Shown here: piece after piece, positions 1 to 45,379 of the stretch
Position numbering within the stretch: the first letter of the stretch is position 1
Layout: every line of letters starts with the position of its first letter
Source of the DNA: a virus
Length of the DNA: 45,379 nt
IMG/VR virus record: IMGVR_UViG_3300045988_046206
Coordinates: 1 to 45,379 of that record
Direction: 5' to 3' (one strand)
Position numbers and translations under genes: made by a program
Notes under the pieces: generated by a model
The model's database searches: none
Told to the model about the DNA's origin: nothing
What the model saw: only the letters and a program-made list of their open reading frames with translations

Positions 1-55
1 ACTTTTCCGCTCTGTAAAGTACCCTCTGCGTATTTTGACTTGAGTACAGCGCCCG
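1..55. repeat. 55-bp terminal direct repeat, identical to 45325..45379 (circular-assembly overlap)
   Basis: Read directly: bases 1-55 equal bases 45325-45379. The capsid reading frame runs uninterrupted across the junction. Confidence 0.95.
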
Positions 56-194
56 GCTGCTTTTTGATAGGCCTCATGATACCCAGAATATCACGTAAGT
101 GCTGCCAGTTTCTTTCGAATCTGGTAACGAAGTCAATCTCACGTGCTGTGACCTGGATATCATTACTCATAATAAGATTAGCTTTTGCTGCCAT
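1..194 (-). CDS. Major capsid protein, N-terminal 64 codons (continues across the circular junction into 45324..44349; 389 aa in total)
   Basis: ATG at 194 preceded by GAAAGGA. Translation MAAKANLIMSNDIQVTAREIDFVTRFERNWQHLRDILGIMRPIKKQPGAVLKSKYAEGTLQSGK joins in frame to the track ORF 44349..45326, whose listed M is an internal GTG. Confidence 0.8.
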   Translation of the reverse strand, partial: MAAKANLIMSNDIQVTAREIDFVTRFERNWQHLRDILGIMRPIKKQPGAVLKSKYAEGTLQSGK

Positions 195-273
195 ATAAAA
201 ATCCTTTCTACCCATAATTGTTAAGGTATTGGGTTAGCGGCTATACTCTGATGTATAGTCGGTGTAAAAAAAA

Positions 274-906
274 TCACTGGAATAACTGGATGTTCTGAGC
301 AATTGCAGCCTGTCTCTCGGACGGGTCTTTGATTGCTTCGATATCTTTTTTAGTCATACTTCCCGGTGTCTGCTGCTGTCCAACATGTGTTGTAAATCTT
401 GCCTGGTTCTGCTGAGCCTGCTGCTGAGATTCATCCACAAAAGCGGATGCGTCAGACTGCTTCATCTGTTCAATCAGATCATTTAATCCGAGAATTTTGC
501 CGTCTTTCAGCTTTAATCCTGCTTCTTTGATGTCTGCCATAACAGACCTCTTAGCTGCTTCACTGGAAAATTTAACATCGTCGAGTGCCGCTTTGAGTGC
601 GTCTGAGAAATCACGGTCGTAGATTTTTGCATTGAATTCTTTCTCTGCATCTGCCGCTTTCTGTTTCCAAGTCTCTAACTCGGTTTTAACATTCGCCGGG
701 TCGATACCGTCGAAACCTTTCAGAGTTTCTTCTGCTGTCTCAGCACGTTCTTTCCAGTTATCGCGTTCTCCCTCAACTTTTGACAGGGTTTTTGCTACTT
801 CTTTCGCATTTTTGTAATGCTCAGAGAGTGCTTTCTTAACATCTGCCTGTTTATCCTCCGGGATTTCAATTCCAAATGATTTTAATGTGTCAATAAGTTT
901 CTGCAT
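274..906 (-). CDS. Head scaffolding protein (GP20-like, coiled-coil, E/K-rich)
   Basis: Track ORF 274..1041 trimmed because its first 45 codons overlie the tRNA. ATG at 906 sits 6 nt after AGGAGG. Lies directly upstream of the capsid gene. Sequence is MQKLIDTLKSFGIEIPEDKQ... with a Q-rich tail. Confidence 0.8.
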   Translation of the reverse strand: MQKLIDTLKSFGIEIPEDKQADVKKALSEHYKNAKEVAKTLSKVEGERDNWKERAETAEETLKGFDGIDPANVKTELETWKQKAADAEKEFNAKIYDRDFSDALKAALDDVKFSSEAAKRSVMADIKEAGLKLKDGKILGLNDLIEQMKQSDASAFVDESQQQAQQNQARFTTHVGQQQTPGSMTKKDIEAIKDPSERQAAIAQNIQLFQ

Positions 907-984
907 ATACATCCTCCTGGTCGTGTTTATTGACCTGCCGCCGCAGGTAAATGGATTAAGCCAGTTAGACCACTGGCAGGGTAA

Positions 985-1056
985 GGAAATAAGGGGAATC
1001 GAACCCCTGACCAATATCCTATGCGGATACTGCTCTACCACTAGAGCTATATTTCC
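985..1056 (-). tRNA. tRNA with CAU anticodon (Met or Ile2 type) and a non-canonical anticodon loop CGCAUAG
   Basis: 72-nt cloverleaf folded by hand: acceptor GGAAATA/TATTTCC, D arm GCTC-TAGTGGTA-GAGC, anticodon stem GTATC/GATAT, variable TGGTC, T arm AGGGG-TTCGATT-CCCCT. No encoded CCA. Position 33 is G rather than the near-universal U. Confidence 0.8.
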
Positions 1057-1380
1057 ATAACCCGGATTCCCGGGTTAGCAAGGTATTTTACGTGCTATGC
1101 CTAAACACGAGACGTTTCGGGCTACGTCAACACCGCCTATACGGTCGCACACCTCTGCACGGGTTGAATTCCACTGTTCAGTTATATGCTCTCACAAGGA
1201 GGTATGCCGCCATGCACTAACGGCAATGGTACGCGTCGGAAATTGCATCCGCTTTTCAACCTCCAGATTCCGCTCGAACCTGTTTCTGTTAAGGACACGC
1301 ACCTGAGAAAGGAGGAATCAATGAAAAAAAATGTCTATGTCAAGTGGCTGTAACCACTTACGAATCTTCCCTATGAATAC

Positions 1381-1420
1381 ATTTTACCACAGAACCTCCA
1401 AAAAGTTGTGGTACATGTTT
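1381..1420 (-). promoter_or_regulatory. Conserved 20-bp element copy 1 (minus: AAACATGTACCACAACTTTT) plus TGGTAAAAT exactly 18 nt after ACCAC
   Basis: Core 1401-1420 is identical to 11817-11836 and 19/20 identical to 6339-6358. The extended -10-like TGGTAAAAT is at 1381-1389. Confidence 0.6.
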
Positions 1421-1427
1421 TGGCTAA

Positions 1428-1982
1428 TTAGAGCATATCCCGGAGTTTTTCCACGTATCTTTTAACAAGATCACGTTCCTCCCGGCATTCCGCGTCCTTG
1501 GACATATCGCTCATTTCTGTTGTGAGTTCATCCAGATGTTCTTCCAATGCGGCAAGCATCTTTCTTTTACAGTCCTCAGACTTGCCGGAACGATAGCTCT
1601 GTTTCTGTGTCATATAGTCGTCATAAGCATCCCGCCCGTCAGAACGGCTGTAATGTCCTCTGACATAATGCTCGCCACGTCTGGCATAAGAACTACCTCT
1701 GTCGTAATCCGGCATCATTCTGCCGTCATTTGCGCTGTATCTCCCCATGCTGTCACGCTTTCTTCCGCGTTCGCTGTAATCGTCATTGTATCCGCTACGC
1801 ATCTCATCAAGAACAGTGTTGTAATATTCCACTTTTTTGTCCCAGTAATACGTATTCTTGATATCTTTATACATATCAATCAGCTTGTATGTCATTTCCA
1901 GATTTCCTGTGGTCAGCCCACTGTCAGCGATTTTGGAAAGTTCGTCTTCAATTCTTGCACATAAGTCTTTAATGTCTCTCAT
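1428..1982 (-). CDS. Hypothetical protein, 184 aa, helical ends with an R/Y/D/S-rich low-complexity centre
   Basis: Track ORF 1428..1988. ATG at 1982 lies 7 nt after AGGAGG. No motif recognised. Confidence 0.7.
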   Translation of the reverse strand: MRDIKDLCARIEDELSKIADSGLTTGNLEMTYKLIDMYKDIKNTYYWDKKVEYYNTVLDEMRSGYNDDYSERGRKRDSMGRYSANDGRMMPDYDRGSSYARRGEHYVRGHYSRSDGRDAYDDYMTQKQSYRSGKSEDCKRKMLAALEEHLDELTTEMSDMSKDAECREERDLVKRYVEKLRDML

Positions 1983-1993
1983 AATCACACCTC

Positions 1994-2416
1994 CTACGCT
2001 TCTCTGGTCACGACAATGTTTGCGTTCGCAACAGAAATTGCCTGATCGCTAGTGTTCTCTACTGCGATATTAACGCAACATCCGCGAGGTACATCAATAT
2101 AGATGCCTGCGGACACATTGTTGTACTGATTTACTGCTGCCGGTGTGGAAATCATCTGGGAAGAAAGAACCGGCTCACCAGAGATTGCAATTGCCAGAGA
2201 AATAGCTCCGACAGTACCGCCTGTTGGAATTGCGATATTACCAGAAAAATCCACGAAGAATCTCGCTTTGCACTGATTAGTCAGTCCTCTCAGTGTAATA
2301 ATTCCGCTTCCCTCTCTGTGCTGAATGCAGTTAGAGCCTTTAACTGCTGTGTTTGAAAATACTACGTTTCCATTTGCTGCTACAGTCTGAGCAGCTACAT
2401 TTGTAAATTCTGCCAT
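1994..2416 (-). CDS. Hypothetical protein resembling BclA C-terminal / ExsFA-type (C1q/TNF-like jelly-roll) domains
   Basis: 140 aa of all-beta-looking sequence. It ends ...GIYIDVPRGCCVNIAVENTSDQAISVANANIVVTREA, like exosporium nap-protein C-domains. RBS is GAAAGGAG. The family call is by resemblance only. Confidence 0.45.
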   Translation of the reverse strand: MAEFTNVAAQTVAANGNVVFSNTAVKGSNCIQHREGSGIITLRGLTNQCKARFFVDFSGNIAIPTGGTVGAISLAIAISGEPVLSSQMISTPAAVNQYNNVSAGIYIDVPRGCCVNIAVENTSDQAISVANANIVVTREA

Positions 2417-2436
2417 AAAAATACTCCTTTCATATC

Positions 2437-2463
2437 ACAAAAGGACAGGTCTCAGCCTGCCCC
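2437..2463 (-). terminator. Putative rho-independent terminator (minus strand)
   Basis: Minus strand reads GGGCAGG-CTGAGA-CCTGTCC followed by TTTTGTG. 7-bp stem including one G-U pair, short T run. Confidence 0.4.
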
Positions 2464-2525
2464 TCTGTGTAATACGGCATAGCCGACATCCGAATCAATC
2501 GAAAGATACTCTCGATATGAAGTTG

Positions 2526-3305
2526 TTAGCAATTACATCCAGTGTTACATCCGCATCCGTAAAATGTGTTCGGATTAGGAACCTGATATGCCGGAATCGG
2601 TGCTGGATTAATCGCATTAATGAGCTGCTGTGTCTGTGAAGCCATTGCAGTTGTGATCAATGCGCTCTGGCGATCCTGAGATGCAGCACGTCTGAGATCA
2701 TTGTTCTCAGCCTGCAAACTAGAAATCTTTTCGTTACAAAGATAATCAAGAATGGCTCTTGTTCCAGCATTCTGGCTGTCAATGATATCTCTTGTGTTGC
2801 TGTTCATGGTGTTTTGCAATGCACAGGTATTCTGTGCCATATTGTAGTTTACGCCCTGGATAGCTTCCCGGGTTTCACAACAACAGTTCGCAAGCTGAGC
2901 CTGTAAAGCATTGGTATTCTGCATATTCGCCACAGTATCGGCATTAATAGCCTGCTGGATACCGAAACCAGTCTGCATGATATTTGTGTTGATTCCATTG
3001 AATCCGGTAAGCATACCGTTGTTCATGGCATAAAAGCCATCGCACAGGCCACTGTTGATTCCGTCAAGTTTGCTGATTACTGCGGAGTTATCGAATCCTC
3101 TCTGAATATCTGCCTGAGTAGCTGCTGTGGCCGCATATCCACCACCGTTGCCATTGTTGCCCCAGCCATTGTTTCCCCATCCAAAGAAAGCAAAAATAAA
3201 TAAAACAATAATCCACCAGCTACCGTCTCCACCGAACATGCCGTCATTGTTTCTACCATTTCCAGTAGCGGCGGCAATATCTGCTAAGCTATAATTTCCA
3301 TCCAT
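2526..3305 (-). CDS. Hypothetical single-pass membrane protein with Gly/Asn/Trp repeats, N/Q/T-rich coiled region and Cys clusters
   Basis: 259 aa. TM segment WWIIVLFIFAFFGW is followed by GNNGWGNNGNGGG. Internal CCC triplet (LANCCCETR). C-terminus is FYGCGCNTGCNC. RBS is AAAGGAGA. Confidence 0.7.
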   Translation of the reverse strand: MDGNYSLADIAAATGNGRNNDGMFGGDGSWWIIVLFIFAFFGWGNNGWGNNGNGGGYAATAATQADIQRGFDNSAVISKLDGINSGLCDGFYAMNNGMLTGFNGINTNIMQTGFGIQQAINADTVANMQNTNALQAQLANCCCETREAIQGVNYNMAQNTCALQNTMNSNTRDIIDSQNAGTRAILDYLCNEKISSLQAENNDLRRAASQDRQSALITTAMASQTQQLINAINPAPIPAYQVPNPNTFYGCGCNTGCNC

Positions 3306-3325
3306 AATATAATCTCCTTTTTGTA

Positions 3326-3353
3326 TATTTACATCAATCTGGCCAGATTGTAA
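3326..3353 (-). promoter_or_regulatory. Sigma70-like promoter (minus: TTACAA-16 nt-TAAATA) with a perfect 14-bp palindrome AATCTGGCCAGATT in the spacer
   Basis: Read directly. The palindrome is at 3336-3349. Sits ~20 nt upstream of the RBS of 2526..3305. Confidence 0.45.
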
Positions 3354-3357
3354 TGTA

Positions 3358-3579
3358 CTATTTCATTCCTTTCAACATGTGCTGAAACTGTCCTGCCATC
3401 TGCTGAACTTGATTGAGCTGTTGCTGCGAAATCTTCCCAGACTGTAACATCTTTTCAACTTCTGCTTTCGGGTCCCCCCTAAAATTCTGTTTAAACTGCA
3501 TAAACTGCTGTATCATCTGCATTGGTCCGTTTCCCTGTGGCATCCCACCACCAAGTGCGTTAAATAATGGATTACTCAT
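3358..3579 (-). CDS. Hypothetical Q-rich small protein (73 aa)
   Basis: Track ORF 3358..3585. The second ATG (3579) has better spacing, 8 nt after GGAGG. Sequence is MSNPLFNALGGGMPQGNGPMQMIQQFMQFKQNF... Confidence 0.6.
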   Translation of the reverse strand: MSNPLFNALGGGMPQGNGPMQMIQQFMQFKQNFRGDPKAEVEKMLQSGKISQQQLNQVQQMAGQFQHMLKGMK

Positions 3580-4042
3580 TTGCATTTCCTCCCTTGACTG
3601 CTGATTCCTGCACGGTATTAGCTCTAACAGGTTCAGAAAAAGAATTTAATCGGTTTATGATAGCTTCATATTTGCCTTTCAAATCATCGTATTCCTGTCG
3701 TGTGACATATTTACTGTCCATGTTCTGAACAGGCTGTTTAGGTGGCATCTGAGTACCTATTTCGTGATACTCAAACGTCCGTAATGGTTGTGGCATACCG
3801 GAAACGTCTGTGGATTTTATGTAGAACTTTTCGCTTTCACTGTCCATCAGTAAAACACTTGTTCCGGGTGCTACCAGATAGGATTTTGCGCCGACTTCGC
3901 CAGACACCCACAGGATACCATTGTTATTCTGCTGGGGTTGCTGTACTGGTTGAGCTGGCATCTGGACAGGCTGTTGCTGAAATTGATTCATCTGTCCCGG
4001 AACGCCAAAACTATATTGATAAGGATTGTTATATAATGCCAT
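3572..4042 (-). CDS. Hypothetical protein with Q/P-rich N-terminus and a compact beta-rich core (156 aa)
   Basis: Track ORF 3572..4051 begins at a GTG. The ATG at 4042 lies 8 nt after AGGAGG. No motif recognised. Confidence 0.65.
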   Translation of the reverse strand: MALYNNPYQYSFGVPGQMNQFQQQPVQMPAQPVQQPQQNNNGILWVSGEVGAKSYLVAPGTSVLLMDSESEKFYIKSTDVSGMPQPLRTFEYHEIGTQMPPKQPVQNMDSKYVTRQEYDDLKGKYEAIINRLNSFSEPVRANTVQESAVKGGNANE

Positions 4043-4056
4043 CTCGTACACCTCCT

Positions 4057-4104
4057 ATGACTTATTCTATGACTTATTCTATGACTTATTCTATGACTTT
4101 CTAT
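4057..4104. repeat. Tandem 12-bp repeat ATGACTTATTCT x3 plus one degenerate copy, abutting the RBS of 3572..4042
   Basis: Read directly: copies at 4057-4068, 4069-4080 and 4081-4092 are identical. Copy 4093-4104 is degenerate (ATGACTTTCTAT). Confidence 0.9.
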
Positions 4105-4119
4105 AGCTATATTTTTGCA

Positions 4120-4155
4120 TAAAAAAAGAACCGGAAACAGGTCGTTTCTGGCTCT
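4120..4155 (-). terminator. Rho-independent terminator (minus strand)
   Basis: Minus strand reads AGAGCCAGAAAC-GACCT-GTTTCCGGTTCT followed by TTTTTTTAT. Lies directly downstream of 4175..4375. Confidence 0.8.
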
Positions 4156-4174
4156 AATTAGTGCCTAAAAAGTA

Positions 4175-4375
4175 TCAGCACACTTTAATTATTTTATTGT
4201 TTACCCGTCGGCTCAATCGTTTCGCCGTAGATATGCTCACATTCATTTTCTCAGCACAGCATTCGAGAGTGTATTCTTTGCATCTCAGCCGAAACAGTTT
4301 TTCTTCGTCCGGCGTAAAATTACACTCTGTCAAGAACCTGTCTATATCTTTCTTCGTGAACACATATAACTTCAT
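4175..4375 (-). CDS. Small sigma-70 region-4-like HTH protein (66 aa)
   Basis: MKLYVFTKKDIDRFLTECNFTPDEEKLFRLRCKEYTLECCAEKMNVSISTAKRLSRRVNNKIIKVC. The pattern L..RE..vF.Lr...g.s..EiAe.l..S..TVk..l.ra..Ki is typical of region 4. ATG at 4375 lies 7 nt after AAGGGG. Confidence 0.55.
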   Translation of the reverse strand: MKLYVFTKKDIDRFLTECNFTPDEEKLFRLRCKEYTLECCAEKMNVSISTAKRLSRRVNNKIIKVC

Positions 4376-4395
4376 AAGCATACCCCTTACCAATG

Positions 4396-4701
4396 CTACC
4401 GTTGATTCTGCGCAAGATACTCCGTGAGCTTCTGTTTTGTTTTTTTTAACTCCTCGACATTATTCCCACTGATCTGACTGTCCAACATGGTCGACAACAC
4501 TTCCAGAATCAATGAATCACGCTCTGCAATCCTCTGGAGACTCTCGTAATCTCGTTTGTCATGTTCTTCCAGTGTCTCTACTCGCTTATTGAGGCGAAAT
4601 GCCGGTGTAATCCATTTAAAGATTACGGCTGCCGCTCCTCCGACAATAGACACCCCTCCGCAGATTGAAAGGAATATTTGTACAAATTCTGATATGCTCA
4701 T
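4396..4701 (-). CDS. Hypothetical membrane-anchored coiled-coil protein (101 aa)
   Basis: N-terminal TM segment FVQIFLSICGGVSIVGGAAAVIF followed by a charged helical region. RBS is AAGGAG. Confidence 0.7.
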   Translation of the reverse strand: MSISEFVQIFLSICGGVSIVGGAAAVIFKWITPAFRLNKRVETLEEHDKRDYESLQRIAERDSLILEVLSTMLDSQISGNNVEELKKTKQKLTEYLAQNQR

Positions 4702-4705
4702 TTAG

Positions 4706-5089
4706 CTACTCCTTTTCCCAGTAATATACCGGGATCTCATTACCGCTATCCCATGTATCGAAATATTTGCCCTCTTGTACTGCCACAACATGACCATCTA
4801 TGCAAAGAATGTATGTGCCTGTCGGATGGTCTGTGCAAAAGTCATTGACTGTATAGATATATCGTTCTGATTGTTCAATCAGTTTACGTCTGTACCCATG
4901 CTTATAAAGGTATGCTCCCCAGACATAATTTGCGCTTGGCATATCTGATAGAGAACACGCTTGTACCATTAGCCCGGCGAATACTGTTTCCCAGTCGAAG
5001 CCAGTTGCTTTGCATATTGCCCGGACAACGCAATCTCCTGTTCTCTTATCCTTAACAGGATTCGGATTGAAATATTCCCATCTATCCAT
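4706..5089 (-). CDS. Hypothetical protein, possible papain-like cysteine peptidase fold
   Basis: 127 aa. Candidate catalytic Cys lies in the motif NPNP...GDCVVRAI, with a later GH (CIDGHVVAV). Translationally coupled (TGATG) to the minor capsid gene. The function call is tentative. Confidence 0.35.
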   Translation of the reverse strand: MDRWEYFNPNPVKDKRTGDCVVRAICKATGFDWETVFAGLMVQACSLSDMPSANYVWGAYLYKHGYRRKLIEQSERYIYTVNDFCTDHPTGTYILCIDGHVVAVQEGKYFDTWDSGNEIPVYYWEKE

Positions 5090-6318
5090 CAGTCAATCCC
5101 CTTTGCTGTTTTATAACGTTTTGCCGCTCCTCTGGCTTTAGCAGCGTTCTGACGGTTCCACTTAGCAATCATGAGCCGGTCTTGCAGTTCTCTCAAGTCG
5201 TTCTGCTTGCAGTAATCTTTATATGCAGTATTTTGTTTCTGCAAAAGATAAGACTTCCGGTCAAGGTCTTGTTGGAGTGCGAATCTTGCCTGTTCGTCCT
5301 TGCAGTTGTCAACCGCCGCTTGCAACCCAAGGACTTCACGCTTCGTTTTGCGGATTCTTCGTTCATAAGTACGTTGTCGTTGTTCCTTTTCGTACTGTTT
5401 GCCTTTGTCGGTTTTATCCTGTGCTGATAATTCCGCATAAGGATTAAATTCTCCATCACTGGCTCCAAAGCTATGCCGACAGTTGACCCCTGACAATCCG
5501 CTTGCTGTTCCATACCCAGTCAATGAGAACGGCGGAAATTTCTTACTCTTGCCAGAACGAGAGTATATCTTGCCTTGCCAAAACGAGTGATTTCCCGGAT
5601 TCTCGCCGCCGTCACCCGTCCTCGCTCCTATGTGCGCACTGACCAGAACTAAATCCCAGTCCATTTCTTCCATGCGTTTTAGGGATATATCTCCCGTAGC
5701 CTGCGCCACGCCAGTTCTAACAGAACGTGCAACTGCGGTTTCGATGGTGTCTTTTCTGCCAGATGGATATGTGACAGTGACGCCATCTGATACAACGTTA
5801 TTGACTGCCTCTTTGATGGCTTGCGTATACCCAACTGCTCCAGTCATTACATGATTATAGGCAAGGTCGCATTGTTCGATATAGAGTCTCTGGGCGGCAC
5901 TTGCGGTTGTTCTCGTGAAGTTCTTCCACTCGCCCATGGTTGCAAGCATATTCCGCTCCATGAGCCTTATCATAGATGGTGACTGTTCGAGCGGTACAGG
6001 GCTTAATCCCGCCGCCTTATATACCTTATCATCATAGTTCATTGCAGTGATTCCGGCATCTTCAAACGCTTCAAGAAGCTCCTGCTGTTCACGTTTGGTG
6101 TATTTGGATAGTTCCGCTAGAATGTCTTCTAGTAATTCACCAGATTCCTGTAGTGTTCTGATTCTCCATACATCAGCGTTGGTCAGAATATAATCCTCAC
6201 CTCTGCCGATTCTTGCCATCATCCGAGACACGATCTCAGAGATGATATACTGATGCAGTTCTTCTGCAATTTGTTCACTGCCCTCTGTTATCCGGCGCAA
6301 ATATTCAGGACTAAGCAT
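5089..6318 (-). CDS. Minor capsid / head morphogenesis protein (phage minor capsid protein 2, SPP1 gp7-like)
   Basis: 409 aa. The N-terminus MLSPEYLRRITEGSEQIAEELHQYIISEIVSRMMARIGRGEDYILTNADVWRI matches the minor-capsid-2 pattern. Basic C-terminal tail. RBS is AGAGGTGA. Confidence 0.75.
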   Translation of the reverse strand: MLSPEYLRRITEGSEQIAEELHQYIISEIVSRMMARIGRGEDYILTNADVWRIRTLQESGELLEDILAELSKYTKREQQELLEAFEDAGITAMNYDDKVYKAAGLSPVPLEQSPSMIRLMERNMLATMGEWKNFTRTTASAAQRLYIEQCDLAYNHVMTGAVGYTQAIKEAVNNVVSDGVTVTYPSGRKDTIETAVARSVRTGVAQATGDISLKRMEEMDWDLVLVSAHIGARTGDGGENPGNHSFWQGKIYSRSGKSKKFPPFSLTGYGTASGLSGVNCRHSFGASDGEFNPYAELSAQDKTDKGKQYEKEQRQRTYERRIRKTKREVLGLQAAVDNCKDEQARFALQQDLDRKSYLLQKQNTAYKDYCKQNDLRELQDRLMIAKWNRQNAAKARGAAKRYKTAKGID

Positions 6319-6358
6319 AGTATATCACCTCTTTCATCAAAAGTCGTGGTACATGTTT
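6319..6358 (-). promoter_or_regulatory. Conserved 20-bp element copy 2 (minus: AAACATGTACCACGACTTTT) plus TGATATACT 18 nt after ACCAC
   Basis: Core 6339-6358 is 19/20 identical to the other two copies. Here the -10-like element abuts the ATG at 6318 and overlaps its RBS, so a classical promoter role is doubtful. Confidence 0.45.
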
Positions 6359-6400
6359 GGAAAATATGCTACAATCAACCTATTAAGGAGGTGTCGCAAA

Positions 6401-6628
6401 ATGTTTTTAAAACTGAAAATTTATTGCACTTGTAATTGCAACTATTACGTAAATGAACAAATTAACACGGAAAAGGTAATTTGTCCAAACTGTGGCAAAG
6501 AGCATCCGTCTTCATCGCAAATCATATCTATGCTTCATATGGCTAAGTGCATTAATGATGGCAATGTCCCTGGTGCGAATACAGTGAGGACATTTGCTGT
6601 ATCCAAGCGAGAAGATTCTGACTGTTAA
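6401..6628 (+). CDS. Small zinc-ribbon protein (75 aa), opposite strand to all neighbours
   Basis: Track ORF 6353..6628 trimmed to the ATG 8 nt after AAGGAGG. Cys pairs are CTCNC and CPNC. An extended -10-like TGCTACAAT lies at 6367-6375. Confidence 0.6.
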   Translation: MFLKLKIYCTCNCNYYVNEQINTEKVICPNCGKEHPSSSQIISMLHMAKCINDGNVPGANTVRTFAVSKREDSDC

Positions 6629-6640
6629 TAATGTTATTAC

Positions 6641-6678
6641 AAAGTGGAGAGGGGTTTTTATCCTCCCCACTTTTTTTA
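6641..6678 (+). terminator. Rho-independent terminator (strong on plus strand, weak on minus)
   Basis: GTGGAGAGG-loop-CCTCCCCAC (9 pairs, 1 mismatch) followed by T7 on the plus strand. Only TTTGT follows on the minus strand. Confidence 0.7.
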
Positions 6679-6704
6679 CTTAATTCGCTAAAGCCCCCAT
6701 TTAG

Positions 6705-8381
6705 TTAATTACACATTAACTCGGGTACATCAGCTAACGCTCTCATATATAAAGTTTTCGCCCCTAATTCTGTTGGATGCACCTTATCATCATTCAGCAT
6801 TCCATCATACCAACTTGCTCCGCTACTTTCGGCATTAACGCCCTTTGCGAAATCAATATATCTATAACCACTATTTCTAGCAATTTCATTTTTATATATG
6901 TGGTTTCGAATTGGCGTATTTGGAAATGTTGCAAGAATAAGTTCTATATTATTTTCTTCACATAATGTTTTAACTTTTTCGTAGTAGTCTGCCCATTGTT
7001 CGTTTACCGCATCTCCATCATTATCATTCATTCCCATGCACCAAATTATAGTTTTCGGATTACTATATTTTAGATTTTCGATAAGTGAAGTGTATGCTCC
7101 TGAAGATTTTCTGCCAGGAAAACCATCTAATAGGTTATTAGTGTACCCTGCTTTTAGCAGGTGTTTAGTCCATCTTGAGCTATCAATACAACTAAAATAA
7201 CTGTCTCCGTATAACTGAATATCTTTGAAAAATCCATCGCAACTCCATGATAGTATGCAATCATTAAACGCCCCATTTACTGATTCTACAAAAATATTTC
7301 CTTCATTTCCAAACCAATTCCAATCAGTATATTCGTATGATACACCTTGACTTTGAATAGTTATTTTTGGATTTCCATTTGCGTCAACGTCAATCTTAAT
7401 TTGTAAATCTTTTGTTATTGTTAATCCATGTTGTTTCGTTCTTAATAGCTTTGTCCCATAGTAGGTTCTTAATTCAGTATCAGTAACAACGATACTGTTT
7501 AAATTTTCTCCGTGTCCTATTTTAATTTCTCCCATTGCATCGAGATTACAAGCGAAAGATAAATGTTTCAATGTTAATATGTTAGGCACAAAAGTAGATA
7601 AGGTATTTCCAGTTGTCAAATTTCCACTAATTGAAATATTTTTAGATTTATTCGCATAGATTTTATCTTGTTTTTTAGAAATTGCATCGACTTTTTTATT
7701 TAGATTATTAAACCCTTTAGGCGTAATTGTGCTAACAGTTACAGTTCTCTTTACATAAAACTGTATATTATTTACAAACCGCATAAGGCAAGTTATGTAT
7801 AGATTATCTACGCCTGACGGAACGGTATAAAGTTCAGTATCACTTGAAATAGATGCAGAAGATACTCGATCTGTGCCATTGTAAGCATCAATGAATCTCA
7901 TTACTTGATGCGCGGAATCAATTATTGCAGTGATAATGTCACCTTCTTGCAAATTATCTAAATGGACATAGAAATAATCTGTGTTTGTATTTGGTTTGCC
8001 ATTCCAATAATAATAATTGATAGTTTTAATAACATTTTGCTCAATGTTATGTGTTTCTGTTTTCGTTTCTGCATCTGTGATAGCACTTAAATCTTCCTTT
8101 AGCGAACCAGTTTCCTCTTTCAGTGAAGCAACGTCTGTCTTGTTCTGCTCGATCTGCTGTGCCTGTTCTGTGGTGGCACCGGGCTTGACCGGGTTCTTTT
8201 CAAGGTACTCATTTACTGCATTCTTGATTTCTTCCGGTGAAATCTCACCGCCTATTCCTTTTAAACATAATTCGTATAAATACTTCTCTTTTCTCGTGAT
8301 TGGTTTCGGGAGTTCGCCCTTGTAATCACCTGTCAAGTACGCGAGATACTTTTCTTCCCTTGTTACTGGTTTATCTGCCAT
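6705..8381 (-). CDS. Fibre-like structural protein with C-terminal SGNH/GDSL hydrolase (esterase) domain
   Basis: 558 aa. N-terminal paired motif TREEKYLAYLTG / TRKEKYLYELC is common in Firmicutes phage fibres. C-terminal blocks are YGDSYFS, MGMNDN and DKVHPT (SGNH blocks I, III and V). Confidence 0.7.
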   Translation of the reverse strand: MADKPVTREEKYLAYLTGDYKGELPKPITRKEKYLYELCLKGIGGEISPEEIKNAVNEYLEKNPVKPGATTEQAQQIEQNKTDVASLKEETGSLKEDLSAITDAETKTETHNIEQNVIKTINYYYWNGKPNTNTDYFYVHLDNLQEGDIITAIIDSAHQVMRFIDAYNGTDRVSSASISSDTELYTVPSGVDNLYITCLMRFVNNIQFYVKRTVTVSTITPKGFNNLNKKVDAISKKQDKIYANKSKNISISGNLTTGNTLSTFVPNILTLKHLSFACNLDAMGEIKIGHGENLNSIVVTDTELRTYYGTKLLRTKQHGLTITKDLQIKIDVDANGNPKITIQSQGVSYEYTDWNWFGNEGNIFVESVNGAFNDCILSWSCDGFFKDIQLYGDSYFSCIDSSRWTKHLLKAGYTNNLLDGFPGRKSSGAYTSLIENLKYSNPKTIIWCMGMNDNDGDAVNEQWADYYEKVKTLCEENNIELILATFPNTPIRNHIYKNEIARNSGYRYIDFAKGVNAESSGASWYDGMLNDDKVHPTELGAKTLYMRALADVPELMCN

Positions 8382-8385
8382 CTTT

Positions 8386-9831
8386 TTACTCCTCTCCGAA
8401 TAGTTTTGGTTCGTCTGGTTGAGCTTCTTTGACCATTGCTTTCGCTTCTTCCTCAGTCATTCCTTCAAATTTCACGAAATACAACCATGCCGGAACCTTG
8501 CCAGTGGTCACATACTGCCACCATCTTGCACGGTCGTTTTCTCGCACATACAGGATGTCTCCAAAATCATAATTGACTTCATAAGCTCCGACAGGTGCAA
8601 GCCCATACAGGTCAGCGTAAACGTTCAGTGCGTAGATAACATCATCAAGGCAACTTTCCAGTTTGTCTCGAACATCTTTAATGAACTGCACCGTCCTCTG
8701 CTGTTCTGCTTCTACTCCTGTAGCCGTCTGAATGCCGCTAGATTCGTTAAAAACAAAGTATCCGTTAGAGAATCCAATCTTATATCCTAACTGGCTTAAA
8801 AGGGCATTTATGCCGCTTATACGAGTATCTGTGTTGAGTTGTGGATTGATTTCTTGGTAAAACTCTTTCTCATCCTGTCCGAATACATTTTTCACATAAT
8901 CCGGCAAGCTCATTTCTTTGCATCTGTGCTCCATGGCCTGCGGTGTCATGGCGGATACTGGTGATCCGCTCGGCATCAGCAGTCGGTCATCTGCCAGAAC
9001 GGTTTTCTTAGAATCAAGGATTTCTTTTGCATTACGGCTGTATGCAATGTCCAGATCTTTCAACTCTTCGATAGCTTCTGCAAATATCGGAAGCCCAAGC
9101 GGTGTGCTAATGTCTACATTATTCGCTTGTGGTGTCCGCAACACTCCGTACAGAGGTCCATCCAGCTTCTCACCGTTTGCCTTGAGAATTGGTGGCGTGT
9201 CTTCCATGAGGTCAGCCCATTTGGTCTGTTTAAGGTCAATCTTATCTCCGATGCTCTGAGGAGATTTTGATACGTAGGCTCTGTTGGAAACGTAGTATGG
9301 ATAAGTTATCACTCCATCTATTGTAGTCTCAACAAACCTATGATATTCAAGCCTTGTATAGTATTTCCTTCCGACAGTATAAGAATCCTTAAATATAATC
9401 CCTTTGATCTCCTGGTTGTCATAGTCTACAATCATCACGTCTGCCGGAGTAAATACGTCAAGGCTCTCCCCATTCGGCTTGATGAAAACCGTTCCGTAAG
9501 CACAACTATATTCTACCCAGTGGCGTATCTGGAAATATACCTTGTCAATCTGTTCCTGCAACCATGTAGCCCTTGCGGAGCCATCTATCTGAATGCCAAT
9601 CGCCAATGTTGTGAGCCGGGCTGTTTCTGAGCAGACAGATTTGGCAAAATTAATTGTCTTGATATTATTCTTATCATCTAACCATTCCGGCGCGCCTCTG
9701 TAGATGTTCGCACACCGATTAATCAGTGATTCCATCTCCGGAAATTCTGCTGCCTGGATATTAAAATCCTCTTCGGCTTGTTTTTTAAAAATCATGTTAA
9801 ACCACCTTTTTAGTGTTGTTATAAGTCCCAT
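8386..9831 (-). CDS. Portal protein (SPP1 gp6-like)
   Basis: 481 aa, immediately downstream of the terminase (TAATG overlap). Size and sequence style match SPP1-family portals. An alternative start at 9795 has a good AAGGTGG RBS. Confidence 0.8.
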   Translation of the reverse strand: MGLITTLKRWFNMIFKKQAEEDFNIQAAEFPEMESLINRCANIYRGAPEWLDDKNNIKTINFAKSVCSETARLTTLAIGIQIDGSARATWLQEQIDKVYFQIRHWVEYSCAYGTVFIKPNGESLDVFTPADVMIVDYDNQEIKGIIFKDSYTVGRKYYTRLEYHRFVETTIDGVITYPYYVSNRAYVSKSPQSIGDKIDLKQTKWADLMEDTPPILKANGEKLDGPLYGVLRTPQANNVDISTPLGLPIFAEAIEELKDLDIAYSRNAKEILDSKKTVLADDRLLMPSGSPVSAMTPQAMEHRCKEMSLPDYVKNVFGQDEKEFYQEINPQLNTDTRISGINALLSQLGYKIGFSNGYFVFNESSGIQTATGVEAEQQRTVQFIKDVRDKLESCLDDVIYALNVYADLYGLAPVGAYEVNYDFGDILYVRENDRARWWQYVTTGKVPAWLYFVKFEGMTEEEAKAMVKEAQPDEPKLFGEE

Positions 9832-11468
9832 TATGCACTGTTACCTCGTCTTCTCCACAATGATTCTGAGCCATACCGGACGGAATCTATCATATGATTA
9901 TCCTTGTCTGGATATCCACTACAGATATTTCCGTCTTTGTCGCGTTCGTATTCGTATTTCTTAAACTCTTTGCAAGCATTTGGCGTTCTTTTTGGATCAA
10001 ACACAAGTTTTCTTCGTTGCAGCCACTTCATGGAATACTCAATACTTCCCGGTCCTTTGATTGCTCCCCTTGCTGGGAGTCCTGAATCTCTGTAATCATT
10101 GATTGATTTAGGCTCGGCAGAATCGCAAGTAATTTCGTAATCATCATACTGCCTTCGCTTGATTTCATTCGCAGTCCATTCATTTGATTTTTTGTTTTCG
10201 TAAATCTCGTCAATGAAATAGATTGTTTCTCTAGCTGAATCATAATAGATTCTGGAGAAAGCATATTTGTCCGGATACCAGCCCCAGTCAACCCCCTGAT
10301 AAATTCTATCAAAATGGCTGATCTCTTCGTCTGTGATAGTTCTTTCTTCGATATATTCAAAGATATTTCCACCATTTCCGTTGGCGTGTCCAAGGTACTC
10401 ATTTTCGTAAGCATCTGGATTTACTTCTTTTAGATGTTCGGCATCTGTGAGAAATACGTCGCCAAGCCACTCCTGTTCAATCCCTAAATCAAGGTATGTG
10501 CTATGCACAACCATTACATTTTTATCTTTTTCTTCTGCTTCTGCCGTGTACTCATTTGCCCAGTTGTTTTTACTCCTAGGCGGGTTGAACGACTTGAATT
10601 TATACGCTTCGTTTCCCCCTCGAATAGCAGACTGCTGGATATTTCGGATTTCTTCTGGATTAGAAAACTGGTCTAACTCCTCGAACCAGACAATACCTAT
10701 ATATCCAAACTCCGGCTTGATAGACTTAATCTTTAATGGATCGTCAGCACCACGAAAGTAAATCTTTTGTCCGGTGGGCTTATACGTAATCTCCATCGGA
10801 GATACTTTGCATACAAATTCCTCATTTAGATCTAATTTATCAATAGCCCATTTCATCTGAGCATAAACAGAATCTTTGATAGTGTTTCCAACTTTTCGCA
10901 GAATCAGAGCGTGCATGTTCGGATTATTCTTCAGCAGTTCCGGTATGATTAGCGATATGGTCGAGGACTTCATGGAACCACGTCCGCCAGGGAGAATGTA
11001 TTCGCTATGTTTCTTTGCCCGGATATCCCTAATCATTTTATGAAATACATCCGGTACAATATTCAGGTCAATATGGTATTCACCTTGTAATCTGGCTTTT
11101 TCTTCTGCTTTCCGCTGCTCTTCTCTGGCTTCTTTTATAGTAAGCGTTTTTTCCAGATCATTCATGGATTTCAGCTGATCGGAGAAGTCCGGAGTGAACC
11201 CGAATGAATCAGTCAGCTCACCTCTTGCGATCATAGAACGGCGTTGCTGAATTTCTGCCAGTGACATGATGTCAGTGCCTTTTTGCTTTTCGATGAGGGA
11301 CTGTTTTTCGGCTATATATGCAGAAATACAACCTTTTTCCAACAGTTTTTTTGTCGCGTTTCTAACGATTCCATTAGAGTATCCAGCTTTCCTTGCGGCG
11401 TCAGATGCATTCCCGCCATTCTTTATATATTCAAGTGCAAACGCTTCCTGTTTAGGCGTTAAGTTCAT
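9831..11468 (-). CDS. terL: Terminase: TerS-like N-terminal HTH domain fused to the large subunit (PBSX/XtmB-type ATPase-nuclease)
   Basis: 545 aa. Residues 1-~60 (MNLTPKQEAFALEYIKNGGNASDAARKAGYS) match the Terminase_2 small-subunit motif. These are followed by Walker A-like GGRGSMKS, Walker B VWFEELD, and nuclease motifs GVDWGW, DSAEP and HMIDSVRY. Confidence 0.85.
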   Translation of the reverse strand: MNLTPKQEAFALEYIKNGGNASDAARKAGYSNGIVRNATKKLLEKGCISAYIAEKQSLIEKQKGTDIMSLAEIQQRRSMIARGELTDSFGFTPDFSDQLKSMNDLEKTLTIKEAREEQRKAEEKARLQGEYHIDLNIVPDVFHKMIRDIRAKKHSEYILPGGRGSMKSSTISLIIPELLKNNPNMHALILRKVGNTIKDSVYAQMKWAIDKLDLNEEFVCKVSPMEITYKPTGQKIYFRGADDPLKIKSIKPEFGYIGIVWFEELDQFSNPEEIRNIQQSAIRGGNEAYKFKSFNPPRSKNNWANEYTAEAEEKDKNVMVVHSTYLDLGIEQEWLGDVFLTDAEHLKEVNPDAYENEYLGHANGNGGNIFEYIEERTITDEEISHFDRIYQGVDWGWYPDKYAFSRIYYDSARETIYFIDEIYENKKSNEWTANEIKRRQYDDYEITCDSAEPKSINDYRDSGLPARGAIKGPGSIEYSMKWLQRRKLVFDPKRTPNACKEFKKYEYERDKDGNICSGYPDKDNHMIDSVRYGSESLWRRRGNSA

Positions 11469-11488
11469 CTAATCACCTCTGTCCATCC

Positions 11489-11746
11489 TCATTTTCTGAC
11501 TGCCTCCCATATCTCTTTTAGGCACATGACTACATCATACTGAGATGCAGTTCTTAATATTTCATAATCGCAATCTTTCCATTCACCATGTTTTGTCGGT
11601 CTGAATACCGGCGTTGATATGATTGTTACTGTAATCAATCGTTCCTGCTCATGGCTGTAGAATTGTGATGTTCCAATTTTTATGATTAATCCGGTGGATA
11701 ATATAGCTTTTTGAAGTTTTCTTGTAACTGCTTTTAAGTTTGCCAT
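11489..11746 (-). CDS. Hypothetical protein (85 aa), first gene upstream of the terminase
   Basis: RBS is GGAGGTGA. No motif recognised. Confidence 0.65.
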   Translation of the reverse strand: MANLKAVTRKLQKAILSTGLIIKIGTSQFYSHEQERLITVTIISTPVFRPTKHGEWKDCDYEILRTASQYDVVMCLKEIWEAVRK

Positions 11747-11796
11747 ATCATCACCTCCAACTGGCTATAAAATCCCATAGTAACACTTCTGAGTAT

Positions 11797-11836
11797 ATTT
11801 TATCACAGGTCAGTAGAAAAGTTGTGGTACATGTTT
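11797..11836 (-). promoter_or_regulatory. Conserved 20-bp element copy 3 (minus: AAACATGTACCACAACTTTT) plus TGATAAAAT 18 nt after ACCAC; candidate late promoter
   Basis: Core 11817-11836 is identical to 1401-1420. The extended -10-like element is at 11797-11805, ~50 nt upstream of the ATG at 11746. Confidence 0.6.
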
Positions 11837-11870
11837 GAGAAAAAATAATGGAAAATATTATATAAAAGCG

Positions 11871-11899
11871 TTGACACACCACCAAATTGGTGGTATTAT
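11871..11899 (+). promoter_or_regulatory. Consensus sigma70 promoter TTGACA-17 nt-TATTAT with a 17-bp palindrome ACCACCAA-A-TTGGTGGT filling the spacer
   Basis: Read directly. The palindrome is at 11878-11894. Lies 30 nt upstream of the ATG at 11930. Confidence 0.75.
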
Positions 11900-11929
11900 A
11901 TAATCATCAAAGGAACGGAGGAAAGTAAA

Positions 11930-12277
11930 ATGAAAAAATACAACTTATCAAACATTATGAAAAGAGCATGGGAACTGGTTAAAAAAGCCGGAATGACAAT
12001 TTCCTCCGGACTTAAAAAAGCATGGGAGGAGGCAAAAACAATAGAAAAGAAGATCTTTGAAGGACGCATGGAAATGACAGTTCCAGAGGCAGACAATAAT
12101 ACTGTAAGTGTTAGATTGTGGAAGAAAGGATCCTACAAAAGAATCTACTTCAACGACTACAAAAACAGAGCTGTTGGCTATATCGACTGTGTATCCCGCA
12201 CAGCACATTACATGGACGGATACGCTAGAATGTATGCACCGGCCATTGACAGATTTATGGAAGAATATGAGTTTTAA
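11930..12277 (+). CDS. Hypothetical protein (115 aa)
   Basis: RBS is GGAGGAAAG. The N-terminus has a repeated K(R/K)AWE motif (IMKRAWELVKKAG, LKKAWEEAK). Confidence 0.7.
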   Translation: MKKYNLSNIMKRAWELVKKAGMTISSGLKKAWEEAKTIEKKIFEGRMEMTVPEADNNTVSVRLWKKGSYKRIYFNDYKNRAVGYIDCVSRTAHYMDGYARMYAPAIDRFMEEYEF

Positions 12278-12295
12278 TTTAAGGAGGAAATAAAG

Positions 12296-12865
12296 ATGGA
12301 AAAATGGACAATTCGTATTGACGATTCTAAGATGTCAATGTTAAGAAACTATGGGAGTTGCTACAAGCACGGTGGAGGAGCTGGAGGATATTTTGATTTC
12401 TTCGGGGATTCCTTGCAAGAGGCTGCCGATAGTCTTATACATGTATTAGTTGATGCATTCTCTGATGACAGCGTTACCATATTGGAGTATCCGGAACATG
12501 CAATTATCGAAGAGAGAATACATGAATATGCGAACTGTGCAGAGAAACATATTACTCTCATCTTTCCGTGCAAGTGCCGGAAATATAAAACTGGTATTGG
12601 TGATATCAATTTCAACAACGATATCCGTATTATTCTTCAGGAGCAAAAGATGCAGGTTGCCGAAATGCGTGCATTATTAGATGAATCACGCGTGGCGTTT
12701 TCTAAGCAGTACAATATCCCCGTAAGAACGCTTGAAAACTGGGAGTCCGGAAAGAGTCAATGTCCTGAATATGTAAGGCAACTTCTTGAGAGAGCTGTTA
12801 GGGAGGACGCAAAAGTTAAAAATGATGAATCAGACACCAACGCAGAAGATACTGGAAGCTTATGA
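12296..12865 (+). CDS. Hypothetical protein with C-terminal XRE/antitoxin-type HTH
   Basis: 189 aa. RBS is AAGGAGGA. The C-terminus FSKQYNIPVRTLENWESGKSQCPEYVRQLLERAV matches the TL.NWE.G.r.P pattern of MqsA/HigA-like HTH domains. Confidence 0.65.
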   Translation: MEKWTIRIDDSKMSMLRNYGSCYKHGGGAGGYFDFFGDSLQEAADSLIHVLVDAFSDDSVTILEYPEHAIIEERIHEYANCAEKHITLIFPCKCRKYKTGIGDINFNNDIRIILQEQKMQVAEMRALLDESRVAFSKQYNIPVRTLENWESGKSQCPEYVRQLLERAVREDAKVKNDESDTNAEDTGSL

Positions 12866-13148
12866 AGAAAGTCAAACTCTGACTGGTATTCACAAGATCA
12901 CTGGATACAACTGGCAAAGGATAGCAAAAACGCTTTCTACAGAAGGTATCGTAGTTAATGAAACACAGGCACTTATTATAGACCTGCATTATCGTGGAAA
13001 AAGTGCCGGCGAAATCTCAGCCATTACAGGCTTTGCCATGAGTACGGTTATGGCATATCTTCCAAGAGTACGACCAGCATATATGGAAAATCGATCAAAA
13101 AATGCAATGAGAATTGAAAAATATAGACGCAAAAAGGAGAGCCGGTAA
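12822..13148 (+). CDS. Hypothetical HTH protein (108 aa)
   Basis: Track ORF 12786..13148 (TTG start) trimmed to the ATG at 12822. Two HTH-like stretches (ITGYNWQRIAKTL, SAGEISAITGFAMSTVMAYL). Overlaps the upstream gene by 44 nt. The RBS is distant. Confidence 0.5.
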   Translation: MMNQTPTQKILEAYEESQTLTGIHKITGYNWQRIAKTLSTEGIVVNETQALIIDLHYRGKSAGEISAITGFAMSTVMAYLPRVRPAYMENRSKNAMRIEKYRRKKESR

Positions 13149-13170
13149 ATACCGACTCTCTAATTTTATT
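13136..13170. terminator. Bidirectional terminator between convergent genes
   Basis: GGAGAGCCGG-TAAATA-CCGACTCTC hairpin (one mismatch), flanked by A5 upstream and a T-rich run downstream. Confidence 0.5.
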
Positions 13171-13375
13171 CATTGCTTTGTAATTTCCTGATCGTCTCGC
13201 CCTGATCTCCTGGACACCCCATGAAGCACTCCGGGCAATGTTCGTAAAATGTGCATCTGATGCAGTCATGTGGACTGATTGATTTGCAATATTGATGTAG
13301 TACTGCGAATGCTGATATGGCGAGCTGCGGGGTTATTTCTGGTGTAATATCATATCTTTCTGTTAATCTCTCCAT
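13166..13375 (-). CDS. Hypothetical Cys-rich protein (69 aa)
   Basis: RBS is GAGGTGA. Cys pattern HDCIRCTFYEHCPECFMGC. Confidence 0.6.
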   Translation of the reverse strand: MERLTERYDITPEITPQLAISAFAVLHQYCKSISPHDCIRCTFYEHCPECFMGCPGDQGETIRKLQSNE

Positions 13376-13738
13376 CTACTTCACCTCTTCCATCTGACTT
13401 TCTACAATATTTGCGAGTAATTCCAAGGACTTAATAAATGAGTCCGTCAATGCTGCTGTGTCTGGGCATTTAGCAAATGCTCTGACAAGTTTTACTGCAT
13501 CCGTGATTTCTTCTCCATCTTCGATAATTTCAGATGCTTCATGCAATGTCTTTTCAGCACAGCTGTAAGTAACGATCTTGCTGTCATTAAAATTCAATAT
13601 GTTTGGAAATGGAATTTCGATAGGGTCTAAATGGTTTTCTCTCGCCCATGTGAACCCCTGAAACTTTGCTATTTTCAGAACACTCAAATATTCTTCCTGT
13701 GTCTTTACGAACACGCTTTTTCCTGTTAAATTAATCAT
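13376..13738 (-). CDS. Hypothetical protein (120 aa)
   Basis: RBS is GAGGTGA. No motif recognised. Confidence 0.65.
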   Translation of the reverse strand: MINLTGKSVFVKTQEEYLSVLKIAKFQGFTWARENHLDPIEIPFPNILNFNDSKIVTYSCAEKTLHEASEIIEDGEEITDAVKLVRAFAKCPDTAALTDSFIKSLELLANIVESQMEEVK

Positions 13739-13749
13739 CTAACTTCACC

Positions 13750-13920
13750 TCACAAAAATATATTCTTTTCTTCGCGCTTTTTCGCGCATTCTTCGCAAAT
13801 AAAGATCGCTTTCGGATACCTAAAACGGCTATCATTAAGTATCGGATAATACGGTTCATACGCTGTGGTTTTCCATTTGCCACAAATATTGCACTTTTTC
13901 ACAGTTTCGTTTATATTCAT
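13750..13920 (-). CDS. Small zinc-ribbon protein (56 aa), below the ORF-track cutoff
   Basis: Hand translation: MNINETVKKCNICGKWKTTAYEPYYPILNDSRFRYPKAIFICEECAKKREEKNIFL (CxxC...CxxC). It fills an otherwise empty 190-nt gap. Confidence 0.5.
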   Translation of the reverse strand: MNINETVKKCNICGKWKTTAYEPYYPILNDSRFRYPKAIFICEECAKKREEKNIFL

Positions 13921-13929
13921 TGCCATACA

Positions 13930-14196
13930 TCATTCACTTCCTGTAATCTCATCAATACAATCGTTCCAACCATCACGGTAATCATCGTTTGCATATTTGC
14001 AACTATCTTCATAAGTGAGTTTTTCTGGCAGCAAAGTTAGATAGCACCATTCCGGTATATTTTTCATTCCAATATCGTTTAGTGTGTGGCTCAATTTGCA
14101 AAGAATAAATTCTCCTGCTGGAACTTTTTTCTTTTCTCCAAATCTACATGAATCACAATTTTCTGGCGTTTTCATCACTAATACTGATTTACTCAT
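13930..14196 (-). CDS. Hypothetical protein (88 aa)
   Basis: RBS is AGGAGG. ATGA-type overlap with the upstream gene. Confidence 0.65.
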   Translation of the reverse strand: MSKSVLVMKTPENCDSCRFGEKKKVPAGEFILCKLSHTLNDIGMKNIPEWCYLTLLPEKLTYEDSCKYANDDYRDGWNDCIDEITGSE

Positions 14197-14600
14197 TCCA
14201 GCACCTCCTGTAATAAATTTCGATCGTCAACCGCATTTCCAATAACGACTACTTTCTTCGCCCAATACGAGAAATCTTTTCGATAATTGGTTTCTTCTGG
14301 AAAATCTACATAAAATCCTAAATTTCCATTACCGTATTCTCCAAACTTAACAACAGCCGCAACTGCGCCATACTGGATGATGTCATTCTCCCAGATTCTC
14401 TTACCATTCTTATCAGTCAGTCCCGTGAACTGGCAGAGGGTTTCTATATCAATTATATCGGTATATACTGTAAACCGATCTGAATCCTTCCGATAAAAAA
14501 TAATGTCCTTCCCACTTCTGTGATATTGATCTCTTAGGTAATATCCCTCAACCCATTCACCATTATCAATCCGCTTTCCCTTGAAAAGAATTTCTCTCAT
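14193..14600 (-). CDS. YopX family protein
   Basis: MREILFKGKRIDNGEWVEGYY...QFTGLTDKNGKRIWENDII matches the YopX signature. Confidence 0.8.
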   Translation of the reverse strand: MREILFKGKRIDNGEWVEGYYLRDQYHRSGKDIIFYRKDSDRFTVYTDIIDIETLCQFTGLTDKNGKRIWENDIIQYGAVAAVVKFGEYGNGNLGFYVDFPEETNYRKDFSYWAKKVVVIGNAVDDRNLLQEVLE

Positions 14601-14878
14601 ACGTTCTGCACCTCCTGCTCAGAAAGCGGTTCGAATCTTTTCTTCTGATTTACATCTGGATATTTGATTCTATCCACATCACTCGTAAACATACTTAACG
14701 GTCTGCACCATGTCACAAATGGGTCTGCAAAGCACTTGTAAATCACCATAATTTCATCTGATTCTGTATGAATAGCAATATCATTTACGATGTAGATTCT
14801 TCCTTTAAAGTGCTTGTATCTTCTTCCTACCATGTCTTCTCTTAGCTTTTCTAATGTTTCGACTGATACGTTACTCAT
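14597..14878 (-). CDS. DUF1653 family protein
   Basis: YKHFKGRIYIVNDIAIHTESDEIMVIYKCFADPFVTWCRPLSMF matches the DUF1653 signature. Confidence 0.75.
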   Translation of the reverse strand: MSNVSVETLEKLREDMVGRRYKHFKGRIYIVNDIAIHTESDEIMVIYKCFADPFVTWCRPLSMFTSDVDRIKYPDVNQKKRFEPLSEQEVQNV

Positions 14879-15129
14879 TCAACTCCACCGCCTCTCACGA
14901 TATCAACTGCTTCATTCAGACATTGAGCTGTGTACCAATCATCACCCGATTCTGGAACTTTATCTTCGATTAACGTTTCCAACTGTTGAACAACTTCATC
15001 TACATCAAAAACTGTTGGTTGTCTATTAATACAGTCAATAAACTCTTTTTGGTCGGAACTAATACTATTTCCAATTTCCCAGATTTTAATATATTCAATT
15101 AAATCGTCTGCATCAATTAATCTACTCAT
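14875..15129 (-). CDS. Hypothetical acidic protein (84 aa)
   Basis: ATGA overlap at both ends. No motif recognised. Confidence 0.6.
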   Translation of the reverse strand: MSRLIDADDLIEYIKIWEIGNSISSDQKEFIDCINRQPTVFDVDEVVQQLETLIEDKVPESGDDWYTAQCLNEAVDIVRGGGVE

Positions 15130-15275
15130 TTTTCACTCCTTCTCTCAATTGCTTTTGCAAGGTCAGAAATGCAATCACCAATATAGAAAATTGCTATCAT
15201 TGCAACATTGATGTCTGATATTTTTGCACCTAAAATCCAACAAACAAACATAATTGCCAACCATACAAGGCACAT
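15126..15275 (-). CDS. Small hydrophobic protein (49 aa), below the ORF-track cutoff
   Basis: Hand translation: MCLVWLAIMFVCWILGAKISDINVAMIAIFYIGDCISDLAKAIERRSEK. RBS is GGAGGAA. ATGA overlap with the next gene. Confidence 0.5.
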   Translation of the reverse strand: MCLVWLAIMFVCWILGAKISDINVAMIAIFYIGDCISDLAKAIERRSEK

Positions 15276-15278
15276 TTT

Positions 15279-15593
15279 TTATTCCTCCTCCCACACTCCC
15301 AATAACCGCATTCTCTCATACAGTACAGCGACGGTCTTGCGTCTGTACCCATAAAAATCTTTCGGATTCATCGGGATATATCTTTCTTTGCTGATTTTCC
15401 TGTAACTTTTCCGGTGAAGAATATTTTCAATAACCATATCCGCTATCACCGTATTTTTCGGGCAAGCTGACAAGGCAGCACTGGTAAGCAGGTATCCATA
15501 CTCTGCCGGAAAGTCTTTCAGCATCGTATTCAGTTTTTCTATGTCCTCTGTCGGAATACCGTAGTCTTTCAGCTTTTTATTCCTTGTCAGCAT
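15279..15593 (-). CDS. Putative transcriptional regulator (sigma-r4/ArpU-like C-terminal helix pattern), 104 aa
   Basis: Track ORF 15279..15626 trimmed to the ATG 5 nt after AAAGGAGA. The C-terminus DFYGYRRKTVAVLYERMRLLG resembles the ...tyyr.rkkal..la..lg ending of phage late activators. Resemblance only. Confidence 0.4.
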   Translation of the reverse strand: MLTRNKKLKDYGIPTEDIEKLNTMLKDFPAEYGYLLTSAALSACPKNTVIADMVIENILHRKSYRKISKERYIPMNPKDFYGYRRKTVAVLYERMRLLGVWEEE

Positions 15594-15606
15594 ACCGTTC
15601 TCCTTT

Positions 15607-16515
15607 CTATCCTGTATAATCCTCAAACTTTTTTACACTTTCAAACGTAGCTCTCATATTTACCCATCGTTGTAATCTTCTGACGGAATCGGTAGGTTTT
15701 GTGTTTTGCTTATCAAAAATCATCACGTAGGGCCAATACCCTAAATCCCGAAGTGTGTATACTCTTTCCAAATCCTGTTCAAATGTGGTATTAAAATTTG
15801 TCAGCACATATACAGACATTTTTCTGCGATCCCACCCAGTTATTTTCTTAAACATTTGAAATTTCGGGATAATTGTGTCTTTGTCTTCATATCTGTCCCA
15901 TGCAAAATGAATCTGTTTTATTTTCATTTGCTTAATGTAATTTGCCTTTTCTTCGGTCATAATCCGAATATCGCAGCCTTGTGAAAAATCTATATATGCT
16001 TTACTGTCTATTAACTGTTCAGATAGACTTTTCCATTCTGTACAAGCAAACATGTTCGGATCAAGCAAGACTATATTCTTTTGACCATTCCAAAATTCTG
16101 ATAAATCTGCTACTTTAAAGCTTTTCTTTCCTTCTTTATCTTTTACGATACAGAAATCGCACCCTCTTGGGCATCCTCTTGTAAGGAAGCCATAAGCAGT
16201 ATTTCTGCATAACTCTGGATAAAGACTATAATCAGGATAAATATGTTCAATTTCATCCGGTAATGATTCCCCACCAGACGGATACTCATATCCCGTGCCA
16301 CCTTTTATGATTTTTGTTGCACATACAGGATGCGGATAATCCGGTGTAAACGTAAATACCTTACTCATATACACCTTATCTGGTGGATTTATCCATGCTG
16401 TTAATGGGTCGTACCATTCTACGGAATCACCTTTTTCCTTATGCCATGCCGATATTTTCATCAATGGCAGATTTGGAAAATTATGTCCATCAACATCTAT
16501 AAGTTGTATTCTCAT
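15607..16515 (-). CDS. Radical SAM domain protein
   Basis: 302 aa. A canonical CxxxCxxC cluster lies in TRGCPRGCDFC. RBS is AAAGGAAG. Confidence 0.75.
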   Translation of the reverse strand: MRIQLIDVDGHNFPNLPLMKISAWHKEKGDSVEWYDPLTAWINPPDKVYMSKVFTFTPDYPHPVCATKIIKGGTGYEYPSGGESLPDEIEHIYPDYSLYPELCRNTAYGFLTRGCPRGCDFCIVKDKEGKKSFKVADLSEFWNGQKNIVLLDPNMFACTEWKSLSEQLIDSKAYIDFSQGCDIRIMTEEKANYIKQMKIKQIHFAWDRYEDKDTIIPKFQMFKKITGWDRRKMSVYVLTNFNTTFEQDLERVYTLRDLGYWPYVMIFDKQNTKPTDSVRRLQRWVNMRATFESVKKFEDYTG

Positions 16516-16525
16516 AGCTTCCTTT

Positions 16526-16627
16526 CTAATCGCCTGGGTGGTGCTTGTCGTACATGATCGCTACACATACAAGACCAGTTACTCCGACTATGATTCCAAG
16601 GGTGAATCCTAATACGAATGTAATCAT
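16526..16627 (-). CDS. Small hydrophobic protein (33 aa)
   Basis: Hand translation: MITFVLGFTLGIIVGVTGLVCVAIMYDKHHPGD. ATGA overlap with the DUF551 gene. It replaces the implausible track ORFs 16512..16742 and 16545..16775. Confidence 0.4.
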   Translation of the reverse strand: MITFVLGFTLGIIVGVTGLVCVAIMYDKHHPGD

Positions 16628-16971
16628 GGCTCATCCTCCTTATATAGCTCTGGTAGTGGCATCCAGGCAACAACATCCGCCCAATCAATTTTATTTTTAC
16701 AATCTGTGCATTCTGCAAAAACCCACTCTTGTTCGGACGCAAAATATGCCATCCAGCAAAATCGGCCGTCCGTAACTAAATAGCATTCTAAATAATTCTT
16801 TTTAATCTCAGGCAATCTCTCGCTGACAGAAATCCAGTTTTTAGCTTTTAAACGCTCAATAACTTTCTTCTGTTCTTCTTCTGTCTCGCAATGTATTATA
16901 ACGTCGTAGCTATCATCGTATGCGCTAAATGAACCGTCTTCATTCTGCACAAGTGTCATTCCATCACTCAT
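16624..16971 (-). CDS. DUF551 family protein
   Basis: Track ORF trimmed to the ATG after GGAGGTGGGAG. The C-terminal half WISVSERLPE...WMPLPE matches the DUF551 signature. Confidence 0.7.
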   Translation of the reverse strand: MSDGMTLVQNEDGSFSAYDDSYDVIIHCETEEEQKKVIERLKAKNWISVSERLPEIKKNYLECYLVTDGRFCWMAYFASEQEWVFAECTDCKNKIDWADVVAWMPLPELYKEDEP

Positions 16972-17105
16972 ACTCCCACCTCCGAATCCGCTGGTACAGC
17001 GCAATCTGGATTACCGCACTTAACCATGTACATGATGCCGCCGCTAGCCCAACGTTCGGTTATCGCCTTTCCTCCGCAAAGTGGACAAGGTTTTAATTTA
17101 TCCAT
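16968..17105 (-). CDS. Lar-family-like restriction-alleviation zinc ribbon (45 aa), below the ORF-track cutoff
   Basis: Hand translation: MDKLKPCPLCGGKAITERWASGGIMYMVKCGNPDCAVPADSEVGV. The opening M..LKPCP.CGG is the Lar-family signature. RBS is AAGGAGGA. Overlaps both neighbours. Confidence 0.5.
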   Translation of the reverse strand: MDKLKPCPLCGGKAITERWASGGIMYMVKCGNPDCAVPADSEVGV

Positions 17106-17341
17106 TTTTTCCTCCTTATTTTCTCACATAATTCAAAATATTCTTCCAATGTTTCTGGCAGTTTGATACAATCTGGCTCATAAGGTTTTGGATATTCAGT
17201 ATGTCCACACCTTGTACATTTGATTTGTGGCGGAAACTCTCTACTCCATTCCATATTTCCACCACATTTTCTGCAACGGATGTATCTCTCTACTTTCTTT
17301 GGCTTCGTTTTGAAAAATGAAGTGTAATTATTATTTTTCAT
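17093..17341 (-). CDS. Zinc-ribbon protein (82 aa)
   Basis: Track ORF 17093..17377 trimmed to the ATG 5 nt after GAGGA. Cys pairs are CRKCGG and CTRCGH. Confidence 0.6.
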   Translation of the reverse strand: MKNNNYTSFFKTKPKKVERYIRCRKCGGNMEWSREFPPQIKCTRCGHTEYPKPYEPDCIKLPETLEEYFELCEKIRRKKWIN

Positions 17342-17381
17342 TTTTATCCTCACTTTCCCCATGTAAGTAGCTGACACGCTA

Positions 17382-18872
17382 TTAATTTAGATTTACGTTC
17401 ATTTTCCTTGCCATGGCTTCTATAACTGTCACTGTTACTCCGTTCCCTGCCTGCTTGTATAACTGGCTGTCAGAATTTACGAACTGTGCTTTTTCAAAAT
17501 AATCATCGGACCACCCTTGCAGTCTAAAGCATTCTTTTGGGGTCAGCTTCCGGATTGCTATGTAACACTGATATTTTTCATACCAGACTGCATATACCGT
17601 TAATTCTTCCGATACCTGCACGAATATTCCTTGATTGCAGCTTGTATCTAGCGTATTGGCGACTTCTTGTCCGGCTCTTCCTCTTCTTGTCTTGCTGTTT
17701 GGCATTGAGAAGTTCACGCTGTCAATTCCCACTCTGCATTCTGCGTAACCTTGTTTCGTTGCTTCTTTGACTTCAATCGCGATTCCGTGCCGGTCCTGTC
17801 CTGTCAGCGTGAACATTGGCTCGCCATCTTCTTTGAATCTTCTACCATTCTGACGTTTTTCAGCACGATCTGGCGTGAGAACTGGAATTGCAATCTTATT
17901 CCCCTCACCTTTGTTTGTCGTTAAAGTTGGATTTAATCCGTTGGAATCATACACGTTCCCATTCATTCCTTTCCCTGACGGATTCACATTACATACAACT
18001 CCAACACTTCTAGGTTCTTTGTAATCTCTACTTGTTAGTGTTGGACAAATATTTTCATATATGCGTGCTTTTCCATCTTGACCAATATAACTTGTATCAA
18101 ATAATATGGATACTTTGGGTTCTGTGTTTCCTCCTGGCTTCGTACTGATTGTTGGTTCTAATCCATCGCTGCTATAAACTCTATCTCGCTGTGAATTTCT
18201 GCCATTAAGGCAACTGAAAAGATTTAACGAAACACTATTTTTTCCGTCTGTTCCTTCGATAGGAAATATTTTTGAGGTACTTCTCCCTCTAAGATGTCCG
18301 ATAATAAAACATCTTTCCCGGTTTTGCGGCACTCCGAAATCTTTGGAGTTGAGCACCTGCCATTCTGCATCGTACCCTTGTTGTTCCATTTCAATGAGCA
18401 GTCTGGCGAAATCCCATCCTCCATTAACACTAAGCAGATTTTTAACGTTCTCAATGAAAAGGTAAGTGGGTTTATCTTCTTCTTTGAGTTGTCCGACAAG
18501 GTACATAACTCTGAAAAACAGGCTTGAACGGTTTCCTTGAAATCCGGCTTGCTTTCCTGCAACGGATATGTCCTGGCAAGGGAATCCGAAGCACCAGCAG
18601 TCTGCTTTGGGAATGTCTCCGGCATACACTCTTCGAATGTCATTTGCATACCATTCTCCATTTCTGTATTCCTCCTTTAATATTTCTTTCTGTCTTTTCT
18701 TGATAGGAATATCTTCCAATGCCTTTCGCTGCTCTTCTGTCAGCAAGTGCATTGAGATGTAACTCGCAGTGGCAAATTTATCGAATTCGCAAAAACCAAC
18801 GCATTCATGCCCTGCTAATTCCATTCCCCTGCGAAATCCTCCGATTCCTGCGAAAAAATCTATAAATTTCAT
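17382..18872 (-). CDS. DNA (cytosine-5)-methyltransferase with an unusually long variable region (candidate multispecific enzyme)
   Basis: Motifs present: I FAGIGG, IV GFPCQDIS, VI ENVKNL, VIII QNRERCFIIG, IX RKLTPKECFRLQGW, X GNGVTV. The ~245-aa variable region carries four PT(L/I)(T/S)-type repeats. Confidence 0.9.
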   Translation of the reverse strand: MKFIDFFAGIGGFRRGMELAGHECVGFCEFDKFATASYISMHLLTEEQRKALEDIPIKKRQKEILKEEYRNGEWYANDIRRVYAGDIPKADCWCFGFPCQDISVAGKQAGFQGNRSSLFFRVMYLVGQLKEEDKPTYLFIENVKNLLSVNGGWDFARLLIEMEQQGYDAEWQVLNSKDFGVPQNRERCFIIGHLRGRSTSKIFPIEGTDGKNSVSLNLFSCLNGRNSQRDRVYSSDGLEPTISTKPGGNTEPKVSILFDTSYIGQDGKARIYENICPTLTSRDYKEPRSVGVVCNVNPSGKGMNGNVYDSNGLNPTLTTNKGEGNKIAIPVLTPDRAEKRQNGRRFKEDGEPMFTLTGQDRHGIAIEVKEATKQGYAECRVGIDSVNFSMPNSKTRRGRAGQEVANTLDTSCNQGIFVQVSEELTVYAVWYEKYQCYIAIRKLTPKECFRLQGWSDDYFEKAQFVNSDSQLYKQAGNGVTVTVIEAMARKMNVNLN

Positions 18873-18873
18873 T

Positions 18874-19257
18874 TTAAACTCCCATCTTCTTAACCAGATT
18901 CTTATTCATCTCATCAAATCTTACATCTGTGTTCTCTTCAATGTCCTGCATCATGCTCAGAACGCTCATTTCGCCCCTATTCGCCATTTCAACATACCCA
19001 TTGGCAGTTCTTACCACATCAAGCAAACGTTTCGTAGAAAAGCCATATAAGCGTCTCAGAGCCATCATGGTAGTGACAGTGTTGATCGTATTGCTCCAAT
19101 CCTCACCAACGGTAAAGCCATCCTCGTAGGCTTGCTGCTCTACGTCTTTTATCTGTCTATAACAGATCTGCATTGAACGTCCAAACGCCTGAGCCGCCTG
19201 ATTAGAAGTCTGAACAGGAAATCTGGTCTTTTTCTTGACTTTCAACTTGCTACTCAT
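18874..19257 (-). CDS. Hypothetical protein (127 aa)
   Basis: RBS is AAAGGTGA. No motif recognised. Confidence 0.65.
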   Translation of the reverse strand: MSSKLKVKKKTRFPVQTSNQAAQAFGRSMQICYRQIKDVEQQAYEDGFTVGEDWSNTINTVTTMMALRRLYGFSTKRLLDVVRTANGYVEMANRGEMSVLSMMQDIEENTDVRFDEMNKNLVKKMGV

Positions 19258-19535
19258 TTTTCTTTCACCTTTCTGAACTTATATCCTGTCACTCGGTACG
19301 CTCGTGGCGTTCCGGGGTTGTCTGTCTCAAGTAAGCCACTTTCCAGCAATTCACCGAAATGATTCTGTACGGTATGGTTAGATATACTCAGCCCTGCCGC
19401 AATTTCCGGAATACTTGGCGGATAATCATGTTCTTTCAGGTACCTTATGATATACAGATATATGTCTTTCCTTGTCCGGATACCTTCATAATACTTTCTT
19501 GCTGTGTTATATGGCATTTTTATCACCTCATTCAT
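19254..19535 (-). CDS. Winged-helix DNA-binding protein (LexA-N/MarR-like)
   Basis: Track ORF trimmed to the ATGA-coupled ATG at 19535. IIRYLKEHDYPPSIPEIAAGLSISNHTVQNHFGELLESGLLE is a typical wHTH. Confidence 0.6.
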   Translation of the reverse strand: MNEVIKMPYNTARKYYEGIRTRKDIYLYIIRYLKEHDYPPSIPEIAAGLSISNHTVQNHFGELLESGLLETDNPGTPRAYRVTGYKFRKVKEK

Positions 19536-19759
19536 ACTTTGCATTTTCCCTTTGACACATCCGCAGCCCATTTATAAAAAGCCAAAGACAGATACCTTGC
19601 CAAACTGTCTGGATAGATTTCATATAAATCCTCAAATCTTTTATGCAATGCATCAAAATATTCATCGTTATTTTCTACATTGTAAAATTCTTTTATTGTC
19701 TTCCAAAACTCTGGCATGAACTTGTGCATGATTGGAATATCTTTAGCTTCTAGTTTCAA
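19532..19759 (-). CDS. Hypothetical protein (75 aa; TTG start uncertain)
   Basis: Track ORF starting at a TTG right after GAGGAA. The first in-frame ATG (19729) lacks an RBS. Confidence 0.45.
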   Translation of the reverse strand: MKLEAKDIPIMHKFMPEFWKTIKEFYNVENNDEYFDALHKRFEDLYEIYPDSLARYLSLAFYKWAADVSKGKCKV

Positions 19760-19810
19760 TTCCTCACATCCTTTTTGTATACAATATTCTGCACACTGTA
19801 TACGCTCTTT

Positions 19811-20045
19811 TAATTTTTAAAAATTATTATATATTATATATATTAGGTATATAATATAAGTAACCGATAGTAACCGAAACGTAACCGTTCAAAAATCCGC
19901 AAACCATTGATTTTACTACATGGTAACCGAGTAACCGAGTAACCCTGACTTTCTCATATAGGGAAAATTTTATACTCAATATGTGCATATAAATACTCAT
20001 ATATATATATGCAGAATCAAAGGTTACCTAGGTTACCCGGTTACC
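19811..20045. repeat. Putative replication origin: AT-rich block plus 6 direct and 3 inverted GTAACC(G) iterons
   Basis: Direct copies at 19860, 19870, 19881, 19923, 19931 and 19939. Inverted GGTTACC at 20022, 20031 and 20039. AT-rich runs at 19811-19859 and 19950-20015. Lies directly downstream of the helicase gene. Confidence 0.7.
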
Positions 20046-20063
20046 TTTTGAACGAATTGTTTA

Positions 20064-21965
20064 TCAATCAAACACAATATCGTCCGTAATTTCAAAATCA
20101 TCATTGCAATTCACGAATCCTTTTGGAATTTCATCTACAATTTTCAAGAACACACATTTGGTGACAATTCCGTCCAGTTTCTTTGCTTTGGTCGGATAAC
20201 CTCTGCTGTCGGTTTCCACAAGTCCATTCTTGACAGCCCATGACAAGAATGCCTTTCTGGAGAATTTTCCAATTTTGCACAGATCGTCAAACGCTGCGCT
20301 ATAGATTATTGCGGTTGACGTTTTCTCTGCCGGATCATTGTCAATAGCTCCCCATCTTTCTGTCTTAACATCCGGGTTATCATCGAACTTGATTCCATTC
20401 ATGGCAATCTTGTCAACCACGAACCAGTAAGCGCGTTCATTTTCAGACACCATTTCTTTCTCTGTCAGAAGACCCTTTGCTGTCTCGATGTCAATGTACT
20501 GGCCATCATGGAATAACTGATCTGTTGCAATTTTATCTGCTGCCAGAATGATACTCATTGAAATACTCTGCTTCTGCATCTTGTCATCGTCCTGTATAAG
20601 CCCCTGATAGTGCTTTTGTAGGGCTTTTATATCATCAATGGGCATTTCCTTGACTGCGTTCACAAAGTCGATTCCTGCATATCCGTAGTTCTTTTTAAGG
20701 GTATCTGCGGTGAGCTGCGGATCATCAAAAATCTTTTCGGAACACTCAACCTCAATAATTCGGTTAATGGCTCCGCCTTGGCTGACATATCCAGCAAGCG
20801 GTCGTTCACCATTGGTCAGAATGCAGTTCTGCCAGCGGTTCTCCCGGTTGACACCCAGCTCCTTGTTAGAACGACTCTTTCCTTTGCCGGAACACAGGTC
20901 GTACACTATGCCCTCGAAGTTATCCCTGATCTTAGCAGATACCTTGGAAGTATCATCCAGAATTAGTGGAAGATTGTTAAGCATATCAGACTTTGCTTCC
21001 AGAGCCACATCCGTTGTCTTGAAATCTCCTATATATCGTGATTCGCCCGGATTTGCCCAGACGGAAGCTCCCAACATAAGCGTCACAGTCTTGCCACCCT
21101 CAGTTTCTCCCCAGAGGTCTACAAAGAACGGAAGTGCGCCGACAAGCTTAATCAGAATACTGGCGAAGCTTGCAGCCAACATGATTTTTGGTTCTATTCT
21201 TCCAGTGGCACGAACCTTCTTCACGTGCTCGTACCACTCTGTTCTGCTGCCACCTACGCTGATACTTTCATACAGTTGCCGAAATCTCATATCTCCATCG
21301 AATACAATATCCTTGTCATATGGAAGAAAATAATCCCTGATCCACCCGATTTTACTGGAGGAATACTGAATGTTGATATAATCGTCATTTGCATTCTCGA
21401 CATCTGACAGATACCGTACAAGAAACTTCGCATTCTCAGAAGTCACTGAAATCCCAAGTGCAGACAAGCCAACGATTTTAGTAGATGATGCAACCATGGT
21501 TTTTGGTACAATAACCTCGGACCATTTATTATTCCTCTTATAGATTAGCTTTATCTGTTCCTCTCCGGTCTCCAGATTCTTCATTCGCTCTATTGGAAGA
21601 ATAGGGTGATAGCAGGCTATAATATCCGGCGATCCTGGATTAGTGTTTGATATTCTGATTCCATCATCGTCCGCTATCCAGTTAAGGCATTTCATTCTGT
21701 CATATTCACAATCAGAGAAATTAGTCCACTGGTCCAGCATAGACAACGTCTTGTTACTTTTTTCTTTCTCAATCATCTGCTTCTGCACCTTAGTGTAGGC
21801 TTTAAGCAAATCCTCAAATTTTTTCTTTACGCCAAGCTCCTTGGCTCTGTCCAGAAGAGTCAGCGTAAGACGCGCCTTGTCTATCTCGTCTTCCTGACTG
21901 AATATTTCGTCAAACACTTCTTCGTCCAGAATAGAAACCTTCGTGAGCTTGTTTATCATTTCCAC
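20064..21965 (-). CDS. Replicative P-loop ATPase/helicase (DUF927/Cch-like)
   Basis: 633 aa. Walker A is GETEGGKT and Walker B is LPLILDD, in the central third. GTG start lies 5 nt after AAGGTGAT. The family call is by resemblance. Confidence 0.6.
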   Translation of the reverse strand: MEMINKLTKVSILDEEVFDEIFSQEDEIDKARLTLTLLDRAKELGVKKKFEDLLKAYTKVQKQMIEKEKSNKTLSMLDQWTNFSDCEYDRMKCLNWIADDDGIRISNTNPGSPDIIACYHPILPIERMKNLETGEEQIKLIYKRNNKWSEVIVPKTMVASSTKIVGLSALGISVTSENAKFLVRYLSDVENANDDYINIQYSSSKIGWIRDYFLPYDKDIVFDGDMRFRQLYESISVGGSRTEWYEHVKKVRATGRIEPKIMLAASFASILIKLVGALPFFVDLWGETEGGKTVTLMLGASVWANPGESRYIGDFKTTDVALEAKSDMLNNLPLILDDTSKVSAKIRDNFEGIVYDLCSGKGKSRSNKELGVNRENRWQNCILTNGERPLAGYVSQGGAINRIIEVECSEKIFDDPQLTADTLKKNYGYAGIDFVNAVKEMPIDDIKALQKHYQGLIQDDDKMQKQSISMSIILAADKIATDQLFHDGQYIDIETAKGLLTEKEMVSENERAYWFVVDKIAMNGIKFDDNPDVKTERWGAIDNDPAEKTSTAIIYSAAFDDLCKIGKFSRKAFLSWAVKNGLVETDSRGYPTKAKKLDGIVTKCVFLKIVDEIPKGFVNCNDDFEITDDIVFD

Positions 21966-21967
21966 TT

Positions 21968-22459
21968 TTAATCACCTTCTTCCAGTCCTGTTATGAATCC
22001 ATGATGATATAGTGCAAGTTGCAACCTGTTCCATGCTTCACACCATCCGTCAGACAATGGCTTTACCCTGCCAAGGATAGCCCGGTAGAAATCTATATCA
22101 GACAAGCATTCTTGCAGCTCGGTCTTTTTCTTCTGTTCTTCCTTCTGCCGCATTTCCATCTGCTTCTGATGCCGGTATATTGCCATTCTGGATGAGAAAT
22201 TTGGCTTCTGGTAAGTTCCCCCAAGTATGGTAAAAGCTGTCTTAAAATCGCAATTATCCATGTTCTGAACGAATGTGAATATGTCACCTGTTGCACCACA
22301 GCCAAAGCAATAATAGCTGTCTTTGTAGATTTTCATGGATGCAGTACGATCTCCGGTGTGAAATGGACACTGAACAAATCCTGCTCTGTTCGGAACCATT
22401 CCATATCTGCTCAGAACGTCCCTCATGTTATTCTGTTGTTTAATTGTTTCTTTATCCAT
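21968..22459 (-). CDS. CHC2 zinc-finger protein (DnaG-type zinc-binding domain only)
   Basis: CPFHTGDRTASMKIYKDSYYCFGCGATGDIFTF matches the primase CHC2 finger. No TOPRIM-like segment follows. Confidence 0.75.
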   Translation of the reverse strand: MDKETIKQQNNMRDVLSRYGMVPNRAGFVQCPFHTGDRTASMKIYKDSYYCFGCGATGDIFTFVQNMDNCDFKTAFTILGGTYQKPNFSSRMAIYRHQKQMEMRQKEEQKKKTELQECLSDIDFYRAILGRVKPLSDGWCEAWNRLQLALYHHGFITGLEEGD

Positions 22460-22940
22460 TTAACAGAATCTCCAAAATTCTTTTGCCAGTGTCTTTCTTG
22501 TCACAAAACAGAAATTCAACACCATATTTGCGTTGCATCGTGCAAAGAATCTTATATAAGACATCTCCATGCATAACTTTCTGCTCCTGCTCCACCCAGA
22601 TGCCATTCTTTTTAACTCTTTTCTTTGCCCGGGGATTCTCCCACCAGAGAACATCATCCAGCTTTTTAATCCCTTTTCCGTGTTCACACAGGAACACAAG
22701 CTTTATTCCTGCTTCGTTTGCCCGGATGATCTCAGCACGGAATCTTTCATGCTGTTGGCATACATTGCCACACAATTCAGAGAGATTTTGTTTTCGATCG
22801 ACAACCAGTCGAGGGTTGTCATAATTCATGTAATCCCCGACGTAAAGCTTCGACACGAACCATTTTTCTCCTGCTGCATCAAATGTTTTCTTAATGCCAT
22901 CAATAACTTTCTGGTGTTCCCTACTGTCAATTTGTATCAT
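22452..22940 (-). CDS. ERCC4/Hef-type nuclease domain protein
   Basis: IDSRE...GDY...VVDRKQNLSEL fits the ERCC4 GDxn(E/D)RKx3D nuclease motif. 162 aa. Confidence 0.55.
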   Translation of the reverse strand: MIQIDSREHQKVIDGIKKTFDAAGEKWFVSKLYVGDYMNYDNPRLVVDRKQNLSELCGNVCQQHERFRAEIIRANEAGIKLVFLCEHGKGIKKLDDVLWWENPRAKKRVKKNGIWVEQEQKVMHGDVLYKILCTMQRKYGVEFLFCDKKDTGKRILEILLNG

Positions 22941-23359
22941 GCAAACGGCAACTCCTCGTCAATTCCATCTGGAATGCTCATAAAACCATCCGGGTCTGTT
23001 TCTGGATGTGGTGTCTCTGACTTCTGCTGACTCTGATTAGAACCTTTGCTTTCACCAAACTCAATTTCTTCCACAACAATATCTGTTGTGTATACCTTCT
23101 TTCCATCACGATTAGTGTAGCTGCCGGTCTGGATTCTACCGGATAAATCCGCTTTCATTCCTTTAGAAAAATATTTCTCGATAAATTCTGCCGACTTTCC
23201 GAAAGCGATGCAATTCAAGAAATCTGCTTTCTGGTCAGAACCCTCTTTCACGAATCTTCTGTTTACCGCAATAGAAAACCTTGCAATAGATGTTCCTTCA
23301 TTGGTGTACTTGATTTCTGGATCACGTGTAAATCTTCCTGTAAGAATTACTTTATTCAT
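22937..23359 (-). CDS. ssb: Single-stranded DNA-binding protein
   Basis: The OB-fold N-terminus MNKVILTGRFTRDPEIKYT... and the acidic tail DGIDEELPFA are typical of bacterial/phage SSB. Confidence 0.9.
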   Translation of the reverse strand: MNKVILTGRFTRDPEIKYTNEGTSIARFSIAVNRRFVKEGSDQKADFLNCIAFGKSAEFIEKYFSKGMKADLSGRIQTGSYTNRDGKKVYTTDIVVEEIEFGESKGSNQSQQKSETPHPETDPDGFMSIPDGIDEELPFA

Positions 23360-23994
23360 GCTGTCACTCCCCCTTTAGAATGTTCGATGTCATAATCAAT
23401 AAGCATCTTTAAGCATTTAGCACCTTTTTCCAGTGTTAAATGTTCAATACCGTCAACCTTAAATCTGGATTTTATTTGGTCTAGTAACTTTGAATCCGGA
23501 TATTTTTTAATTATTTTTTCGATTCCCGAAATACTTTTTGAATCTATCAATTCATTGCTTTTCGATGAACCTACCTTTTTGCCGGATGTTTTCTCGTTAC
23601 CTCCTGTATTAGTAGAATCACTGTCTTTGTTATCATCAATGCAGAATAATCCATTTAAAGCGTATTTTCTGGCATAGGACGAAGCTGCGCCCGTCACCTG
23701 TGAAGAATCCATGCCTTTCTTAGACTCTTCTTCCCTTGCATAAGCAACAGTTGTAATCTCGCCGGTATCTTCACAGTCATTCAGATGAGCTTCTGCCCTG
23801 ACGTATATTCTATCCCCGACAACTTCCATCCGATCTGTGACGCTTAACACAGTCTTCGTTTCTGCCAGAAGTGGCTTTGCAGCTTCCAGAATATCTTCAC
23901 AGCTTCTGTATTTGTATTTCCCGAAGGAATTGTACTGTCCTTTAGGGGCTTTCAGCTTTGACTGAATAACTCCCAGTTTTTCATATATATTCAC
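23356..23994 (-). CDS. erf: ERF-family single-strand annealing recombinase
   Basis: ...SQVTGAASSYARKYALNGLFCID matches the ERF core. GTG start lies 6 nt after AAGGAGGA. Confidence 0.8.
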   Translation of the reverse strand: MNIYEKLGVIQSKLKAPKGQYNSFGKYKYRSCEDILEAAKPLLAETKTVLSVTDRMEVVGDRIYVRAEAHLNDCEDTGEITTVAYAREEESKKGMDSSQVTGAASSYARKYALNGLFCIDDNKDSDSTNTGGNEKTSGKKVGSSKSNELIDSKSISGIEKIIKKYPDSKLLDQIKSRFKVDGIEHLTLEKGAKCLKMLIDYDIEHSKGGVTA

Positions 23995-23996
23995 TG

Positions 23997-24197
23997 TTAT
24001 TCCTCCTTGTCATAAACCACATGCTTACTGCCCTCAATAATCAGCAAGCTTGCGATATCTTTCATTGATAAGGTTGATTCATTATAGATTTCAACCAGTG
24101 CGTTATAAGCACCTGTTGATACTTTCACAACCGGGTTATCCTTATCAGTTGCTGGCTGCTTCTTCCTTGCCGGAATGCGGATTTCAAAATCACTCAT
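23997..24197 (-). CDS. Hypothetical protein (66 aa)
   Basis: RBS is AAGGAGGAAGG. No motif recognised. Confidence 0.6.
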   Translation of the reverse strand: MSDFEIRIPARKKQPATDKDNPVVKVSTGAYNALVEIYNESTLSMKDIASLLIIEGSKHVVYDKEE

Positions 24198-24360
24198 TGC
24201 CTTCCTCCTTATATGATTTCTGAGCCGTTAAAAGCCCATTCAAAGCCTGTACGTAGCTCGCTATTGTTCTCGCCTTGTAACTCTCGTCAATGTAGTTATC
24301 GGACGGAGTGGCAAGCTGATCGTCAATCAGACTCAGAATCTCTTTTATCCTCTTTTCCAT
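24190..24360 (-). CDS. Small hypothetical protein (56 aa), below the ORF-track cutoff
   Basis: Hand translation: MEKRIKEILSLIDDQLATPSDNYIDESYKARTIASYVQALNGLLTAQKSYKEEGNE. RBS is AAAGGAG. It fills the 125-nt gap and overlaps both neighbours. Confidence 0.45.
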   Translation of the reverse strand: MEKRIKEILSLIDDQLATPSDNYIDESYKARTIASYVQALNGLLTAQKSYKEEGNE

Positions 24361-24601
24361 GCCTTGGCTCCTTTAACATCTTGTAGAATGTATAGATATT
24401 GTCCGATTTATCTCCCACTCCGCTGACAGCCCGACCATTTTTGATGGAATCAGCTTCGTGGTACTCGATATGGTCCAGATACATATCCGGGTTTTCCCAG
24501 TCGATAAGATAACACTCACGAGCATTCAGTTCGTGCAGAAGCGTATTCACTGCAAGAACCATATCCCATTTCGGGAGGAGTCTTAATTCCTCAAGATTCA
24601 T
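24323..24601 (-). CDS. Hypothetical protein (92 aa)
   Basis: RBS is GGGAGGTG. No motif recognised. Confidence 0.6.
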   Translation of the reverse strand: MNLEELRLLPKWDMVLAVNTLLHELNARECYLIDWENPDMYLDHIEYHEADSIKNGRAVSGVGDKSDNIYTFYKMLKEPRHGKEDKRDSESD

Positions 24602-24857
24602 TTAACGGACACCTCCCATTAATAAGAAGTTCCAGAAGACATTTCTTTGCATCCTCAAAACTTCCGGCTTCAGATGGAAATTCGTAAAACTGGTTCAAAA
24701 TAAAATGCCTTTCGATTTCGAACTTGTCATTAAAGACATAGATACGCATTACTGATTCGTCGCCTTTTGCGGTATATTCAAAACTCACATGCGCCTGCGT
24801 TTCGCTCGAAACTCTCAAACACAATCCAAATAACTCTTTGATCTTCTCCTCGTTCAT
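24591..24857 (-). CDS. Hypothetical protein (88 aa)
   Basis: RBS is AAAGGAGA. No motif recognised. Confidence 0.6.
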   Translation of the reverse strand: MNEEKIKELFGLCLRVSSETQAHVSFEYTAKGDESVMRIYVFNDKFEIERHFILNQFYEFPSEAGSFEDAKKCLLELLINGRCPLNES

Positions 24858-24869
24858 TTTTTTCTCCTT

Positions 24870-25016
24870 TCACAGATTCCCTACTAAGATCATGCTCATT
24901 GCGGCTGCCGATAAGACTCTATCAGCAATTCCCGACCATTCCCAACATGGCAGGAACGTCGCCAGAATTCCTATGGTGATCGCCATAATCACTTCTCTTA
25001 CGCGGACTTTGTTCAT
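24870..25016 (-). CDS. Small membrane protein (48 aa), below the ORF-track cutoff
   Basis: Hand translation, verified codon by codon: MNKVRVREVIMAITIGILATFLPCWEWSGIADRVLSAAAMSMILVGNL. RBS is GGAGGGAG. Confidence 0.5.
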   Translation of the reverse strand: MNKVRVREVIMAITIGILATFLPCWEWSGIADRVLSAAAMSMILVGNL

Positions 25017-25192
25017 TTTTTACTCCCTCCAAGAATCCACGCAAGGTTGCTCGCCACCAGTGCGGCGGCTGTCACAATCCATGCAGTGAACCATCTTCTT
25101 GATTTCTTCTTGCTCTTCTCAACAATTTCAGTCGCAAGTGCTACTTCGATGTCATCCCATGTAAGCTGGTTTTCATTCTTAATTTCGCTCAT
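25013..25192 (-). CDS. Small C-terminally anchored membrane protein (59 aa), below the ORF-track cutoff
   Basis: Hand translation: MSEIKNENQLTWDDIEVALATEIVEKSKKKSRRWFTAWIVTAAALVASNLAWILGGSKK. ATGA overlap with the next ORF. Confidence 0.5.
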   Translation of the reverse strand: MSEIKNENQLTWDDIEVALATEIVEKSKKKSRRWFTAWIVTAAALVASNLAWILGGSKK

Positions 25193-25264
25193 ATCGTGCT
25201 AATTTCTCCTTATTTGTTCTTATTTACCTTTACAATTAGCAGATAGAGGCTTATAATTAACCTG

Positions 25265-25294
25265 TATCTACTAAATCGTGCTTAGTAGATGCAA
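25265..25294 (-). promoter_or_regulatory. Sigma70-like promoter (minus: TTGCAT-18 nt-TAGATA) with inverted repeat CTACTAA-N7-TTAGTAG in the spacer
   Basis: Read directly. The inverted repeat is at 25268-25288. Upstream of the 25192 ORF chain. Confidence 0.4.
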
Positions 25295-25330
25295 GCTCCG
25301 GGGTGGAGGTCTCAGCTCCCTCCGGGGCAC

Positions 25331-25660
25331 CTACTTATTAAGAGCAGCTTTGCCTTTCCAGACATGACCAGTTACTTCATATACCTTTCTGGGGCTTATG
25401 ATATATGTGATTCTACTGCCGGAAAGACTTTTTGCCGGCTTGTTATTCTGGATTGCTGTCCCAATCGGCAGCCATCCGTACACAATTCCTGCTCGGATTG
25501 CTGTTACAGGAAGTCCGATCAGTTGACTTGCATCAGATACGCTCATATTCTCTGATGAGAACTCTGGCATCTGTGGAATGCCTGATATGATTCTTGCGAC
25601 TTCTGCTGCAAACTGATGAACTTCTGCATTTTCTTTGATGTAAGTATCGACTTCGTTCAT
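25331..25660 (-). CDS. HTH DNA-binding protein (excisionase/MerR-like helix-turn-helix)
   Basis: 109 aa. MSVSDASQLIGLPVTAIRAGIVYGWLP resembles excisionase-family HTH_17 domains. RBS is AAAGGAG. Confidence 0.5.
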   Translation of the reverse strand: MNEVDTYIKENAEVHQFAAEVARIISGIPQMPEFSSENMSVSDASQLIGLPVTAIRAGIVYGWLPIGTAIQNNKPAKSLSGSRITYIISPRKVYEVTGHVWKGKAALNK

Positions 25661-25779
25661 TTCATGCTCCTTTCATATTTGTTTTTATGAATTTTTTTTA
25701 CCTTTGATTTCTTCTTTCTCTTTTGAGTTTTGAATGGAGATTTCTTTCCGGTAAAATGTGTAAAATTATTTGCTCCCAT
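25657..25779 (-). CDS. Very basic 40-aa peptide, below the ORF-track cutoff
   Basis: Hand translation, verified: MGANNFTHFTGKKSPFKTQKRKKKSKVKKIHKNKYERSMK. RBS is AGGTGAT, 5 nt upstream. ATGA overlap with 25660. Confidence 0.35.
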   Translation of the reverse strand: MGANNFTHFTGKKSPFKTQKRKKKSKVKKIHKNKYERSMK

Positions 25780-25824
25780 TATTTATCACCTATTGTATTT
25801 CTTTTCCCCTCTACCTATAATGCA

Positions 25825-25853
25825 TTTACAGGCACCGACATGCCGAGTATAAC
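25825..25853 (+). promoter_or_regulatory. Cassette A: sigma70-like promoter TTTACA-17 nt-TATAAC, part of a 45-bp repeat shared with 26422-26466
   Basis: Read directly. 25827-25871 and 26422-26466 are 37/45 identical, including the spacer GGCACYGACATGCYGAG, the RBS and the ATG. Confidence 0.55.
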
Positions 25854-25867
25854 GAAAGGGGAATTAT

Positions 25868-26068
25868 ATGGTTGAAACAATTACACGACTGTATCATTGC
25901 CACAAGATTCACAAACACGTGACTGTTTATGAAGAGTATGAGGTTTCTGGTAACAGTCGCCGCCTACTGCGGTGCTCATGTCCATATCATCAATACACGG
26001 AAATGAAGCCGCACTGTGATGGGTATAATGACCATGGTTTTCAATGTGGTTATGCAAAAAATCAATAA
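25868..26068 (+). CDS. Small His/Cys-rich protein (66 aa), fully antisense to 25881..26243
   Basis: RBS is AAAGGGGA, 6 nt upstream. The leader is conserved with 26463..26672. Its coding status competes with the overlapping minus-strand ORF. Confidence 0.4.
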   Translation: MVETITRLYHCHKIHKHVTVYEEYEVSGNSRRLLRCSCPYHQYTEMKPHCDGYNDHGFQCGYAKNQ

Positions 26069-26243
26069 CCAGACTCACTAACTCATCCGGTCGCTCACTT
26101 GGCGATAGGTAACAGTAAAGCCGAAGGTCACATTTGCAACAGTCTCCACCGGATTCCTTGCAGTGTTGACTGACGGCTTTATTAAATTGTAATGCGTCTA
26201 TTGTTCTCATCTCCTTTCTGATAGTTACTTCAATATCAGCCAT
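25881..26243 (-). CDS. Hypothetical Cys/His-rich protein (120 aa)
   Basis: Track ORF. Its ATG is overlapped by the end of the upstream small TM ORF (coupling). The C-terminal half overlaps the plus-strand ORF. Confidence 0.5.
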   Translation of the reverse strand: MADIEVTIRKEMRTIDALQFNKAVSQHCKESGGDCCKCDLRLYCYLSPSERPDELVSLVIDFLHNHIENHGHYTHHSAASFPCIDDMDMSTAVGGDCYQKPHTLHKQSRVCESCGNDTVV

Positions 26244-26332
26244 TGTACAAGTAGATTGCCAAGCAAATTACCAAACATTCCGCCGAGTATCGACATAGCA
26301 CAAATAATCCAAAGACCAGTCTGCTTCTTCAT
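26225..26332 (-). CDS. Small hydrophobic protein (35 aa), below the ORF-track cutoff
   Basis: Hand translation, verified: MKKQTGLWIICAMSILGGMFGNLLGNLLVQWLILK. RBS is GAGGGGTGAG. Confidence 0.45.
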   Translation of the reverse strand: MKKQTGLWIICAMSILGGMFGNLLGNLLVQWLILK

Positions 26333-26419
26333 TGACTCACCCCTCTTGTATCTCGATAAATCTCGATTTTTGTCGAATTTCTTCGGATTGACTTTTTACT
26401 GTTATTCTCCTATCCTGTA

Positions 26420-26448
26420 AGTACAGGCACTGACATGCTGAGTATTGA
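26420..26448 (+). promoter_or_regulatory. Cassette B: weaker promoter AGTACA-17 nt-TATTGA, paralogue of cassette A
   Basis: See cassette A. Lies directly upstream of 26463..26672. Confidence 0.45.
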
Positions 26449-26462
26449 GAAAGGAGAATATT

Positions 26463-26672
26463 ATGGATATTATTCAGGAAGATCTCTTAAAGAGAATCAT
26501 TTCTCACTATAAAGAAACAGGTCAAAATTCATTTGATAGCACGCAATTCTCTGTCATCGAGAATATAGCTATGAGAGAACTTGCAGCTAAAGGATATATT
26601 TCCATCAGTTCCGATATCCTTGAAACCGTTTCCTTAACCGACGAAATTCTTCACGAAATTTCTATGAAATGA
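26463..26672 (+). CDS. Hypothetical protein (69 aa)
   Basis: Track ORF 26445..26672 trimmed to the ATG 6 nt after AAAGGAGA. MDIIQEDLLKRIISHYKETGQNSF... 3' end overlaps the convergent 26662..26931 by 11 nt. Confidence 0.6.
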   Translation: MDIIQEDLLKRIISHYKETGQNSFDSTQFSVIENIAMRELAAKGYISISSDILETVSLTDEILHEISMK

Positions 26673-26931
26673 TTTCTTTGAGATGTGCACGGGATTCCTT
26701 GTATGGTGCAAGGATTTCCTGTGCCTTTTCCAAATCTTCCGGTGTGATCTCGCACAGAACATCAATTAAACTGACAATATTAATATCGAGGGCGATCGAA
26801 TTATTTAATTTCGCAGTCCTGTATGAAACATCTGCTAATGCCTTGCTAATGTCGATTCCCAAGAATTTTACTCTTGTCATGTTACCGGAATTTTCAATTG
26901 AAATAATTGGTTTTGCGGCCACTGTTTTCAC
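26662..26931 (-). CDS. Hypothetical protein (89 aa; GTG start)
   Basis: Protein-like composition, unlike the overlapping plus ORF 26669..26968. Follows the Cro-like gene by 11 nt. Confidence 0.5.
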   Translation of the reverse strand: MKTVAAKPIISIENSGNMTRVKFLGIDISKALADVSYRTAKLNNSIALDINIVSLIDVLCEITPEDLEKAQEILAPYKESRAHLKEIIS

Positions 26932-26942
26932 TTCCCTTCTAG

Positions 26943-27167
26943 TTAAGAACTTTGAACTTTTTCTTTAAAAAAATAGTCCTGTATATCATCAGCAGAAAGT
27001 TCTAACAGATTGACTGCCTTGCAAATATCTGACTGCTTCCAAAACAGCTTTCCGTTGAGCTTCAACGACAATGTACGCTCCGACCATTCCATAGCATTCG
27101 CAAAGGAACTCTGACTATCATATTTCTCAACGATTCTTCCTTTGAGCTTACTATAATCAAATGCCAT
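26943..27167 (-). CDS. Cro-like HTH regulator, DUF739 family
   Basis: MAFDYSKLKGRIVEKYDSQSSFANAMEWSERTLSLKLNGKLFWKQSDI...DYFF matches the DUF739 signature. Divergent from the repressor. Confidence 0.8.
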   Translation of the reverse strand: MAFDYSKLKGRIVEKYDSQSSFANAMEWSERTLSLKLNGKLFWKQSDICKAVNLLELSADDIQDYFFKEKVQSS

Positions 27168-27182
27168 ATCTGCACTCCTTTC

Positions 27183-27236
27183 TAGTTCAATGTTTCGAAC
27201 TAATTATAATATAACACCGCCGTTACGCTATGTCAA
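27183..27236 (-). promoter_or_regulatory. Early lytic promoter (minus: TTGACA-17 nt-TATATT) with operator TAGTTC-N8-GAACTA over the start region
   Basis: -35 at 27231-27236, -10 at 27208-27213, inverted repeat at 27183-27202. Confidence 0.75.
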
Positions 27237-27275
27237 TACATTTTTTCAATATTTTTAACTTTTTTGTTTTAAGTC

Positions 27276-27304
27276 TTGAACTTTTGTTTCATATGTGATA
27301 TATT
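27276..27304 (+). promoter_or_regulatory. Repressor promoter TTGAAC-17 nt-(TGa)TATATT; the -35 coincides with a TTGAACT half-site
   Basis: Read directly. TTGAACT also occurs at 27184-27190 (inverted) and at 26952-26958. Confidence 0.7.
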
Positions 27305-27334
27305 ATCATCAGAAAGCGAAAGGAGAATAATATA

Positions 27335-27697
27335 ATGGAAAAAGTTAGTTCGTCAGAAAGATTTAAGACTTTGATGGACGAACGTAATCTGAGACAGGTT
27401 GATATTCTCAATCTTGTTCTTCCATATTGTAAGAAATACAATGTGAAAATGAATAAGTCAGATATTAGCCAGTACGTTTCTGGAAAGACAGAGCCTAGTC
27501 AAGAAAAACTGGTTGTCTTAGGAATGGCACTAAATGTTTCAGAGTCGTGGTTAATGGGATTTAACGTAGGACGTGCCAGAAAAGACACACCTAATCAGGC
27601 GAAAGAAGATTTTAATCTGATTTCAAAATTCTCATTATTAAGCGAACGCGATCAGAAAATTGTTTTAAGTCTAATTGATTCCATGCTTTCTAATTAA
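27335..27697 (+). CDS. XRE-family phage repressor (CI-like, no S24 peptidase domain)
   Basis: 120 aa. The HTH LRQVDILNLV...MNKSDISQYVSGKTEPSQEKLVVLGMALNVSESWLMG is typical of HTH_3. RBS is AAAGGAGA. Confidence 0.8.
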   Translation: MEKVSSSERFKTLMDERNLRQVDILNLVLPYCKKYNVKMNKSDISQYVSGKTEPSQEKLVVLGMALNVSESWLMGFNVGRARKDTPNQAKEDFNLISKFSLLSERDQKIVLSLIDSMLSN

Positions 27698-27708
27698 AAA
27701 AAGTGGGG

Positions 27709-27819
27709 CTTAATCGCCCCACCTCTCCAAAAATAGTTTTATGAATGTGTACAGGTACTCTAATGTACCTGTCTTTTTTATTCCATTTATCATCTCAATA
27801 ATCTCTTTCTTATAATCCA
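27709..27819 (-). CDS. Small conserved-looking protein (36 aa), below the ORF-track cutoff
   Basis: Hand translation: MDYKKEIIEMINGIKKTGTLEYLYTFIKLFLERWGD. RBS is GGGAGGG, 6 nt upstream. Confidence 0.4.
27748..27779 (+). terminator. Rho-independent terminator of the repressor transcript
   Basis: ACAGGTAC-TCTAAT-GTACCTGT followed by CTTTTTTAT. Confidence 0.7.
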
Positions 27820-27898
27820 TAAATAGCCCTCCCTGTCACAACTATCACCTACACTACAGTATATGTCCGGCTTGTGGGAAATATAACCGAACATTCGT

Positions 27899-28225
27899 TC
27901 ATTTTTTTGCTATTATATCACTAATGTTTGCCCTTGGAAACTGCCAGATATACACCGATATGTTTATGATTGCATAGAAATTATTCGTAACATCAAAGAT
28001 ATAGTCTTTTCTGTTTAGCGGCAGGGCGAATAAAAATGGCGGCATGCTCTGCTTTATTTCATGGGTGCTATTCTTATGTAGGGTAGAAGACCTGTACGCA
28101 TTTTGGACAGAATACACTTCTGACTCTTCGCGGATATAATCGTCTATGCACATTGGTAAACAAACAATGTAATTAAGCAAAAGTACAGCTCCTATTATAA
28201 TTAGTATATTTTTGATTATTTTCAT
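27899..28225 (-). CDS. Hypothetical secreted/membrane protein (108 aa), AT-rich moron
   Basis: Track ORF trimmed to the MKIIKNILIIIGAVLLLNYIV... signal/TM start after AGGTGAT. Visibly AT-richer than the flanks. Confidence 0.6.
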   Translation of the reverse strand: MKIIKNILIIIGAVLLLNYIVCLPMCIDDYIREESEVYSVQNAYRSSTLHKNSTHEIKQSMPPFLFALPLNRKDYIFDVTNNFYAIINISVYIWQFPRANISDIIAKK

Positions 28226-28250
28226 TTCACAAATCACCTAAAAACGTATA

Positions 28251-28279
28251 TTTACAACTATATTGTATGATGCTATAAT
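28251..28279 (+). promoter_or_regulatory. Near-consensus sigma70 promoter TTTACA-17 nt-TATAAT for the LytTR operon
   Basis: Read directly. The leader contains ACAGTTTAAG at 28326-28335. Confidence 0.7.
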
Positions 28280-28347
28280 CAACTATAACATATAGAATTC
28301 TTATTTGACGCAAATGGCGAAAATGACAGTTTAAAGGACTGATTTGC

Positions 28348-29052
28348 ATGAAAATTGCGATTTGTGACGATAATCCTTTGCAGATTGATTTTTTTAAGGC
28401 TCATGTTGATGAGTTTTTGAAAAAGCGTGGAGACAAGAGCTACACGCTAAACACTTATAGTAGTGGGAAGCCGCTGATTGATGATATAGCAGACGGTCAA
28501 TGGTACGATATAGTCGTGCTGGATGTGGTCCTAAATAATGAGAATGGCATAAATGTCGCAAAGCAGCTCAGGAAAAATGGATATAATGGCAACATTGCCT
28601 TCTGGACAGCATATAAAAACTATGTATTTGACGCATTAGACGTCTTACCAGTGCATTACATCATCAAAGGTTCTGAACATGGACGCATGTTTTCTGTCGT
28701 AGCGCACACGTTGGAAGATATCCGAGAGAAAGCCTTAACTATCAAAAACCGAGACCACTTCCACCGGGTAGAATTCCGGCATATCGAATACATAGAAAGC
28801 CGAAATAAATCAATTCTCGTCCACTGTACTTGCGGCGTTATGCATGTAGCACGTGAAAAGCTGTCAGATATAGAGCCGCATCTTGATGGAAGATTTCTCC
28901 GTTGCCATCAAAGTTATATCGTCAACATGGACGAAATTAAAGATGCATCAGATCATTTTGAGATGATATCGGGGGATATTGTTCCAATCAGGCAGAGGGA
29001 GGCTGCCAAAATAAGGAATCTATATAAGAATTATATCGAGAATTTTGAGTAA
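28348..29052 (+). CDS. Orphan response regulator: receiver domain + LytTR DNA-binding domain
   Basis: 234 aa. The start MKIAICDDN..., the candidate phospho-acceptor in DIVVLDVVL, and the C-terminal RVEFRHIEYIESRNKSILVHC...FLRCHQSYIVNMDEI are typical of AgrA/LytR-class regulators. Confidence 0.8.
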   Translation: MKIAICDDNPLQIDFFKAHVDEFLKKRGDKSYTLNTYSSGKPLIDDIADGQWYDIVVLDVVLNNENGINVAKQLRKNGYNGNIAFWTAYKNYVFDALDVLPVHYIIKGSEHGRMFSVVAHTLEDIREKALTIKNRDHFHRVEFRHIEYIESRNKSILVHCTCGVMHVAREKLSDIEPHLDGRFLRCHQSYIVNMDEIKDASDHFEMISGDIVPIRQREAAKIRNLYKNYIENFE

Positions 29053-29072
29053 TCGTGTCAAAAGGGGGAAAT

Positions 29073-29951
29073 ATGAAAAAAATACGAAATGTGTTGATGA
29101 TCGTTTGGACCGCATTAATTGTATTAATGATTGTGGCCTTGATGAGTTCAAACGATCTTTCATCAGACAATATTATGGTCGTTGTTGTACTTGAGGTATT
29201 TGGAATTGCTGTTTTGTATCTTATTTTTGCACTTTTGCTGTCTATTAAAAATAAGGTTCAAAAACCTGCAATATCAAATAATTCCGTAGCAACCCAGCCA
29301 GCGGTTGTAGAAAAACCTGTTCGAGTATTGAATCTGAGAGTTATATCCGGTAAGGAGGATTTTGAGCTTGGTTCCAAACACGCAAGATTTGATTTGAAGC
29401 AATGGAAAGATGGGTCTGTTACAGTGTCAGATGCTCCAACCAAATATGAACTTTTCGACTATGAATGGAACGGGCCGGAATACAGAACAGTAGAAAAGAC
29501 AACTACAACATCTCACACTAAAGGGAAAAGTAAAGAAAAAACGAAACGAAGAGGGCATTTAGCAGGAGCCGTTGTTGGAACCGCTATTGCTCCGGGAGTT
29601 GGAACTATAGTCGGTGCAGCTGTTGGAACTGGAAAGAAAACCAAAGGAAAGAATAATTCCACTACTACTGGAACTGCTACCACAACAAGTGATAACATTG
29701 AAGTGGATTCTTATGCATCTATGAAAATGCGGAATATCGAAACCAATCAAATAAATACTATTGGATTCCGCTGTAGTTCAAATATAGATATGCAGTTAAA
29801 GAGCTTCAATATTTCCAAAAGCTCTGATGCTGTTGAAAATGTTCGAAATCAGAAAACATCCGTTGAACTACTGAAGGATTACAAAGAGCTTTTAGATAGC
29901 GGTATTATTACTCAAGAAGAATTTGACCAGAAAAAATCAGAACTTTTATAA
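29073..29951 (+). CDS. Membrane protein: 2 TM helices, soluble region, glycine-zipper segment, C-terminal SHOCT-like domain
   Basis: Track ORF trimmed to the ATG after AAGGGGGA. TM segments are VLMIVWTALIVLMIVALM and VVVVLEVFGIAVLYLIFALLL. GAVVGTAIAPGVGTIVGAAVGTG forms the glycine zipper. The tail is ELLKDYKELLDSGIITQEEFDQKKSELL. Confidence 0.7.
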   Translation: MKKIRNVLMIVWTALIVLMIVALMSSNDLSSDNIMVVVVLEVFGIAVLYLIFALLLSIKNKVQKPAISNNSVATQPAVVEKPVRVLNLRVISGKEDFELGSKHARFDLKQWKDGSVTVSDAPTKYELFDYEWNGPEYRTVEKTTTTSHTKGKSKEKTKRRGHLAGAVVGTAIAPGVGTIVGAAVGTGKKTKGKNNSTTTGTATTTSDNIEVDSYASMKMRNIETNQINTIGFRCSSNIDMQLKSFNISKSSDAVENVRNQKTSVELLKDYKELLDSGIITQEEFDQKKSELL

Positions 29952-29956
29952 AAAAG

Positions 29957-29990
29957 AACCGGCTCTCACTACCAATGAGAACCGGTTTTT
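29957..29990 (+). terminator. Rho-independent terminator
   Basis: AACCGGCTCTCA-loop-TGAGAACCGGTT (12 pairs, 1 mismatch) followed by TTTTT. Confidence 0.8.
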
Positions 29991-30115
29991 AAAATACTTG
30001 CATCACAACTGAATAGCGAAGATGATGCGTACAACACACAAACCATATTGTATCATCTTCGGCTATTTTGGGCAATACAGAAAATTTGTTCACATTTCAA
30101 ACAAGGAGGAATATC

Positions 30116-31294
30116 ATGCCGAAGAAAAGAAAAACTTATCCAAAATTACCAAACGGATTCGGGAGTATCCGTTATCTTGGCAAGAACCGACGTAATTGCT
30201 ATGCCGTGCATCCACCGGCAACGATTGACGCATCAGGAAAAGCGATCCGCCCACCCGCGATCTGCTACGTTGACGACTGGCTAAAGGGTTTTGCTGTCTT
30301 AACTGCCTACAAAGCCGGAACATATAAGCCAGGAATGGAGAATGACCTACCTGTATCTCCTACCGCCGATACAGATACCCTTGTGAGCCGCATATTGGCT
30401 GATTACGGGACGATAAAAGGAGTAGAGGGTAAACATCCAGAGATTAAGAAATTAACGTTTGCAGAGGTATACGAACGGTTTATGGCATGGAAGTTCGCCG
30501 AGGGAACGACTTACTCAAAAGCAACGAAGTCAAACTATTCGGCATCCTATTCGTACTGCAAGCCATTGCACGACAGACCTTTTGAGGACTTAAAAGCTAC
30601 TGACCTGCAAGAATTTGTCGATAGTCAAAAAGGTTTTAAAAGAGGGAGTTTGAGAGTAATACTGGTGCTGTTTAACCAGATGTACAAATATGCGATGTAC
30701 GCTGAAATCGTATCAGAGAACAAATCCAGATACGTCAAGATAAACAAAGAGGACGACACGGAACATGGTACTGCATTTTCTGAACAGGAACTGGAAATCC
30801 TGTGGCAAAATTCAGCAGATTTTGACGTACAGTTAATTCTGATCATGTGCTATTCCGGCTGGAGAATCGGAGAAATTGAGAATCTGGAGGTTAATCTGGA
30901 TGAACGATATTTTAAAGGCGGCTCAAAAACAAAAGCTGGCAAAGGCAGGATCGTTCCTATACATCCGTGTATCTACGATTTTGTCAGAACAAGAATCGAA
31001 ACTGACGGAACTCTACTGAACATTAACAAGGTCACCTATCGGATGTACCGATTCTATCCCGTATTGGAAAAATTAGGAATAGTCGGAGATCCGAAGCACA
31101 CACCACACGATTGTCGGCACACATTTTCTGCTCTGTGTGAAAAATATTCCGTCAGAGAAAACGACAGGAAAAGAATGCTAGGACATGCATTTGGGAATGA
31201 TATCACGAACGCTGTATATGGACATCGAACAGTAGAAGAACTTCGAACAGAGATTGAGAAAATAGAAGTTCCGTTTGTGACTAACTGTGACTAA
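30116..31294 (+). CDS. int: Tyrosine integrase
   Basis: Track ORF trimmed to the ATG after AAGGAGGA. The C-terminal catalytic region is ...WRIGEI...HTPHDCRHTFSALC...LGHAFGNDITNAVYGH (R, H-x-x-R, H, Y). Confidence 0.9.
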   Translation: MPKKRKTYPKLPNGFGSIRYLGKNRRNCYAVHPPATIDASGKAIRPPAICYVDDWLKGFAVLTAYKAGTYKPGMENDLPVSPTADTDTLVSRILADYGTIKGVEGKHPEIKKLTFAEVYERFMAWKFAEGTTYSKATKSNYSASYSYCKPLHDRPFEDLKATDLQEFVDSQKGFKRGSLRVILVLFNQMYKYAMYAEIVSENKSRYVKINKEDDTEHGTAFSEQELEILWQNSADFDVQLILIMCYSGWRIGEIENLEVNLDERYFKGGSKTKAGKGRIVPIHPCIYDFVRTRIETDGTLLNINKVTYRMYRFYPVLEKLGIVGDPKHTPHDCRHTFSALCEKYSVRENDRKRMLGHAFGNDITNAVYGHRTVEELRTEIEKIEVPFVTNCD

Positions 31295-31296
31295 CC
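31276..31296 (+). repeat. Tandem pair of TGTGACTAAC(C) arm-type site candidates, overlapping the int stop codon
   Basis: Read directly: TGTGACTAAC-TGTGACTAACC. Confidence 0.6.
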
Positions 31297-31473
31297 GTTC
31301 CTTTTTAAGATGTTTTTATTTTATCAAATCTATCTATATAAAGTCCGGAAACCCGCATAAAATCAACGTTTTTTCAGTATTTGTGTACTTTTATGAATGT
31401 CATAATAACATTTACATTAGAACAGGCAAAGTAGAAAGAAATGCCGTATTTATGCGGATTTCAGTATTCTATT

Positions 31474-31495
31474 TGTGACCAACGTGTGACTAACC
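31474..31495 (+). repeat. Second tandem pair TGTGACCAAC-G-TGTGACTAACC (arm-type site candidates)
   Basis: Read directly. Lies ~180 bp from the first pair. A 9-bp inverted repeat CCGCATAAA (31353-31361) / TTTATGCGG (31450-31458) lies between the pairs. Confidence 0.6.
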
Positions 31496-31532
31496 AAAAT
31501 ATTCTTATCATTCCGAATATGATACAATATAA

Positions 31533-31567
31533 CGTAAAAGCCCCAAGGAATAATTTCCAAGGGGCTT
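31533..31567 (-). terminator. Putative terminator after the endolysin gene
   Basis: AAGCCCCAAGGAA-TAAT-TTCCAAGGGGCTT hairpin with a 2x2 internal mismatch. A short T run follows on the minus strand. Confidence 0.45.
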
Positions 31568-31572
31568 GAATT

Positions 31573-33207
31573 TTATACTTTTTTGATGTATTTCGCGGAA
31601 ACAAATCCGAAGTATTTTCCGGCAATACGGATGTAGTACCAAGAACTACCATCACTTGCTTTCTGAGTGAAGTTCATAACATCAACCTTGTTTCCTTTGT
31701 TCAATGTCGGATATTTTTTGATGTTCGGATATTCCGTTCCAGCCCATGTGCGGACGTTCAGGCTGGAAGCTGTAACCTGTCCAGTGTACAACCTCTGATT
31801 CTTGTCTTGCTTTTTGGGAATCGTTGTGGCTGTATTCTCTACTCCGTCAATCTTAAGATATTTTGTCGCAGCCCATCCAATGCCGATACCTGCAACTTTG
31901 ATTTTAGTCCACATTCCAGACTTCTCACCATTGATTTCAACACGGTTGCCTTTGTTAATCTTGCCAAGAACATATCCATTCGGCGTTTCACGGATATAAA
32001 GGTCGTCCACCGTAGATGTAGCCGTTCCGGTTGCTTTCCAAGTGGCTGTAGACGCTTTTTCTTTGCCCCAGTCAATCCAAACATATCCGTCAATTGCAGA
32101 ATCATTAATAGCGTAAACTTTATTGCGAACAGCTCCGCCATTTGCGACTACTCCAGCAGCACTGGAAGTATTTCCTTCATTGGTATAAACGATGCTGCCA
32201 TTGAACCTACGAACAGAGCCAACATGGGAACCGTTACGGAATATAATCAACGCACCTACTTTTGGTGATTTGTGCCATGTTCCATTAGCTTTGGCATGAT
32301 TTGTGATTGATACGCAATTGTAAAAACCACCGCCCATAATCTTTAATGCTCTGGCGATTCCAAGGATTTTTACCAGTTTCCAGAACTGATACTCTGCACA
32401 CCACGGCTGAGCCTGACAACCCGGCTGCCCCCAAGAATTTACATCACGGGCAAATTTGGTGTAGTTGTTATATCCGGCATTCTTCTTAAAATCGTCCAGA
32501 TAAGCATTGCTTTTCTTTTCAAGATATCCACCATTTGAGGCGTAATAATCTCCGAGTTCTGTAAATTTCTGTAATTTTGTTTTACTCACTGTTCCCTCTT
32601 CTTTCTTTTCCGTCCGATAATCCGTATAGAATACGTCCATATCAACGTCATTCGCACTGATTCCTTCTACTTTTCCACTCTCTGAATACTGCCAGCCTAT
32701 GCCAACGGACGGTCTGAGCCGTTCTGGAATAGTCCCGTTGTCATTATTCGCATAACTTGCAAGCCAGAGGTCATATTTCTTGAGGTTGTCGGACAGGTAA
32801 TTATTATACCAGTCCATATTGCAATAGATACCAACTTTATAACCGGCTTTTTTCATTCTAGTCAAGAATGATACCGCAATATTCTCGATTGCCTGTTTTC
32901 CAAGGCTTCTCTGCTGTTTCCATTCGAGATCGTAGAATACTGGAAAGTCCAGTCCGCGTCCGTTCAGTACTTCGATCACGTTCTCAGCTTCTTCAACAGC
33001 TTGTGCCGGTGTTAAGGCATAACTGTATTTGTATACCCCTGCCAGAATACCGCTCTGTTTACATCCTTTATAGTTATGTTTAAACGAGGAATCTACGCCA
33101 TATCTCTGATGGACTCTGAGGATTGCTGCTTTTACGCCGGATTTTGCGACTTTTGCCCAATCTGGTTTGCCTTGATCTGACGATACATCAATTGCTTTGA
33201 TTTCCAT
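31573..33207 (-). CDS. Endolysin: GH25 muramidase + CHAP-like peptidase + two SH3b cell-wall-binding domains
   Basis: 544 aa. GH25 region: IDVSSDQGKPDW...DLEW...WQYSE...DMDVFY. CHAP-like region: QPWCAEYQFW...GSHVGSV...TNEGNTS. Two C-terminal SH3-like repeats (LYIRETPNG..., LNVRTWAGTEYP...). Confidence 0.85.
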   Translation of the reverse strand: MEIKAIDVSSDQGKPDWAKVAKSGVKAAILRVHQRYGVDSSFKHNYKGCKQSGILAGVYKYSYALTPAQAVEEAENVIEVLNGRGLDFPVFYDLEWKQQRSLGKQAIENIAVSFLTRMKKAGYKVGIYCNMDWYNNYLSDNLKKYDLWLASYANNDNGTIPERLRPSVGIGWQYSESGKVEGISANDVDMDVFYTDYRTEKKEEGTVSKTKLQKFTELGDYYASNGGYLEKKSNAYLDDFKKNAGYNNYTKFARDVNSWGQPGCQAQPWCAEYQFWKLVKILGIARALKIMGGGFYNCVSITNHAKANGTWHKSPKVGALIIFRNGSHVGSVRRFNGSIVYTNEGNTSSAAGVVANGGAVRNKVYAINDSAIDGYVWIDWGKEKASTATWKATGTATSTVDDLYIRETPNGYVLGKINKGNRVEINGEKSGMWTKIKVAGIGIGWAATKYLKIDGVENTATTIPKKQDKNQRLYTGQVTASSLNVRTWAGTEYPNIKKYPTLNKGNKVDVMNFTQKASDGSSWYYIRIAGKYFGFVSAKYIKKV

Positions 33208-33219
33208 GCTTTTGCCTCC

Positions 33220-33648
33220 TTATGCTGTGATTTTTTTGAACTGCAATATCAAAAATGTAGATGTTCCGGAATGCGTTCCTGTTGTCGTATTGAGGAAATA
33301 AGTGGTCAGCGTATTACCTGAGATAGATATTCCTGTACAGGTCAGCCAACCGGACGTTCTATGAATTGGCACTAGCAGGTCTGCATTCGCGTTTTTGGCG
33401 AATGTCGCTGTGACTGCACCAGTGGATTTTCCTGCCGCTGTCGACGGTGCAGTTACATTGACCGTAGTTGCCTCGAGAAGCACATAACCTGTTCTGGAAA
33501 ATGTAAATAACGCTTTTCTCAAGTCCGCAGCTGTCATTTTTTTAAGTGTGGCTCCGGCACCAGCCCCAACCGGAATCAAGTCCGTATCCTGCAAAGATGT
33601 GGCTTCCGGCAAAGCACTCAGCACATCTGTTTTTAATGAAGTCGCCAT
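33220..33648 (-). CDS. Tail-fibre-associated protein (142 aa)
   Basis: The N-terminus LPEATSLQDTDLIPVGAGAGATLKKMTAADL is a common fibre N-terminal motif. Follows the large fibre gene. Confidence 0.5.
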   Translation of the reverse strand: MATSLKTDVLSALPEATSLQDTDLIPVGAGAGATLKKMTAADLRKALFTFSRTGYVLLEATTVNVTAPSTAAGKSTGAVTATFAKNANADLLVPIHRTSGWLTCTGISISGNTLTTYFLNTTTGTHSGTSTFLILQFKKITA

Positions 33649-33665
33649 GGTATCACCCTCCTTGT

Positions 33666-36600
33666 TTATTGTCCAATATAACCATACTGTAAAAGCTGGA
33701 ATATTGCAGTGCCGCCCAGGTTCTCGTTACTGAGATTAGAGAATATTGCCGATATTGTACTTGTATCCTCGTCTACGCTATAGGTGGCAATATTAATTTT
33801 CCCTCCAGCCCCTGTTACTCCTTGAAATATAGCTACACACGTAGTAGCGTCTGATAATTTAGAAAATTTTTTCGAGACCGGCCGGGTTGTGGCCGAACTA
33901 AAATTCGGAACTTCCATCGTGATCGTTTCAGTCTGCAAAAGGACTTGTGCTCCGTATTTGTAAATTTTGCCAAAGTCAACGATGCCACTATTTTCTAGTA
34001 CCACATCCGTCACGGACACATCTGTACTTTTGCTGCCTTCAACTCTCATTATACCTTCTTTTGTCATGCGATATCCCGTATAACTATAACGTGTGCTTTC
34101 TTCGCTGTATGAATCCCAGAAGGTGAGTCCATCATTGTCGAGAGTTCCTATCGGTTCTCCGTTACTATTACGTAATATTAACGCTCCGTCTCCATTATGC
34201 GCTCCACCCAATGTTAATTCACCGCCTAACGCCGCACTAAAGCTGATATACAGTTGACCATTTTTGTAGTACAGCCCTTTCCACGCTCCGTTGTTGGAAA
34301 GGATATTTACGATGTCCGTCTGCGTTAGATTGTCAACGTCAATAACTACCGCTACGCTCTGCATATCGAGCATATCCGTAGTGCCGCCAGCCGCGTACAA
34401 TTTGCACCGGATGTTGGTTATATCGCGTGGAATTCCAATTGTAGTACCGTTGCCGCCTGTTATGGTTTGACCATTTCCATCTGTCAGAATCGTATACAGA
34501 TAATGTTTAACCGAAGTTTCGTTTGTGGACGATGTATAAATAGTTTTCCATGTGTTCCCGTCAGCGGTTTCCTCAATCATGAATCTGCCCTTGTATGCGT
34601 ATCTGGTAGCTGAATCCCCGTCGCGGTAATACGCGTTGAATTCCAAAAAGTTCGGGCTGATAACCTTGTCTGCTCCGCGTTTCAGGACTGTACAGGATGG
34701 CTCAATAATGTAAGTTCTTCCAGGTTCGCCCTTAATCTTGCTCCACGTATATTTCGTAGGGTCAGTAGAGTCCGCCTTAGTGGTGTCGGTATACTGACCA
34801 ATATACAGTTTATTAGTTCCGTCAGAAACGGAAAAACCAGTCCTGCCATCAGCACTGTTTGCATAGGCAATGTGCAGATAATATGTTTTTCCGTCCGTTC
34901 CGTTCGTTCCGGCAATGCCATCTTTGCCATCTGTTCCCTCAAATTTTGACCATGTGTATTTCTTTGGGTCTGTACTGTCATTTGGCTCATAATCTACATA
35001 AGTGCCAATATATGTGGACGGGGTCTCGGTCATCTGGCTAGATGATGTCGGATTTGCCACAGAACTATACTTGATGTGAAAGTATGATGTTTTTCCATCT
35101 ACTCCATTAGTTCCGTCCTTGCCGTCTTTGCCCGGGATTCCCTGCTCACCTTTTTCGCCTTGAAGTCCATCAAGTCCGTTAATTCCATTCTTTCCAGCTT
35201 TTAACTTTGCAACCGTAAACCGCTTCGTGATTGACAATGCTCGCAGATAAGTGGCTTTGATGTCCACCCAACCATTGTCCGCACTCAATCCGGTCACGGT
35301 ATAAGTATGTGTGGAATCATCCCATGAGCCAGTCACATTATTGGATTTCGTAACGGTGTAGGTGCAATCATTGGTCACATCGTTAGTTCCATACATGACC
35401 TGAGCCGTAGTTGTCACGGTCGGAAATGTTCCAGTGATATTTCCATCGGCATCAGTGGTGATACTCTGGTAGTCGTTGGTCAACTGCATGGTCATGTTCT
35501 TTGCTTCCGCAATGCTGTTGTCCATAGCAGTCAGCTTTTCAGTCAGAGTCTGGTCGCCGATAATCAAAATGTCCGGATTCATGTACACTGTATTGGTATC
35601 CATATTGGCCTGGAAGATAATATCTCCGTTTTTATCTTTTACTGTCAATGCACCGGTATCAATATAATCTGCATTGATTCCCTCGGCGTACAGAAGTTTG
35701 GTTATCATCGTTCCAGTCAACTCGAATCCGAACGGATAGGTTTTACCACCATCATTTGACACGCCGATTGCCTCAGCCGTAATCTTAATTACATTTTTTG
35801 ATTCTGCCAGAGTGCCTTTGTCGTGGAAATACGAGATTGTACTTCCATCTTCTTGCTGGACGTAAGTTGCGAACAGTCCGCTTCCGACAGAAAGAGATTT
35901 TTGCAACTCTTCAATTGCTAACTCCCTGGCGTTTTTTTCTTTCTCAACAAGCCGGCGCGCTGCAATAATTGCTTTTGTGGCTCCAGAATAGTATAGGCTC
36001 ATTCCTCTGATCGGGTCATCAGCCTGTGTTTTTACAGTAGTTTTCCCATTAACCGCATATGATACATCCGTCAGAGGAGTAACATATTGGTTAAGATTGC
36101 GGTCATAGGTATAAGCCACGTCGCCAAATTCCAACAGCGGATTGAACGCCATATCTCCTTGGAGATTTCTGAATTTTGCCCCGATAATGGAATCACCAAT
36201 CTGCGCTGCCACTGTTGCAAGGTCGGCTTCACCCACAAGATTGTTCTCCATAGACAGAATATAACCAGAAGTGCCGTATGTTTCAGAATTATCACCGTTC
36301 ATTACATTAATTCCAGTTATCACAATGTCGTCGCTCGATACCGTTGGCATATTAATATAATCCTTGAGTTCAATGCTCGGAGTAGCGTCCAAATTCCATC
36401 CGACAAACTGCAAACTTCCGTTGCTGTCAAGACGTGCGTTCGCGGTATCAAGCATGGCAGCCCATCCGAAAAGTTGACGATATGTCATATCTTTTGGGAG
36501 TTCGTTGATAATCAGATCGCCATGTGCCATCTTCGAAAAACCAGCCGTGATACCAAGAGTACCGCACGCGTCCCTCACCAGACTCTCAACCGTCTGCGGG

Positions 36601-37016
36601 AGAACCAGTTTGGTTGAAAAGACCGCATTGGTCTTATATATATCATCCAGTGCGGTAAAACTGAGGATTTCACCGTACTGTTCTGGTGTTGTAATCGTAT
36701 ACACACCTTTATCAATGGTCTCGACCGTATCGGCATCAATCTGCATTTTAAGGTACGCATGGACTTTCGCCATATAGAAATAGTAGTCTTTCCACTGGTC
36801 GGAAGTGTTATCCAGTTCGAGCGTCATGGACTTGCAGATAACGCAACCGATTGGAAAACTGCTACTTTCTGCACAATCAGAAAATGAGTTGTTGCCGTTC
36901 ATAATTTCGTCTTTTAAGTGCTTTAATGTTCCGTCAGAAAAGGTAATATCCACTTCAATCCATACCTTTTCTCCGTTCTCAAGTCCCTGCTTGAATGCAT
37001 TAGATACATTAATCAA
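33666..37016 (-). CDS. Tail tip/fibre protein (Tal-like N-terminus, collagen-like G-X-Y runs, duplicated variable module)
   Basis: 1116 aa, TTG start after GGGGGTGA. Contains GKNGINGLDGLQGEKGEQGIPGKDGKDGTNGVDGKT and a second run GTDGKDGIAGTNGTDGKT. Lies downstream of the TMP and Dit-like genes. Confidence 0.8.
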   Translation of the reverse strand: MINVSNAFKQGLENGEKVWIEVDITFSDGTLKHLKDEIMNGNNSFSDCAESSSFPIGCVICKSMTLELDNTSDQWKDYYFYMAKVHAYLKMQIDADTVETIDKGVYTITTPEQYGEILSFTALDDIYKTNAVFSTKLVLPQTVESLVRDACGTLGITAGFSKMAHGDLIINELPKDMTYRQLFGWAAMLDTANARLDSNGSLQFVGWNLDATPSIELKDYINMPTVSSDDIVITGINVMNGDNSETYGTSGYILSMENNLVGEADLATVAAQIGDSIIGAKFRNLQGDMAFNPLLEFGDVAYTYDRNLNQYVTPLTDVSYAVNGKTTVKTQADDPIRGMSLYYSGATKAIIAARRLVEKEKNARELAIEELQKSLSVGSGLFATYVQQEDGSTISYFHDKGTLAESKNVIKITAEAIGVSNDGGKTYPFGFELTGTMITKLLYAEGINADYIDTGALTVKDKNGDIIFQANMDTNTVYMNPDILIIGDQTLTEKLTAMDNSIAEAKNMTMQLTNDYQSITTDADGNITGTFPTVTTTAQVMYGTNDVTNDCTYTVTKSNNVTGSWDDSTHTYTVTGLSADNGWVDIKATYLRALSITKRFTVAKLKAGKNGINGLDGLQGEKGEQGIPGKDGKDGTNGVDGKTSYFHIKYSSVANPTSSSQMTETPSTYIGTYVDYEPNDSTDPKKYTWSKFEGTDGKDGIAGTNGTDGKTYYLHIAYANSADGRTGFSVSDGTNKLYIGQYTDTTKADSTDPTKYTWSKIKGEPGRTYIIEPSCTVLKRGADKVISPNFLEFNAYYRDGDSATRYAYKGRFMIEETADGNTWKTIYTSSTNETSVKHYLYTILTDGNGQTITGGNGTTIGIPRDITNIRCKLYAAGGTTDMLDMQSVAVVIDVDNLTQTDIVNILSNNGAWKGLYYKNGQLYISFSAALGGELTLGGAHNGDGALILRNSNGEPIGTLDNDGLTFWDSYSEESTRYSYTGYRMTKEGIMRVEGSKSTDVSVTDVVLENSGIVDFGKIYKYGAQVLLQTETITMEVPNFSSATTRPVSKKFSKLSDATTCVAIFQGVTGAGGKINIATYSVDEDTSTISAIFSNLSNENLGGTAIFQLLQYGYIGQ

Positions 37017-37407
37017 GTGGATTCACCCCCTGCATGTTAAAAGATATTTTTGATACAAATTTTAAGTCTGGCGAAATTTCTCCGATAGTTAGGCTTGCTT
37101 TTCCAACATAAAACGGGTCTGTTCGCCATGCCATGTGGTAAAGTGACCAATGATACAAATTGAAAGTTTTTCCTTTTGCGATAATTTTGAGAATTTTGTT
37201 TGCCTCTATAACCGGAACGTTTGATGCTTCATAGCTATACTGTTCGACTGTAAACAATGGAGTTAACAATGCTTTTCCGAACTGTGTGCGGTTACTACCT
37301 TCTGAATAAGTTGTTTCGAGGTTATAACCCATATCTTTATCTGGCTGATAGATGGAAGCCCCATTCATCTTGTATCGTTCTGTTACGCTTTTTGGAATAG
37401 TTGCCAC
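37009..37407 (-). CDS. Short distal-tail-protein candidate (132 aa)
   Basis: Sits between the tape measure and the tip protein. GTG start after AGGAGGTGG. The call is by position only. Confidence 0.45.
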   Translation of the reverse strand: MATIPKSVTERYKMNGASIYQPDKDMGYNLETTYSEGSNRTQFGKALLTPLFTVEQYSYEASNVPVIEANKILKIIAKGKTFNLYHWSLYHMAWRTDPFYVGKASLTIGEISPDLKFVSKISFNMQGVNPLD

Positions 37408-37418
37408 GCTTCCACCTC

Positions 37419-40133
37419 CTATGCCAGTTCAAACGGATTTCTACCGCTTGTATCACGTCTTAATTTTGCTTCTTCGATAATTTCATCAAATACTGTTCTT
37501 CGGTTAATCTGAGCAGTAAATCTGACGTTTCCGCCGCTCTGCTGTCCACCAGATTCCTCACGAACAATTTTTCTGAGCAGTGCTTCTGGTGTTTCGATGT
37601 TATTACCCTGTTTCTGGTCGCCAAGGACGGCTAAAAATTCGCTTCTCGGTGGGATGACCGCACCTTTAGCCAGATAAGGTACTGTTGGAACTCTCGGAAA
37701 ACTTGCAGTAAATCCGATGGTTCTTGAGCCGAACGGAGTCGGTACCTTCCACGGACCAAAGGAAAACGCGGATTCGATGCCGCCGATCGCACTGTTGACC
37801 GTTCCAATCGCACCATTTACAATTCCAATGACCTTGTTCAATATATTCCGAATGGTATCTTTGATTCCACCAAATATATCGACAACCTTATTTTTAGCTG
37901 ATGTAAATTTTCCCACTATACCGTTTTTGATTCTCTCAACAAGGTTTCCAATGGTTGACCAAATCGCATTCCATTTCTGGCGTGCCGTGGATTTTATATT
38001 GTCCCAAATTGTGGATATTTTAGCTCCAAGATTTCTGAGCTTGTTGCCAATATCATTGACAAACGTTACTGTTTTGTTCTTAATCCAATCCCATACTTTG
38101 CCTGCAACTTCTTTAATTTTGTCCCAGTTTTTGTACAGTAATACGCCAATCGCAATACAAGCTCCAACGGCAATAGCGAATATTCCCCCTGGCCCGATAG
38201 CTGTTGCAATAGCTTTAATTCCGCCCATGATACCACCTGCGCCAGTCATTAACGAGATAAGCCCCTTTGCAGCCATGGCTATTCCAGACACACTTTTAAT
38301 AACTCTCGACGCCAATCCTGCAATCTTTGCCGCTGCGAACGCTCCGATCAGAGCCGCACCGAATGCTTCAACAATCGTCTGGTGATCGGCGAGAAACGTA
38401 ACTACTTTTGATACTAGATTAATCACTGTCGGAATTCCTGTTTCAATCAGCCATTTCAGCATCGGAAGAACGATATTGTTGTAAATCCATTCAAGAACGT
38501 TTCCGATAGATTCCAGAATTGGCGCAAATGTACTGGTCAGATTGCTGATAGATTCCAATAGCGGATAGAAGTCCAAGTTCGCTGCCCATGTTGCCGTATC
38601 CTCTGCAATCTTCTCAACAAGCTGCATGACCACCACAAGAGCATCTGCAATGTTCTGTATAATCTGCGTTCCGACATTGTTCTTGTTCCATGCGTCAGCG
38701 AAACCGGAAGCAATATTCCCAATGGTCTTAAGCACGTTCTGGGCAATCTTAAGCATGGTCGTGAGTATTGTTGTACCAGTGCCATTCGTCCAGACTTCCA
38801 CAAGACTTTTACCTACGCTTACAGCGAGCTTTTTAAGTCCATCAAGTGCGGTTTTTGCCGCATTAATAGTATTCTTGCCCTCTTTCTTCCAAGCGTCCTG
38901 GAATGGCTTCCAGAGTTTTTTAAGTAAGTCTGCTAATTTCTTGGCAGAATCACTGATTTTATCCAGTGCATTTTCGCCCTCTGCCAGACTGCCATAATCC
39001 ACACTGCCAACCGAACTCGGCAATCCTCCACTCCCAGAACCAGTTCCACTGGATCCAGAACCGGATGGAGTTGAAGATGTGCCCTCTGTGGAACTAACCT
39101 TGTGTACTTCGTCAAGTGACGAAAGATAGTTTTTTGTTTCCTTATTTGCTTTTTTTGTAGCTGTTGCATTATCTTTATTGGCATTCGCCAATTTCTCTGC
39201 ATTGTCCGCTGCCTGTCCATACTGATCTGCTGTATCCGCGATCGCGTCTGTTCCGGCAAGGCCTGCACCACTTGCACCTGTCTGACCGGAAGATTTCTTC
39301 CCAGTGATTAACTCCGTAAATGACTTGAAGGCATTTGCCAGAGTTGCCAGTTTACCTAGCAAGATATTAATAACTTTCAGAACAGGTGTAAAAATATTAA
39401 TCAATCCCTGTCCGACTGTTGCCTTGAGAGACTGTAACTGCAACTGCATAACTCTGACCTGGTTCGCCCATGAATCAGATGTTCGGACGAAGTCACCAGA
39501 TGCGGCAGACAACTGTTTCTGTACAAAAGCCAGACGAAGAGCCACTTTCTCCTGTTCTGTCATGGCGGATGTGGTTTTGCCGTAGCCATTAGCCAGTGCA
39601 TACTGATCAAGTGCCGACTGGGTCATTACCACGCCGAGGTCTTTGAGCGTTTCTGTTTCACCCGTAAACACTGATTTCAGTTTGATATAAGCTAAGTCCT
39701 GACTGATGTTGTAGAATGATGCCACATCACCAGTCAGTTGTGTCAGAGCCGTTGACATATCATAAGCCTGTGCTTCAGAGAAACCGAACGACTTAGACAT
39801 TGCTCCGAACGTACCGACATACCTTTTTGCCATAGTCTCAGATAATCCGGCAGAAGTCATGGCGTTCTTTGCAAATTCATTTACTTTGTCGGACATGGTG
39901 GTAAATGTAACATCAACCACGTTCTGCACTTCTGCGAGGTCAGAGCCAAGTTCCACACACTCTTTCCCAAACTGTACCAATTTACCGACAGCAAACGCCC
40001 CACCAATCAACAAGCCGATTTTTTTTACAGCACTCCCAAGGCCGTTAAATGACTGTTTTATAGCCGATACTCCGTTTTGTACACCTGATGTGTCCATTCT
40101 GGTATCAATAATGACTGAGCCATCAGCAGCCAT
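37419..40133 (-). CDS. Tail tape measure protein
   Basis: 904 aa, helical with hydrophobic/Gly-rich segments. Position after the chaperone genes. RBS is AGGAGGTGG. Confidence 0.9.
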   Translation of the reverse strand: MAADGSVIIDTRMDTSGVQNGVSAIKQSFNGLGSAVKKIGLLIGGAFAVGKLVQFGKECVELGSDLAEVQNVVDVTFTTMSDKVNEFAKNAMTSAGLSETMAKRYVGTFGAMSKSFGFSEAQAYDMSTALTQLTGDVASFYNISQDLAYIKLKSVFTGETETLKDLGVVMTQSALDQYALANGYGKTTSAMTEQEKVALRLAFVQKQLSAASGDFVRTSDSWANQVRVMQLQLQSLKATVGQGLINIFTPVLKVINILLGKLATLANAFKSFTELITGKKSSGQTGASGAGLAGTDAIADTADQYGQAADNAEKLANANKDNATATKKANKETKNYLSSLDEVHKVSSTEGTSSTPSGSGSSGTGSGSGGLPSSVGSVDYGSLAEGENALDKISDSAKKLADLLKKLWKPFQDAWKKEGKNTINAAKTALDGLKKLAVSVGKSLVEVWTNGTGTTILTTMLKIAQNVLKTIGNIASGFADAWNKNNVGTQIIQNIADALVVVMQLVEKIAEDTATWAANLDFYPLLESISNLTSTFAPILESIGNVLEWIYNNIVLPMLKWLIETGIPTVINLVSKVVTFLADHQTIVEAFGAALIGAFAAAKIAGLASRVIKSVSGIAMAAKGLISLMTGAGGIMGGIKAIATAIGPGGIFAIAVGACIAIGVLLYKNWDKIKEVAGKVWDWIKNKTVTFVNDIGNKLRNLGAKISTIWDNIKSTARQKWNAIWSTIGNLVERIKNGIVGKFTSAKNKVVDIFGGIKDTIRNILNKVIGIVNGAIGTVNSAIGGIESAFSFGPWKVPTPFGSRTIGFTASFPRVPTVPYLAKGAVIPPRSEFLAVLGDQKQGNNIETPEALLRKIVREESGGQQSGGNVRFTAQINRRTVFDEIIEEAKLRRDTSGRNPFELA

Positions 40134-40148
40134 GTGTCCACCTCCTAA

Positions 40149-40721
40149 CTATTTGAGGTTTAACATCTCATTCAGCGCATCCTTGTACGCTTGCTCTTCT
40201 TCGCTGAGACGTGTTTTTATATCAATAATGTTCTTGTTTTCTTGATAGAATTTCTTTTCCCATTTATCAAGCTTTTCGCCCTTTGCTTTTTTCGACCGGA
40301 TTCCAACGACCGTGTTGAACAGACATTCACCGGATTCCATGAAATATCCGAAGAATGTCCACCAGTGCATATACGGCACCGATCTGATTTCTTTACCAGT
40401 GACCTTGTTTACCGCCGGAACGATCATATCGCCATCCTGTTCCCAGTCCATCAAACGGGGCCTTGGGTGGTTTGGATTATCGTCTAACTGTCCGCAGTCG
40501 ATGAATTCTGATGCTTTTTGACAGGCTTCAGATAAGTGTTCCGGCGGAATACTCTGCCAGTCCTCAAACAGAATCTGCAACATAACAACTGCTTTCGCCT
40601 GCTCGTCCAGTTCCGGGTCGTTCATAGCAATGAGAACGTCGATGATTGCTCGAAAATCCGTTCTAATAGAAAAATCCACCCCACTTATGTTAAGCGAGGT
40701 TGGAAGCTCATAGGCGGTCAT
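40149..40721 (-). CDS. Tail assembly chaperone (phage Gp15-like)
   Basis: 190 aa. LNISGVDFSIRTDFRAIIDVLIAMNDPELD... resembles the Gp15 family. ATGA overlap with the upstream chaperone gene. Confidence 0.6.
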   Translation of the reverse strand: MTAYELPTSLNISGVDFSIRTDFRAIIDVLIAMNDPELDEQAKAVVMLQILFEDWQSIPPEHLSEACQKASEFIDCGQLDDNPNHPRPRLMDWEQDGDMIVPAVNKVTGKEIRSVPYMHWWTFFGYFMESGECLFNTVVGIRSKKAKGEKLDKWEKKFYQENKNIIDIKTRLSEEEQAYKDALNEMLNLK

Positions 40722-41143
40722 TTTGTGTACTTCTCCGTATACTTATTGACTGCTGCCTGCATTTTCTTCTTTCTCTTTTCGATTTCTGGTGCGATTGCTT
40801 CTGCAATTTTATCCAGAACGATATAGGCGAACACCTGACCATTTCCGAACACAGTGGTTGCTGTGATCGGCTCTTTGAACAGGTCTTTTGATGCTTCATA
40901 TCCGAGCAGATAGTTGATTTTGTCTTCGATCTGTTTGTTCAGCTCTGCCATTTTTTTACCGGAATCGACCTTCTGAATAGAATCTTTAAGCTGCTCAAAG
41001 TATTCTGTCAGCTCCTCCGCACGTGACGCTACATTGATATCAGTCGGGTTAAGCTTGAAAGAAGAAAAAACTTCGTCTTCGTTGTTGGTAAACGTGAATA
41101 TAAAAATTCCATCATCAATTTTGGTATTAATTACTTTTGCCAT
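40718..41143 (-). CDS. Tail assembly chaperone (gpG-like position)
   Basis: 141 aa, acidic. Lies between the major tail protein and the Gp15-like gene. RBS is AAGGAGGA. Confidence 0.55.
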   Translation of the reverse strand: MAKVINTKIDDGIFIFTFTNNEDEVFSSFKLNPTDINVASRAEELTEYFEQLKDSIQKVDSGKKMAELNKQIEDKINYLLGYEASKDLFKEPITATTVFGNGQVFAYIVLDKIAEAIAPEIEKRKKKMQAAVNKYTEKYTK

Positions 41144-41169
41144 TTAGCATATCCTCCTTGTGTATGTGC

Positions 41170-41670
41170 TTATTCACTGTCAGCTGTGAATGTACCGGAA
41201 CTGATATCAAATTTTCCTTTTACACGTTCGCCAACATAGTTGACAGTAAATGGAATCTGATAGCCAGATGTGTCTCCACCGTAGGATGTCGGCACAACGT
41301 AGCAATCCTGCTGATATGCTTCATACTTGCCTGCTGTGGCTTCTGTCCAGAGATGAACCTCAACTGCTTTTGTTTTGAGGTTATCGTCTTTGAGACGTCC
41401 ATCTACAATCTTCTGTAATGCTCCGAACAAGTCAGATGTGGTATCCGCATAGAACGGATCAGCATCAGAAGATACCTCATAGCCATTATGCTTAAATGTG
41501 GATTCTCCAAGAATGTTTTTAGATGTTTCGGTATCTGGATTGAGTTCAACGTTATACTCTTCCAAATCTTTTCCAAGACGCTCATATTTCGGCGTCAGCC
41601 CTCCGCAGAGGGAACCTGCGTCAATGTAATGAGCCATATATTTACGGTCAATCTTGCCTGTAACTGCCAT
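41170..41670 (-). CDS. Major tail protein
   Basis: Track ORF 41170..41730 trimmed to the ATG 7 nt after AAAGGA. 166 aa. The call rests on position and size. Confidence 0.65.
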   Translation of the reverse strand: MAVTGKIDRKYMAHYIDAGSLCGGLTPKYERLGKDLEEYNVELNPDTETSKNILGESTFKHNGYEVSSDADPFYADTTSDLFGALQKIVDGRLKDDNLKTKAVEVHLWTEATAGKYEAYQQDCYVVPTSYGGDTSGYQIPFTVNYVGERVKGKFDISSGTFTADSE

Positions 41671-41751
41671 AGAAATGTCCTTTCTGCCTATAACTTTTAA
41701 AAGGCTGTGTAGGTTAGCGACTATCTCCAACTGATAGCCGGTTGTTACTCG

Positions 41752-42252
41752 CTATATTGCTTCATAAGTGTTTTCGTAGCGTACCGATAATGGCAATAAC
41801 CAGTCCTGTACGCCACTCTCCTGCGGTTCTAAACCATAGGAGTTGTCACGGGTTATACGTTTTATCACTCGCCCCTGTGAAAGCTCTGGAAAAGCAGATA
41901 AGCGTGTCTCAGCGCCGTTTATGACAACTGGTTCCCGGCATATCCATTTACCGAGATTATCCAAAAATTTCTGAACAGATAATTTCTGCCGTTCCTTGTC
42001 GGATGCTGTTCGGTACACTACATAAAATGGGTACTGACAAATTTGGTGCATTATTCCGCAAACATCTTCTTTTTCTGAATAGATCAAAGCTCCGTTGTCT
42101 GCCGAGAAAGCGATTCCGGAATCTTTGCCGAGTTCCTCAAATTTGATTGTTTCATTTTCGTATAGTCCCGGATACTGGTTCAGAAGTGCTTTCATGGCAT
42201 CTGTCAAAATCTCATATCCGGTTGCATCTTTGCCAATTGGCTTATCTGCCAT
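41752..42252 (-). CDS. Head-tail joining protein (minor-capsid/tail-terminator-like)
   Basis: Track ORF starts at a GTG abutting the SD. The ATG at 42252 has proper spacing after AGGAGGTGG. The call rests on position in the connector block. Confidence 0.55.
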   Translation of the reverse strand: MADKPIGKDATGYEILTDAMKALLNQYPGLYENETIKFEELGKDSGIAFSADNGALIYSEKEDVCGIMHQICQYPFYVVYRTASDKERQKLSVQKFLDNLGKWICREPVVINGAETRLSAFPELSQGRVIKRITRDNSYGLEPQESGVQDWLLPLSVRYENTYEAI

Positions 42253-42733
42253 GTCTGCCACCTCCTGCCTGTGCTTTTACTTTACGAATCCATGTGCTTC
42301 CGTATTGTCGTTTAGCGGCATCAAACCAATGGGCTTGTGCCCGTGGGTGCGCTTGTTTGGTGTATTCAAGATTTTCCTTAGCTGCTGTCTGTCCGGAGAA
42401 CTGACTAACAAGGACTTTCTTCGCATACTGCCGAGCGTAAGGACTTCCAGTCAGCTCGTCCACCATCGTTTTCCCCATATAGAGGAATCTGCCGTAAGGT
42501 TCTGCCGCCGCGCAAACAAAGCCTGTGCCTTGCATAGAGAAACTTCTTGCTCTTGTCTTATCAATAAAATCTCCCGAAACCATCGGCATAAACGGAACCA
42601 TACTGTCCATAACCATCCCATCAAGGAGATACTGAGCTTCTTGGTACTGTTTGGAAAATCTGCTCATATTCAACTTTATTTTCATATCTCCATCGACTAC
42701 GGAGAATCCTTTAAAATGATGAATCTTACTCAT
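42242..42733 (-). CDS. Head-tail joining protein (minor capsid protein family)
   Basis: Track ORF trimmed to MSKIHHFKG... at 42733, one nt after the upstream stop. The call is by position and resemblance. Confidence 0.55.
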   Translation of the reverse strand: MSKIHHFKGFSVVDGDMKIKLNMSRFSKQYQEAQYLLDGMVMDSMVPFMPMVSGDFIDKTRARSFSMQGTGFVCAAAEPYGRFLYMGKTMVDELTGSPYARQYAKKVLVSQFSGQTAAKENLEYTKQAHPRAQAHWFDAAKRQYGSTWIRKVKAQAGGGRHGR

Positions 42734-42734
42734 A

Positions 42735-43196
42735 TTACTTACCCAGAATCTCAAAATGTGGAATCAGTGTATACGGACCGCCTATGCTGGTAATCTTAAA
42801 CACGTTATCCTTGTTCTCGTTCATGTACTGGTAGAATCCGCTCCGATAATCGCCATCAGATACCGTTCCACCAGTCCACTCACCCTCCCAGAAGAATGAT
42901 TCATCCGAGAATGTGATAGTATCTTCCAGAGCGTTGTTAATCTGCCTTTTCCACTCCTTAGGTGGCACCCATGGAAGAATCTTGCCATTCTTGTCAGTAA
43001 TGGTTATATCGCCATTCTGGACAGTGTATCGAACGTGTAACTGTGCGTTGTCAGTTGCGTCTGGTCCGTACTTTTTAAGGATTGCTCCCTTGTCCGTAAT
43101 GAGGTCAACGCCGGATAAAACATGAGGATACCAGTACGCATCTCCTGTTGTGGCACTTTCGTAATAGTTGAAAAGTGTAATTTTAGATGAATACAT
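42735..43196 (-). CDS. Head-tail joining protein (minor capsid protein family)
   Basis: 153 aa. RBS is GAGGAGAGGG. The call rests on position. Confidence 0.55.
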   Translation of the reverse strand: MYSSKITLFNYYESATTGDAYWYPHVLSGVDLITDKGAILKKYGPDATDNAQLHVRYTVQNGDITITDKNGKILPWVPPKEWKRQINNALEDTITFSDESFFWEGEWTGGTVSDGDYRSGFYQYMNENKDNVFKITSIGGPYTLIPHFEILGK

Positions 43197-43212
43197 GATA
43201 CCCTCTCCTCAA

Positions 43213-43482
43213 TTATTCTTTATGCACTGTCTGCTTAATAACCTGATTCACGCCGGTTGCCGACAATCCGTTAAACATACCGACTGCAACCGCTGTGATA
43301 TAGTCCGTTGCCGGGAAATCCGGGATAACTCCCATCCCGACCGCTCCGAGAATTCCACCAATAACCGCCATGATTACTGGAATCCATTCATCAGGGATTT
43401 TTTTTGATGCTTTACAGCCCATTCCTACGATGTAGCAAATCATAACGATTGCGATACATGAGCCTAATGTTGAAATGTCCAT
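43213..43482 (-). CDS. Holin (A118 Hol118 / phage_holin_4_1-like)
   Basis: Track ORF trimmed to the ATG after GAGGTGA. Three hydrophobic segments. KKIPDEWIPVIMAVIGGILGAVGMG...AVAVGMFNGLSATGVNQVIKQ parallels Hol118 (..vPskWlP.vsilIGailGa...aGalaGaggTGlfEqf). Confidence 0.65.
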   Translation of the reverse strand: MDISTLGSCIAIVMICYIVGMGCKASKKIPDEWIPVIMAVIGGILGAVGMGVIPDFPATDYITAVAVGMFNGLSATGVNQVIKQTVHKE

Positions 43483-43492
43483 TATTATCACC

Positions 43493-43867
43493 TCACATCA
43501 ATTTAAGTTCATTGAATATTTTAAAAATTTTTGGTGACTGAATAGCAAACCAGTCAACCATTTCTTCATTCATAGCCCAACTGTCAGCGCTGTTCGAATT
43601 GGAATCAAGCCCAGATTCAAGCAGAAACGCATGGATGATTTCGTGTCTAACAACCTGTTTCTGATAGCTTTTAAGGTCTGCTTTTGCTCCAATCTGTCCC
43701 TGTGATGCCTCCATATCGTCAACCACAATTTCCCGTGTTGACGAATCAGTATAGCCATCTACACTTGTCAGATTCGGATATTCTTTCTTATTCCCGAACT
43801 TCACGCTCCATTCAGAGCCTAAGATATCAACCTTGAAATCCTGCATATAAAATCGGTATCCCTTCAT
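43493..43867 (-). CDS. Small HExxH protein (putative zinc metallopeptidase-like), 124 aa
   Basis: VRHEIIHAF contains HExxH. No other motif recognised. Overlaps the upstream connector gene by 41 nt. Confidence 0.45.
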   Translation of the reverse strand: MKGYRFYMQDFKVDILGSEWSVKFGNKKEYPNLTSVDGYTDSSTREIVVDDMEASQGQIGAKADLKSYQKQVVRHEIIHAFLLESGLDSNSNSADSWAMNEEMVDWFAIQSPKIFKIFNELKLM

Positions 43868-44330
43868 CCGTCCTTACTCCCATCAGAAGCGGTAAAGCTG
43901 TCCTATAAAGTAAGTCGTTCGTTTTCTGCACATCTCCGGCGGCGGCATATACCGCACTCCATTCCTTTGCGCTTGCCCCAATCTGCTGAGGTGTGGCATA
44001 AGAGATAGATTCACTGCCGGATGATAGAGATGTTACAACGCCTGTCGTGCTACCACCGGACCCGATTGCGGTTGACGCACCACTCACAGCGGCATTGGTA
44101 GCATTCTTTTCAGCAAGCTCAATCTGATACATTAATTCAGCCAATGAACAGACCGCCTTTTTGATACGCTTCTGTGAGCGTTCGTTTGTTGGTAGTCCGT
44201 CCACCAACCTGTCAAACGTCATTGTGTCCACAAAATCACTGGCTCTTTCTGCCAGTCGTGGAAAGTCGGTTTCTGGCACGACTGAACCGAAATATGAAGT
44301 TGTATAAAATTCATAATCTGCATAAGCCAT
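43827..44330 (-). CDS. Head-tail connector (gp6/SPP1 gp15-like adaptor)
   Basis: MAYADYEFYTTSYFGSVVPETDFPRLAERASDFVDTMTFDRL is the typical adaptor N-terminus. Immediately follows the capsid gene. Confidence 0.65.
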   Translation of the reverse strand: MAYADYEFYTTSYFGSVVPETDFPRLAERASDFVDTMTFDRLVDGLPTNERSQKRIKKAVCSLAELMYQIELAEKNATNAAVSGASTAIGSGGSTTGVVTSLSSGSESISYATPQQIGASAKEWSAVYAAAGDVQKTNDLLYRTALPLLMGVRTDEGIPILYAGFQG

Positions 44331-44348
44331 GCCAGTTACCTCCTGTGT

Positions 44349-45379
44349 TTATGATTTTGCTGTTACGCTTGCACTTCCGGCATTCAGTGCCTTGTATGTT
44401 CCGTCACACTCAACCACTGTGATCTTCTGTCCGGTTGTTGCCTTAACATCAGCTTTTCCGTCCCATGTAGTCCAGTTTCTGAGATTCTGTCCATAAGTCA
44501 CAGCTGTTTCAGACGCACCAACTTTGTATTTGTATACATTGTTAACGTTTTCTTTAGCCGGATTTACAGTGATTTTTGTGTCGCCGTTTGCTGTTCCAGC
44601 CACGGAATTTACTGTCAGAGTACCAAGCGCTGGTGTCTCATCAATGGTGATTACTGCGATTGCGTCAATGTATTCCGCAAAAAGAGTAAGTCCCATAACT
44701 GCGAATGCTTCGGATACTGCTGTGTGGTAGTTGCCCTGTGTGTGGAATCCGATCAGGTTTGTTTCACCGGATACGGTATACACCAGACCTGCTCTTGCAA
44801 AGTCAGATTCGTTCGGGTCAACATAGTAAAGTACGATGTTCTCAACAGGTGTAGCGATAACCTGTCCTCTCGGGATTTCACTGTCAGACAGTAAGAAGAT
44901 GGTATTGAAGCCCATGAAATCCTTCATATACTGGAAGCCGAACTGGTTCTGAATAGTGATCTCAGCTGCTCCAAGGTATTCATATACGTCCAGAATGTTC
45001 ACAAATCCAACAACGCCAGTCACATTTCTGTGCATCTGTTTGAATTTGTTTTCTACTCGACCTTTAGCCATTGCCAGAGCCATCTGGAATGTAGTTTCTG
45101 TGGAAGTAAGTGTACCAGTTTTCAGATAATCATAGAATCTTCCGGTAACATCAGTCTGAAGTTGGAAAAGGAATTCATCGTCAGTCATCTGAACAGCGTT
45201 CTCATAACCGTGATCCTTGATTGCTTCGATAGATACAGCCTTTGCGTACTTTTCGATAGTCATTTCCGCATAGTTCTTTTCTTTTACAACGAATTTGCTG
45301 TAAGGGATTTCCTCACCCTCTGCCACTTTTCCGCTCTGTAAAGTACCCTCTGCGTATTTTGACTTGAGTACAGCGCCCG
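44349..45379 (-). CDS. Major capsid protein, main part (N-terminus lies at 194..56 across the circular junction); C-terminal Ig-like extension
   Basis: Frame is open through the window end and joins 1..194. Follows the scaffold gene. The last ~85 aa (LTVNSVAGTANGDTKITVNPAKE...KITVVECDGTYKALNAGSASVTAKS) look like a bacterial Ig-like decoration domain. Confidence 0.8.
   Translation of the reverse strand, partial: GAVLKSKYAEGTLQSGKVAEGEEIPYSKFVVKEKNYAEMTIEKYAKAVSIEAIKDHGYENAVQMTDDEFLFQLQTDVTGRFYDYLKTGTLTSTETTFQMALAMAKGRVENKFKQMHRNVTGVVGFVNILDVYEYLGAAEITIQNQFGFQYMKDFMGFNTIFLLSDSEIPRGQVIATPVENIVLYYVDPNESDFARAGLVYTVSGETNLIGFHTQGNYHTAVSEAFAVMGLTLFAEYIDAIAVITIDETPALGTLTVNSVAGTANGDTKITVNPAKENVNNVYKYKVGASETAVTYGQNLRNWTTWDGKADVKATTGQKITVVECDGTYKALNAGSASVTAKS
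45325..45379. repeat. Second copy of the 55-bp terminal repeat
   Basis: Identical to 1..55. Confidence 0.95.

Follow-up and report, generated by a model that had tools for sequence, protein, structure and literature searches.

Temperate phages are abundant in gut Lachnospiraceae, and their control of late genes is uncharted; the genome studied here raises the question through a 20-bp element that recurs on its minus strand. The whole stretch of DNA that we analyzed (the window; 45,379 nt) is a temperate siphovirus, complete and circular at 45.3 kb, with a 55-nt terminal repeat in the assembly, and the phage is assigned to gut Blautia/Lachnospiraceae hosts. A preliminary description of the window had suggested that the element forms part of late promoters that lack a -35 box and are read through a phage-encoded factor. 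Conservation in relatives, a fourth promoter context, box swaps and covariation with paralogous proteins support this suggestion, and we think it rather probable that each 20-mer forms the upstream half of a late promoter that depends on an activator, with a box bound by a small basic protein that we call ACT (Table 1).

A search for AAACATGTACCACRACTTTT with up to three mismatches allowed found exactly three places in the window, all on the minus strand and each a full match (0 mismatches). By chance, 0.01 matches would be expected, and three matches were reached in none of 100 shuffles, which bears out the three copies originally reported. ACCAC is separated from an extended -10 motif (TGnTAnAnT) by exactly 18 nt in all three, again as first described. 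When the 40 nt upstream of all 139 TGNTANNNT sites in the window were compared at fixed offset, a shared element appeared at these three only. No weaker extra copies of the motif were found in the window; matches with one or two mismatches were at chance level and had no -10. The promoters have no -35 hexamer, and in its place stands a 13–16-bp box at about -46 to -31. For copy 3, the proposed activator box AAACATGTACCAC would lie at about -46 to -34, while the 20-mer extends to -27. The extended -10, TGnTAnAAT, fits the host primary sigma factor. That the element takes the place of a -35 without resembling one extends beyond the window, since the promoters of relatives have no -35 either.

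The gene context agrees with the earlier statement that copies 1 and 3 head long minus-strand gene blocks. A strong terminator closes the early operon, and a block on the opposite strand separates it from the late genes, so that the late operon requires a separate promoter at copy 3. A palindrome lies at 11877-11893. Downstream of copy 1 come a RAGATH-21 RNA, tRNA-Met and the genes for scaffold, major head, tail and endolysin, and this reading crosses the circular junction. A hairpin and a T-run are found 20–55 nt past the predicted copy-1 start; because 10 nt separate the two, the hairpin is not a canonical terminator. No terminator-like site was found after copy 3. Our literature search found no paper on the ACT family or on RAGATH-21.

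Table 1. Coordinates of the promoter copies and associated features in the window
Feature	Position	Strand	Remarks
Copy 3 of the 20-mer	11817..11836	-	upstream of 85-aa ORF, TerS-TerL, portal
Copy 3 extended -10, TGATAAAAT	11797..11805	-	predicted transcription start near 11790
85-aa ORF	11746-11489	-	first ORF after copy 3
TerS-TerL fusion gene	11468-9831	-	downstream of copy 3
Portal gene	9831-8386	-	downstream of copy 3
Gene 6401-6628	6401-6628	+	back-to-back with copy 2
Copy 2 of the 20-mer	6339..6358	-	G at position 14; directly before Phage_min_cap2
Copy 2 -10-like motif, TGATATACT	6319..6327	-	between ribosome-binding site and ATG at 6318
Phage_min_cap2 (minor capsid protein 2) gene	6318-5089	-	after copy 2
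Region-4-like protein	4175-4375		66 aa; inside late region, downstream of copy 2
Gene 1428-1988	1428-1988		186 aa; stop codon just before copy 1
Copy 1 of the 20-mer	1401..1420	-	starts 7 nt past stop codon of gene 1428-1988
Copy 1 extended -10, TGGTAAAAT	1381..1389	-	predicted transcription start near 1374
RAGATH-21 RNA	1303-1228	-	among first products of the copy-1 transcription unit
tRNA-Met	1056-984	-	among first products of the copy-1 unit; scaffold gene next
ACT, proposed cognate activator	15279..15593	-	104 aa, pI 9.3; near end of early minus-strand operon
Strong terminator	13137..13160	-	early operon ends here
Opposite-strand block	11930-13148		between early operon and late genes

The element was also sought at homologous positions in relatives, as had been proposed, and one of three interchangeable boxes (ACCAC, GGGAC or TAGAG) is present there at the same spacing to the extended -10. 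All three types occur at the copy-1 position and all three at the copy-3 position: MT835739.1 carries AAAATGTGGGGAC-N18-TGnTA at both, and the third type, AAAAGTGGTAGAG-N18/19-TGnTA, likewise occupies either. Among 31 distinct copy-3-type sites, taken from loci that were chosen without use of the motif, TGnTA...T is conserved and information peaks at the box and at TGnTA. Box and extended -10 are kept across relatives; the spacer and flanks vary. Although 10 kb apart, the copy-3 and copy-1 boxes of a locus are of the same type in 23–24 of 25 loci. The same 85-aa ORF and TerL come after either ACCAC or TAGAG boxes and, judging from these arrangements, the type of box is independent of the genes that follow it. 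A fourth, unrelated context was found in other phages, where GCAAACATGTACCACAAC-N-TGGTAAAAT precedes the tail chaperone and tape-measure genes; these phages encode an ACT-family member with 33% identity.

Box type is matched by the type of ACT-family protein encoded nearby. Wherever a TAGAG box precedes the terminase, its own ACT-family paralog ends at most 400 nt upstream (41/41), the same holds for GGGAC boxes (22/22), and cross-pairing was seen in none of 79 and 70 adjacent pairs, counts that represent three cassette types and not as many independent events. In 32 of 33 loci with an ACCAC box before the terminase, an ACT-type gene lies 0.4–6 kb upstream of that box. The 59 loci that encode ACT at 95% identity or above fall into two groups: an ACCAC terminase promoter without a second paralog (27 loci), and a second paralog without an ACCAC promoter at the terminase (32 loci). 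ACT also occurs in phages with a TAGAG or GGGAC terminase promoter, and the association is one-way only. ACT is encoded as well by the L122-type prophages and by a prophage locus of Blautia fusiformis (L488), with late regions outside the compared flanks; a prophage of Blautia fusiformis CLA-AA-H217 encodes a protein with 95% identity. For a set of 27 ACT loci, the late region lies beyond the 10-kb flanks and, where a gene map exists, the prophage backbone is a different one. More distant members (30–40% identity, in Lachnospiraceae genomes) have an A-tract, a variable box and an extended -10 within 20–50 nt after the gene. In the divergent members of the DFYAYRRK set, no same-offset box pairs were found within the 10-kb flanks, only single sites directly after the gene, probably because a single promoter falls within the 10-kb range. 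The reader of the ACCAC box is most likely a small protein of the ACT family, whose paralogs would each travel with a matching box.

ACT-family proteins are about 100 aa long and carry the signature MRTRxKxYxDYG ... YIPxxxxDFYGYRRK. At 50% identity they fall into about 155 clusters, and clusters formed by close relatives of ACT run to thousands of sequences. Searches of Pfam, NCBIfam, PHROGs and PDB sequences found no match to the family. ACT and two paralogs did not match the RinA and ArpU TIGRFAMs, Sigma70_r4 or DUF1492 at E-values up to 1–5, and neither RinA, ArpU, Sigma70_r4 nor DUF1492 was matched by 81 diverse members searched against Pfam and NCBIfam at E up to 0.01; the Mor-family profile of Pfam gave no match. 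The AF2 model of ACT, a basic protein (pI about 9), is confident and all-helical (pLDDT 95.5), and Foldseek returned no significant match to it in the PDB (best E = 1.4, TM at most 0.43). Going by these profile, PDB and fold searches, which set it apart, the ACT family is previously undescribed. Four residues of the long C-terminal helix, K78, R84, T87 and V90, are common to ACT and its class-4 homolog and differ in the two other paralog types; they are candidate specificity residues.

From the promoter anatomy, conservation, three-box interchange and paralog covariation established by sequence comparison, we infer DNA binding, polymerase contact, start sites and late timing along the following lines. 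ACT would be expressed from the end of the early operon, bind the 13–16-bp box at about -46 to -31 and recruit or stabilize host RNA polymerase at the extended -10. Activation at copy 3 would yield terminase and portal, and activation at copy 1 would yield RAGATH-21, tRNA-Met, scaffold, head, tail and lysis functions. Copy 2 would probably drive the genes from min-cap2 on, past the inserted cargo block.

Copy 2 is where a different role for the element has to be weighed. Its -10-like motif abuts the Phage_min_cap2 ATG, and a start about 7 nt on (near 6312) would lie within codon 3, too late for min-cap2 to be served by an ordinary start; the caution voiced in the preliminary description, that this copy is no ordinary promoter for the gene at 6318, was well placed. 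Copy 2 is present in 51 portal/min-cap2 junctions with a cargo insert and in 0 of 30 junctions where the two genes are adjacent. It is always of the ACCAC type, whichever boxes occupy the copy-1 and copy-3 positions, and homology to relatives stops exactly at the upstream edge of its box, with at least two different cargo flanks. In MT835739.1, copy 2 persists as an intact ACCAC element, yet the ACT-like remnant is N-terminally truncated. With the exception of the constant box type, these features, and a locus (L011) that combines copy-3 flanks with a copy-1 spacer, would suit a 20-mer that is mainly a module-boundary or recombination sequence for cassette swaps and cargo insertion, copy 2 being a non-functional scar. 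We regard this account as quite improbable. Under it, there would be no reason for the 18-nt spacing to an extended -10 to stay fixed through four contexts and three box types, or for two positions 10 kb apart to covary, and the case for it is strong for copy 2 only and compatible with a promoter role.

Who reads the box can be approached through the two candidate factors named beforehand, ACT and the region-4-like protein 4175-4375: the former gains from the covariation of its paralogs with the boxes, and the latter is disfavored. If ACT were merely linked, the box could be read by 4175-4375 as an LtrA-like late regulator, or by a host factor. This protein has weak matches to sigma region 4 and the ECF-sigma C-terminus (PHROG 1190, E = 9e-7; TIGR02937, E = 1e-4; Sigma70_r4, E = 0.01), Family II of the Ltr activators (LtrA) is region-4-like (PMC3753634), and both the protein and the always-ACCAC copy 2 are invariant across phage types. 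That same invariance, however, counts against it as the specificity factor and led us to reject it: its sequence, including the whole helix-turn-helix, is identical in ACCAC, GGGAC and TAGAG phages and so cannot set specificity. Moreover, its gene lies within the late region, downstream of copy 2, and class-4 loci with an ACCAC box and a family member have no homolog of it in the 12–14 kb compared. Such a reader is very improbable. A split sigma factor formed from 4396-4701 and 4175-4393 was also considered and rejected, as 4396-4701 is a membrane/coiled-coil protein without sigma region 2. It is unlikely, too, that the promoters are real and ACT acts other than as a classical activator, whether it stands in for region 4 or appropriates sigma, serves as a minimal sigma-like subunit, or is loaded at the promoter as a Q-type factor that confers terminator resistance on RNA polymerase. 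The box does sit in the -35 place next to a host-type -10, a hairpin and T-run do follow the predicted copy-1 start, and the weakest Foldseek matches include sigma domains. These structural matches are all non-significant, however, both for PDB sigma entries (TM only 0.23–0.28) and for the viral 'ECF sigma' entries found in BFVD (TM about 0.5); Sigma70_r2 and r4 profiles matched none of the 81 members, the profile-profile probability between the ACT family and the region-4-like protein is 4%, and neither copy 3 nor copy 1 is followed by a canonical terminator.

With ACT as a box-binding activator preferred, a broader reading can be offered tentatively, as a possibility that falls somewhat short of an even chance: the ACT family may represent a new fold family whose members confer promoter specificity in Lachnospiraceae phages. 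In each member, the long C-terminal helix, placed on a single box at -46 to -31, would replace -35 recognition, and the family would have diversified into mutually orthogonal cassettes (at least ACCAC, GGGAC and TAGAG) that phages exchange as units and must re-match at every late promoter, which would give gut Clostridia a natural set of orthogonal switches. If the assignment of ACT holds, the switch by which these prophages commit to making particles would be named and a sizeable family of 'hypothetical' proteins would gain an annotation. It would also provide three natural, apparently orthogonal activator/promoter pairs, usable as genetic parts in Clostridia, and show how cargo insertions are bordered by promoter copies.

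The closest known counterparts are the late transcriptional regulators of Gram-positive phages that make up the Ltr superfamily (RinA, ArpU, LtrA, LtrB/DUF1492 and LtrC) (PMC3753634; PMC3152322). Shared with them would be a DNA site immediately distal to the regulator's own gene and upstream of terS, cognate activator/site pairs that vary between related phages, and the switching on of packaging, morphogenesis and lysis genes (PMC3753634; PMC3152322). The TAGAG- and GGGAC-type paralogs have this Ltr-like placement, ending at most 400 nt upstream of the terminase promoter, whereas in the window 3.4 kb separate that promoter from ACT, which is encoded close to the 3' end of the early operon, with small genes and the opposite-strand block in between. 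Ltr proteins have a conserved C-terminal domain with a sigma region-4-like fold, bind the terS promoter and are the sole phage protein required for its activation. The ACT family differs further in lacking an Ltr sequence-profile match (81 members; the phi55 ORF34 family has no profile to compare), and Foldseek gave no significant match of ACT to sigma region 4. A single 13–16-bp box fused to an extended -10 contrasts with the three 7-nt direct repeats of Ltr sites; the promoter regions of the window, of L121 (paralog gene 10180-10479) and of L129 (paralog gene 12315-12611) show one box each and none of these repeats. Up to three promoter copies are present in the late region, compared with one terS promoter in Ltr phages. 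From sigma-70 and ECF factors, the ACT family is distinguished by the lack of Sigma70_r2 and r4 matches, a length of only about 100 aa and a -10 of the host primary-sigma type.

Mor and C of phage Mu are small activators that work at several promoters with a usable -10 and a poor -35, bind just upstream of the -35 region, overlapping it, and recruit the RNA polymerase of the host; they are paralogs with distinct site specificities (bioRxiv 10.1101/2025.05.02.651988). ACT would resemble them as a small phage activator at several promoters without a good -35, with paralogs that appear to have their own sites. Mor and C, however, bind as a tetramer to a dyad-symmetric site near -43.5, whereas no dyad is common to the three boxes, and the ACT system has a Firmicute host, an extended TGn -10 and no Mor-family match. 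In the sigma appropriation of phage T4, middle promoters used by MotA/AsiA combine a host-type, often extended, -10 with a phage-specific box in the -35 place, the MotA box being centered near -30. The combination of a host-type -10 with a phage-specific box replacing the -35 is alike, but the box described here lies at -46 to -31, and neither a MotA or AsiA homolog nor signs of a co-factor were detected. Lambda Q-type antitermination acts at a constitutive promoter with a Q-binding element, a promoter-proximal pause and a downstream terminator; here there is no -35, no terminator-like site after copy 3 and, at copy 1, a hairpin apart from its T-run. On this comparison, the ACT promoters would work in the manner of RinA/Ltr or Mu Mor/C, but the protein family is new and the sites are built differently.

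A pattern scan with AAACATGTACCACRACTTTT recovers the 20-bp element that the preliminary description had reported three times, each copy 18 nt ahead of an extended -10-like motif, and finds no further match in the window even when three mismatches are allowed; none of 100 dinucleotide-preserving shuffles reached three matches. The gap between ACCAC and the extended -10 is exactly 18 nt in every copy (motifs TGGTAAAAT, TGATATACT and TGATAAAAT), and a fixed-offset comparison of the 40 nt 5′ of the window's 139 TGNTANNNT sites shows an upstream element common only to these three. With the -10 hexamer set at -12 to -7, the 13-mer AAACATGTACCAC spans -46 to -34 and the nominal -35 hexamer is ACAACT, which agrees with TTGACA at two of six positions.

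Features of the window and of the relative L121 considered here
Feature	Position	Strand	Remark
20-mer, copies 1, 2 and 3	1401-1420, 6339-6358, 11817-11836	-	
tRNA-Met	1056-984	-	
RAGATH-21 RNA (Rfam RF03097)	1303-1228	-	full-length match, 90.6 bits versus gathering score 70.3
Phage_min_cap2	6318-5089	-	directly after copy 2; then eight small genes
75-aa zinc-ribbon gene	6401-6628	+	divergent; cargo
Near-consensus promoter	11871-11899	+	TTGACA-17-TATTAT with TG; drives 11930-13148
Opposite-strand block	11930-13148	+	own near-consensus promoter
Strong hairpin terminator	13160-13137	-	end of minus-strand early operon
ACT gene	15279-15593	-	104 aa, protein start MLTRNKK
Integrase	30068-31294	+	
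Endolysin	33207-31573	-	
ACT-like remnant	L121 13821-14072	-	second L121 homolog; N-terminally truncated, first 39 codons absent

The window, which carries a 55-nt terminal repeat, is a circular assembly, and the phage is a temperate siphovirus. Its gene map agrees with the earlier observation that copies 1 and 3 precede long minus-strand gene blocks. Copy 3 is followed, in minus-strand order, by an 85-aa ORF, what looks like a TerS-TerL fusion (a 545-aa ORF, 9831-11468, minus strand, with a Terminase_2 small-terminase domain at residues 3-109 plus large-terminase ATPase and nuclease domains), the portal and a 558-aa GDSL-like protein. Because of the early-operon terminator and the opposite-strand block, the late genes need a promoter at copy 3, where none of consensus type is available. 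The promoter of the opposite-strand block holds in its spacer a perfect palindrome, ACCACCAA-T-TTGGTGGT (11878-11894), also present in the relative locus L210; its half TACCACCAATTT shares 10 of 12 positions with the box core TACCACAACTTT. The palindrome may be an operator, perhaps one bound by the activator proposed to read the boxes.

Copy 1 begins 7 nt past the stop codon of gene 1428-1988 and is followed by RAGATH-21, tRNA-Met and then scaffold, major head, tail and lysis genes across the circular junction. RAGATH-21, lying past the copy-1 promoter but ahead of tRNA-Met, would probably come first among the products of the copy-1 late transcript; a literature search for this RNA turned up no paper in the library searched. 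A 6-bp hairpin (AAGTGG/CCACTT, 1335-1352, minus strand) and a T8 run 10 nt further on (1318-1325, minus strand) lie 20-55 nt 3′ of the predicted copy-1 start and do not form a canonical terminator.

Scanning viral contigs for AACATGTACCACNAC returned 131 sites, about 85 of which are homologs of copies 1, 2 or 3 in human-gut phages. Five represent a fourth context (class 4), GCAAACATGTACCACAAC-N-TGGTAAAAT, located 5′ of tail chaperone and tape-measure genes in different phages, and the remainder fall by chance in unrelated coding sequence. Among sites from loci picked without the motif, information content peaks at the box and TGnTA and is lowest in the spacer. The closest deposited genome, MT835739.1 (L121; ~86% identical across window 1237-6692), has a different box, GGGAC, at the copy-1 position (AAAATGTGGGGAC-N18-TGATACTAT) and at the terminase promoter (AAAATGTGGGGAC-N18-TGGTAATAT), and its copy 2 retains the ACCAC box. 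A third type, TAGAG (AAAAGTGGTAGAG-N18/19-TGGTATTAT or TGTTATAAT), is found at both the terminase and copy-1 positions in many contigs; the three cassette types represent few independent events, despite many occurrences.

Among the 25 loci holding both positions, the copy-1 and terminase box types agree in 23-24 (ACCAC/ACCAC in 5, TAGAG/TAGAG in 5, GGGAC/GGGAC in 13), with L307 counted as ambiguous (GGGAC at copy 1, ACCAC as well as GGGAC sites in its terminase class) and L330 discordant. Copy 2, located between these two positions, always carries the ACCAC box. Box type is independent of the downstream genes: an ACCAC box precedes the 85-aa ORF and TerL in the window, and a TAGAG box precedes 96-99% identical versions of both in L130, L154 and L169. 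The agreement of sites separated by 10 kb, against a mosaic background, points to a trans-acting factor that would read the boxes. At position 3916 of L011 (IMGVR_UViG_3300045988_012853), a terminase promoter combines copy-3 flanks with the copy-1 spacer and -10, suggesting that promoter copies have recombined or undergone gene conversion with one another.

Two candidate factors had been put forward. One of them, the 66-aa protein 4175-4375, is similar to sigma region 4, but identical sequences occur across ACCAC, GGGAC and TAGAG phages, which rules it out as the factor setting box specificity. ORF 4396-4701, which precedes it, was considered as a sigma region 2 and is instead a membrane and coiled-coil protein. 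The other candidate, the ACT product, is favored on purely comparative grounds, through co-variation of its paralogs with box type. In a search with a family profile, the relatives with a second paralog are exactly those whose terminase promoter is TAGAG type. Fifty-nine loci pair an ACT gene of ≥95% identity with a terminase in range: in 27 the terminase promoter is ACCAC and a second paralog is absent, and in the other 32 a second paralog is present and the terminase has no ACCAC promoter. Across all fetched loci, 79 TAGAG-type and 70 GGGAC-type paralogs have their own box type within 400 nt 3′, with no cross-pairing to the other type among these pairs. Where 6 kb or more of sequence is available upstream of the site, a paralog lies ≤400 nt upstream of the box in 41/41 TAGAG and 22/22 GGGAC cases, and an ACT-type gene lies 0.4-6 kb upstream of the ACCAC site in 32 of 33 loci, the sole exception being a class-4 locus where it is downstream.

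L121 has two ACT homologs: one (10180-10479) ends just 5′ of the GGGAC terminase promoter, and the other, the remnant, matches residues 40-102 of P0122 at 89% identity. ACT is found also alongside TAGAG and GGGAC cassette types. Outside the late-promoter comparison are 27 further ACT loci, and those with a gene map have a different prophage backbone; in one gut metagenome prophage (L122/L124, 613-1632), a 94% identical ACT gene accompanies an RVT_1 reverse transcriptase in a diversity-generating-retroelement-like neighborhood, a DNA methylase and a serine recombinase. Family members at a distance of 30-40% identity show a similar arrangement, with an A-tract, then a variable box and then an extended -10, 20-50 nt past their stop codon.

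The family comprises about 155 clusters at 50% identity, has no name and no Pfam, NCBIfam or PHROG assignment, and its proteins are basic (pI about 9). A sequence search of the PDB found no relative of the family. The AlphaFold model is confident (pLDDT 95.5) and predicts six helices; it has no significant structural neighbor in the PDB (best E = 1.4, TM 0.41) and one in BFVD, another uncharacterized family member. K78, R84, T87 and V90 of the C-terminal helix are common to ACT and the class-4 homolog, which both go with the ACCAC box, and differ in the other two paralog types; the tie between these residues and ACCAC is a lead rather than a result. Close ACT relatives are extremely abundant in gut metagenomes, a 95% identical gene is present in Blautia fusiformis CLA-AA-H217, and distant homologs occur in genomes of Lachnospiraceae, Clostridium, Dorea, Faecalimonas and Acetatifactor. 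The host is a member of the Lachnospiraceae.

Copy 2 is associated with cargo. None of 30 distinct adjacent portal/min-cap2 junctions has its box; junctions with an insert have it in 51 cases and lack it in 12, of which four are truly adjacent (the apparent 75-970-nt gap is an alignment artefact) and eight belong to distant phages. Homology among relatives stops at the upstream edge of the box, and cargoes there vary; the window cargo occupies 6401-8381, and relatives have a different one or none. At its C-terminus the 558-aa cargo protein matches GDSL-like lipase/acylhydrolase, with a score under the Pfam threshold.

Copy 2 may be a re-start promoter for genes beyond the cargo, a site where the activator would shut off the divergent cargo promoter, or a recombination scar. 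The caveat in the preliminary description that its -10-like motif abuts the ATG at 6318 and that the element overlaps the divergent promoter holds. With the motif placed after the ribosome-binding site and ahead of the min-cap2 start codon, a transcript beginning near 6312 would leave that codon out. The box also overlaps the zinc-ribbon gene's extended -10 promoter (TGCTACAAT, 6367-6375) over positions -36 to -24. The start codon (6316-6318) is ATG in the window and in all four box-less compact junctions counted, and ATA in 41 of 63 distinct copy-2 contexts; no alternative in-frame start is present upstream, where a TGA stop is located. The intact copy 2 of L121, in a genome without an intact ACT, argues that copy 2 is dispensable at least there.

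The layout of the window promoters is similar to that of T4 MotA promoters. The closest system functionally would be the Ltr (RinA/ArpU) late activators of Gram-positive phages, which bind just distal to their own gene with cognate specificity and are the sole phage factor needed for late transcription (PMC3753634). In contrast, the ACT family is not matched by Ltr sequence profiles, and the window system has a single box where Ltr sites have three 7-nt direct repeats. Mu Mor/C promoters combine a poor -35 with an activator overlapping the -35 region (bioRxiv 10.1101/2025.05.02.651988), and the window promoters resemble them in their poor -35 and in the predicted binding of an activator at that region.

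Follow-up and report, generated by a model that had tools for sequence, protein, structure and literature searches.

Between the minor-capsid and scaffold genes of a temperate siphophage lie five minus-strand genes, g1 to g5, and the question they raise is whether they take part in head assembly or form a unit of their own, and what such a unit might do. The phage is represented by the window, the whole 45,379-nucleotide stretch analysed here (IMG/VR record IMGVR_UViG_3300045988_046206), in which an integrase is encoded at 30068-31294. A preliminary description had reported a five-gene island at this place, with the minor-capsid gene on one side and a tRNA and the scaffold gene on the other; the ORF list and the sequence confirmed both the genes and their flanks. 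Gene starts were taken from the sequence as RBS-proximal ATGs, and the resulting lengths (156, 73, 259, 140 and 184 aa) agree with those given earlier. The features of the region are as follows.

5089-6318: minor capsid protein (PF06152, family match)
4706..5089, minus: 127-aa Cys-His-Asp protein (match to phrog_3754 only)
4396..4701, minus: 101-aa protein (ORF), accompanying the 72-aa gene in some relatives
4175..4393, minus: 72-aa sigma-70 region-4-like HTH protein, directly upstream of the cassette
4121..4155, minus: intrinsic terminator, a hairpin of −12.7 kcal/mol (z = −4.4) followed by U7
4111..4123, minus: post-terminator motif TTTATGCAAAAAT, whose exact match occurs once in the window
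4055..4099, minus: 12-bp tandem array (GTCATAGAATAA), 3.8 copies at 100% match by TRF
3572..4042, minus: g1, 156 aa (phrog_21718, E = 2e-38)
3358..3579, minus: g2, 73 aa, Q/M-rich (phrog_22984, E = 1e-26)
3326..3353, minus: putative intercistronic stem-loop between g2 and g3, with AATCTGGCCAGATT, then TGTAAATA
2526..3305, minus: g3, 259 aa, predicted anchor protein (phrog_16490, E = 2e-58)
2436..2488, minus: cis element between g3 and g4, consisting of a small hairpin, GTATTAC and a 14-bp GC-rich hairpin with U-run before the g4 RBS
1994..2416, minus: g4, 140 aa, predicted stand-alone TNF/C1q-like jelly-roll (phrog_20016, E = 4e-61)
1428..1982, minus: g5, 184 aa (phrog_28802, E = 2e-62)
1228..1303, minus: RAGATH-21 RNA (Rfam RF03097), downstream border of the insertion
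984..1056, minus: tRNA-Met(CAT), between the insertion and the scaffold gene (ARAGORN; Rfam tRNA 50.8 bits)
274-900: scaffold (PF06810, family match)

An accessory cassette in unrelated genomic settings

Searches of Pfam, NCBIfam, PADLOC and PDB sequences returned no match for g1 to g5, and each of the five matches its own PHROG of unknown function. The proteins of the block had been called compositionally odd. This holds for the proteins themselves (21% Q and 13% M in g2; 14% N and 10 Cys in g3; 13% D, 11% R and 9% Y in g5) but not for the nucleotides, the GC content of 0.42-0.48 being similar to that of the flanks. The sequence motifs quoted earlier are present in the translations, namely GWGNNGWGNNGNGGG, a CCC triplet and the C-terminal GCGCNTGCNC in g3, the Q/P-rich N-terminus of g1 and the R/Y/D/S-rich centre of g5.

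The gene order g1-g2-g3-(g4 or a Cys-rich substitute)-g5 recurs in about 20 divergent Bacillota phage and prophage loci, in settings as unrelated as early, recombination, post-lysis and post-tail regions. It lies within the head module in the window and in locus L001. At early-region sites it adjoins an antirepressor gene, coming after it in L002 and ahead of it in L004; elsewhere it is followed by a Holliday-junction resolvase gene, or preceded by a tail fibre or a methyltransferase gene. Butyrivibrio phage Ceridwen, reported to be lytic, without an integrase and observed only in lytic growth, carries the full cassette between endolysin and XRE/antirepressor. Conversely, Blautia phage Montmirail encodes a homologous minor head protein (54.6% identity) directly before the scaffold, and in the homologous head module of Roseburia phage Jekyll the minor head protein gene leads straight to the scaffold gene, both without the cassette. 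The proposed synteny comparison therefore revealed presence/absence polymorphism between the minor-head and scaffold genes, which, together with the unrelated sites elsewhere, bears out the earlier view of an inserted accessory module rather than core morphogenesis. The five genes constitute an accessory cassette, complete in itself, that gut Bacillota phages exchange horizontally. It does not belong to head assembly, and in the window phage it was inserted between the minor-capsid and scaffold genes. Capsid decoration is less likely, since the cassette is independent of position and g3 carries a membrane anchor.

The g3 gene reaches further. A Bacteroides phage carries it with different partner genes, after RecT and HmuI, and crAss-like phages have it as well; in the latter no homology of the neighbouring genes was found by hhalign and g3 alone is detectably shared, which limits the five-gene unit to phages of the Bacillota type.

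The accessory insertion is probably longer than the five genes, with the 127-aa gene (4706-5089) and the tRNA (984) as its approximate limits. At its downstream border the RAGATH-21 RNA is a full-length match (90.6 bits, gathering score 70.3, E = 8e-18), and this RNA is also present directly after g5 in L001, and in L009. At the other end, the 127-aa protein, which often accompanies the cassette, is probably a sixth, loosely attached member. Its homologues lie upstream of the cassette in the window, L001, L008, L010, L011, L015, L020 and Ceridwen and downstream of it in L013, L016, L017 and L019; L004-L006 have a small HExxH protein in its place, and cassette-free carriers of the family include Bacillus Tsamsa-like phages, Geobacillus phage GBK2 and Lak phages. 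The protein matches nothing in Pfam or the PDB, and the invariant residues of the family (N8, N10, D19, C20, R23, A24, H100, D111, D114) include Cys, His and Asp in a papain-like pattern. The 101-aa protein had no family match in domain and PHROG searches; its homologues adjoin the 72-aa gene in L010, L011 and L021. The 72-aa protein showed weak matches to Sigma70_r4 (E = 0.013), TIGR02937 (E = 1.7e-4) and phrog_1190, ‘RNA polymerase sigma factor’ (E = 9e-7). As homologues occur upstream of g1 in L001, L005, L010 and L011, it is, judged from sequence, a candidate activator of the cassette promoter.

Predicted architecture of the cassette proteins

The g3 family comprises 2,132 clusters at 50% identity (E ≤ 1e-3), and among 150 listed sequences nearly all full-length members are 230-300 aa long. 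No Pfam or PDB match was found, profile search included. A short acidic N-tail is followed by a Trp-flanked transmembrane segment with a hydrophobic core of about 14 residues bordered by Trp and Gly, a Gly-rich (Gly/Asn/Trp) linker, a helix containing CCC, a PxPxPAY motif and a CGC..GCNC tail; the CCC is invariant across 56 diverse sequences. The AlphaFold2 model, of low confidence as a whole (pLDDT 68, pTM 0.31), contains one continuous helix from residue 73 to 232, with pLDDT >85 for residues ~150-240. These ~160 residues would span about 24 nm if extended, estimated at 1.5 Å per residue. The protein is thus predicted to be a bitopic membrane protein with a long helical stalk.

Charge statistics gave no clear positive-inside signal for the topology of g3, the N-tails having on average 0.9 K/R against 3.3 D/E. 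Bacillota tend to keep Cys out of exported proteins, and g3 proteins contain 6-18 Cys each. Inspection of the translations by eye showed no signal-type hydrophobic N-terminal segment in g1, g2, g4 or g5. The acidic N-tail, the Cys content and the partners without visible signal segments make a cytoplasmic stalk the likeliest orientation. One database protein, in which the N-terminal half of g3 is fused to a GDSL esterase, would fit an outward-facing C-terminus, if it is not an assembly chimera.

For g4, the resemblance to BclA-C-terminal/ExsFA domains suspected from the sequence was borne out by structure prediction. The AlphaFold2 model (pLDDT 90.9, pTM 0.83) confidently predicts a TNF/C1q jelly-roll closest to the BclA C-terminal domain and ExsFA/BxpB. 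The best Foldseek match in the PDB was the F-BclA C-terminal domain (9h38; E = 6e-8, TM 0.73-0.77), followed by ExsF, BxpB and ExsFA (TM 0.75-0.77); EDA-A1, BclA and C1q were also in the top list. Further matches were to a phage protein bearing the annotation ‘fibritin neck whiskers’ and to a short-tail-fibre domain from a cyanophage. In BFVD, phage proteins alike in size and fold are numerous. Conserved cysteines of g4 are C30, C49, C113 and C114. The inter-subunit clefts of the ExsF trimer dock Pro-rich leader peptides of BclA and F-Anchor, and BclA residues 1-19 are removed by cleavage (PMC12357932). A contact between g3 and g4 is suggested by this analogy only: g3 ends in the same Pro/Cys tail in cassettes with g4 and in those with the unrelated Cys-rich substitute as the next gene, so that there is no co-variation signal for docking of the tail to g4.

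The remaining three proteins are of low complexity. In g1 a Q/P/N/Y-rich, disordered-looking N-terminus precedes a small conserved core, a C-terminal coiled-coil segment and a basic tail; homologues lie two genes upstream of g3 in the ~20 divergent loci, and the family profile gave coiled-coil noise only against the PDB. The start of g2 overlaps the g1 stop, and a small ‘NP..MQ’-rich protein is always encoded between g1 and g3, its divergent versions giving hhalign probabilities of up to 77-90%. In g5, N- and C-terminal segments enclose an R/Y/D/S/G-rich centre with a conserved HYVRGHYSR motif. In many loci the gene at the g4 position is followed by a homologue or an R/Y/D-rich analogue, and DUF7841 takes this place in some.

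Transcription signals and RNA elements

The strong terminator reported at 4120-4155 was recovered at 4121-4155, and it closes the upstream operon. None of 200 shuffles folds as well, the hairpin and T-run are kept in near-identical relatives, and equivalents exist in L001 and L005. Most near-identical relatives have ATG(C/T)AAAAATATAATCAGAAAGG at the post-terminator motif, and an ATGC(A/C/G)AAAAT..TAAT context is also present upstream of g1 in L001, L004 and L005. Because the motif extends into a TATAAT box in most relatives, it is a candidate cassette promoter. The 12-bp array, situated between this promoter-like motif and the g1 RBS, exists as described, but it is a hypervariable expansion and not a conserved signal: most of the listed near-identical relatives do not have it and the remaining minority have ~1-6 copies.

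Between g2 and g3 the preliminary description had placed a palindrome in the spacer of a TTACAA-16-TAAATA promoter. The palindrome is there, but a promoter consensus scan prefers TTGAAA-17-TACAAT at 3375-3347. Other cassettes (L001, L008, L009, L010, L013) hold hairpins with different stem sequences at this position, and the palindrome therefore looks like an intercistronic stem-loop, while a role as operator in a promoter spacer is disfavoured. Its own fold is weak evidence taken alone (−7 kcal/mol, z = −1.7), and RNAalifold yielded no consensus from an alignment that was out of register.

The hairpin noted before g4 (2437-2463) proved real, with 14 bp, −22.6 kcal/mol and z = −5.9, and it is conserved in divergent cassettes. 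The primary sequence of the whole element is kept in L001, L004, L005, L009 and L011, whose g3 and g4 share roughly 45-85% identity with those of the window; other cassettes have unrelated hairpin and T-run sequences at the same spot. Over all sources, 82 of 84 pattern matches fall 0-300 nt after g3; of the other two, one is the copy in the window itself, likewise located, and one is a stray. The element has no Rfam family and is probably an attenuator or RNA-stability element.

Possible functions of the cassette

The best model, which we put forward tentatively, is a membrane-anchored coiled-coil stalk complex that forms in the infected cell. Transcription of the cassette after infection or induction would start at its own promoter, immediately past the terminator, with g1-g2-g3 produced in excess and the post-g3 hairpin reducing g4-g5 expression. 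The g3 protein would enter the cytoplasmic membrane, most likely oriented with the stalk on the cytoplasmic side and the short acidic N-tail facing out, and its oligomers would form a coiled-coil stalk stabilised by the cysteine clusters. Partners without visible signal peptide would gather on this stalk: g4 trimers as a cap or adaptor, by analogy with ExsFA for BclA, and the low-complexity g1, g2 and g5 as glue or adaptors. The Cys-His-Asp enzyme might trim or cross-link a component. The outcome would be a membrane-tethered proteinaceous structure inside the infected cell, which may benefit the phage by organising a membrane step or by excluding other phages.

A virion fibre or decoration set is an unlikely alternative, though the first to be weighed. 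Here g3 would be a trimeric coiled-coil fibre with its N-terminal region on capsid, neck or tail, g4 the distal knob, and g1, g2 and g5 assembly chaperones or adaptors. The cassettes of the window and L001 lie within the head module in the same orientation, yet most of the sampled Bacillota-type cassettes are among early, recombination and regulatory genes or post-lysis, and the Bacteroides-phage g3 follows recombination genes. In crAss-like phages g3 is found just upstream of capsid genes and is annotated ‘spike protein/glycoprotein’ or ‘outer capsid protein/viral fiber’, but these are unverified database names. TNF/C1q-like knobs are common at fibre tips, as the Foldseek matches of g4 to fibre and whisker proteins illustrate, absent signal peptides are normal in virion proteins, and high g3 with low g4 expression suits a stalk and tip. 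The conserved Trp-flanked hydrophobic segment with its Gly-rich flanks is nevertheless unusual in fibres, and prion-like and R/Y-rich partners and a papain-like enzyme would be atypical fibre chaperones.

Accessory-like behaviour (mobility, presence/absence polymorphism, own transcription signals), the g3 anchor and the frequent proximity to antirepressor, methyltransferase and other accessory genes would also agree with superinfection exclusion or another inter-phage conflict system at the membrane, in which a g3 complex blocks DNA entry, aborts competitor infection or counters a host membrane defence; the candidate promoter and the adjoining small sigma-like regulator could uncouple expression from the late operon. 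We regard this as rather improbable. Known exclusion proteins are usually encoded singly, by genes that evolve fast and are confined to one lineage, unlike these five or six strongly conserved genes with motifs invariant across phyla, and the cassette also occurs in phages observed only in lytic growth. PADLOC offers no match for the cassette proteins; the sole hit, to ZorA (E = 0.005), spans the coiled coil and was regarded as coiled-coil noise.

We give little credence to a function in lysis or egress, with g3 as a holin-like or holin-regulating protein and its partners tuning lysis timing. Holin T of T4 likewise has one transmembrane helix and a large C-terminal domain, the Ceridwen cassette comes after the endolysin and two small ORFs, and the g3 locus of crAss cr116_1 is ~1.5 kb downstream of annotated holin and L,D-carboxypeptidase/transpeptidase genes. 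Most loci, however, have no lysis genes nearby, the window endolysin (31573-33207) and its adjoining 142-aa ORF are ~28 kb away, and related phages do without the cassette.

Least credible is the earlier suggestion of lysogenic conversion, by which the prophage would remodel the host envelope or the exosporium/coat: the g4 fold is nearest to exosporium proteins, the Cys-rich g3, R/Y/D-rich g5, Q-rich g1 and g2 and Cys-His-Asp enzyme recall coat chemistry of the Tgl/GerQ and CotG type, and the phage is temperate and its likely host family includes spore formers, but the hosts of the crAss-like and Bacteroides phages carrying g3 do not sporulate, the integrase-free Ceridwen has the full cassette, the proteins have no exosporium leader, collagen repeats, Pfam BclA_C match or, by eye, secretion signals on g1, g2, g4 and g5, and the TNF/C1q fold is widespread among viruses generally.

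A mobile five-gene cassette and its insertion site

The window is a temperate siphophage genome, complete and circularly permuted, with integrase, endolysin, tail genes and major head protein. Five minus-strand open reading frames, each opening with an ATG behind a Shine-Dalgarno sequence, were found where the preliminary description had placed them, and every sequence feature quoted there was present in their translations.

Genes of the cassette
3572-4042, minus strand: g1, 156 aa, low-complexity protein
3358-3579, minus strand: g2, 73 aa, low-complexity protein
2526-3305, minus strand: g3, 259 aa, anchor protein
1994-2416, minus strand: g4, 140 aa, jelly-roll protein
1428-1982, minus strand: g5, 184 aa, low-complexity protein

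On the 5' side of the cassette lie the genes for the portal, a 558-aa protein, the minor capsid protein (PF06152, E = 5e-74) and three proteins of 127, 101 and 72 aa; on the 3' side a tRNA-Met is followed by the scaffold protein gene (PF06810). The host is probably Lachnospira or another member of the Lachnospiraceae, since a Lachnospira intestinalis prophage (locus L004) carries a g3 that is 79% identical to that of the window.

The five proteins and their neighbours were scanned against Pfam, NCBIfam and PADLOC. None of g1 to g5 could be assigned to a family, and hits to characterised families, which the preliminary description had named as evidence against an accessory island, were thus not obtained from these libraries. 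Each of the five matches one PHROG of unknown function (E = 1e-26 to 2e-62). Searches of PDB sequences gave nothing useful or relevant with g3 and g4 as single sequences (phmmer in the case of g4) or with profiles of g3, the 127-aa family and g1; the g1 profile found coiled coils only, which we regard as noise. The GC content of the island (0.42–0.48) matches that of its flanks (0.42–0.46), and the idea of a nucleotide-composition anomaly was therefore dropped.

The distribution of the cassette was surveyed by calling open reading frames and by iterative profile searches, the latter covering 184 loci. The order g1, small Q/M-rich protein, g3, beta-rich protein, R/Y/D-rich protein recurs in about 20 divergent Bacillota-type phage and prophage loci, the beta-rich slot being filled by g4 or by a family starting MSCxxxCxLC. 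Among the labels of the source records are Lachnospiraceae, Clostridia, Bacilli, Selenomonas and Anaerovibrio, and the site of the cassette differs between loci.

Position of the cassette
Window and Dulem virus 35 (locus L001): in the head module
Clostridium perfringens phage HMD-PC1: following an antirepressor and preceding Gam and a recombinase
Butyrivibrio phage Ceridwen: between the endolysin and XRE/antirepressor genes
L004: before an antirepressor
L013: before a Holliday-junction resolvase
L019: after a tail fibre gene
L010: after a DNA methyltransferase

Non-structural regions harbour the cassette in loci L002, L004, L010, L013 and L187, and g3 in L185.

Judged by its minor head protein (54.6% identity), Blautia phage Montmirail is the closest cultured relative. 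Its genes run terminase, portal, minor head protein, a 40-aa open reading frame, scaffold and major head protein, and its head module contains neither the cassette nor the 558-aa gene. Roseburia phage Jekyll shows the same arrangement and likewise lacks the cassette. Compared with both, some 4.1 kb of the window, from 5089 to 984, are extra: the genes for the proteins of 127, 101 and 72 aa, the five cassette genes, a RAGATH-21 RNA and tRNA-Met. This presence/absence comparison, proposed in the preliminary description for its inserted accessory module, supports insertion because both relatives are without the block. Nor are the five genes invariant at this position, as had been considered there: no fixed place in the head module was found across relatives, the cassette being absent from Montmirail and Jekyll and located elsewhere in other phages. 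Two marks of a moron-type element, presence/absence polymorphism at one site and different sites elsewhere, were seen.

The 558-aa gene itself (6705-8381, minus strand), between portal and minor capsid protein, has a GC content of 0.29–0.35 against about 0.43 and no PHROG match; its C-terminus resembles GDSL/SGNH esterases at 31 bits, just below the Pfam cut-off of 32.9. In Montmirail, portal and minor head protein are directly adjacent, and the gene looks like a second, separate insertion.

Many crAss-like phages also carry g3, with different neighbours that are non-homologous by hhalign. Since profile-profile comparison detected no homology between these neighbours and g1, g2, g4 or g5, the notion of a whole five-gene unit common to crAss-like phages was abandoned. 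In Bacteroides phage C3_41T2LP, g3 follows RecT, a resolvase and HmuI. Members of the g3 family were also noted in two Caudoviricetes whose records name a Methanomassiliicoccales host, NC_092586.1 (vir215) and BK063680.1 (vir335); one g3-family gene of this pair is annotated phrog_16490, and the vir215 copy lies between a reverse transcriptase and an integrase.

Predicted structures of the cassette proteins

The g3 family is very large: at 50% identity it has 2,132 clusters among 1.84 billion representatives, and the candidates that were scored contained over 8,000 clusters at 90% identity. Its carriers include human-gut phages, crAss-like ones among them, whose genomes rank with those assembled most often. 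A scan of viral contigs with g3 of the window returned only phages 98–100% identical. Among 150 matches listed, nearly all full-length members have 230–300 aa. A CCC triplet is invariant across 56 diverse members, which also conserve a hydrophobic segment with Gly and Trp on its flanks, the motifs SQ..Q and PxPxPAY and a tail of the CGC type. A Pfam scan of these 56 relatives gave sporadic matches only, including one GDSL fusion that is possibly chimeric.

In the AlphaFold2 model computed from the 56-member alignment, residues 30–41, corresponding to the hydrophobic segment, are helical, the Gly-rich linker and the Cys tail are disordered, and residues 73–232 form a single unbroken helix, with pLDDT above 85 at about 150–240. 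Foldseek found no match to this model in the PDB, as expected for a lone long helix (pTM 0.31). G25 of the FGG directly before the transmembrane helix is nearly invariant. A double-glycine leader cut by the 127-aa enzyme was considered and, since the rest of the leader consensus does not fit, set aside except as a lead.

Across the 56 relatives the N-terminal tail of 25–35 residues is acidic (mean of 0.9 K/R against 3.3 D/E), the hydrophobic core has about 14 residues and is bounded by Trp, the C-terminal part contains 6–18 Cys, and a positive-inside signal is not clear. Inspection by eye revealed no N-terminal hydrophobic segment of the signal type in g1, g2, g4 or g5. Bacillota tend to keep Cys out of exported proteins. 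The acidic tail, the Trp-bounded core, the Cys content and the partners without visible signal segments lead us to favour, from sequence features, a topology in which the short N-tail would lie outside and the stalk in the cytoplasm (N-out, C-in). One entry of the representative library, P0184 (399 aa), starts with roughly residues 1–178 of a g3 homologue, covering the anchor, the linker and the helix as far as CCCETREAIQGINYN, and continues into a GDSL/SGNH esterase domain. This may be either a genuine fusion or a chimera of assembly; a genuine fusion would speak for an outward-facing C-terminus of g3, contrary to a cytoplasmic stalk.

For g4, AlphaFold2 (62 sequences) gave a confident model (pLDDT 90.9, pTM 0.83). 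It agrees with the compact ten-strand jelly-roll, superposable on BclA-CTD, ExsFA or C1q heads, that defines the TNF/C1q-like superfamily, and its Foldseek matches in the PDB have a probability of 1.00. The top match is the C-terminal domain of F-BclA (9h38; E = 6e-8, TM 0.73–0.77), followed by ExsF (9h3d), BxpB (8d02), ExsFA (7r1m), the TNF-superfamily ligand EDA-A1 (TM 0.69), BclA (1wck) and C1q heads, all at 12–16% identity. The BclA-C/ExsFA, C1q/TNF-like fold suggested for this protein in the preliminary description is thus borne out by the superposition of the model on F-BclA, ExsF, BxpB, ExsFA and C1q. There was no Pfam match at E ≤ 0.1, BclA_C (PF18573) included, and no NCBIfam match at E ≤ 1. 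By its sequence, g4 is not a member of the BclA_C family; as modelled, it adds to the TNF/C1q fold class a new member that is remote in sequence. Many phage proteins in a viral structure library share its size and fold, some under the name 'BclA protein'.

In some cassettes the g4 slot is filled by an unrelated Cys-rich, beta-rich family that starts MSCxxxCxLC, contains NGCKYCIVVAQ and has no Pfam match.

Cys-rich substitutes of g4
L002, 5494-5853
L008, 2825-3220
L016, 9584-9985
L017, 2477-3004
L103, 8867-9229

The last slot is likewise variable, being occupied by g5 or, in some cassettes, by a DUF7841 protein with an R/D/Y-rich N-terminus.

The protein of 127 aa (4706-5089) belongs to a family for which 11 diverse sequences were compared, all of them with C20, H100 and D111/D114. 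Cys, His and Asp thereby stand in canonical order within about 120 residues, as in papain-like peptidases and transglutaminases (clan CA, C39-type); none of the 11 members has a Pfam match. A homologue lies directly 5' of the cassette in L008, L015, L020 and Ceridwen, 5' with regulators in between in the window, L001, L010 and L011, and directly 3' in L013, L016, L017 and L019; L004–L006 have a small HExxH protein in its place. The family also occurs in phages free of the cassette (Bacillus Tsamsa-like phages, some of whose homologues are annotated 'putative peptidase', Geobacillus phage GBK2 and Prevotella Lak megaphages) and is therefore a broader phage family linked to the cassette only sometimes. 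Together with g1, g2, g3 and g5 it is without characterised relatives.

Transcription signals and RNA elements

The strong terminator reported in front of the island proved convincing as an intrinsic terminator (4121-4155; −12.7 kcal/mol, z = −4.4, followed by U7). Directly after it, TTTATGCAAAAAT occupies 4111-4123, an exact match that is unique in the window. The motif TTTATGCAAAAAT(..TAAT) also follows a terminator 5' of g1 in L001, L004 and L005, and in most near-identical relatives TTTATGCAAAAAT runs into TATAAT and then the ribosome-binding site. The motif is located 3' of a small gene resembling sigma-70 region 4 (72 aa, 4175-4393), and may, on this sequence pattern, be a candidate promoter served by the 72-aa sigma-like protein.

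The 12-bp tandem array that had been listed among the signals of the island is present in the window as repeats of GTCATAGAATAA at 4055-4099, an expansion between the TTTATGCAAAAAT motif and the ribosome-binding site of g1. As a conserved signal it did not hold up: among loci L021–L100, whose g3 is 98–100% identical, the array is missing in most of those listed and present in about 1–6 copies in the others. We therefore regard it as hypervariable and reject it as an operator; it behaves like a slippage-prone expansion beside the g1 ribosome-binding site.

The hairpin formed by the palindrome between g2 and g3 is weak (z = −1.7). Other cassettes have hairpins of different stem sequence at this position, and RNAalifold gave no consensus for them, the alignment being out of register.

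A stronger element separates g3 from g4 (2436-2488, minus strand; −22.6 kcal/mol, z = −5.9). It is non-coding and consists of a small hairpin, GTATTAC and a GC-rich 14-bp hairpin, and its primary sequence (GTATTAC ... GGGCAGGC) is kept where g3 and g4 are about 45–85% identical to those of the window; it is conserved in L001, L004, L005, L009, L010, L011 and L021. A pattern search placed 82 of 84 matches within 0–300 nt after g3, the other two being the window's own copy, which is located there too, and one stray. The element belongs to no Rfam family, and more distant cassettes have unrelated sequences with a hairpin and T-run at the same position. The small hairpin shows an apparent compensatory change (CGGC/GCCG against CTGC/GCAG). 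It is likely that g1, g2 and g3 are expressed above g4 and g5.

No terminator was found directly after g5, where a structured RNA and a tRNA follow.

RNA between g5 and tRNA-Met
1228-1303, minus strand: RAGATH-21 RNA (Rfam RF03097), full-length, 90.6 bits against a gathering threshold of 70.3

In Dulem virus 35 the same RNA (8008-8084) directly follows g5 and precedes the scaffold gene, and in L009 (4803-4878) it stands upstream of tRNAs; no paper in the literature searched mentions it. In the L. intestinalis prophage, a Clostridiales-1 RNA (RF01699, 146.9 bits) was observed at 7851-8019 (minus strand), about 1.1 kb 5' of the cassette.

A possible membrane-tethered assembly and its alternatives

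A tentative reading, to which we give somewhat less than even chances, is that this mobile accessory unit builds a membrane-tethered complex. Oligomers of g3 would make up a coiled-coil stalk that is stabilised by Cys and, by our own estimate, measures about 24 nm, and on this stalk g4 trimers would act as cap or adaptor; g1, g2 and g5 would serve as low-complexity adaptors, and the Cys-His-Asp enzyme would trim or cross-link one of the components. Here we infer the contacts between the proteins, as well as the topology of g3 and the purpose of the cassette. The idea of a cap is made concrete by the exosporium, in which ExsF trimers dock Pro-rich leader peptides in clefts and the N-terminus of BclA is trimmed by proteolysis (PMC12357932). 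In a comparison testing the docking of the g3 tail to g4, the C-terminal tails of g3 were alike whether the cassette has g4 or the Cys-rich substitute, and this absence of co-variation with the type of the following gene counts against cap docking.

The cassette was compared with the exosporium proteins of the Bacillus cereus group (PF18573; 1wck, 7r1m, 8d02, 9h38, 9h3d). Besides sharing their jelly-roll, g4 resembles ExsFA/BxpB in that its domain of some 140 aa stands alone and does not head a longer protein, and the cassette, like the ExsF-BclA pair, has a Pro-rich-ended stalk protein (g3) and a peptidase-like gene. It differs from the BclA-ExsFA nap in that no cassette protein has GXY collagen repeats and none matches the exosporium leader (TIGR03720) in NCBIfam. 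It is moreover phage-encoded, with g3 found also in phages of non-sporulating hosts; the g3 stalk is alpha-helical and membrane-anchored, and a g4 trimer and a g3-g4 contact are proposed by analogy only.

TNF-superfamily ligands such as EDA-A1, which are type II membrane proteins, similarly combine an N-terminal anchor, an extended stalk and a TNF-like jelly-roll. In the cassette, however, anchor-stalk and jelly-roll are split into two polypeptides, the orientation is possibly reversed and there is no sequence relationship, which makes this an analogy and not membership. The phi29 protein p16.7, with its N-terminal transmembrane helix, coiled coil and C-terminal functional domain, tethers phage processes to the membrane. 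The single N-terminal helix and coiled coil of g3, cytoplasmic under the favoured topology, recall this arrangement, but there is no match in sequence or fold, g3 has twice the length and, in place of a terminal DNA-binding domain, a Cys/Pro-rich tail, and p16.7 needs no multi-gene cassette. Phage morons, horizontally mobile gene blocks with transcription of their own that are inserted between conserved phage genes, resemble the cassette in lying between genes that are adjacent in relatives and in varying in position, and perhaps in their signals, the cassette having a terminator and a promoter-like sequence motif on its 5' side; the cassette differs from them in its five or six genes of conserved order with conserved internal RNA elements, in the lack of a GC deviation and in that no known moron function matches.

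The libraries and literature searched contain no described counterpart of the cassette. We rate it as new as a system, a term that rests on gene linkage and predicted structures, its families already existing as unnamed PHROGs. Six 'hypothetical proteins' are thereby turned into one defined, conserved, mobile cassette, which can be studied as a unit because one fold is predicted, the architecture of the anchor has become clear and the positions of conserved cis elements are known. As judged from sequences and models, it appears very abundant, architecturally unusual and open to experiment now, with a mechanism resting on inference so far; cultured carriers exist in Butyrivibrio phage Ceridwen, several Clostridium perfringens phages and Bacteroides phage C3_41T2LP. 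A membrane-tethered assembly would represent a new type of intracellular structure built by phages, and a virion fibre a new fibre type with a hydrophobic anchor; with either outcome, a conserved part of viral 'dark matter' would be accounted for.

In its fullest form the proposal is doubtful. It would make the cassette an undescribed supramolecular device, widespread in gut phages: a membrane-tethered, Cys-cross-linked coiled-coil stalk or fibre of g3, capped or bridged by TNF/C1q-like trimers of g4, built by the prion-like and R/Y-rich proteins g1, g2 and g5 and matured by a papain-like enzyme. Such a device would be the viral counterpart of the BclA-ExsFA nap inside infected cells, with g3 common to phages of Bacillota and Bacteroidota and possibly to viruses of methanogenic archaea.

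That the five proteins are instead a fibre or decoration set of the virion seems unlikely to us, given that the cassette has no fixed position in the head module; the literature searched holds no virion proteomics for the cultured carrier phages. An exclusion or conflict system acting at the membrane is improbable: no PADLOC defence model matched, ZorA alone appearing at E = 0.005 over the coiled coil of g3 while the other proteins gave none. We consider an accessory role in lysis very unlikely, as the endolysin (31573-33207) lies about 28 kb from g3, which matches no holin or spanin family in PHROG or Pfam. A holin function of g3 was rejected on the same distance, a 142-aa open reading frame adjoining the endolysin. 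The exosporium or lysogenic-conversion module put forward in the preliminary description is likewise very unlikely, since Bacteroides phages and crAss-like ones also have g3 and the apparently virulent phage Ceridwen, which has been observed growing lytically only, contains the full cassette.

Follow-up and report, generated by a model that had tools for sequence, protein, structure and literature searches.

A phage-borne orphan REC-LytTR regulator and the SHOCT-tailed membrane protein gene downstream of it look like independent accessory modules joined in one lineage

Introduction

CdtR of Clostridioides difficile is an orphan LytTR response regulator in the chromosomal CdtLoc, where it controls toxin genes (PMC4944984). 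The LRS pairs, HdrRM and BrsRM, contain a LytTR regulator without a receiver domain, and direct repeats lie 4–11 bp upstream of the -35 element of their operons (PMC6193735). Parts of signalling pathways are also carried by phages: phiCDHM1 has agrB/D/C, i.e., signal and kinase and no regulator (PMC3901668, PMC4124054), and VP882 carries VqmA-Phage, a one-component factor that binds a ligand and whose output has been demonstrated (PMC7790227).

The window, i.e., the whole 45,379-nt stretch of viral DNA that was analysed, holds a two-gene unit that resembles each of these systems in part. The product of gene 1 has the same REC plus LytTR architecture as AgrA/LytR/ComE-type regulators, with the conserved acceptor Asp, Thr, and Lys, but it lacks a cognate kinase, peptide, and AgrB, sits in a lysogeny module, and has Gly after the conserved Lys instead of the usual Pro. 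CdtR is likewise an orphan REC-LytTR protein on an accessory element, without canonical LytTR sites recognisable at some targets; the likeness seen is one of architecture rather than of close sequence relationship, and CdtR is chromosomal whereas gene 1 belongs to a phage lysogeny module. The unit shares with HdrRM/BrsRM the order of a LytTR gene followed in the operon by a gene for a membrane protein (two predicted TM helices, 20 nt downstream), and differs from them in its receiver domain, the absence of repeats upstream of the -35 element, a non-conserved partner, and gene 2 relatives that often have no TM helix. As in VP882 and phiCDHM1, the phage has part of a host signalling pathway and the rest would come from the host. 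However, phiCDHM1 supplies signal and kinase whereas this phage supplies the regulator only, and the output of VqmA-Phage is demonstrated whereas the regulator described here is known from sequence alone. Ruminococcus phage NatCom_29429 (PV036441) is a further gut Clostridia phage with a REC-LytTR gene, whose product is 27% identical to that of gene 1; it has a HATPase_c_5 kinase directly downstream and perfect 21-bp-period repeats upstream, and the window has neither.

Lysogeny module and operon anatomy

The 45-kb genome is complete and circularly assembled and belongs to a temperate gut phage; judged from protein names, the lysogenised host is probably Blautia obeum. The two-gene unit occupies an accessory slot between repressor and integrase (Table 1). 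A sequence-only reading of this DNA had located it there correctly, but had overlooked the minus-strand UPminus gene between the repressor and gene 1. In most lineages, a UPminus homologue is found on the upstream side of the regulator; where a phage has no regulator, such a homologue lies upstream of gene 2 instead. UPminus itself gave no match in Pfam, PHROG, or PADLOC. The CI-like repressor is common, at 99–100% identity, to phages with either of two regulator cassettes (A and B, see below), and integrase alleles vary independently of the cassette.

Both open reading frames, their 20-nt spacing, the promoter, and the terminator were found as the sequence-only reading had described them. The promoter was the top match within 4.5 kb in the promoter scan; it is kept in the 71%-identical regulator lineage and reads TTTACA-17-TACAAT in the 64% lineage. 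The same scan found no plus-strand site between 28280 and 29146 that could serve as a promoter of gene 2 itself. The terminator scan assigned the hairpin to the minus strand, and the terminator is probably bidirectional because T runs flank the hairpin on both sides. An RNA element in the gene 1 leader was ruled out, as Rfam gave only sub-threshold chance matches and the fold z-score was -0.97.

Table 1. Coordinates of the lysogeny-module and operon features in the window.
Feature	Position	Strand	Basis
CI-like repressor, start of lysogeny module	27335..27697	+	PHROG transcriptional regulator/repressor families; phrog_2967, E 1.3e-13
UPminus, small single-pass membrane protein, 108 aa	27899..28225	-	AGGTGA Shine-Dalgarno; divergent from gene 1
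Sigma-70-type promoter of the two-gene operon, TTTACA-17-TATAAT with TG extension	28251..28279	+	11/12 match in scan
Leader motif AAATGGCGAAAAT, candidate regulator half-site	28312..28324	+	One copy of a unit that recurs as a direct repeat (21-bp period) in a related lineage
Gene 1, orphan REC + LytTR response regulator, 234 aa	28348..29052	+	Pfam; phrog_8810, E 7.6e-35; conserved D7/D8/D59/T87/K107
Gene 2 Shine-Dalgarno (GGGGGA)	29064..29069	+	Within the 20-nt gene 1–gene 2 spacer; read from sequence
Gene 2, 292 aa: 2-TM anchor, PH-like beta domain with Lys-rich/glycine-zipper insertion, SHOCT tail	29073..29951	+	SHOCT; PF27000; AF2; phrog_4431; phrog_888
Strong hairpin terminator ending the operon	29957..29990 (hairpin 29957–29987)	.	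14-bp stem, 6 GC pairs, T runs either side
Tyrosine integrase, end of lysogeny module	30116..31294	+	phrog_1 integrase, E 2.6e-37

The regulator and its putative kinase

Gene 1 encodes a receiver and a LytTR domain, as proposed before: both Pfam models scored above their cut-offs (Response_reg, 42 bits versus 30.2, residues 3–116; LytTR, 51 bits versus 22.6, residues 138–204), and the protein also matches the LytTR-domain chain 3d6w. Residues D7, D8, D59, T87, and K107 align with the acceptor pocket of RR468, D59 falling on the acceptor position, which bears out the acidic pair and acceptor Asp picked out earlier. Among 17 homologues, D7 and K107 are invariant, and conservation reaches at least 90% at D8, D59, and T87. 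Judged by this alignment, the phospho-acceptor pocket of gene 1 is intact. The protein is far under the NCBIfam equivalog cut-offs for LytR (53.6 versus 375), BtsR (39.6 versus 246), and AgrA (35.9 versus 400), and belongs to the phage-borne family phrog_8810, which is found in at least 551 IMG/VR contigs.

In agreement with the earlier claim, no histidine kinase or AgrB gene was found in the 45-kb genome by a Pfam search that covered every other ORF of 250 aa or more and most ORFs of 110–250 aa, and a kinase HMM run on all phage ORFs of at least 100 aa found no kinase. The kinase HMM also found none in 169 regulator-bearing loci (1.84 Mb), with all three positive controls scoring 343–373 bits. 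Distant chromosomal relatives of the regulator (37% identical) adjoin AgrC-type HATPase_c_5 kinases. Given the intact pocket, the kinase-less phage, and the pairing of chromosomal relatives with AgrC-type kinases, the most economical reading is that the regulator borrows a putative host AgrC-type kinase, a possibility that the sequence-only reading had already raised. In the P0159 lineage of the family, E replaces the acceptor Asp, and kinase independence is thus possible within the family.

The membrane protein

The anatomy proposed earlier for gene 2 was borne out in its two N-terminal TM helices, which both the AF2 model and the hydropathy profile show together with a glycine-rich segment, and in its SHOCT tail (PF09851, 36.6 bits versus a cut-off of 27, residues 267–292). 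The glycine zipper was not significant by Pfam (E 0.16) but was present in precomputed PF27000 PH_gly_zipper matches, partly marked 'weak', on the identical protein P0001 and many homologues. The AF2 model has one beta domain, which is interrupted by the glycine-rich insertion. By sequence, gene 2 is a member of the SHOCT/PH_gly_zipper (PF27000) proteins and of phrog_4431 and phrog_888, and none of these families has a function established by experiment. The product is probably anchored in the membrane by its two TM helices with the remainder in the cytoplasm, because this topology fits the positive-inside rule and because relatives have N-terminal zinc ribbons or no anchor. According to one proposal, SHOCT tethers domains to the membrane's inner leaflet (PMC11237479). 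The PH-like domain, the glycine-zipper insertion, and the SHOCT tail together suggest that gene 2 acts at the inner membrane face.

The core family of gene 2 is small (about 171 clusters), and its usual place is beside a prophage integrase. Many relatives have neither a TM anchor nor a LytTR partner, and the 2-TM anchor is specific to the sub-branch of gene 2. A profile search of genome contigs with the gene 2 alignment gave mostly SHOCT-only matches, and P0116-type relatives in IMG/VR gave SHOCT matches only. Small membrane-associated products are also encoded by lactococcal Sie2009 and S. thermophilus Ltp, prophage exclusion genes of the repressor-integrase slot. Gene 2 has the same genomic position and is membrane-associated as well, but no sequence or structural similarity to them was detected, and its bulk is predicted to be cytoplasmic. 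Sequence and fold comparison with characterised superinfection-exclusion and Abi families likewise gave no similarity. Foldseek comparison of the predicted gene 2 structure with PDB and BFVD returned nothing at E up to 0.001 (the best match was the ICAP1 PTB domain, E 0.5), and a profile search against PDB sequences returned nothing significant. At E up to 0.1, no PADLOC 2.0 component model matched gene 1, gene 2, or UPminus. Abi_alpha, PBECR3, and SIR2_2 occur in the neighbourhood of gene 2 family members. Because the family usually lies beside prophage integrases and sometimes adjoins defence genes, our best guess is that gene 2 has a role of the exclusion or abortive-infection type.

Linkage of the two genes

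The tandem of gene 1 and gene 2 is confined to one shallow clade of 53 loci, in which the regulator is at least 95% identical and gene 2 is 82–100% identical. Regulators that are 71%, 64–67%, 53%, and 51% identical to gene 1 are followed by another gene or, in the latter three lineages, by no cargo gene. Relatives of gene 2 at 75%, 71%, and 60% identity are situated between repressor and integrase with no regulator beside them, and about 47 loci with a gene 2 family member showed no neighbouring REC-LytTR gene when searched with a sensitive regulator HMM. The sequence-only reading had envisaged a co-conserved two-gene device; beyond the 53-locus clade, the two genes are largely not conserved together. 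Since they are apart in most related phages, they are best described as accessory modules that are independent of each other and came together in one lineage. As far as these distributions tell, the regulator does not need gene 2, nor does gene 2 need the regulator. We put at about 0.6 the probability that the accessory operon consists of two separately mobile modules, an orphan regulator and a passenger membrane gene.

Within the sampled population, the linkage of regulator allele and cargo is perfect (80/80), and repressor, UPminus, and integrase shuffle around it. Gene 2 follows the regulator in 53 of 53 A-type loci, and a Zn-ribbon/tRNA_anti-like (OB-fold) membrane protein, unrelated to gene 2, does so in 27 of 27 B-type loci. 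A functional tie between regulator and cargo would also be expected to give such linkage. However, the linkage was rejected as proof of function, because alternative cargos without homology cannot recombine and because chimeric breakpoints lie inside the regulator gene. The chimera P0122 combines a type A REC domain with a type B LytTR domain and is followed by the B cargo; the cargo and the 3' half of the regulator gene thus stay together, as adjacency alone predicts.

These data bear on whether the pair is a dedicated device, in which the regulator would sense a host kinase signal and specifically control, or work with, the membrane protein in signal-gated superinfection exclusion or abortive infection. 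The tight operon with its 20-nt spacer, the 53/53 linkage despite mosaic flanks, and the defence genes near gene 2 family members would fit such a device, as would the L269-271 loci, where an unrelated REC-LytTR gene (25% identical) divergently adjoins a gene 2 family member and both families have thus been paired independently. We nevertheless consider the device unlikely, given five other regulator lineages with different cargo or none, the roughly 47 gene 2 family loci without REC-LytTR, a chimeric regulator that retains the cargo of its own 3' half, the lack of a PADLOC match, and six regulator-less loci at which no regulator-type repeats precede the gene 2 family gene.

In a second type of pair, modelled on HdrRM/BrsRM, the downstream membrane protein (gene 2 or the B-cassette Zn-ribbon protein) would sequester and inhibit the LytTR regulator until a membrane signal sets it free. 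The two-gene operon with a LytTR regulator followed by a membrane protein fits the LRS layout (PMC6193735), and the same downstream position is held by two non-homologous membrane proteins. Such a pair is highly improbable, however, as the regulator has a full receiver domain, which LRS regulators do not have (PMC6193735), no 9-bp direct repeats of the LRS type lie upstream of the -35 element (28150–28360), many gene 2 relatives have neither a TM anchor nor a LytTR partner, and the regulator stands alone in several lineages.

In the two-module reading that we favour, module 1 is a phage-specific orphan response regulator of the AgrA/LytR type that would be expressed in the lysogen. Its D59 would be phosphorylated by a putative host AgrC-type (HPK10) kinase or by a small phosphodonor, and the phosphorylated regulator would then bind direct repeats with TGGCGAA as the candidate unit; its targets may be in the host chromosome. 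Module 2 would be gene 2 as a passenger, transcribed from the regulator's promoter, as its short spacer, the lack of a promoter of its own, and the terminator after it suggest, and its expression would thereby come under whatever controls that promoter.

Candidate binding sites

An AgrA-like half-site had been reported in the gene 1 leader as ACAGTTTAAG. The bases at 28326–28336 read ACAGTTTAAAG instead, and the site was dismissed as a chance match: 4 one-mismatch matches were found versus 3.4 expected, and the homologous leaders of related phages do not share it. The motif AAATGGCGAAAAT is common to the A, B, and chimeric lineages, at position -33 relative to the start codon. Its counterpart in the L169 leader is TGGCGAAATT/TGGCGAATTT, equalled or bettered in 9 of 1000 shuffles. 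The leaders of L169, L174, and L344 have significant direct repeats that recur about every 21 bp; the window leader has one unit, and no second copy of AAATGGCGAAAAT occurs in the window. For a LytTR-type double repeat, the best 10-mer match in the window leader was 6/10, which 964 of 1000 shuffles equalled. No convincing LytTR-like repeats were found upstream of gene 2 family genes at the six regulator-less loci. A minus-strand TGGCGA-N15-TGGCGA pair at 24958–24988 was considered as an early-region operator and rejected, because it lies in coding sequence for a TM stretch and occurs in only 3/53 loci of type A and 1/27 of type B.

No convincing regulator binding site was found across the 45-kb phage genome, which would fit a lysogenic-conversion regulator or decoy that acts mainly on host promoters, or drains phosphate from a host AgrC-type kinase, and rewires host quorum-sensing outputs for the benefit of the prophage, with gene 2 irrelevant. 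The promoter is strong and constitutive-looking, control of unlinked genes by an orphan LytTR regulator has a precedent in CdtR (PMC4944984), and VqmA-Phage of VP882 regulates host genes too (PMC7790227). On the other hand, the significant 21-bp-period repeats in the regulator leaders of related lineages imply at least autoregulation on phage DNA, and a regulator or decoy of this kind seems distinctly unlikely.

The regulator could also be an input to lysis-lysogeny, a two-component analogue of VqmA-Phage of VP882 that, once phosphorylated, would trigger or block prophage induction according to host cell density. Its constant position in the lysogeny module, after the CI-like repressor in every lineage sampled, points in this direction, as does the precedent of phage quorum-sensing eavesdropping (PMC7790227). 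However, the regulator is accessory, and close relatives with the same module layout are without it. Repeats in the repressor/Cro intergenic region did not exceed chance, and the sole early-region TGGCGA pair, besides being coding, is uncorrelated with the presence of the regulator. We therefore regard such an input as very unlikely.

Implications

Judged from its sequence, the locus does not look like a new two-part system; it looks like independent modules that have been joined. The regulator and the membrane protein are better studied as separate modules, and the regulator family is a more general and more interesting object than the gene pair, with D59, the TGGCGAA unit, and the A/B cassettes as the key sequence elements. 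As a tentative and rather doubtful proposal, the orphan REC-LytTR family may be a plug-in receiver through which temperate phages of gut Clostridia listen in on the AgrC-type peptide quorum-sensing kinases of their hosts, so that the expression of prophage cargo such as gene 2, or prophage behaviour itself, would become dependent on host cell density; it would then be the two-component counterpart of VqmA-Phage of VP882. If a host kinase does phosphorylate the regulator, many temperate phages of abundant human gut commensals, such as Blautia and its relatives, would be tied into the peptide signalling of their hosts. This would have a bearing on prophage induction, on phage-phage exclusion, and on the effects of prophages on commensal behaviour.

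Association of the regulator with its downstream genes

The best-supported explanation of the locus is that two modules, an orphan AgrA-type regulator and a passenger membrane protein, have been fused in one phage lineage. The sequence-only reading had coupled gene 1 (the REC-LytTR regulator) to gene 2 (the membrane protein), but the pairing did not hold up as a conserved system: relatives of the regulator have another cargo, i.e., directly downstream gene, or none, and about 47 loci with the gene 2 core contain no REC-LytTR gene within 5–8 kb by a sensitive regulator HMM. The cargo is gene 2 in cassettes of the A type (at least 95% identity to gene 1; 53/53 loci) and a Zn-ribbon/TM/tRNA_anti-like OB-fold protein in those of the B type (71%; 27/27 loci). 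Cargo is absent from the 64% lineage, where a convergent amidase comes next, and from the 67% chimera (P0131), the 53% lineage (with a Big_2 protein upstream) and the 51% lineage (44 contigs), where a convergent lysin comes next. The 51% lineage has the same repressor and Cro as the window, and a secreted protein is encoded upstream of its regulator. A match to phrog_8810 covers gene 1 in full (E 7.6e-35), and relatives of gene 1 are encoded on 551 IMG/VR contigs; the context is the lysogeny module after a CI-like repressor in every case examined, with neighbours varying by lineage. Distant relatives on chromosomes differ in this respect: one (37% identity) adjoins HATPase_c_5 kinases, and another (35%) adjoins an Hpt protein.

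Regulator allele and cargo are perfectly linked in 80 IMG/VR loci, and the alleles of the repressor, the integrase and UPminus (a membrane protein gene divergent from gene 1) assort freely over the A and B cassettes. Thus, the regulator and its cargo move as one cassette. Functional dependence does not follow from this linkage. There is no homology between the alternative cargos, and the spacer to the regulator is only 3–20 nt, so a cargo is inseparable from the 3′ end of its regulator by homologous recombination. Breakpoints were found inside the regulator gene: P0122 joins a type A REC to a type B LytTR domain and has the B cargo downstream, and P0131 joins a type A REC to a third LytTR type. 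The chimeras thus behave as expected from adjacency alone: the cargo goes with the sequence next to it.

Homologues of gene 2 (75%, 71% and 60% identity) occur without the regulator in the interval from the repressor to an integrase or serine recombinase, the first two directly after an UPminus homologue. The family defined by the gene 2 core (residues 84–250) is small, with 171 clusters at the 50% identity level among 1.84 billion representatives, and its N-termini vary between two TM helices, a zinc ribbon and nothing. Among the loci searched, the sole pairing of this family with a REC-LytTR gene outside the window's clade (loci L269–271) is a second, independent juxtaposition. In L269 (2055–3808), the regulator, unrelated to gene 1 and only 25% identical to it, is divergent from a zinc-ribbon family member, and the pair is located between repressor and serine recombinase. 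Other prophage lysogeny modules combine a gene 2-family gene with PBECR3 and SIR2_2 genes (L266, 5001–8062) or an Abi_alpha gene (L006, 5743–6546). The repressor-integrase slot appears to collect defence-type cargo.

Receiver pocket and leader motifs

The architecture of gene 1 is that of a LytTR-family response regulator, as first proposed, with Response_reg and LytTR both above Pfam thresholds; the protein is no orthologue of AgrA, LytR or BtsR. The acidic pair and acceptor Asp recognized earlier belong to a set of residues (D7/D8, D59, T87 and K107) that is conserved in 17 homologues down to 28% identity and aligns with the acceptor pocket in the solved structure of the regulator RR468. The defining kinase partner is missing from the surroundings of gene 1. 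In agreement with the initial claim, Pfam revealed no histidine kinase or AgrB-like gene in the window (all other ORFs of at least 250 aa and most of 110–250 aa), and an HMM built from three AgrC-type kinases was negative for all window ORFs of at least 100 aa. This HMM scored 3/3 positive controls at 343–373 bits and detected an AgrC-type kinase in 0/169 regulator-bearing loci (1.84 Mb). In a related protein, P0159 (49% identity to gene 1), D8 is replaced by Ser and the acceptor D59 by Glu. The latter substitution is a classic phosphomimetic and suggests that this lineage is a kinase-independent variant. In P0168 and P0161 from public metagenomes, the N-terminus of a CI-like repressor (residues 1–78 of the window's repressor in P0168) is fused in frame to LytTR preceded by the C-terminal part of the receiver, and the acceptor Asp is absent; the fusions are explained either by natural deletion across the module or by chimeric assembly.

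The proposed operon promoter (TTTACA-17-TATAAT) scored 11/12 and has a TG extension, and the strong terminator after gene 2 was likewise recovered. The AgrA-like half-site had been misread: ACAGTTTAAG is actually ACAGTTTAAAG, which occurs at chance frequency (4 matches vs 3.4 expected, one mismatch allowed) and is not conserved in homologous leaders. Direct repeats of 10 bp with a 21-bp period are a hallmark of LytTR sites. Statistically unusual repeats of this kind were present in three lineages, namely TGGCGAAATT/TGGCGAATTT in L169 (matched or beaten by 9/1000 shuffles), two copies of GATAAATGAA in L174 (0/1000) and two perfect copies of TTGGCACGAA in the kinase-coupled L344 (2/1000). The repeats of L169 and L174 immediately precede the ribosome-binding site of the regulator, and those of L344 lie 94 nt upstream of its start codon. 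The window leader has a single TGGCGAA unit at the homologous place, kept in the A, B and chimeric lineages; no second copy occurs in this leader, where the best 10-mer match (6/10) was equalled by 964/1000 shuffles. Since the L169 and L174 repeats and the window's unit are downstream of the sigma-70 -10 element, binding there would more probably make the regulator a repressor of its own promoter than an activator. No other TGGCGAA pair in the phage genome was above chance. A candidate pair in the early region was rejected because it falls within a coding sequence and its presence does not follow that of the regulator. The regulator's DNA targets may be in the host chromosome.

Membrane proteins and genome setting

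The SHOCT-like tail of gene 2 exceeded the Pfam threshold, and its glycine zipper was borne out by precomputed PF27000 PH_gly_zipper matches on identical public proteins. The AF2 model (mean pLDDT 69; domains confident, linkers not) has helices at 2–25 and 31–62, a disordered linker, one beta domain (strands 84–149 and 198–234 plus helix 236–243) and two SHOCT helices at 263–291; a Lys-rich/glycine-zipper segment (147–200, low confidence) interrupts the beta domain. The positive-inside rule and the zinc-ribbon or anchor-less relatives predict a cytoplasmic location for all of the protein beyond the second TM helix. With a Kyte-Doolittle hydropathy of up to 1.6–1.8 and Lys/Arg on both flanks, the zipper would fit a segment that is re-entrant or lies in the inner leaflet. 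A role in tethering domains to the inner leaflet has been proposed for SHOCT (PMC11237479); the study that first described SHOCT found no oligomerisation (PMC3581485). Gene 2 had no structural or sequence match to characterised proteins and no match in PADLOC.

The window is a complete phage genome in circular assembly, since nt 1–55 are identical to 45325–45379. It encodes terminase, capsid, tail and lysin genes and an ERF/SSB/primase replication block, and, judged by the source names of near-identical proteins, the likely host is Blautia obeum. Both genes described earlier between repressor and integrase are present, but UPminus had been overlooked. UPminus shares the C-terminal motif Y-x-W-Q-F/L-P-R-x-N-I with homologues in other phages. 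Its two alleles (95% and 37%) assort independently of the regulator, and relatives that lack the regulator have the gene as well. It had no match in Pfam, PHROG or PADLOC and is itself a candidate exclusion gene. The plus-strand island between the terminase and replication genes stands out in an otherwise minus-strand genome and may be another accessory slot.

Features of the phage genome and its lysogeny module
Feature	Position	Strand	Description
Head-morphogenesis-block protein	6705-8381	-	558 aa; C-terminal GDSL lipase/acylhydrolase-like domain, just under Pfam cut-off
Terminase	9831-11468	-	one 545-aa ORF; Terminase_2 (small) plus Terminase_3 and RNaseH-like (large) domains
Island	11930-12865	+	two ORFs, 115 and 189 aa, without Pfam matches
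C-5 cytosine DNA methyltransferase	17382-18872	-	early region; E 1e-61
Cro-like DUF739 gene	26943-27164	-	lysogeny module
CI-like repressor	27335-27697	+	lysogeny module
UPminus	27899-28225	-	lysogeny module; small single-pass membrane protein, 108 aa
TGGCGAA unit	28315-28321		leader of gene 1
Gene 1	28348-29052	+	lysogeny module
Gene 2	29073-29951	+	lysogeny module
Hairpin terminator	29957-29990		14-bp stem
Tyrosine integrase	30116-31294	+	lysogeny module
GH25/CHAP/SH3 lysin			after integrase, convergent

Relation to described systems

Like gene 1, CdtR is an orphan regulator (PMC4944984). Phage phiCDHM1 carries a signal and a kinase but no regulator (PMC3901668), and the window phage is its mirror image. 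The locus departs from LytTR Regulatory Systems (HdrRM/BrsRM) in two of the three testable respects (PMC6193735). Another phage of the gut, Ruminococcus phage NatCom_29429 (L344, PV036441), has a complete regulator-kinase pair; its REC-LytTR and HATPase_c_5 kinase genes (3998–6078) are annotated merely as hypothetical proteins. In the literature covered, phage LytTR homologues are mentioned only in passing (PMC4124054, PMC11945551). Together, the NatCom_29429 pair and the orphan family indicate that phage-borne LytTR signalling exists both in complete form and as orphans. The uncharacterised orphan family of phage regulators is real and widespread, and of the whole locus it is the element worth pursuing.
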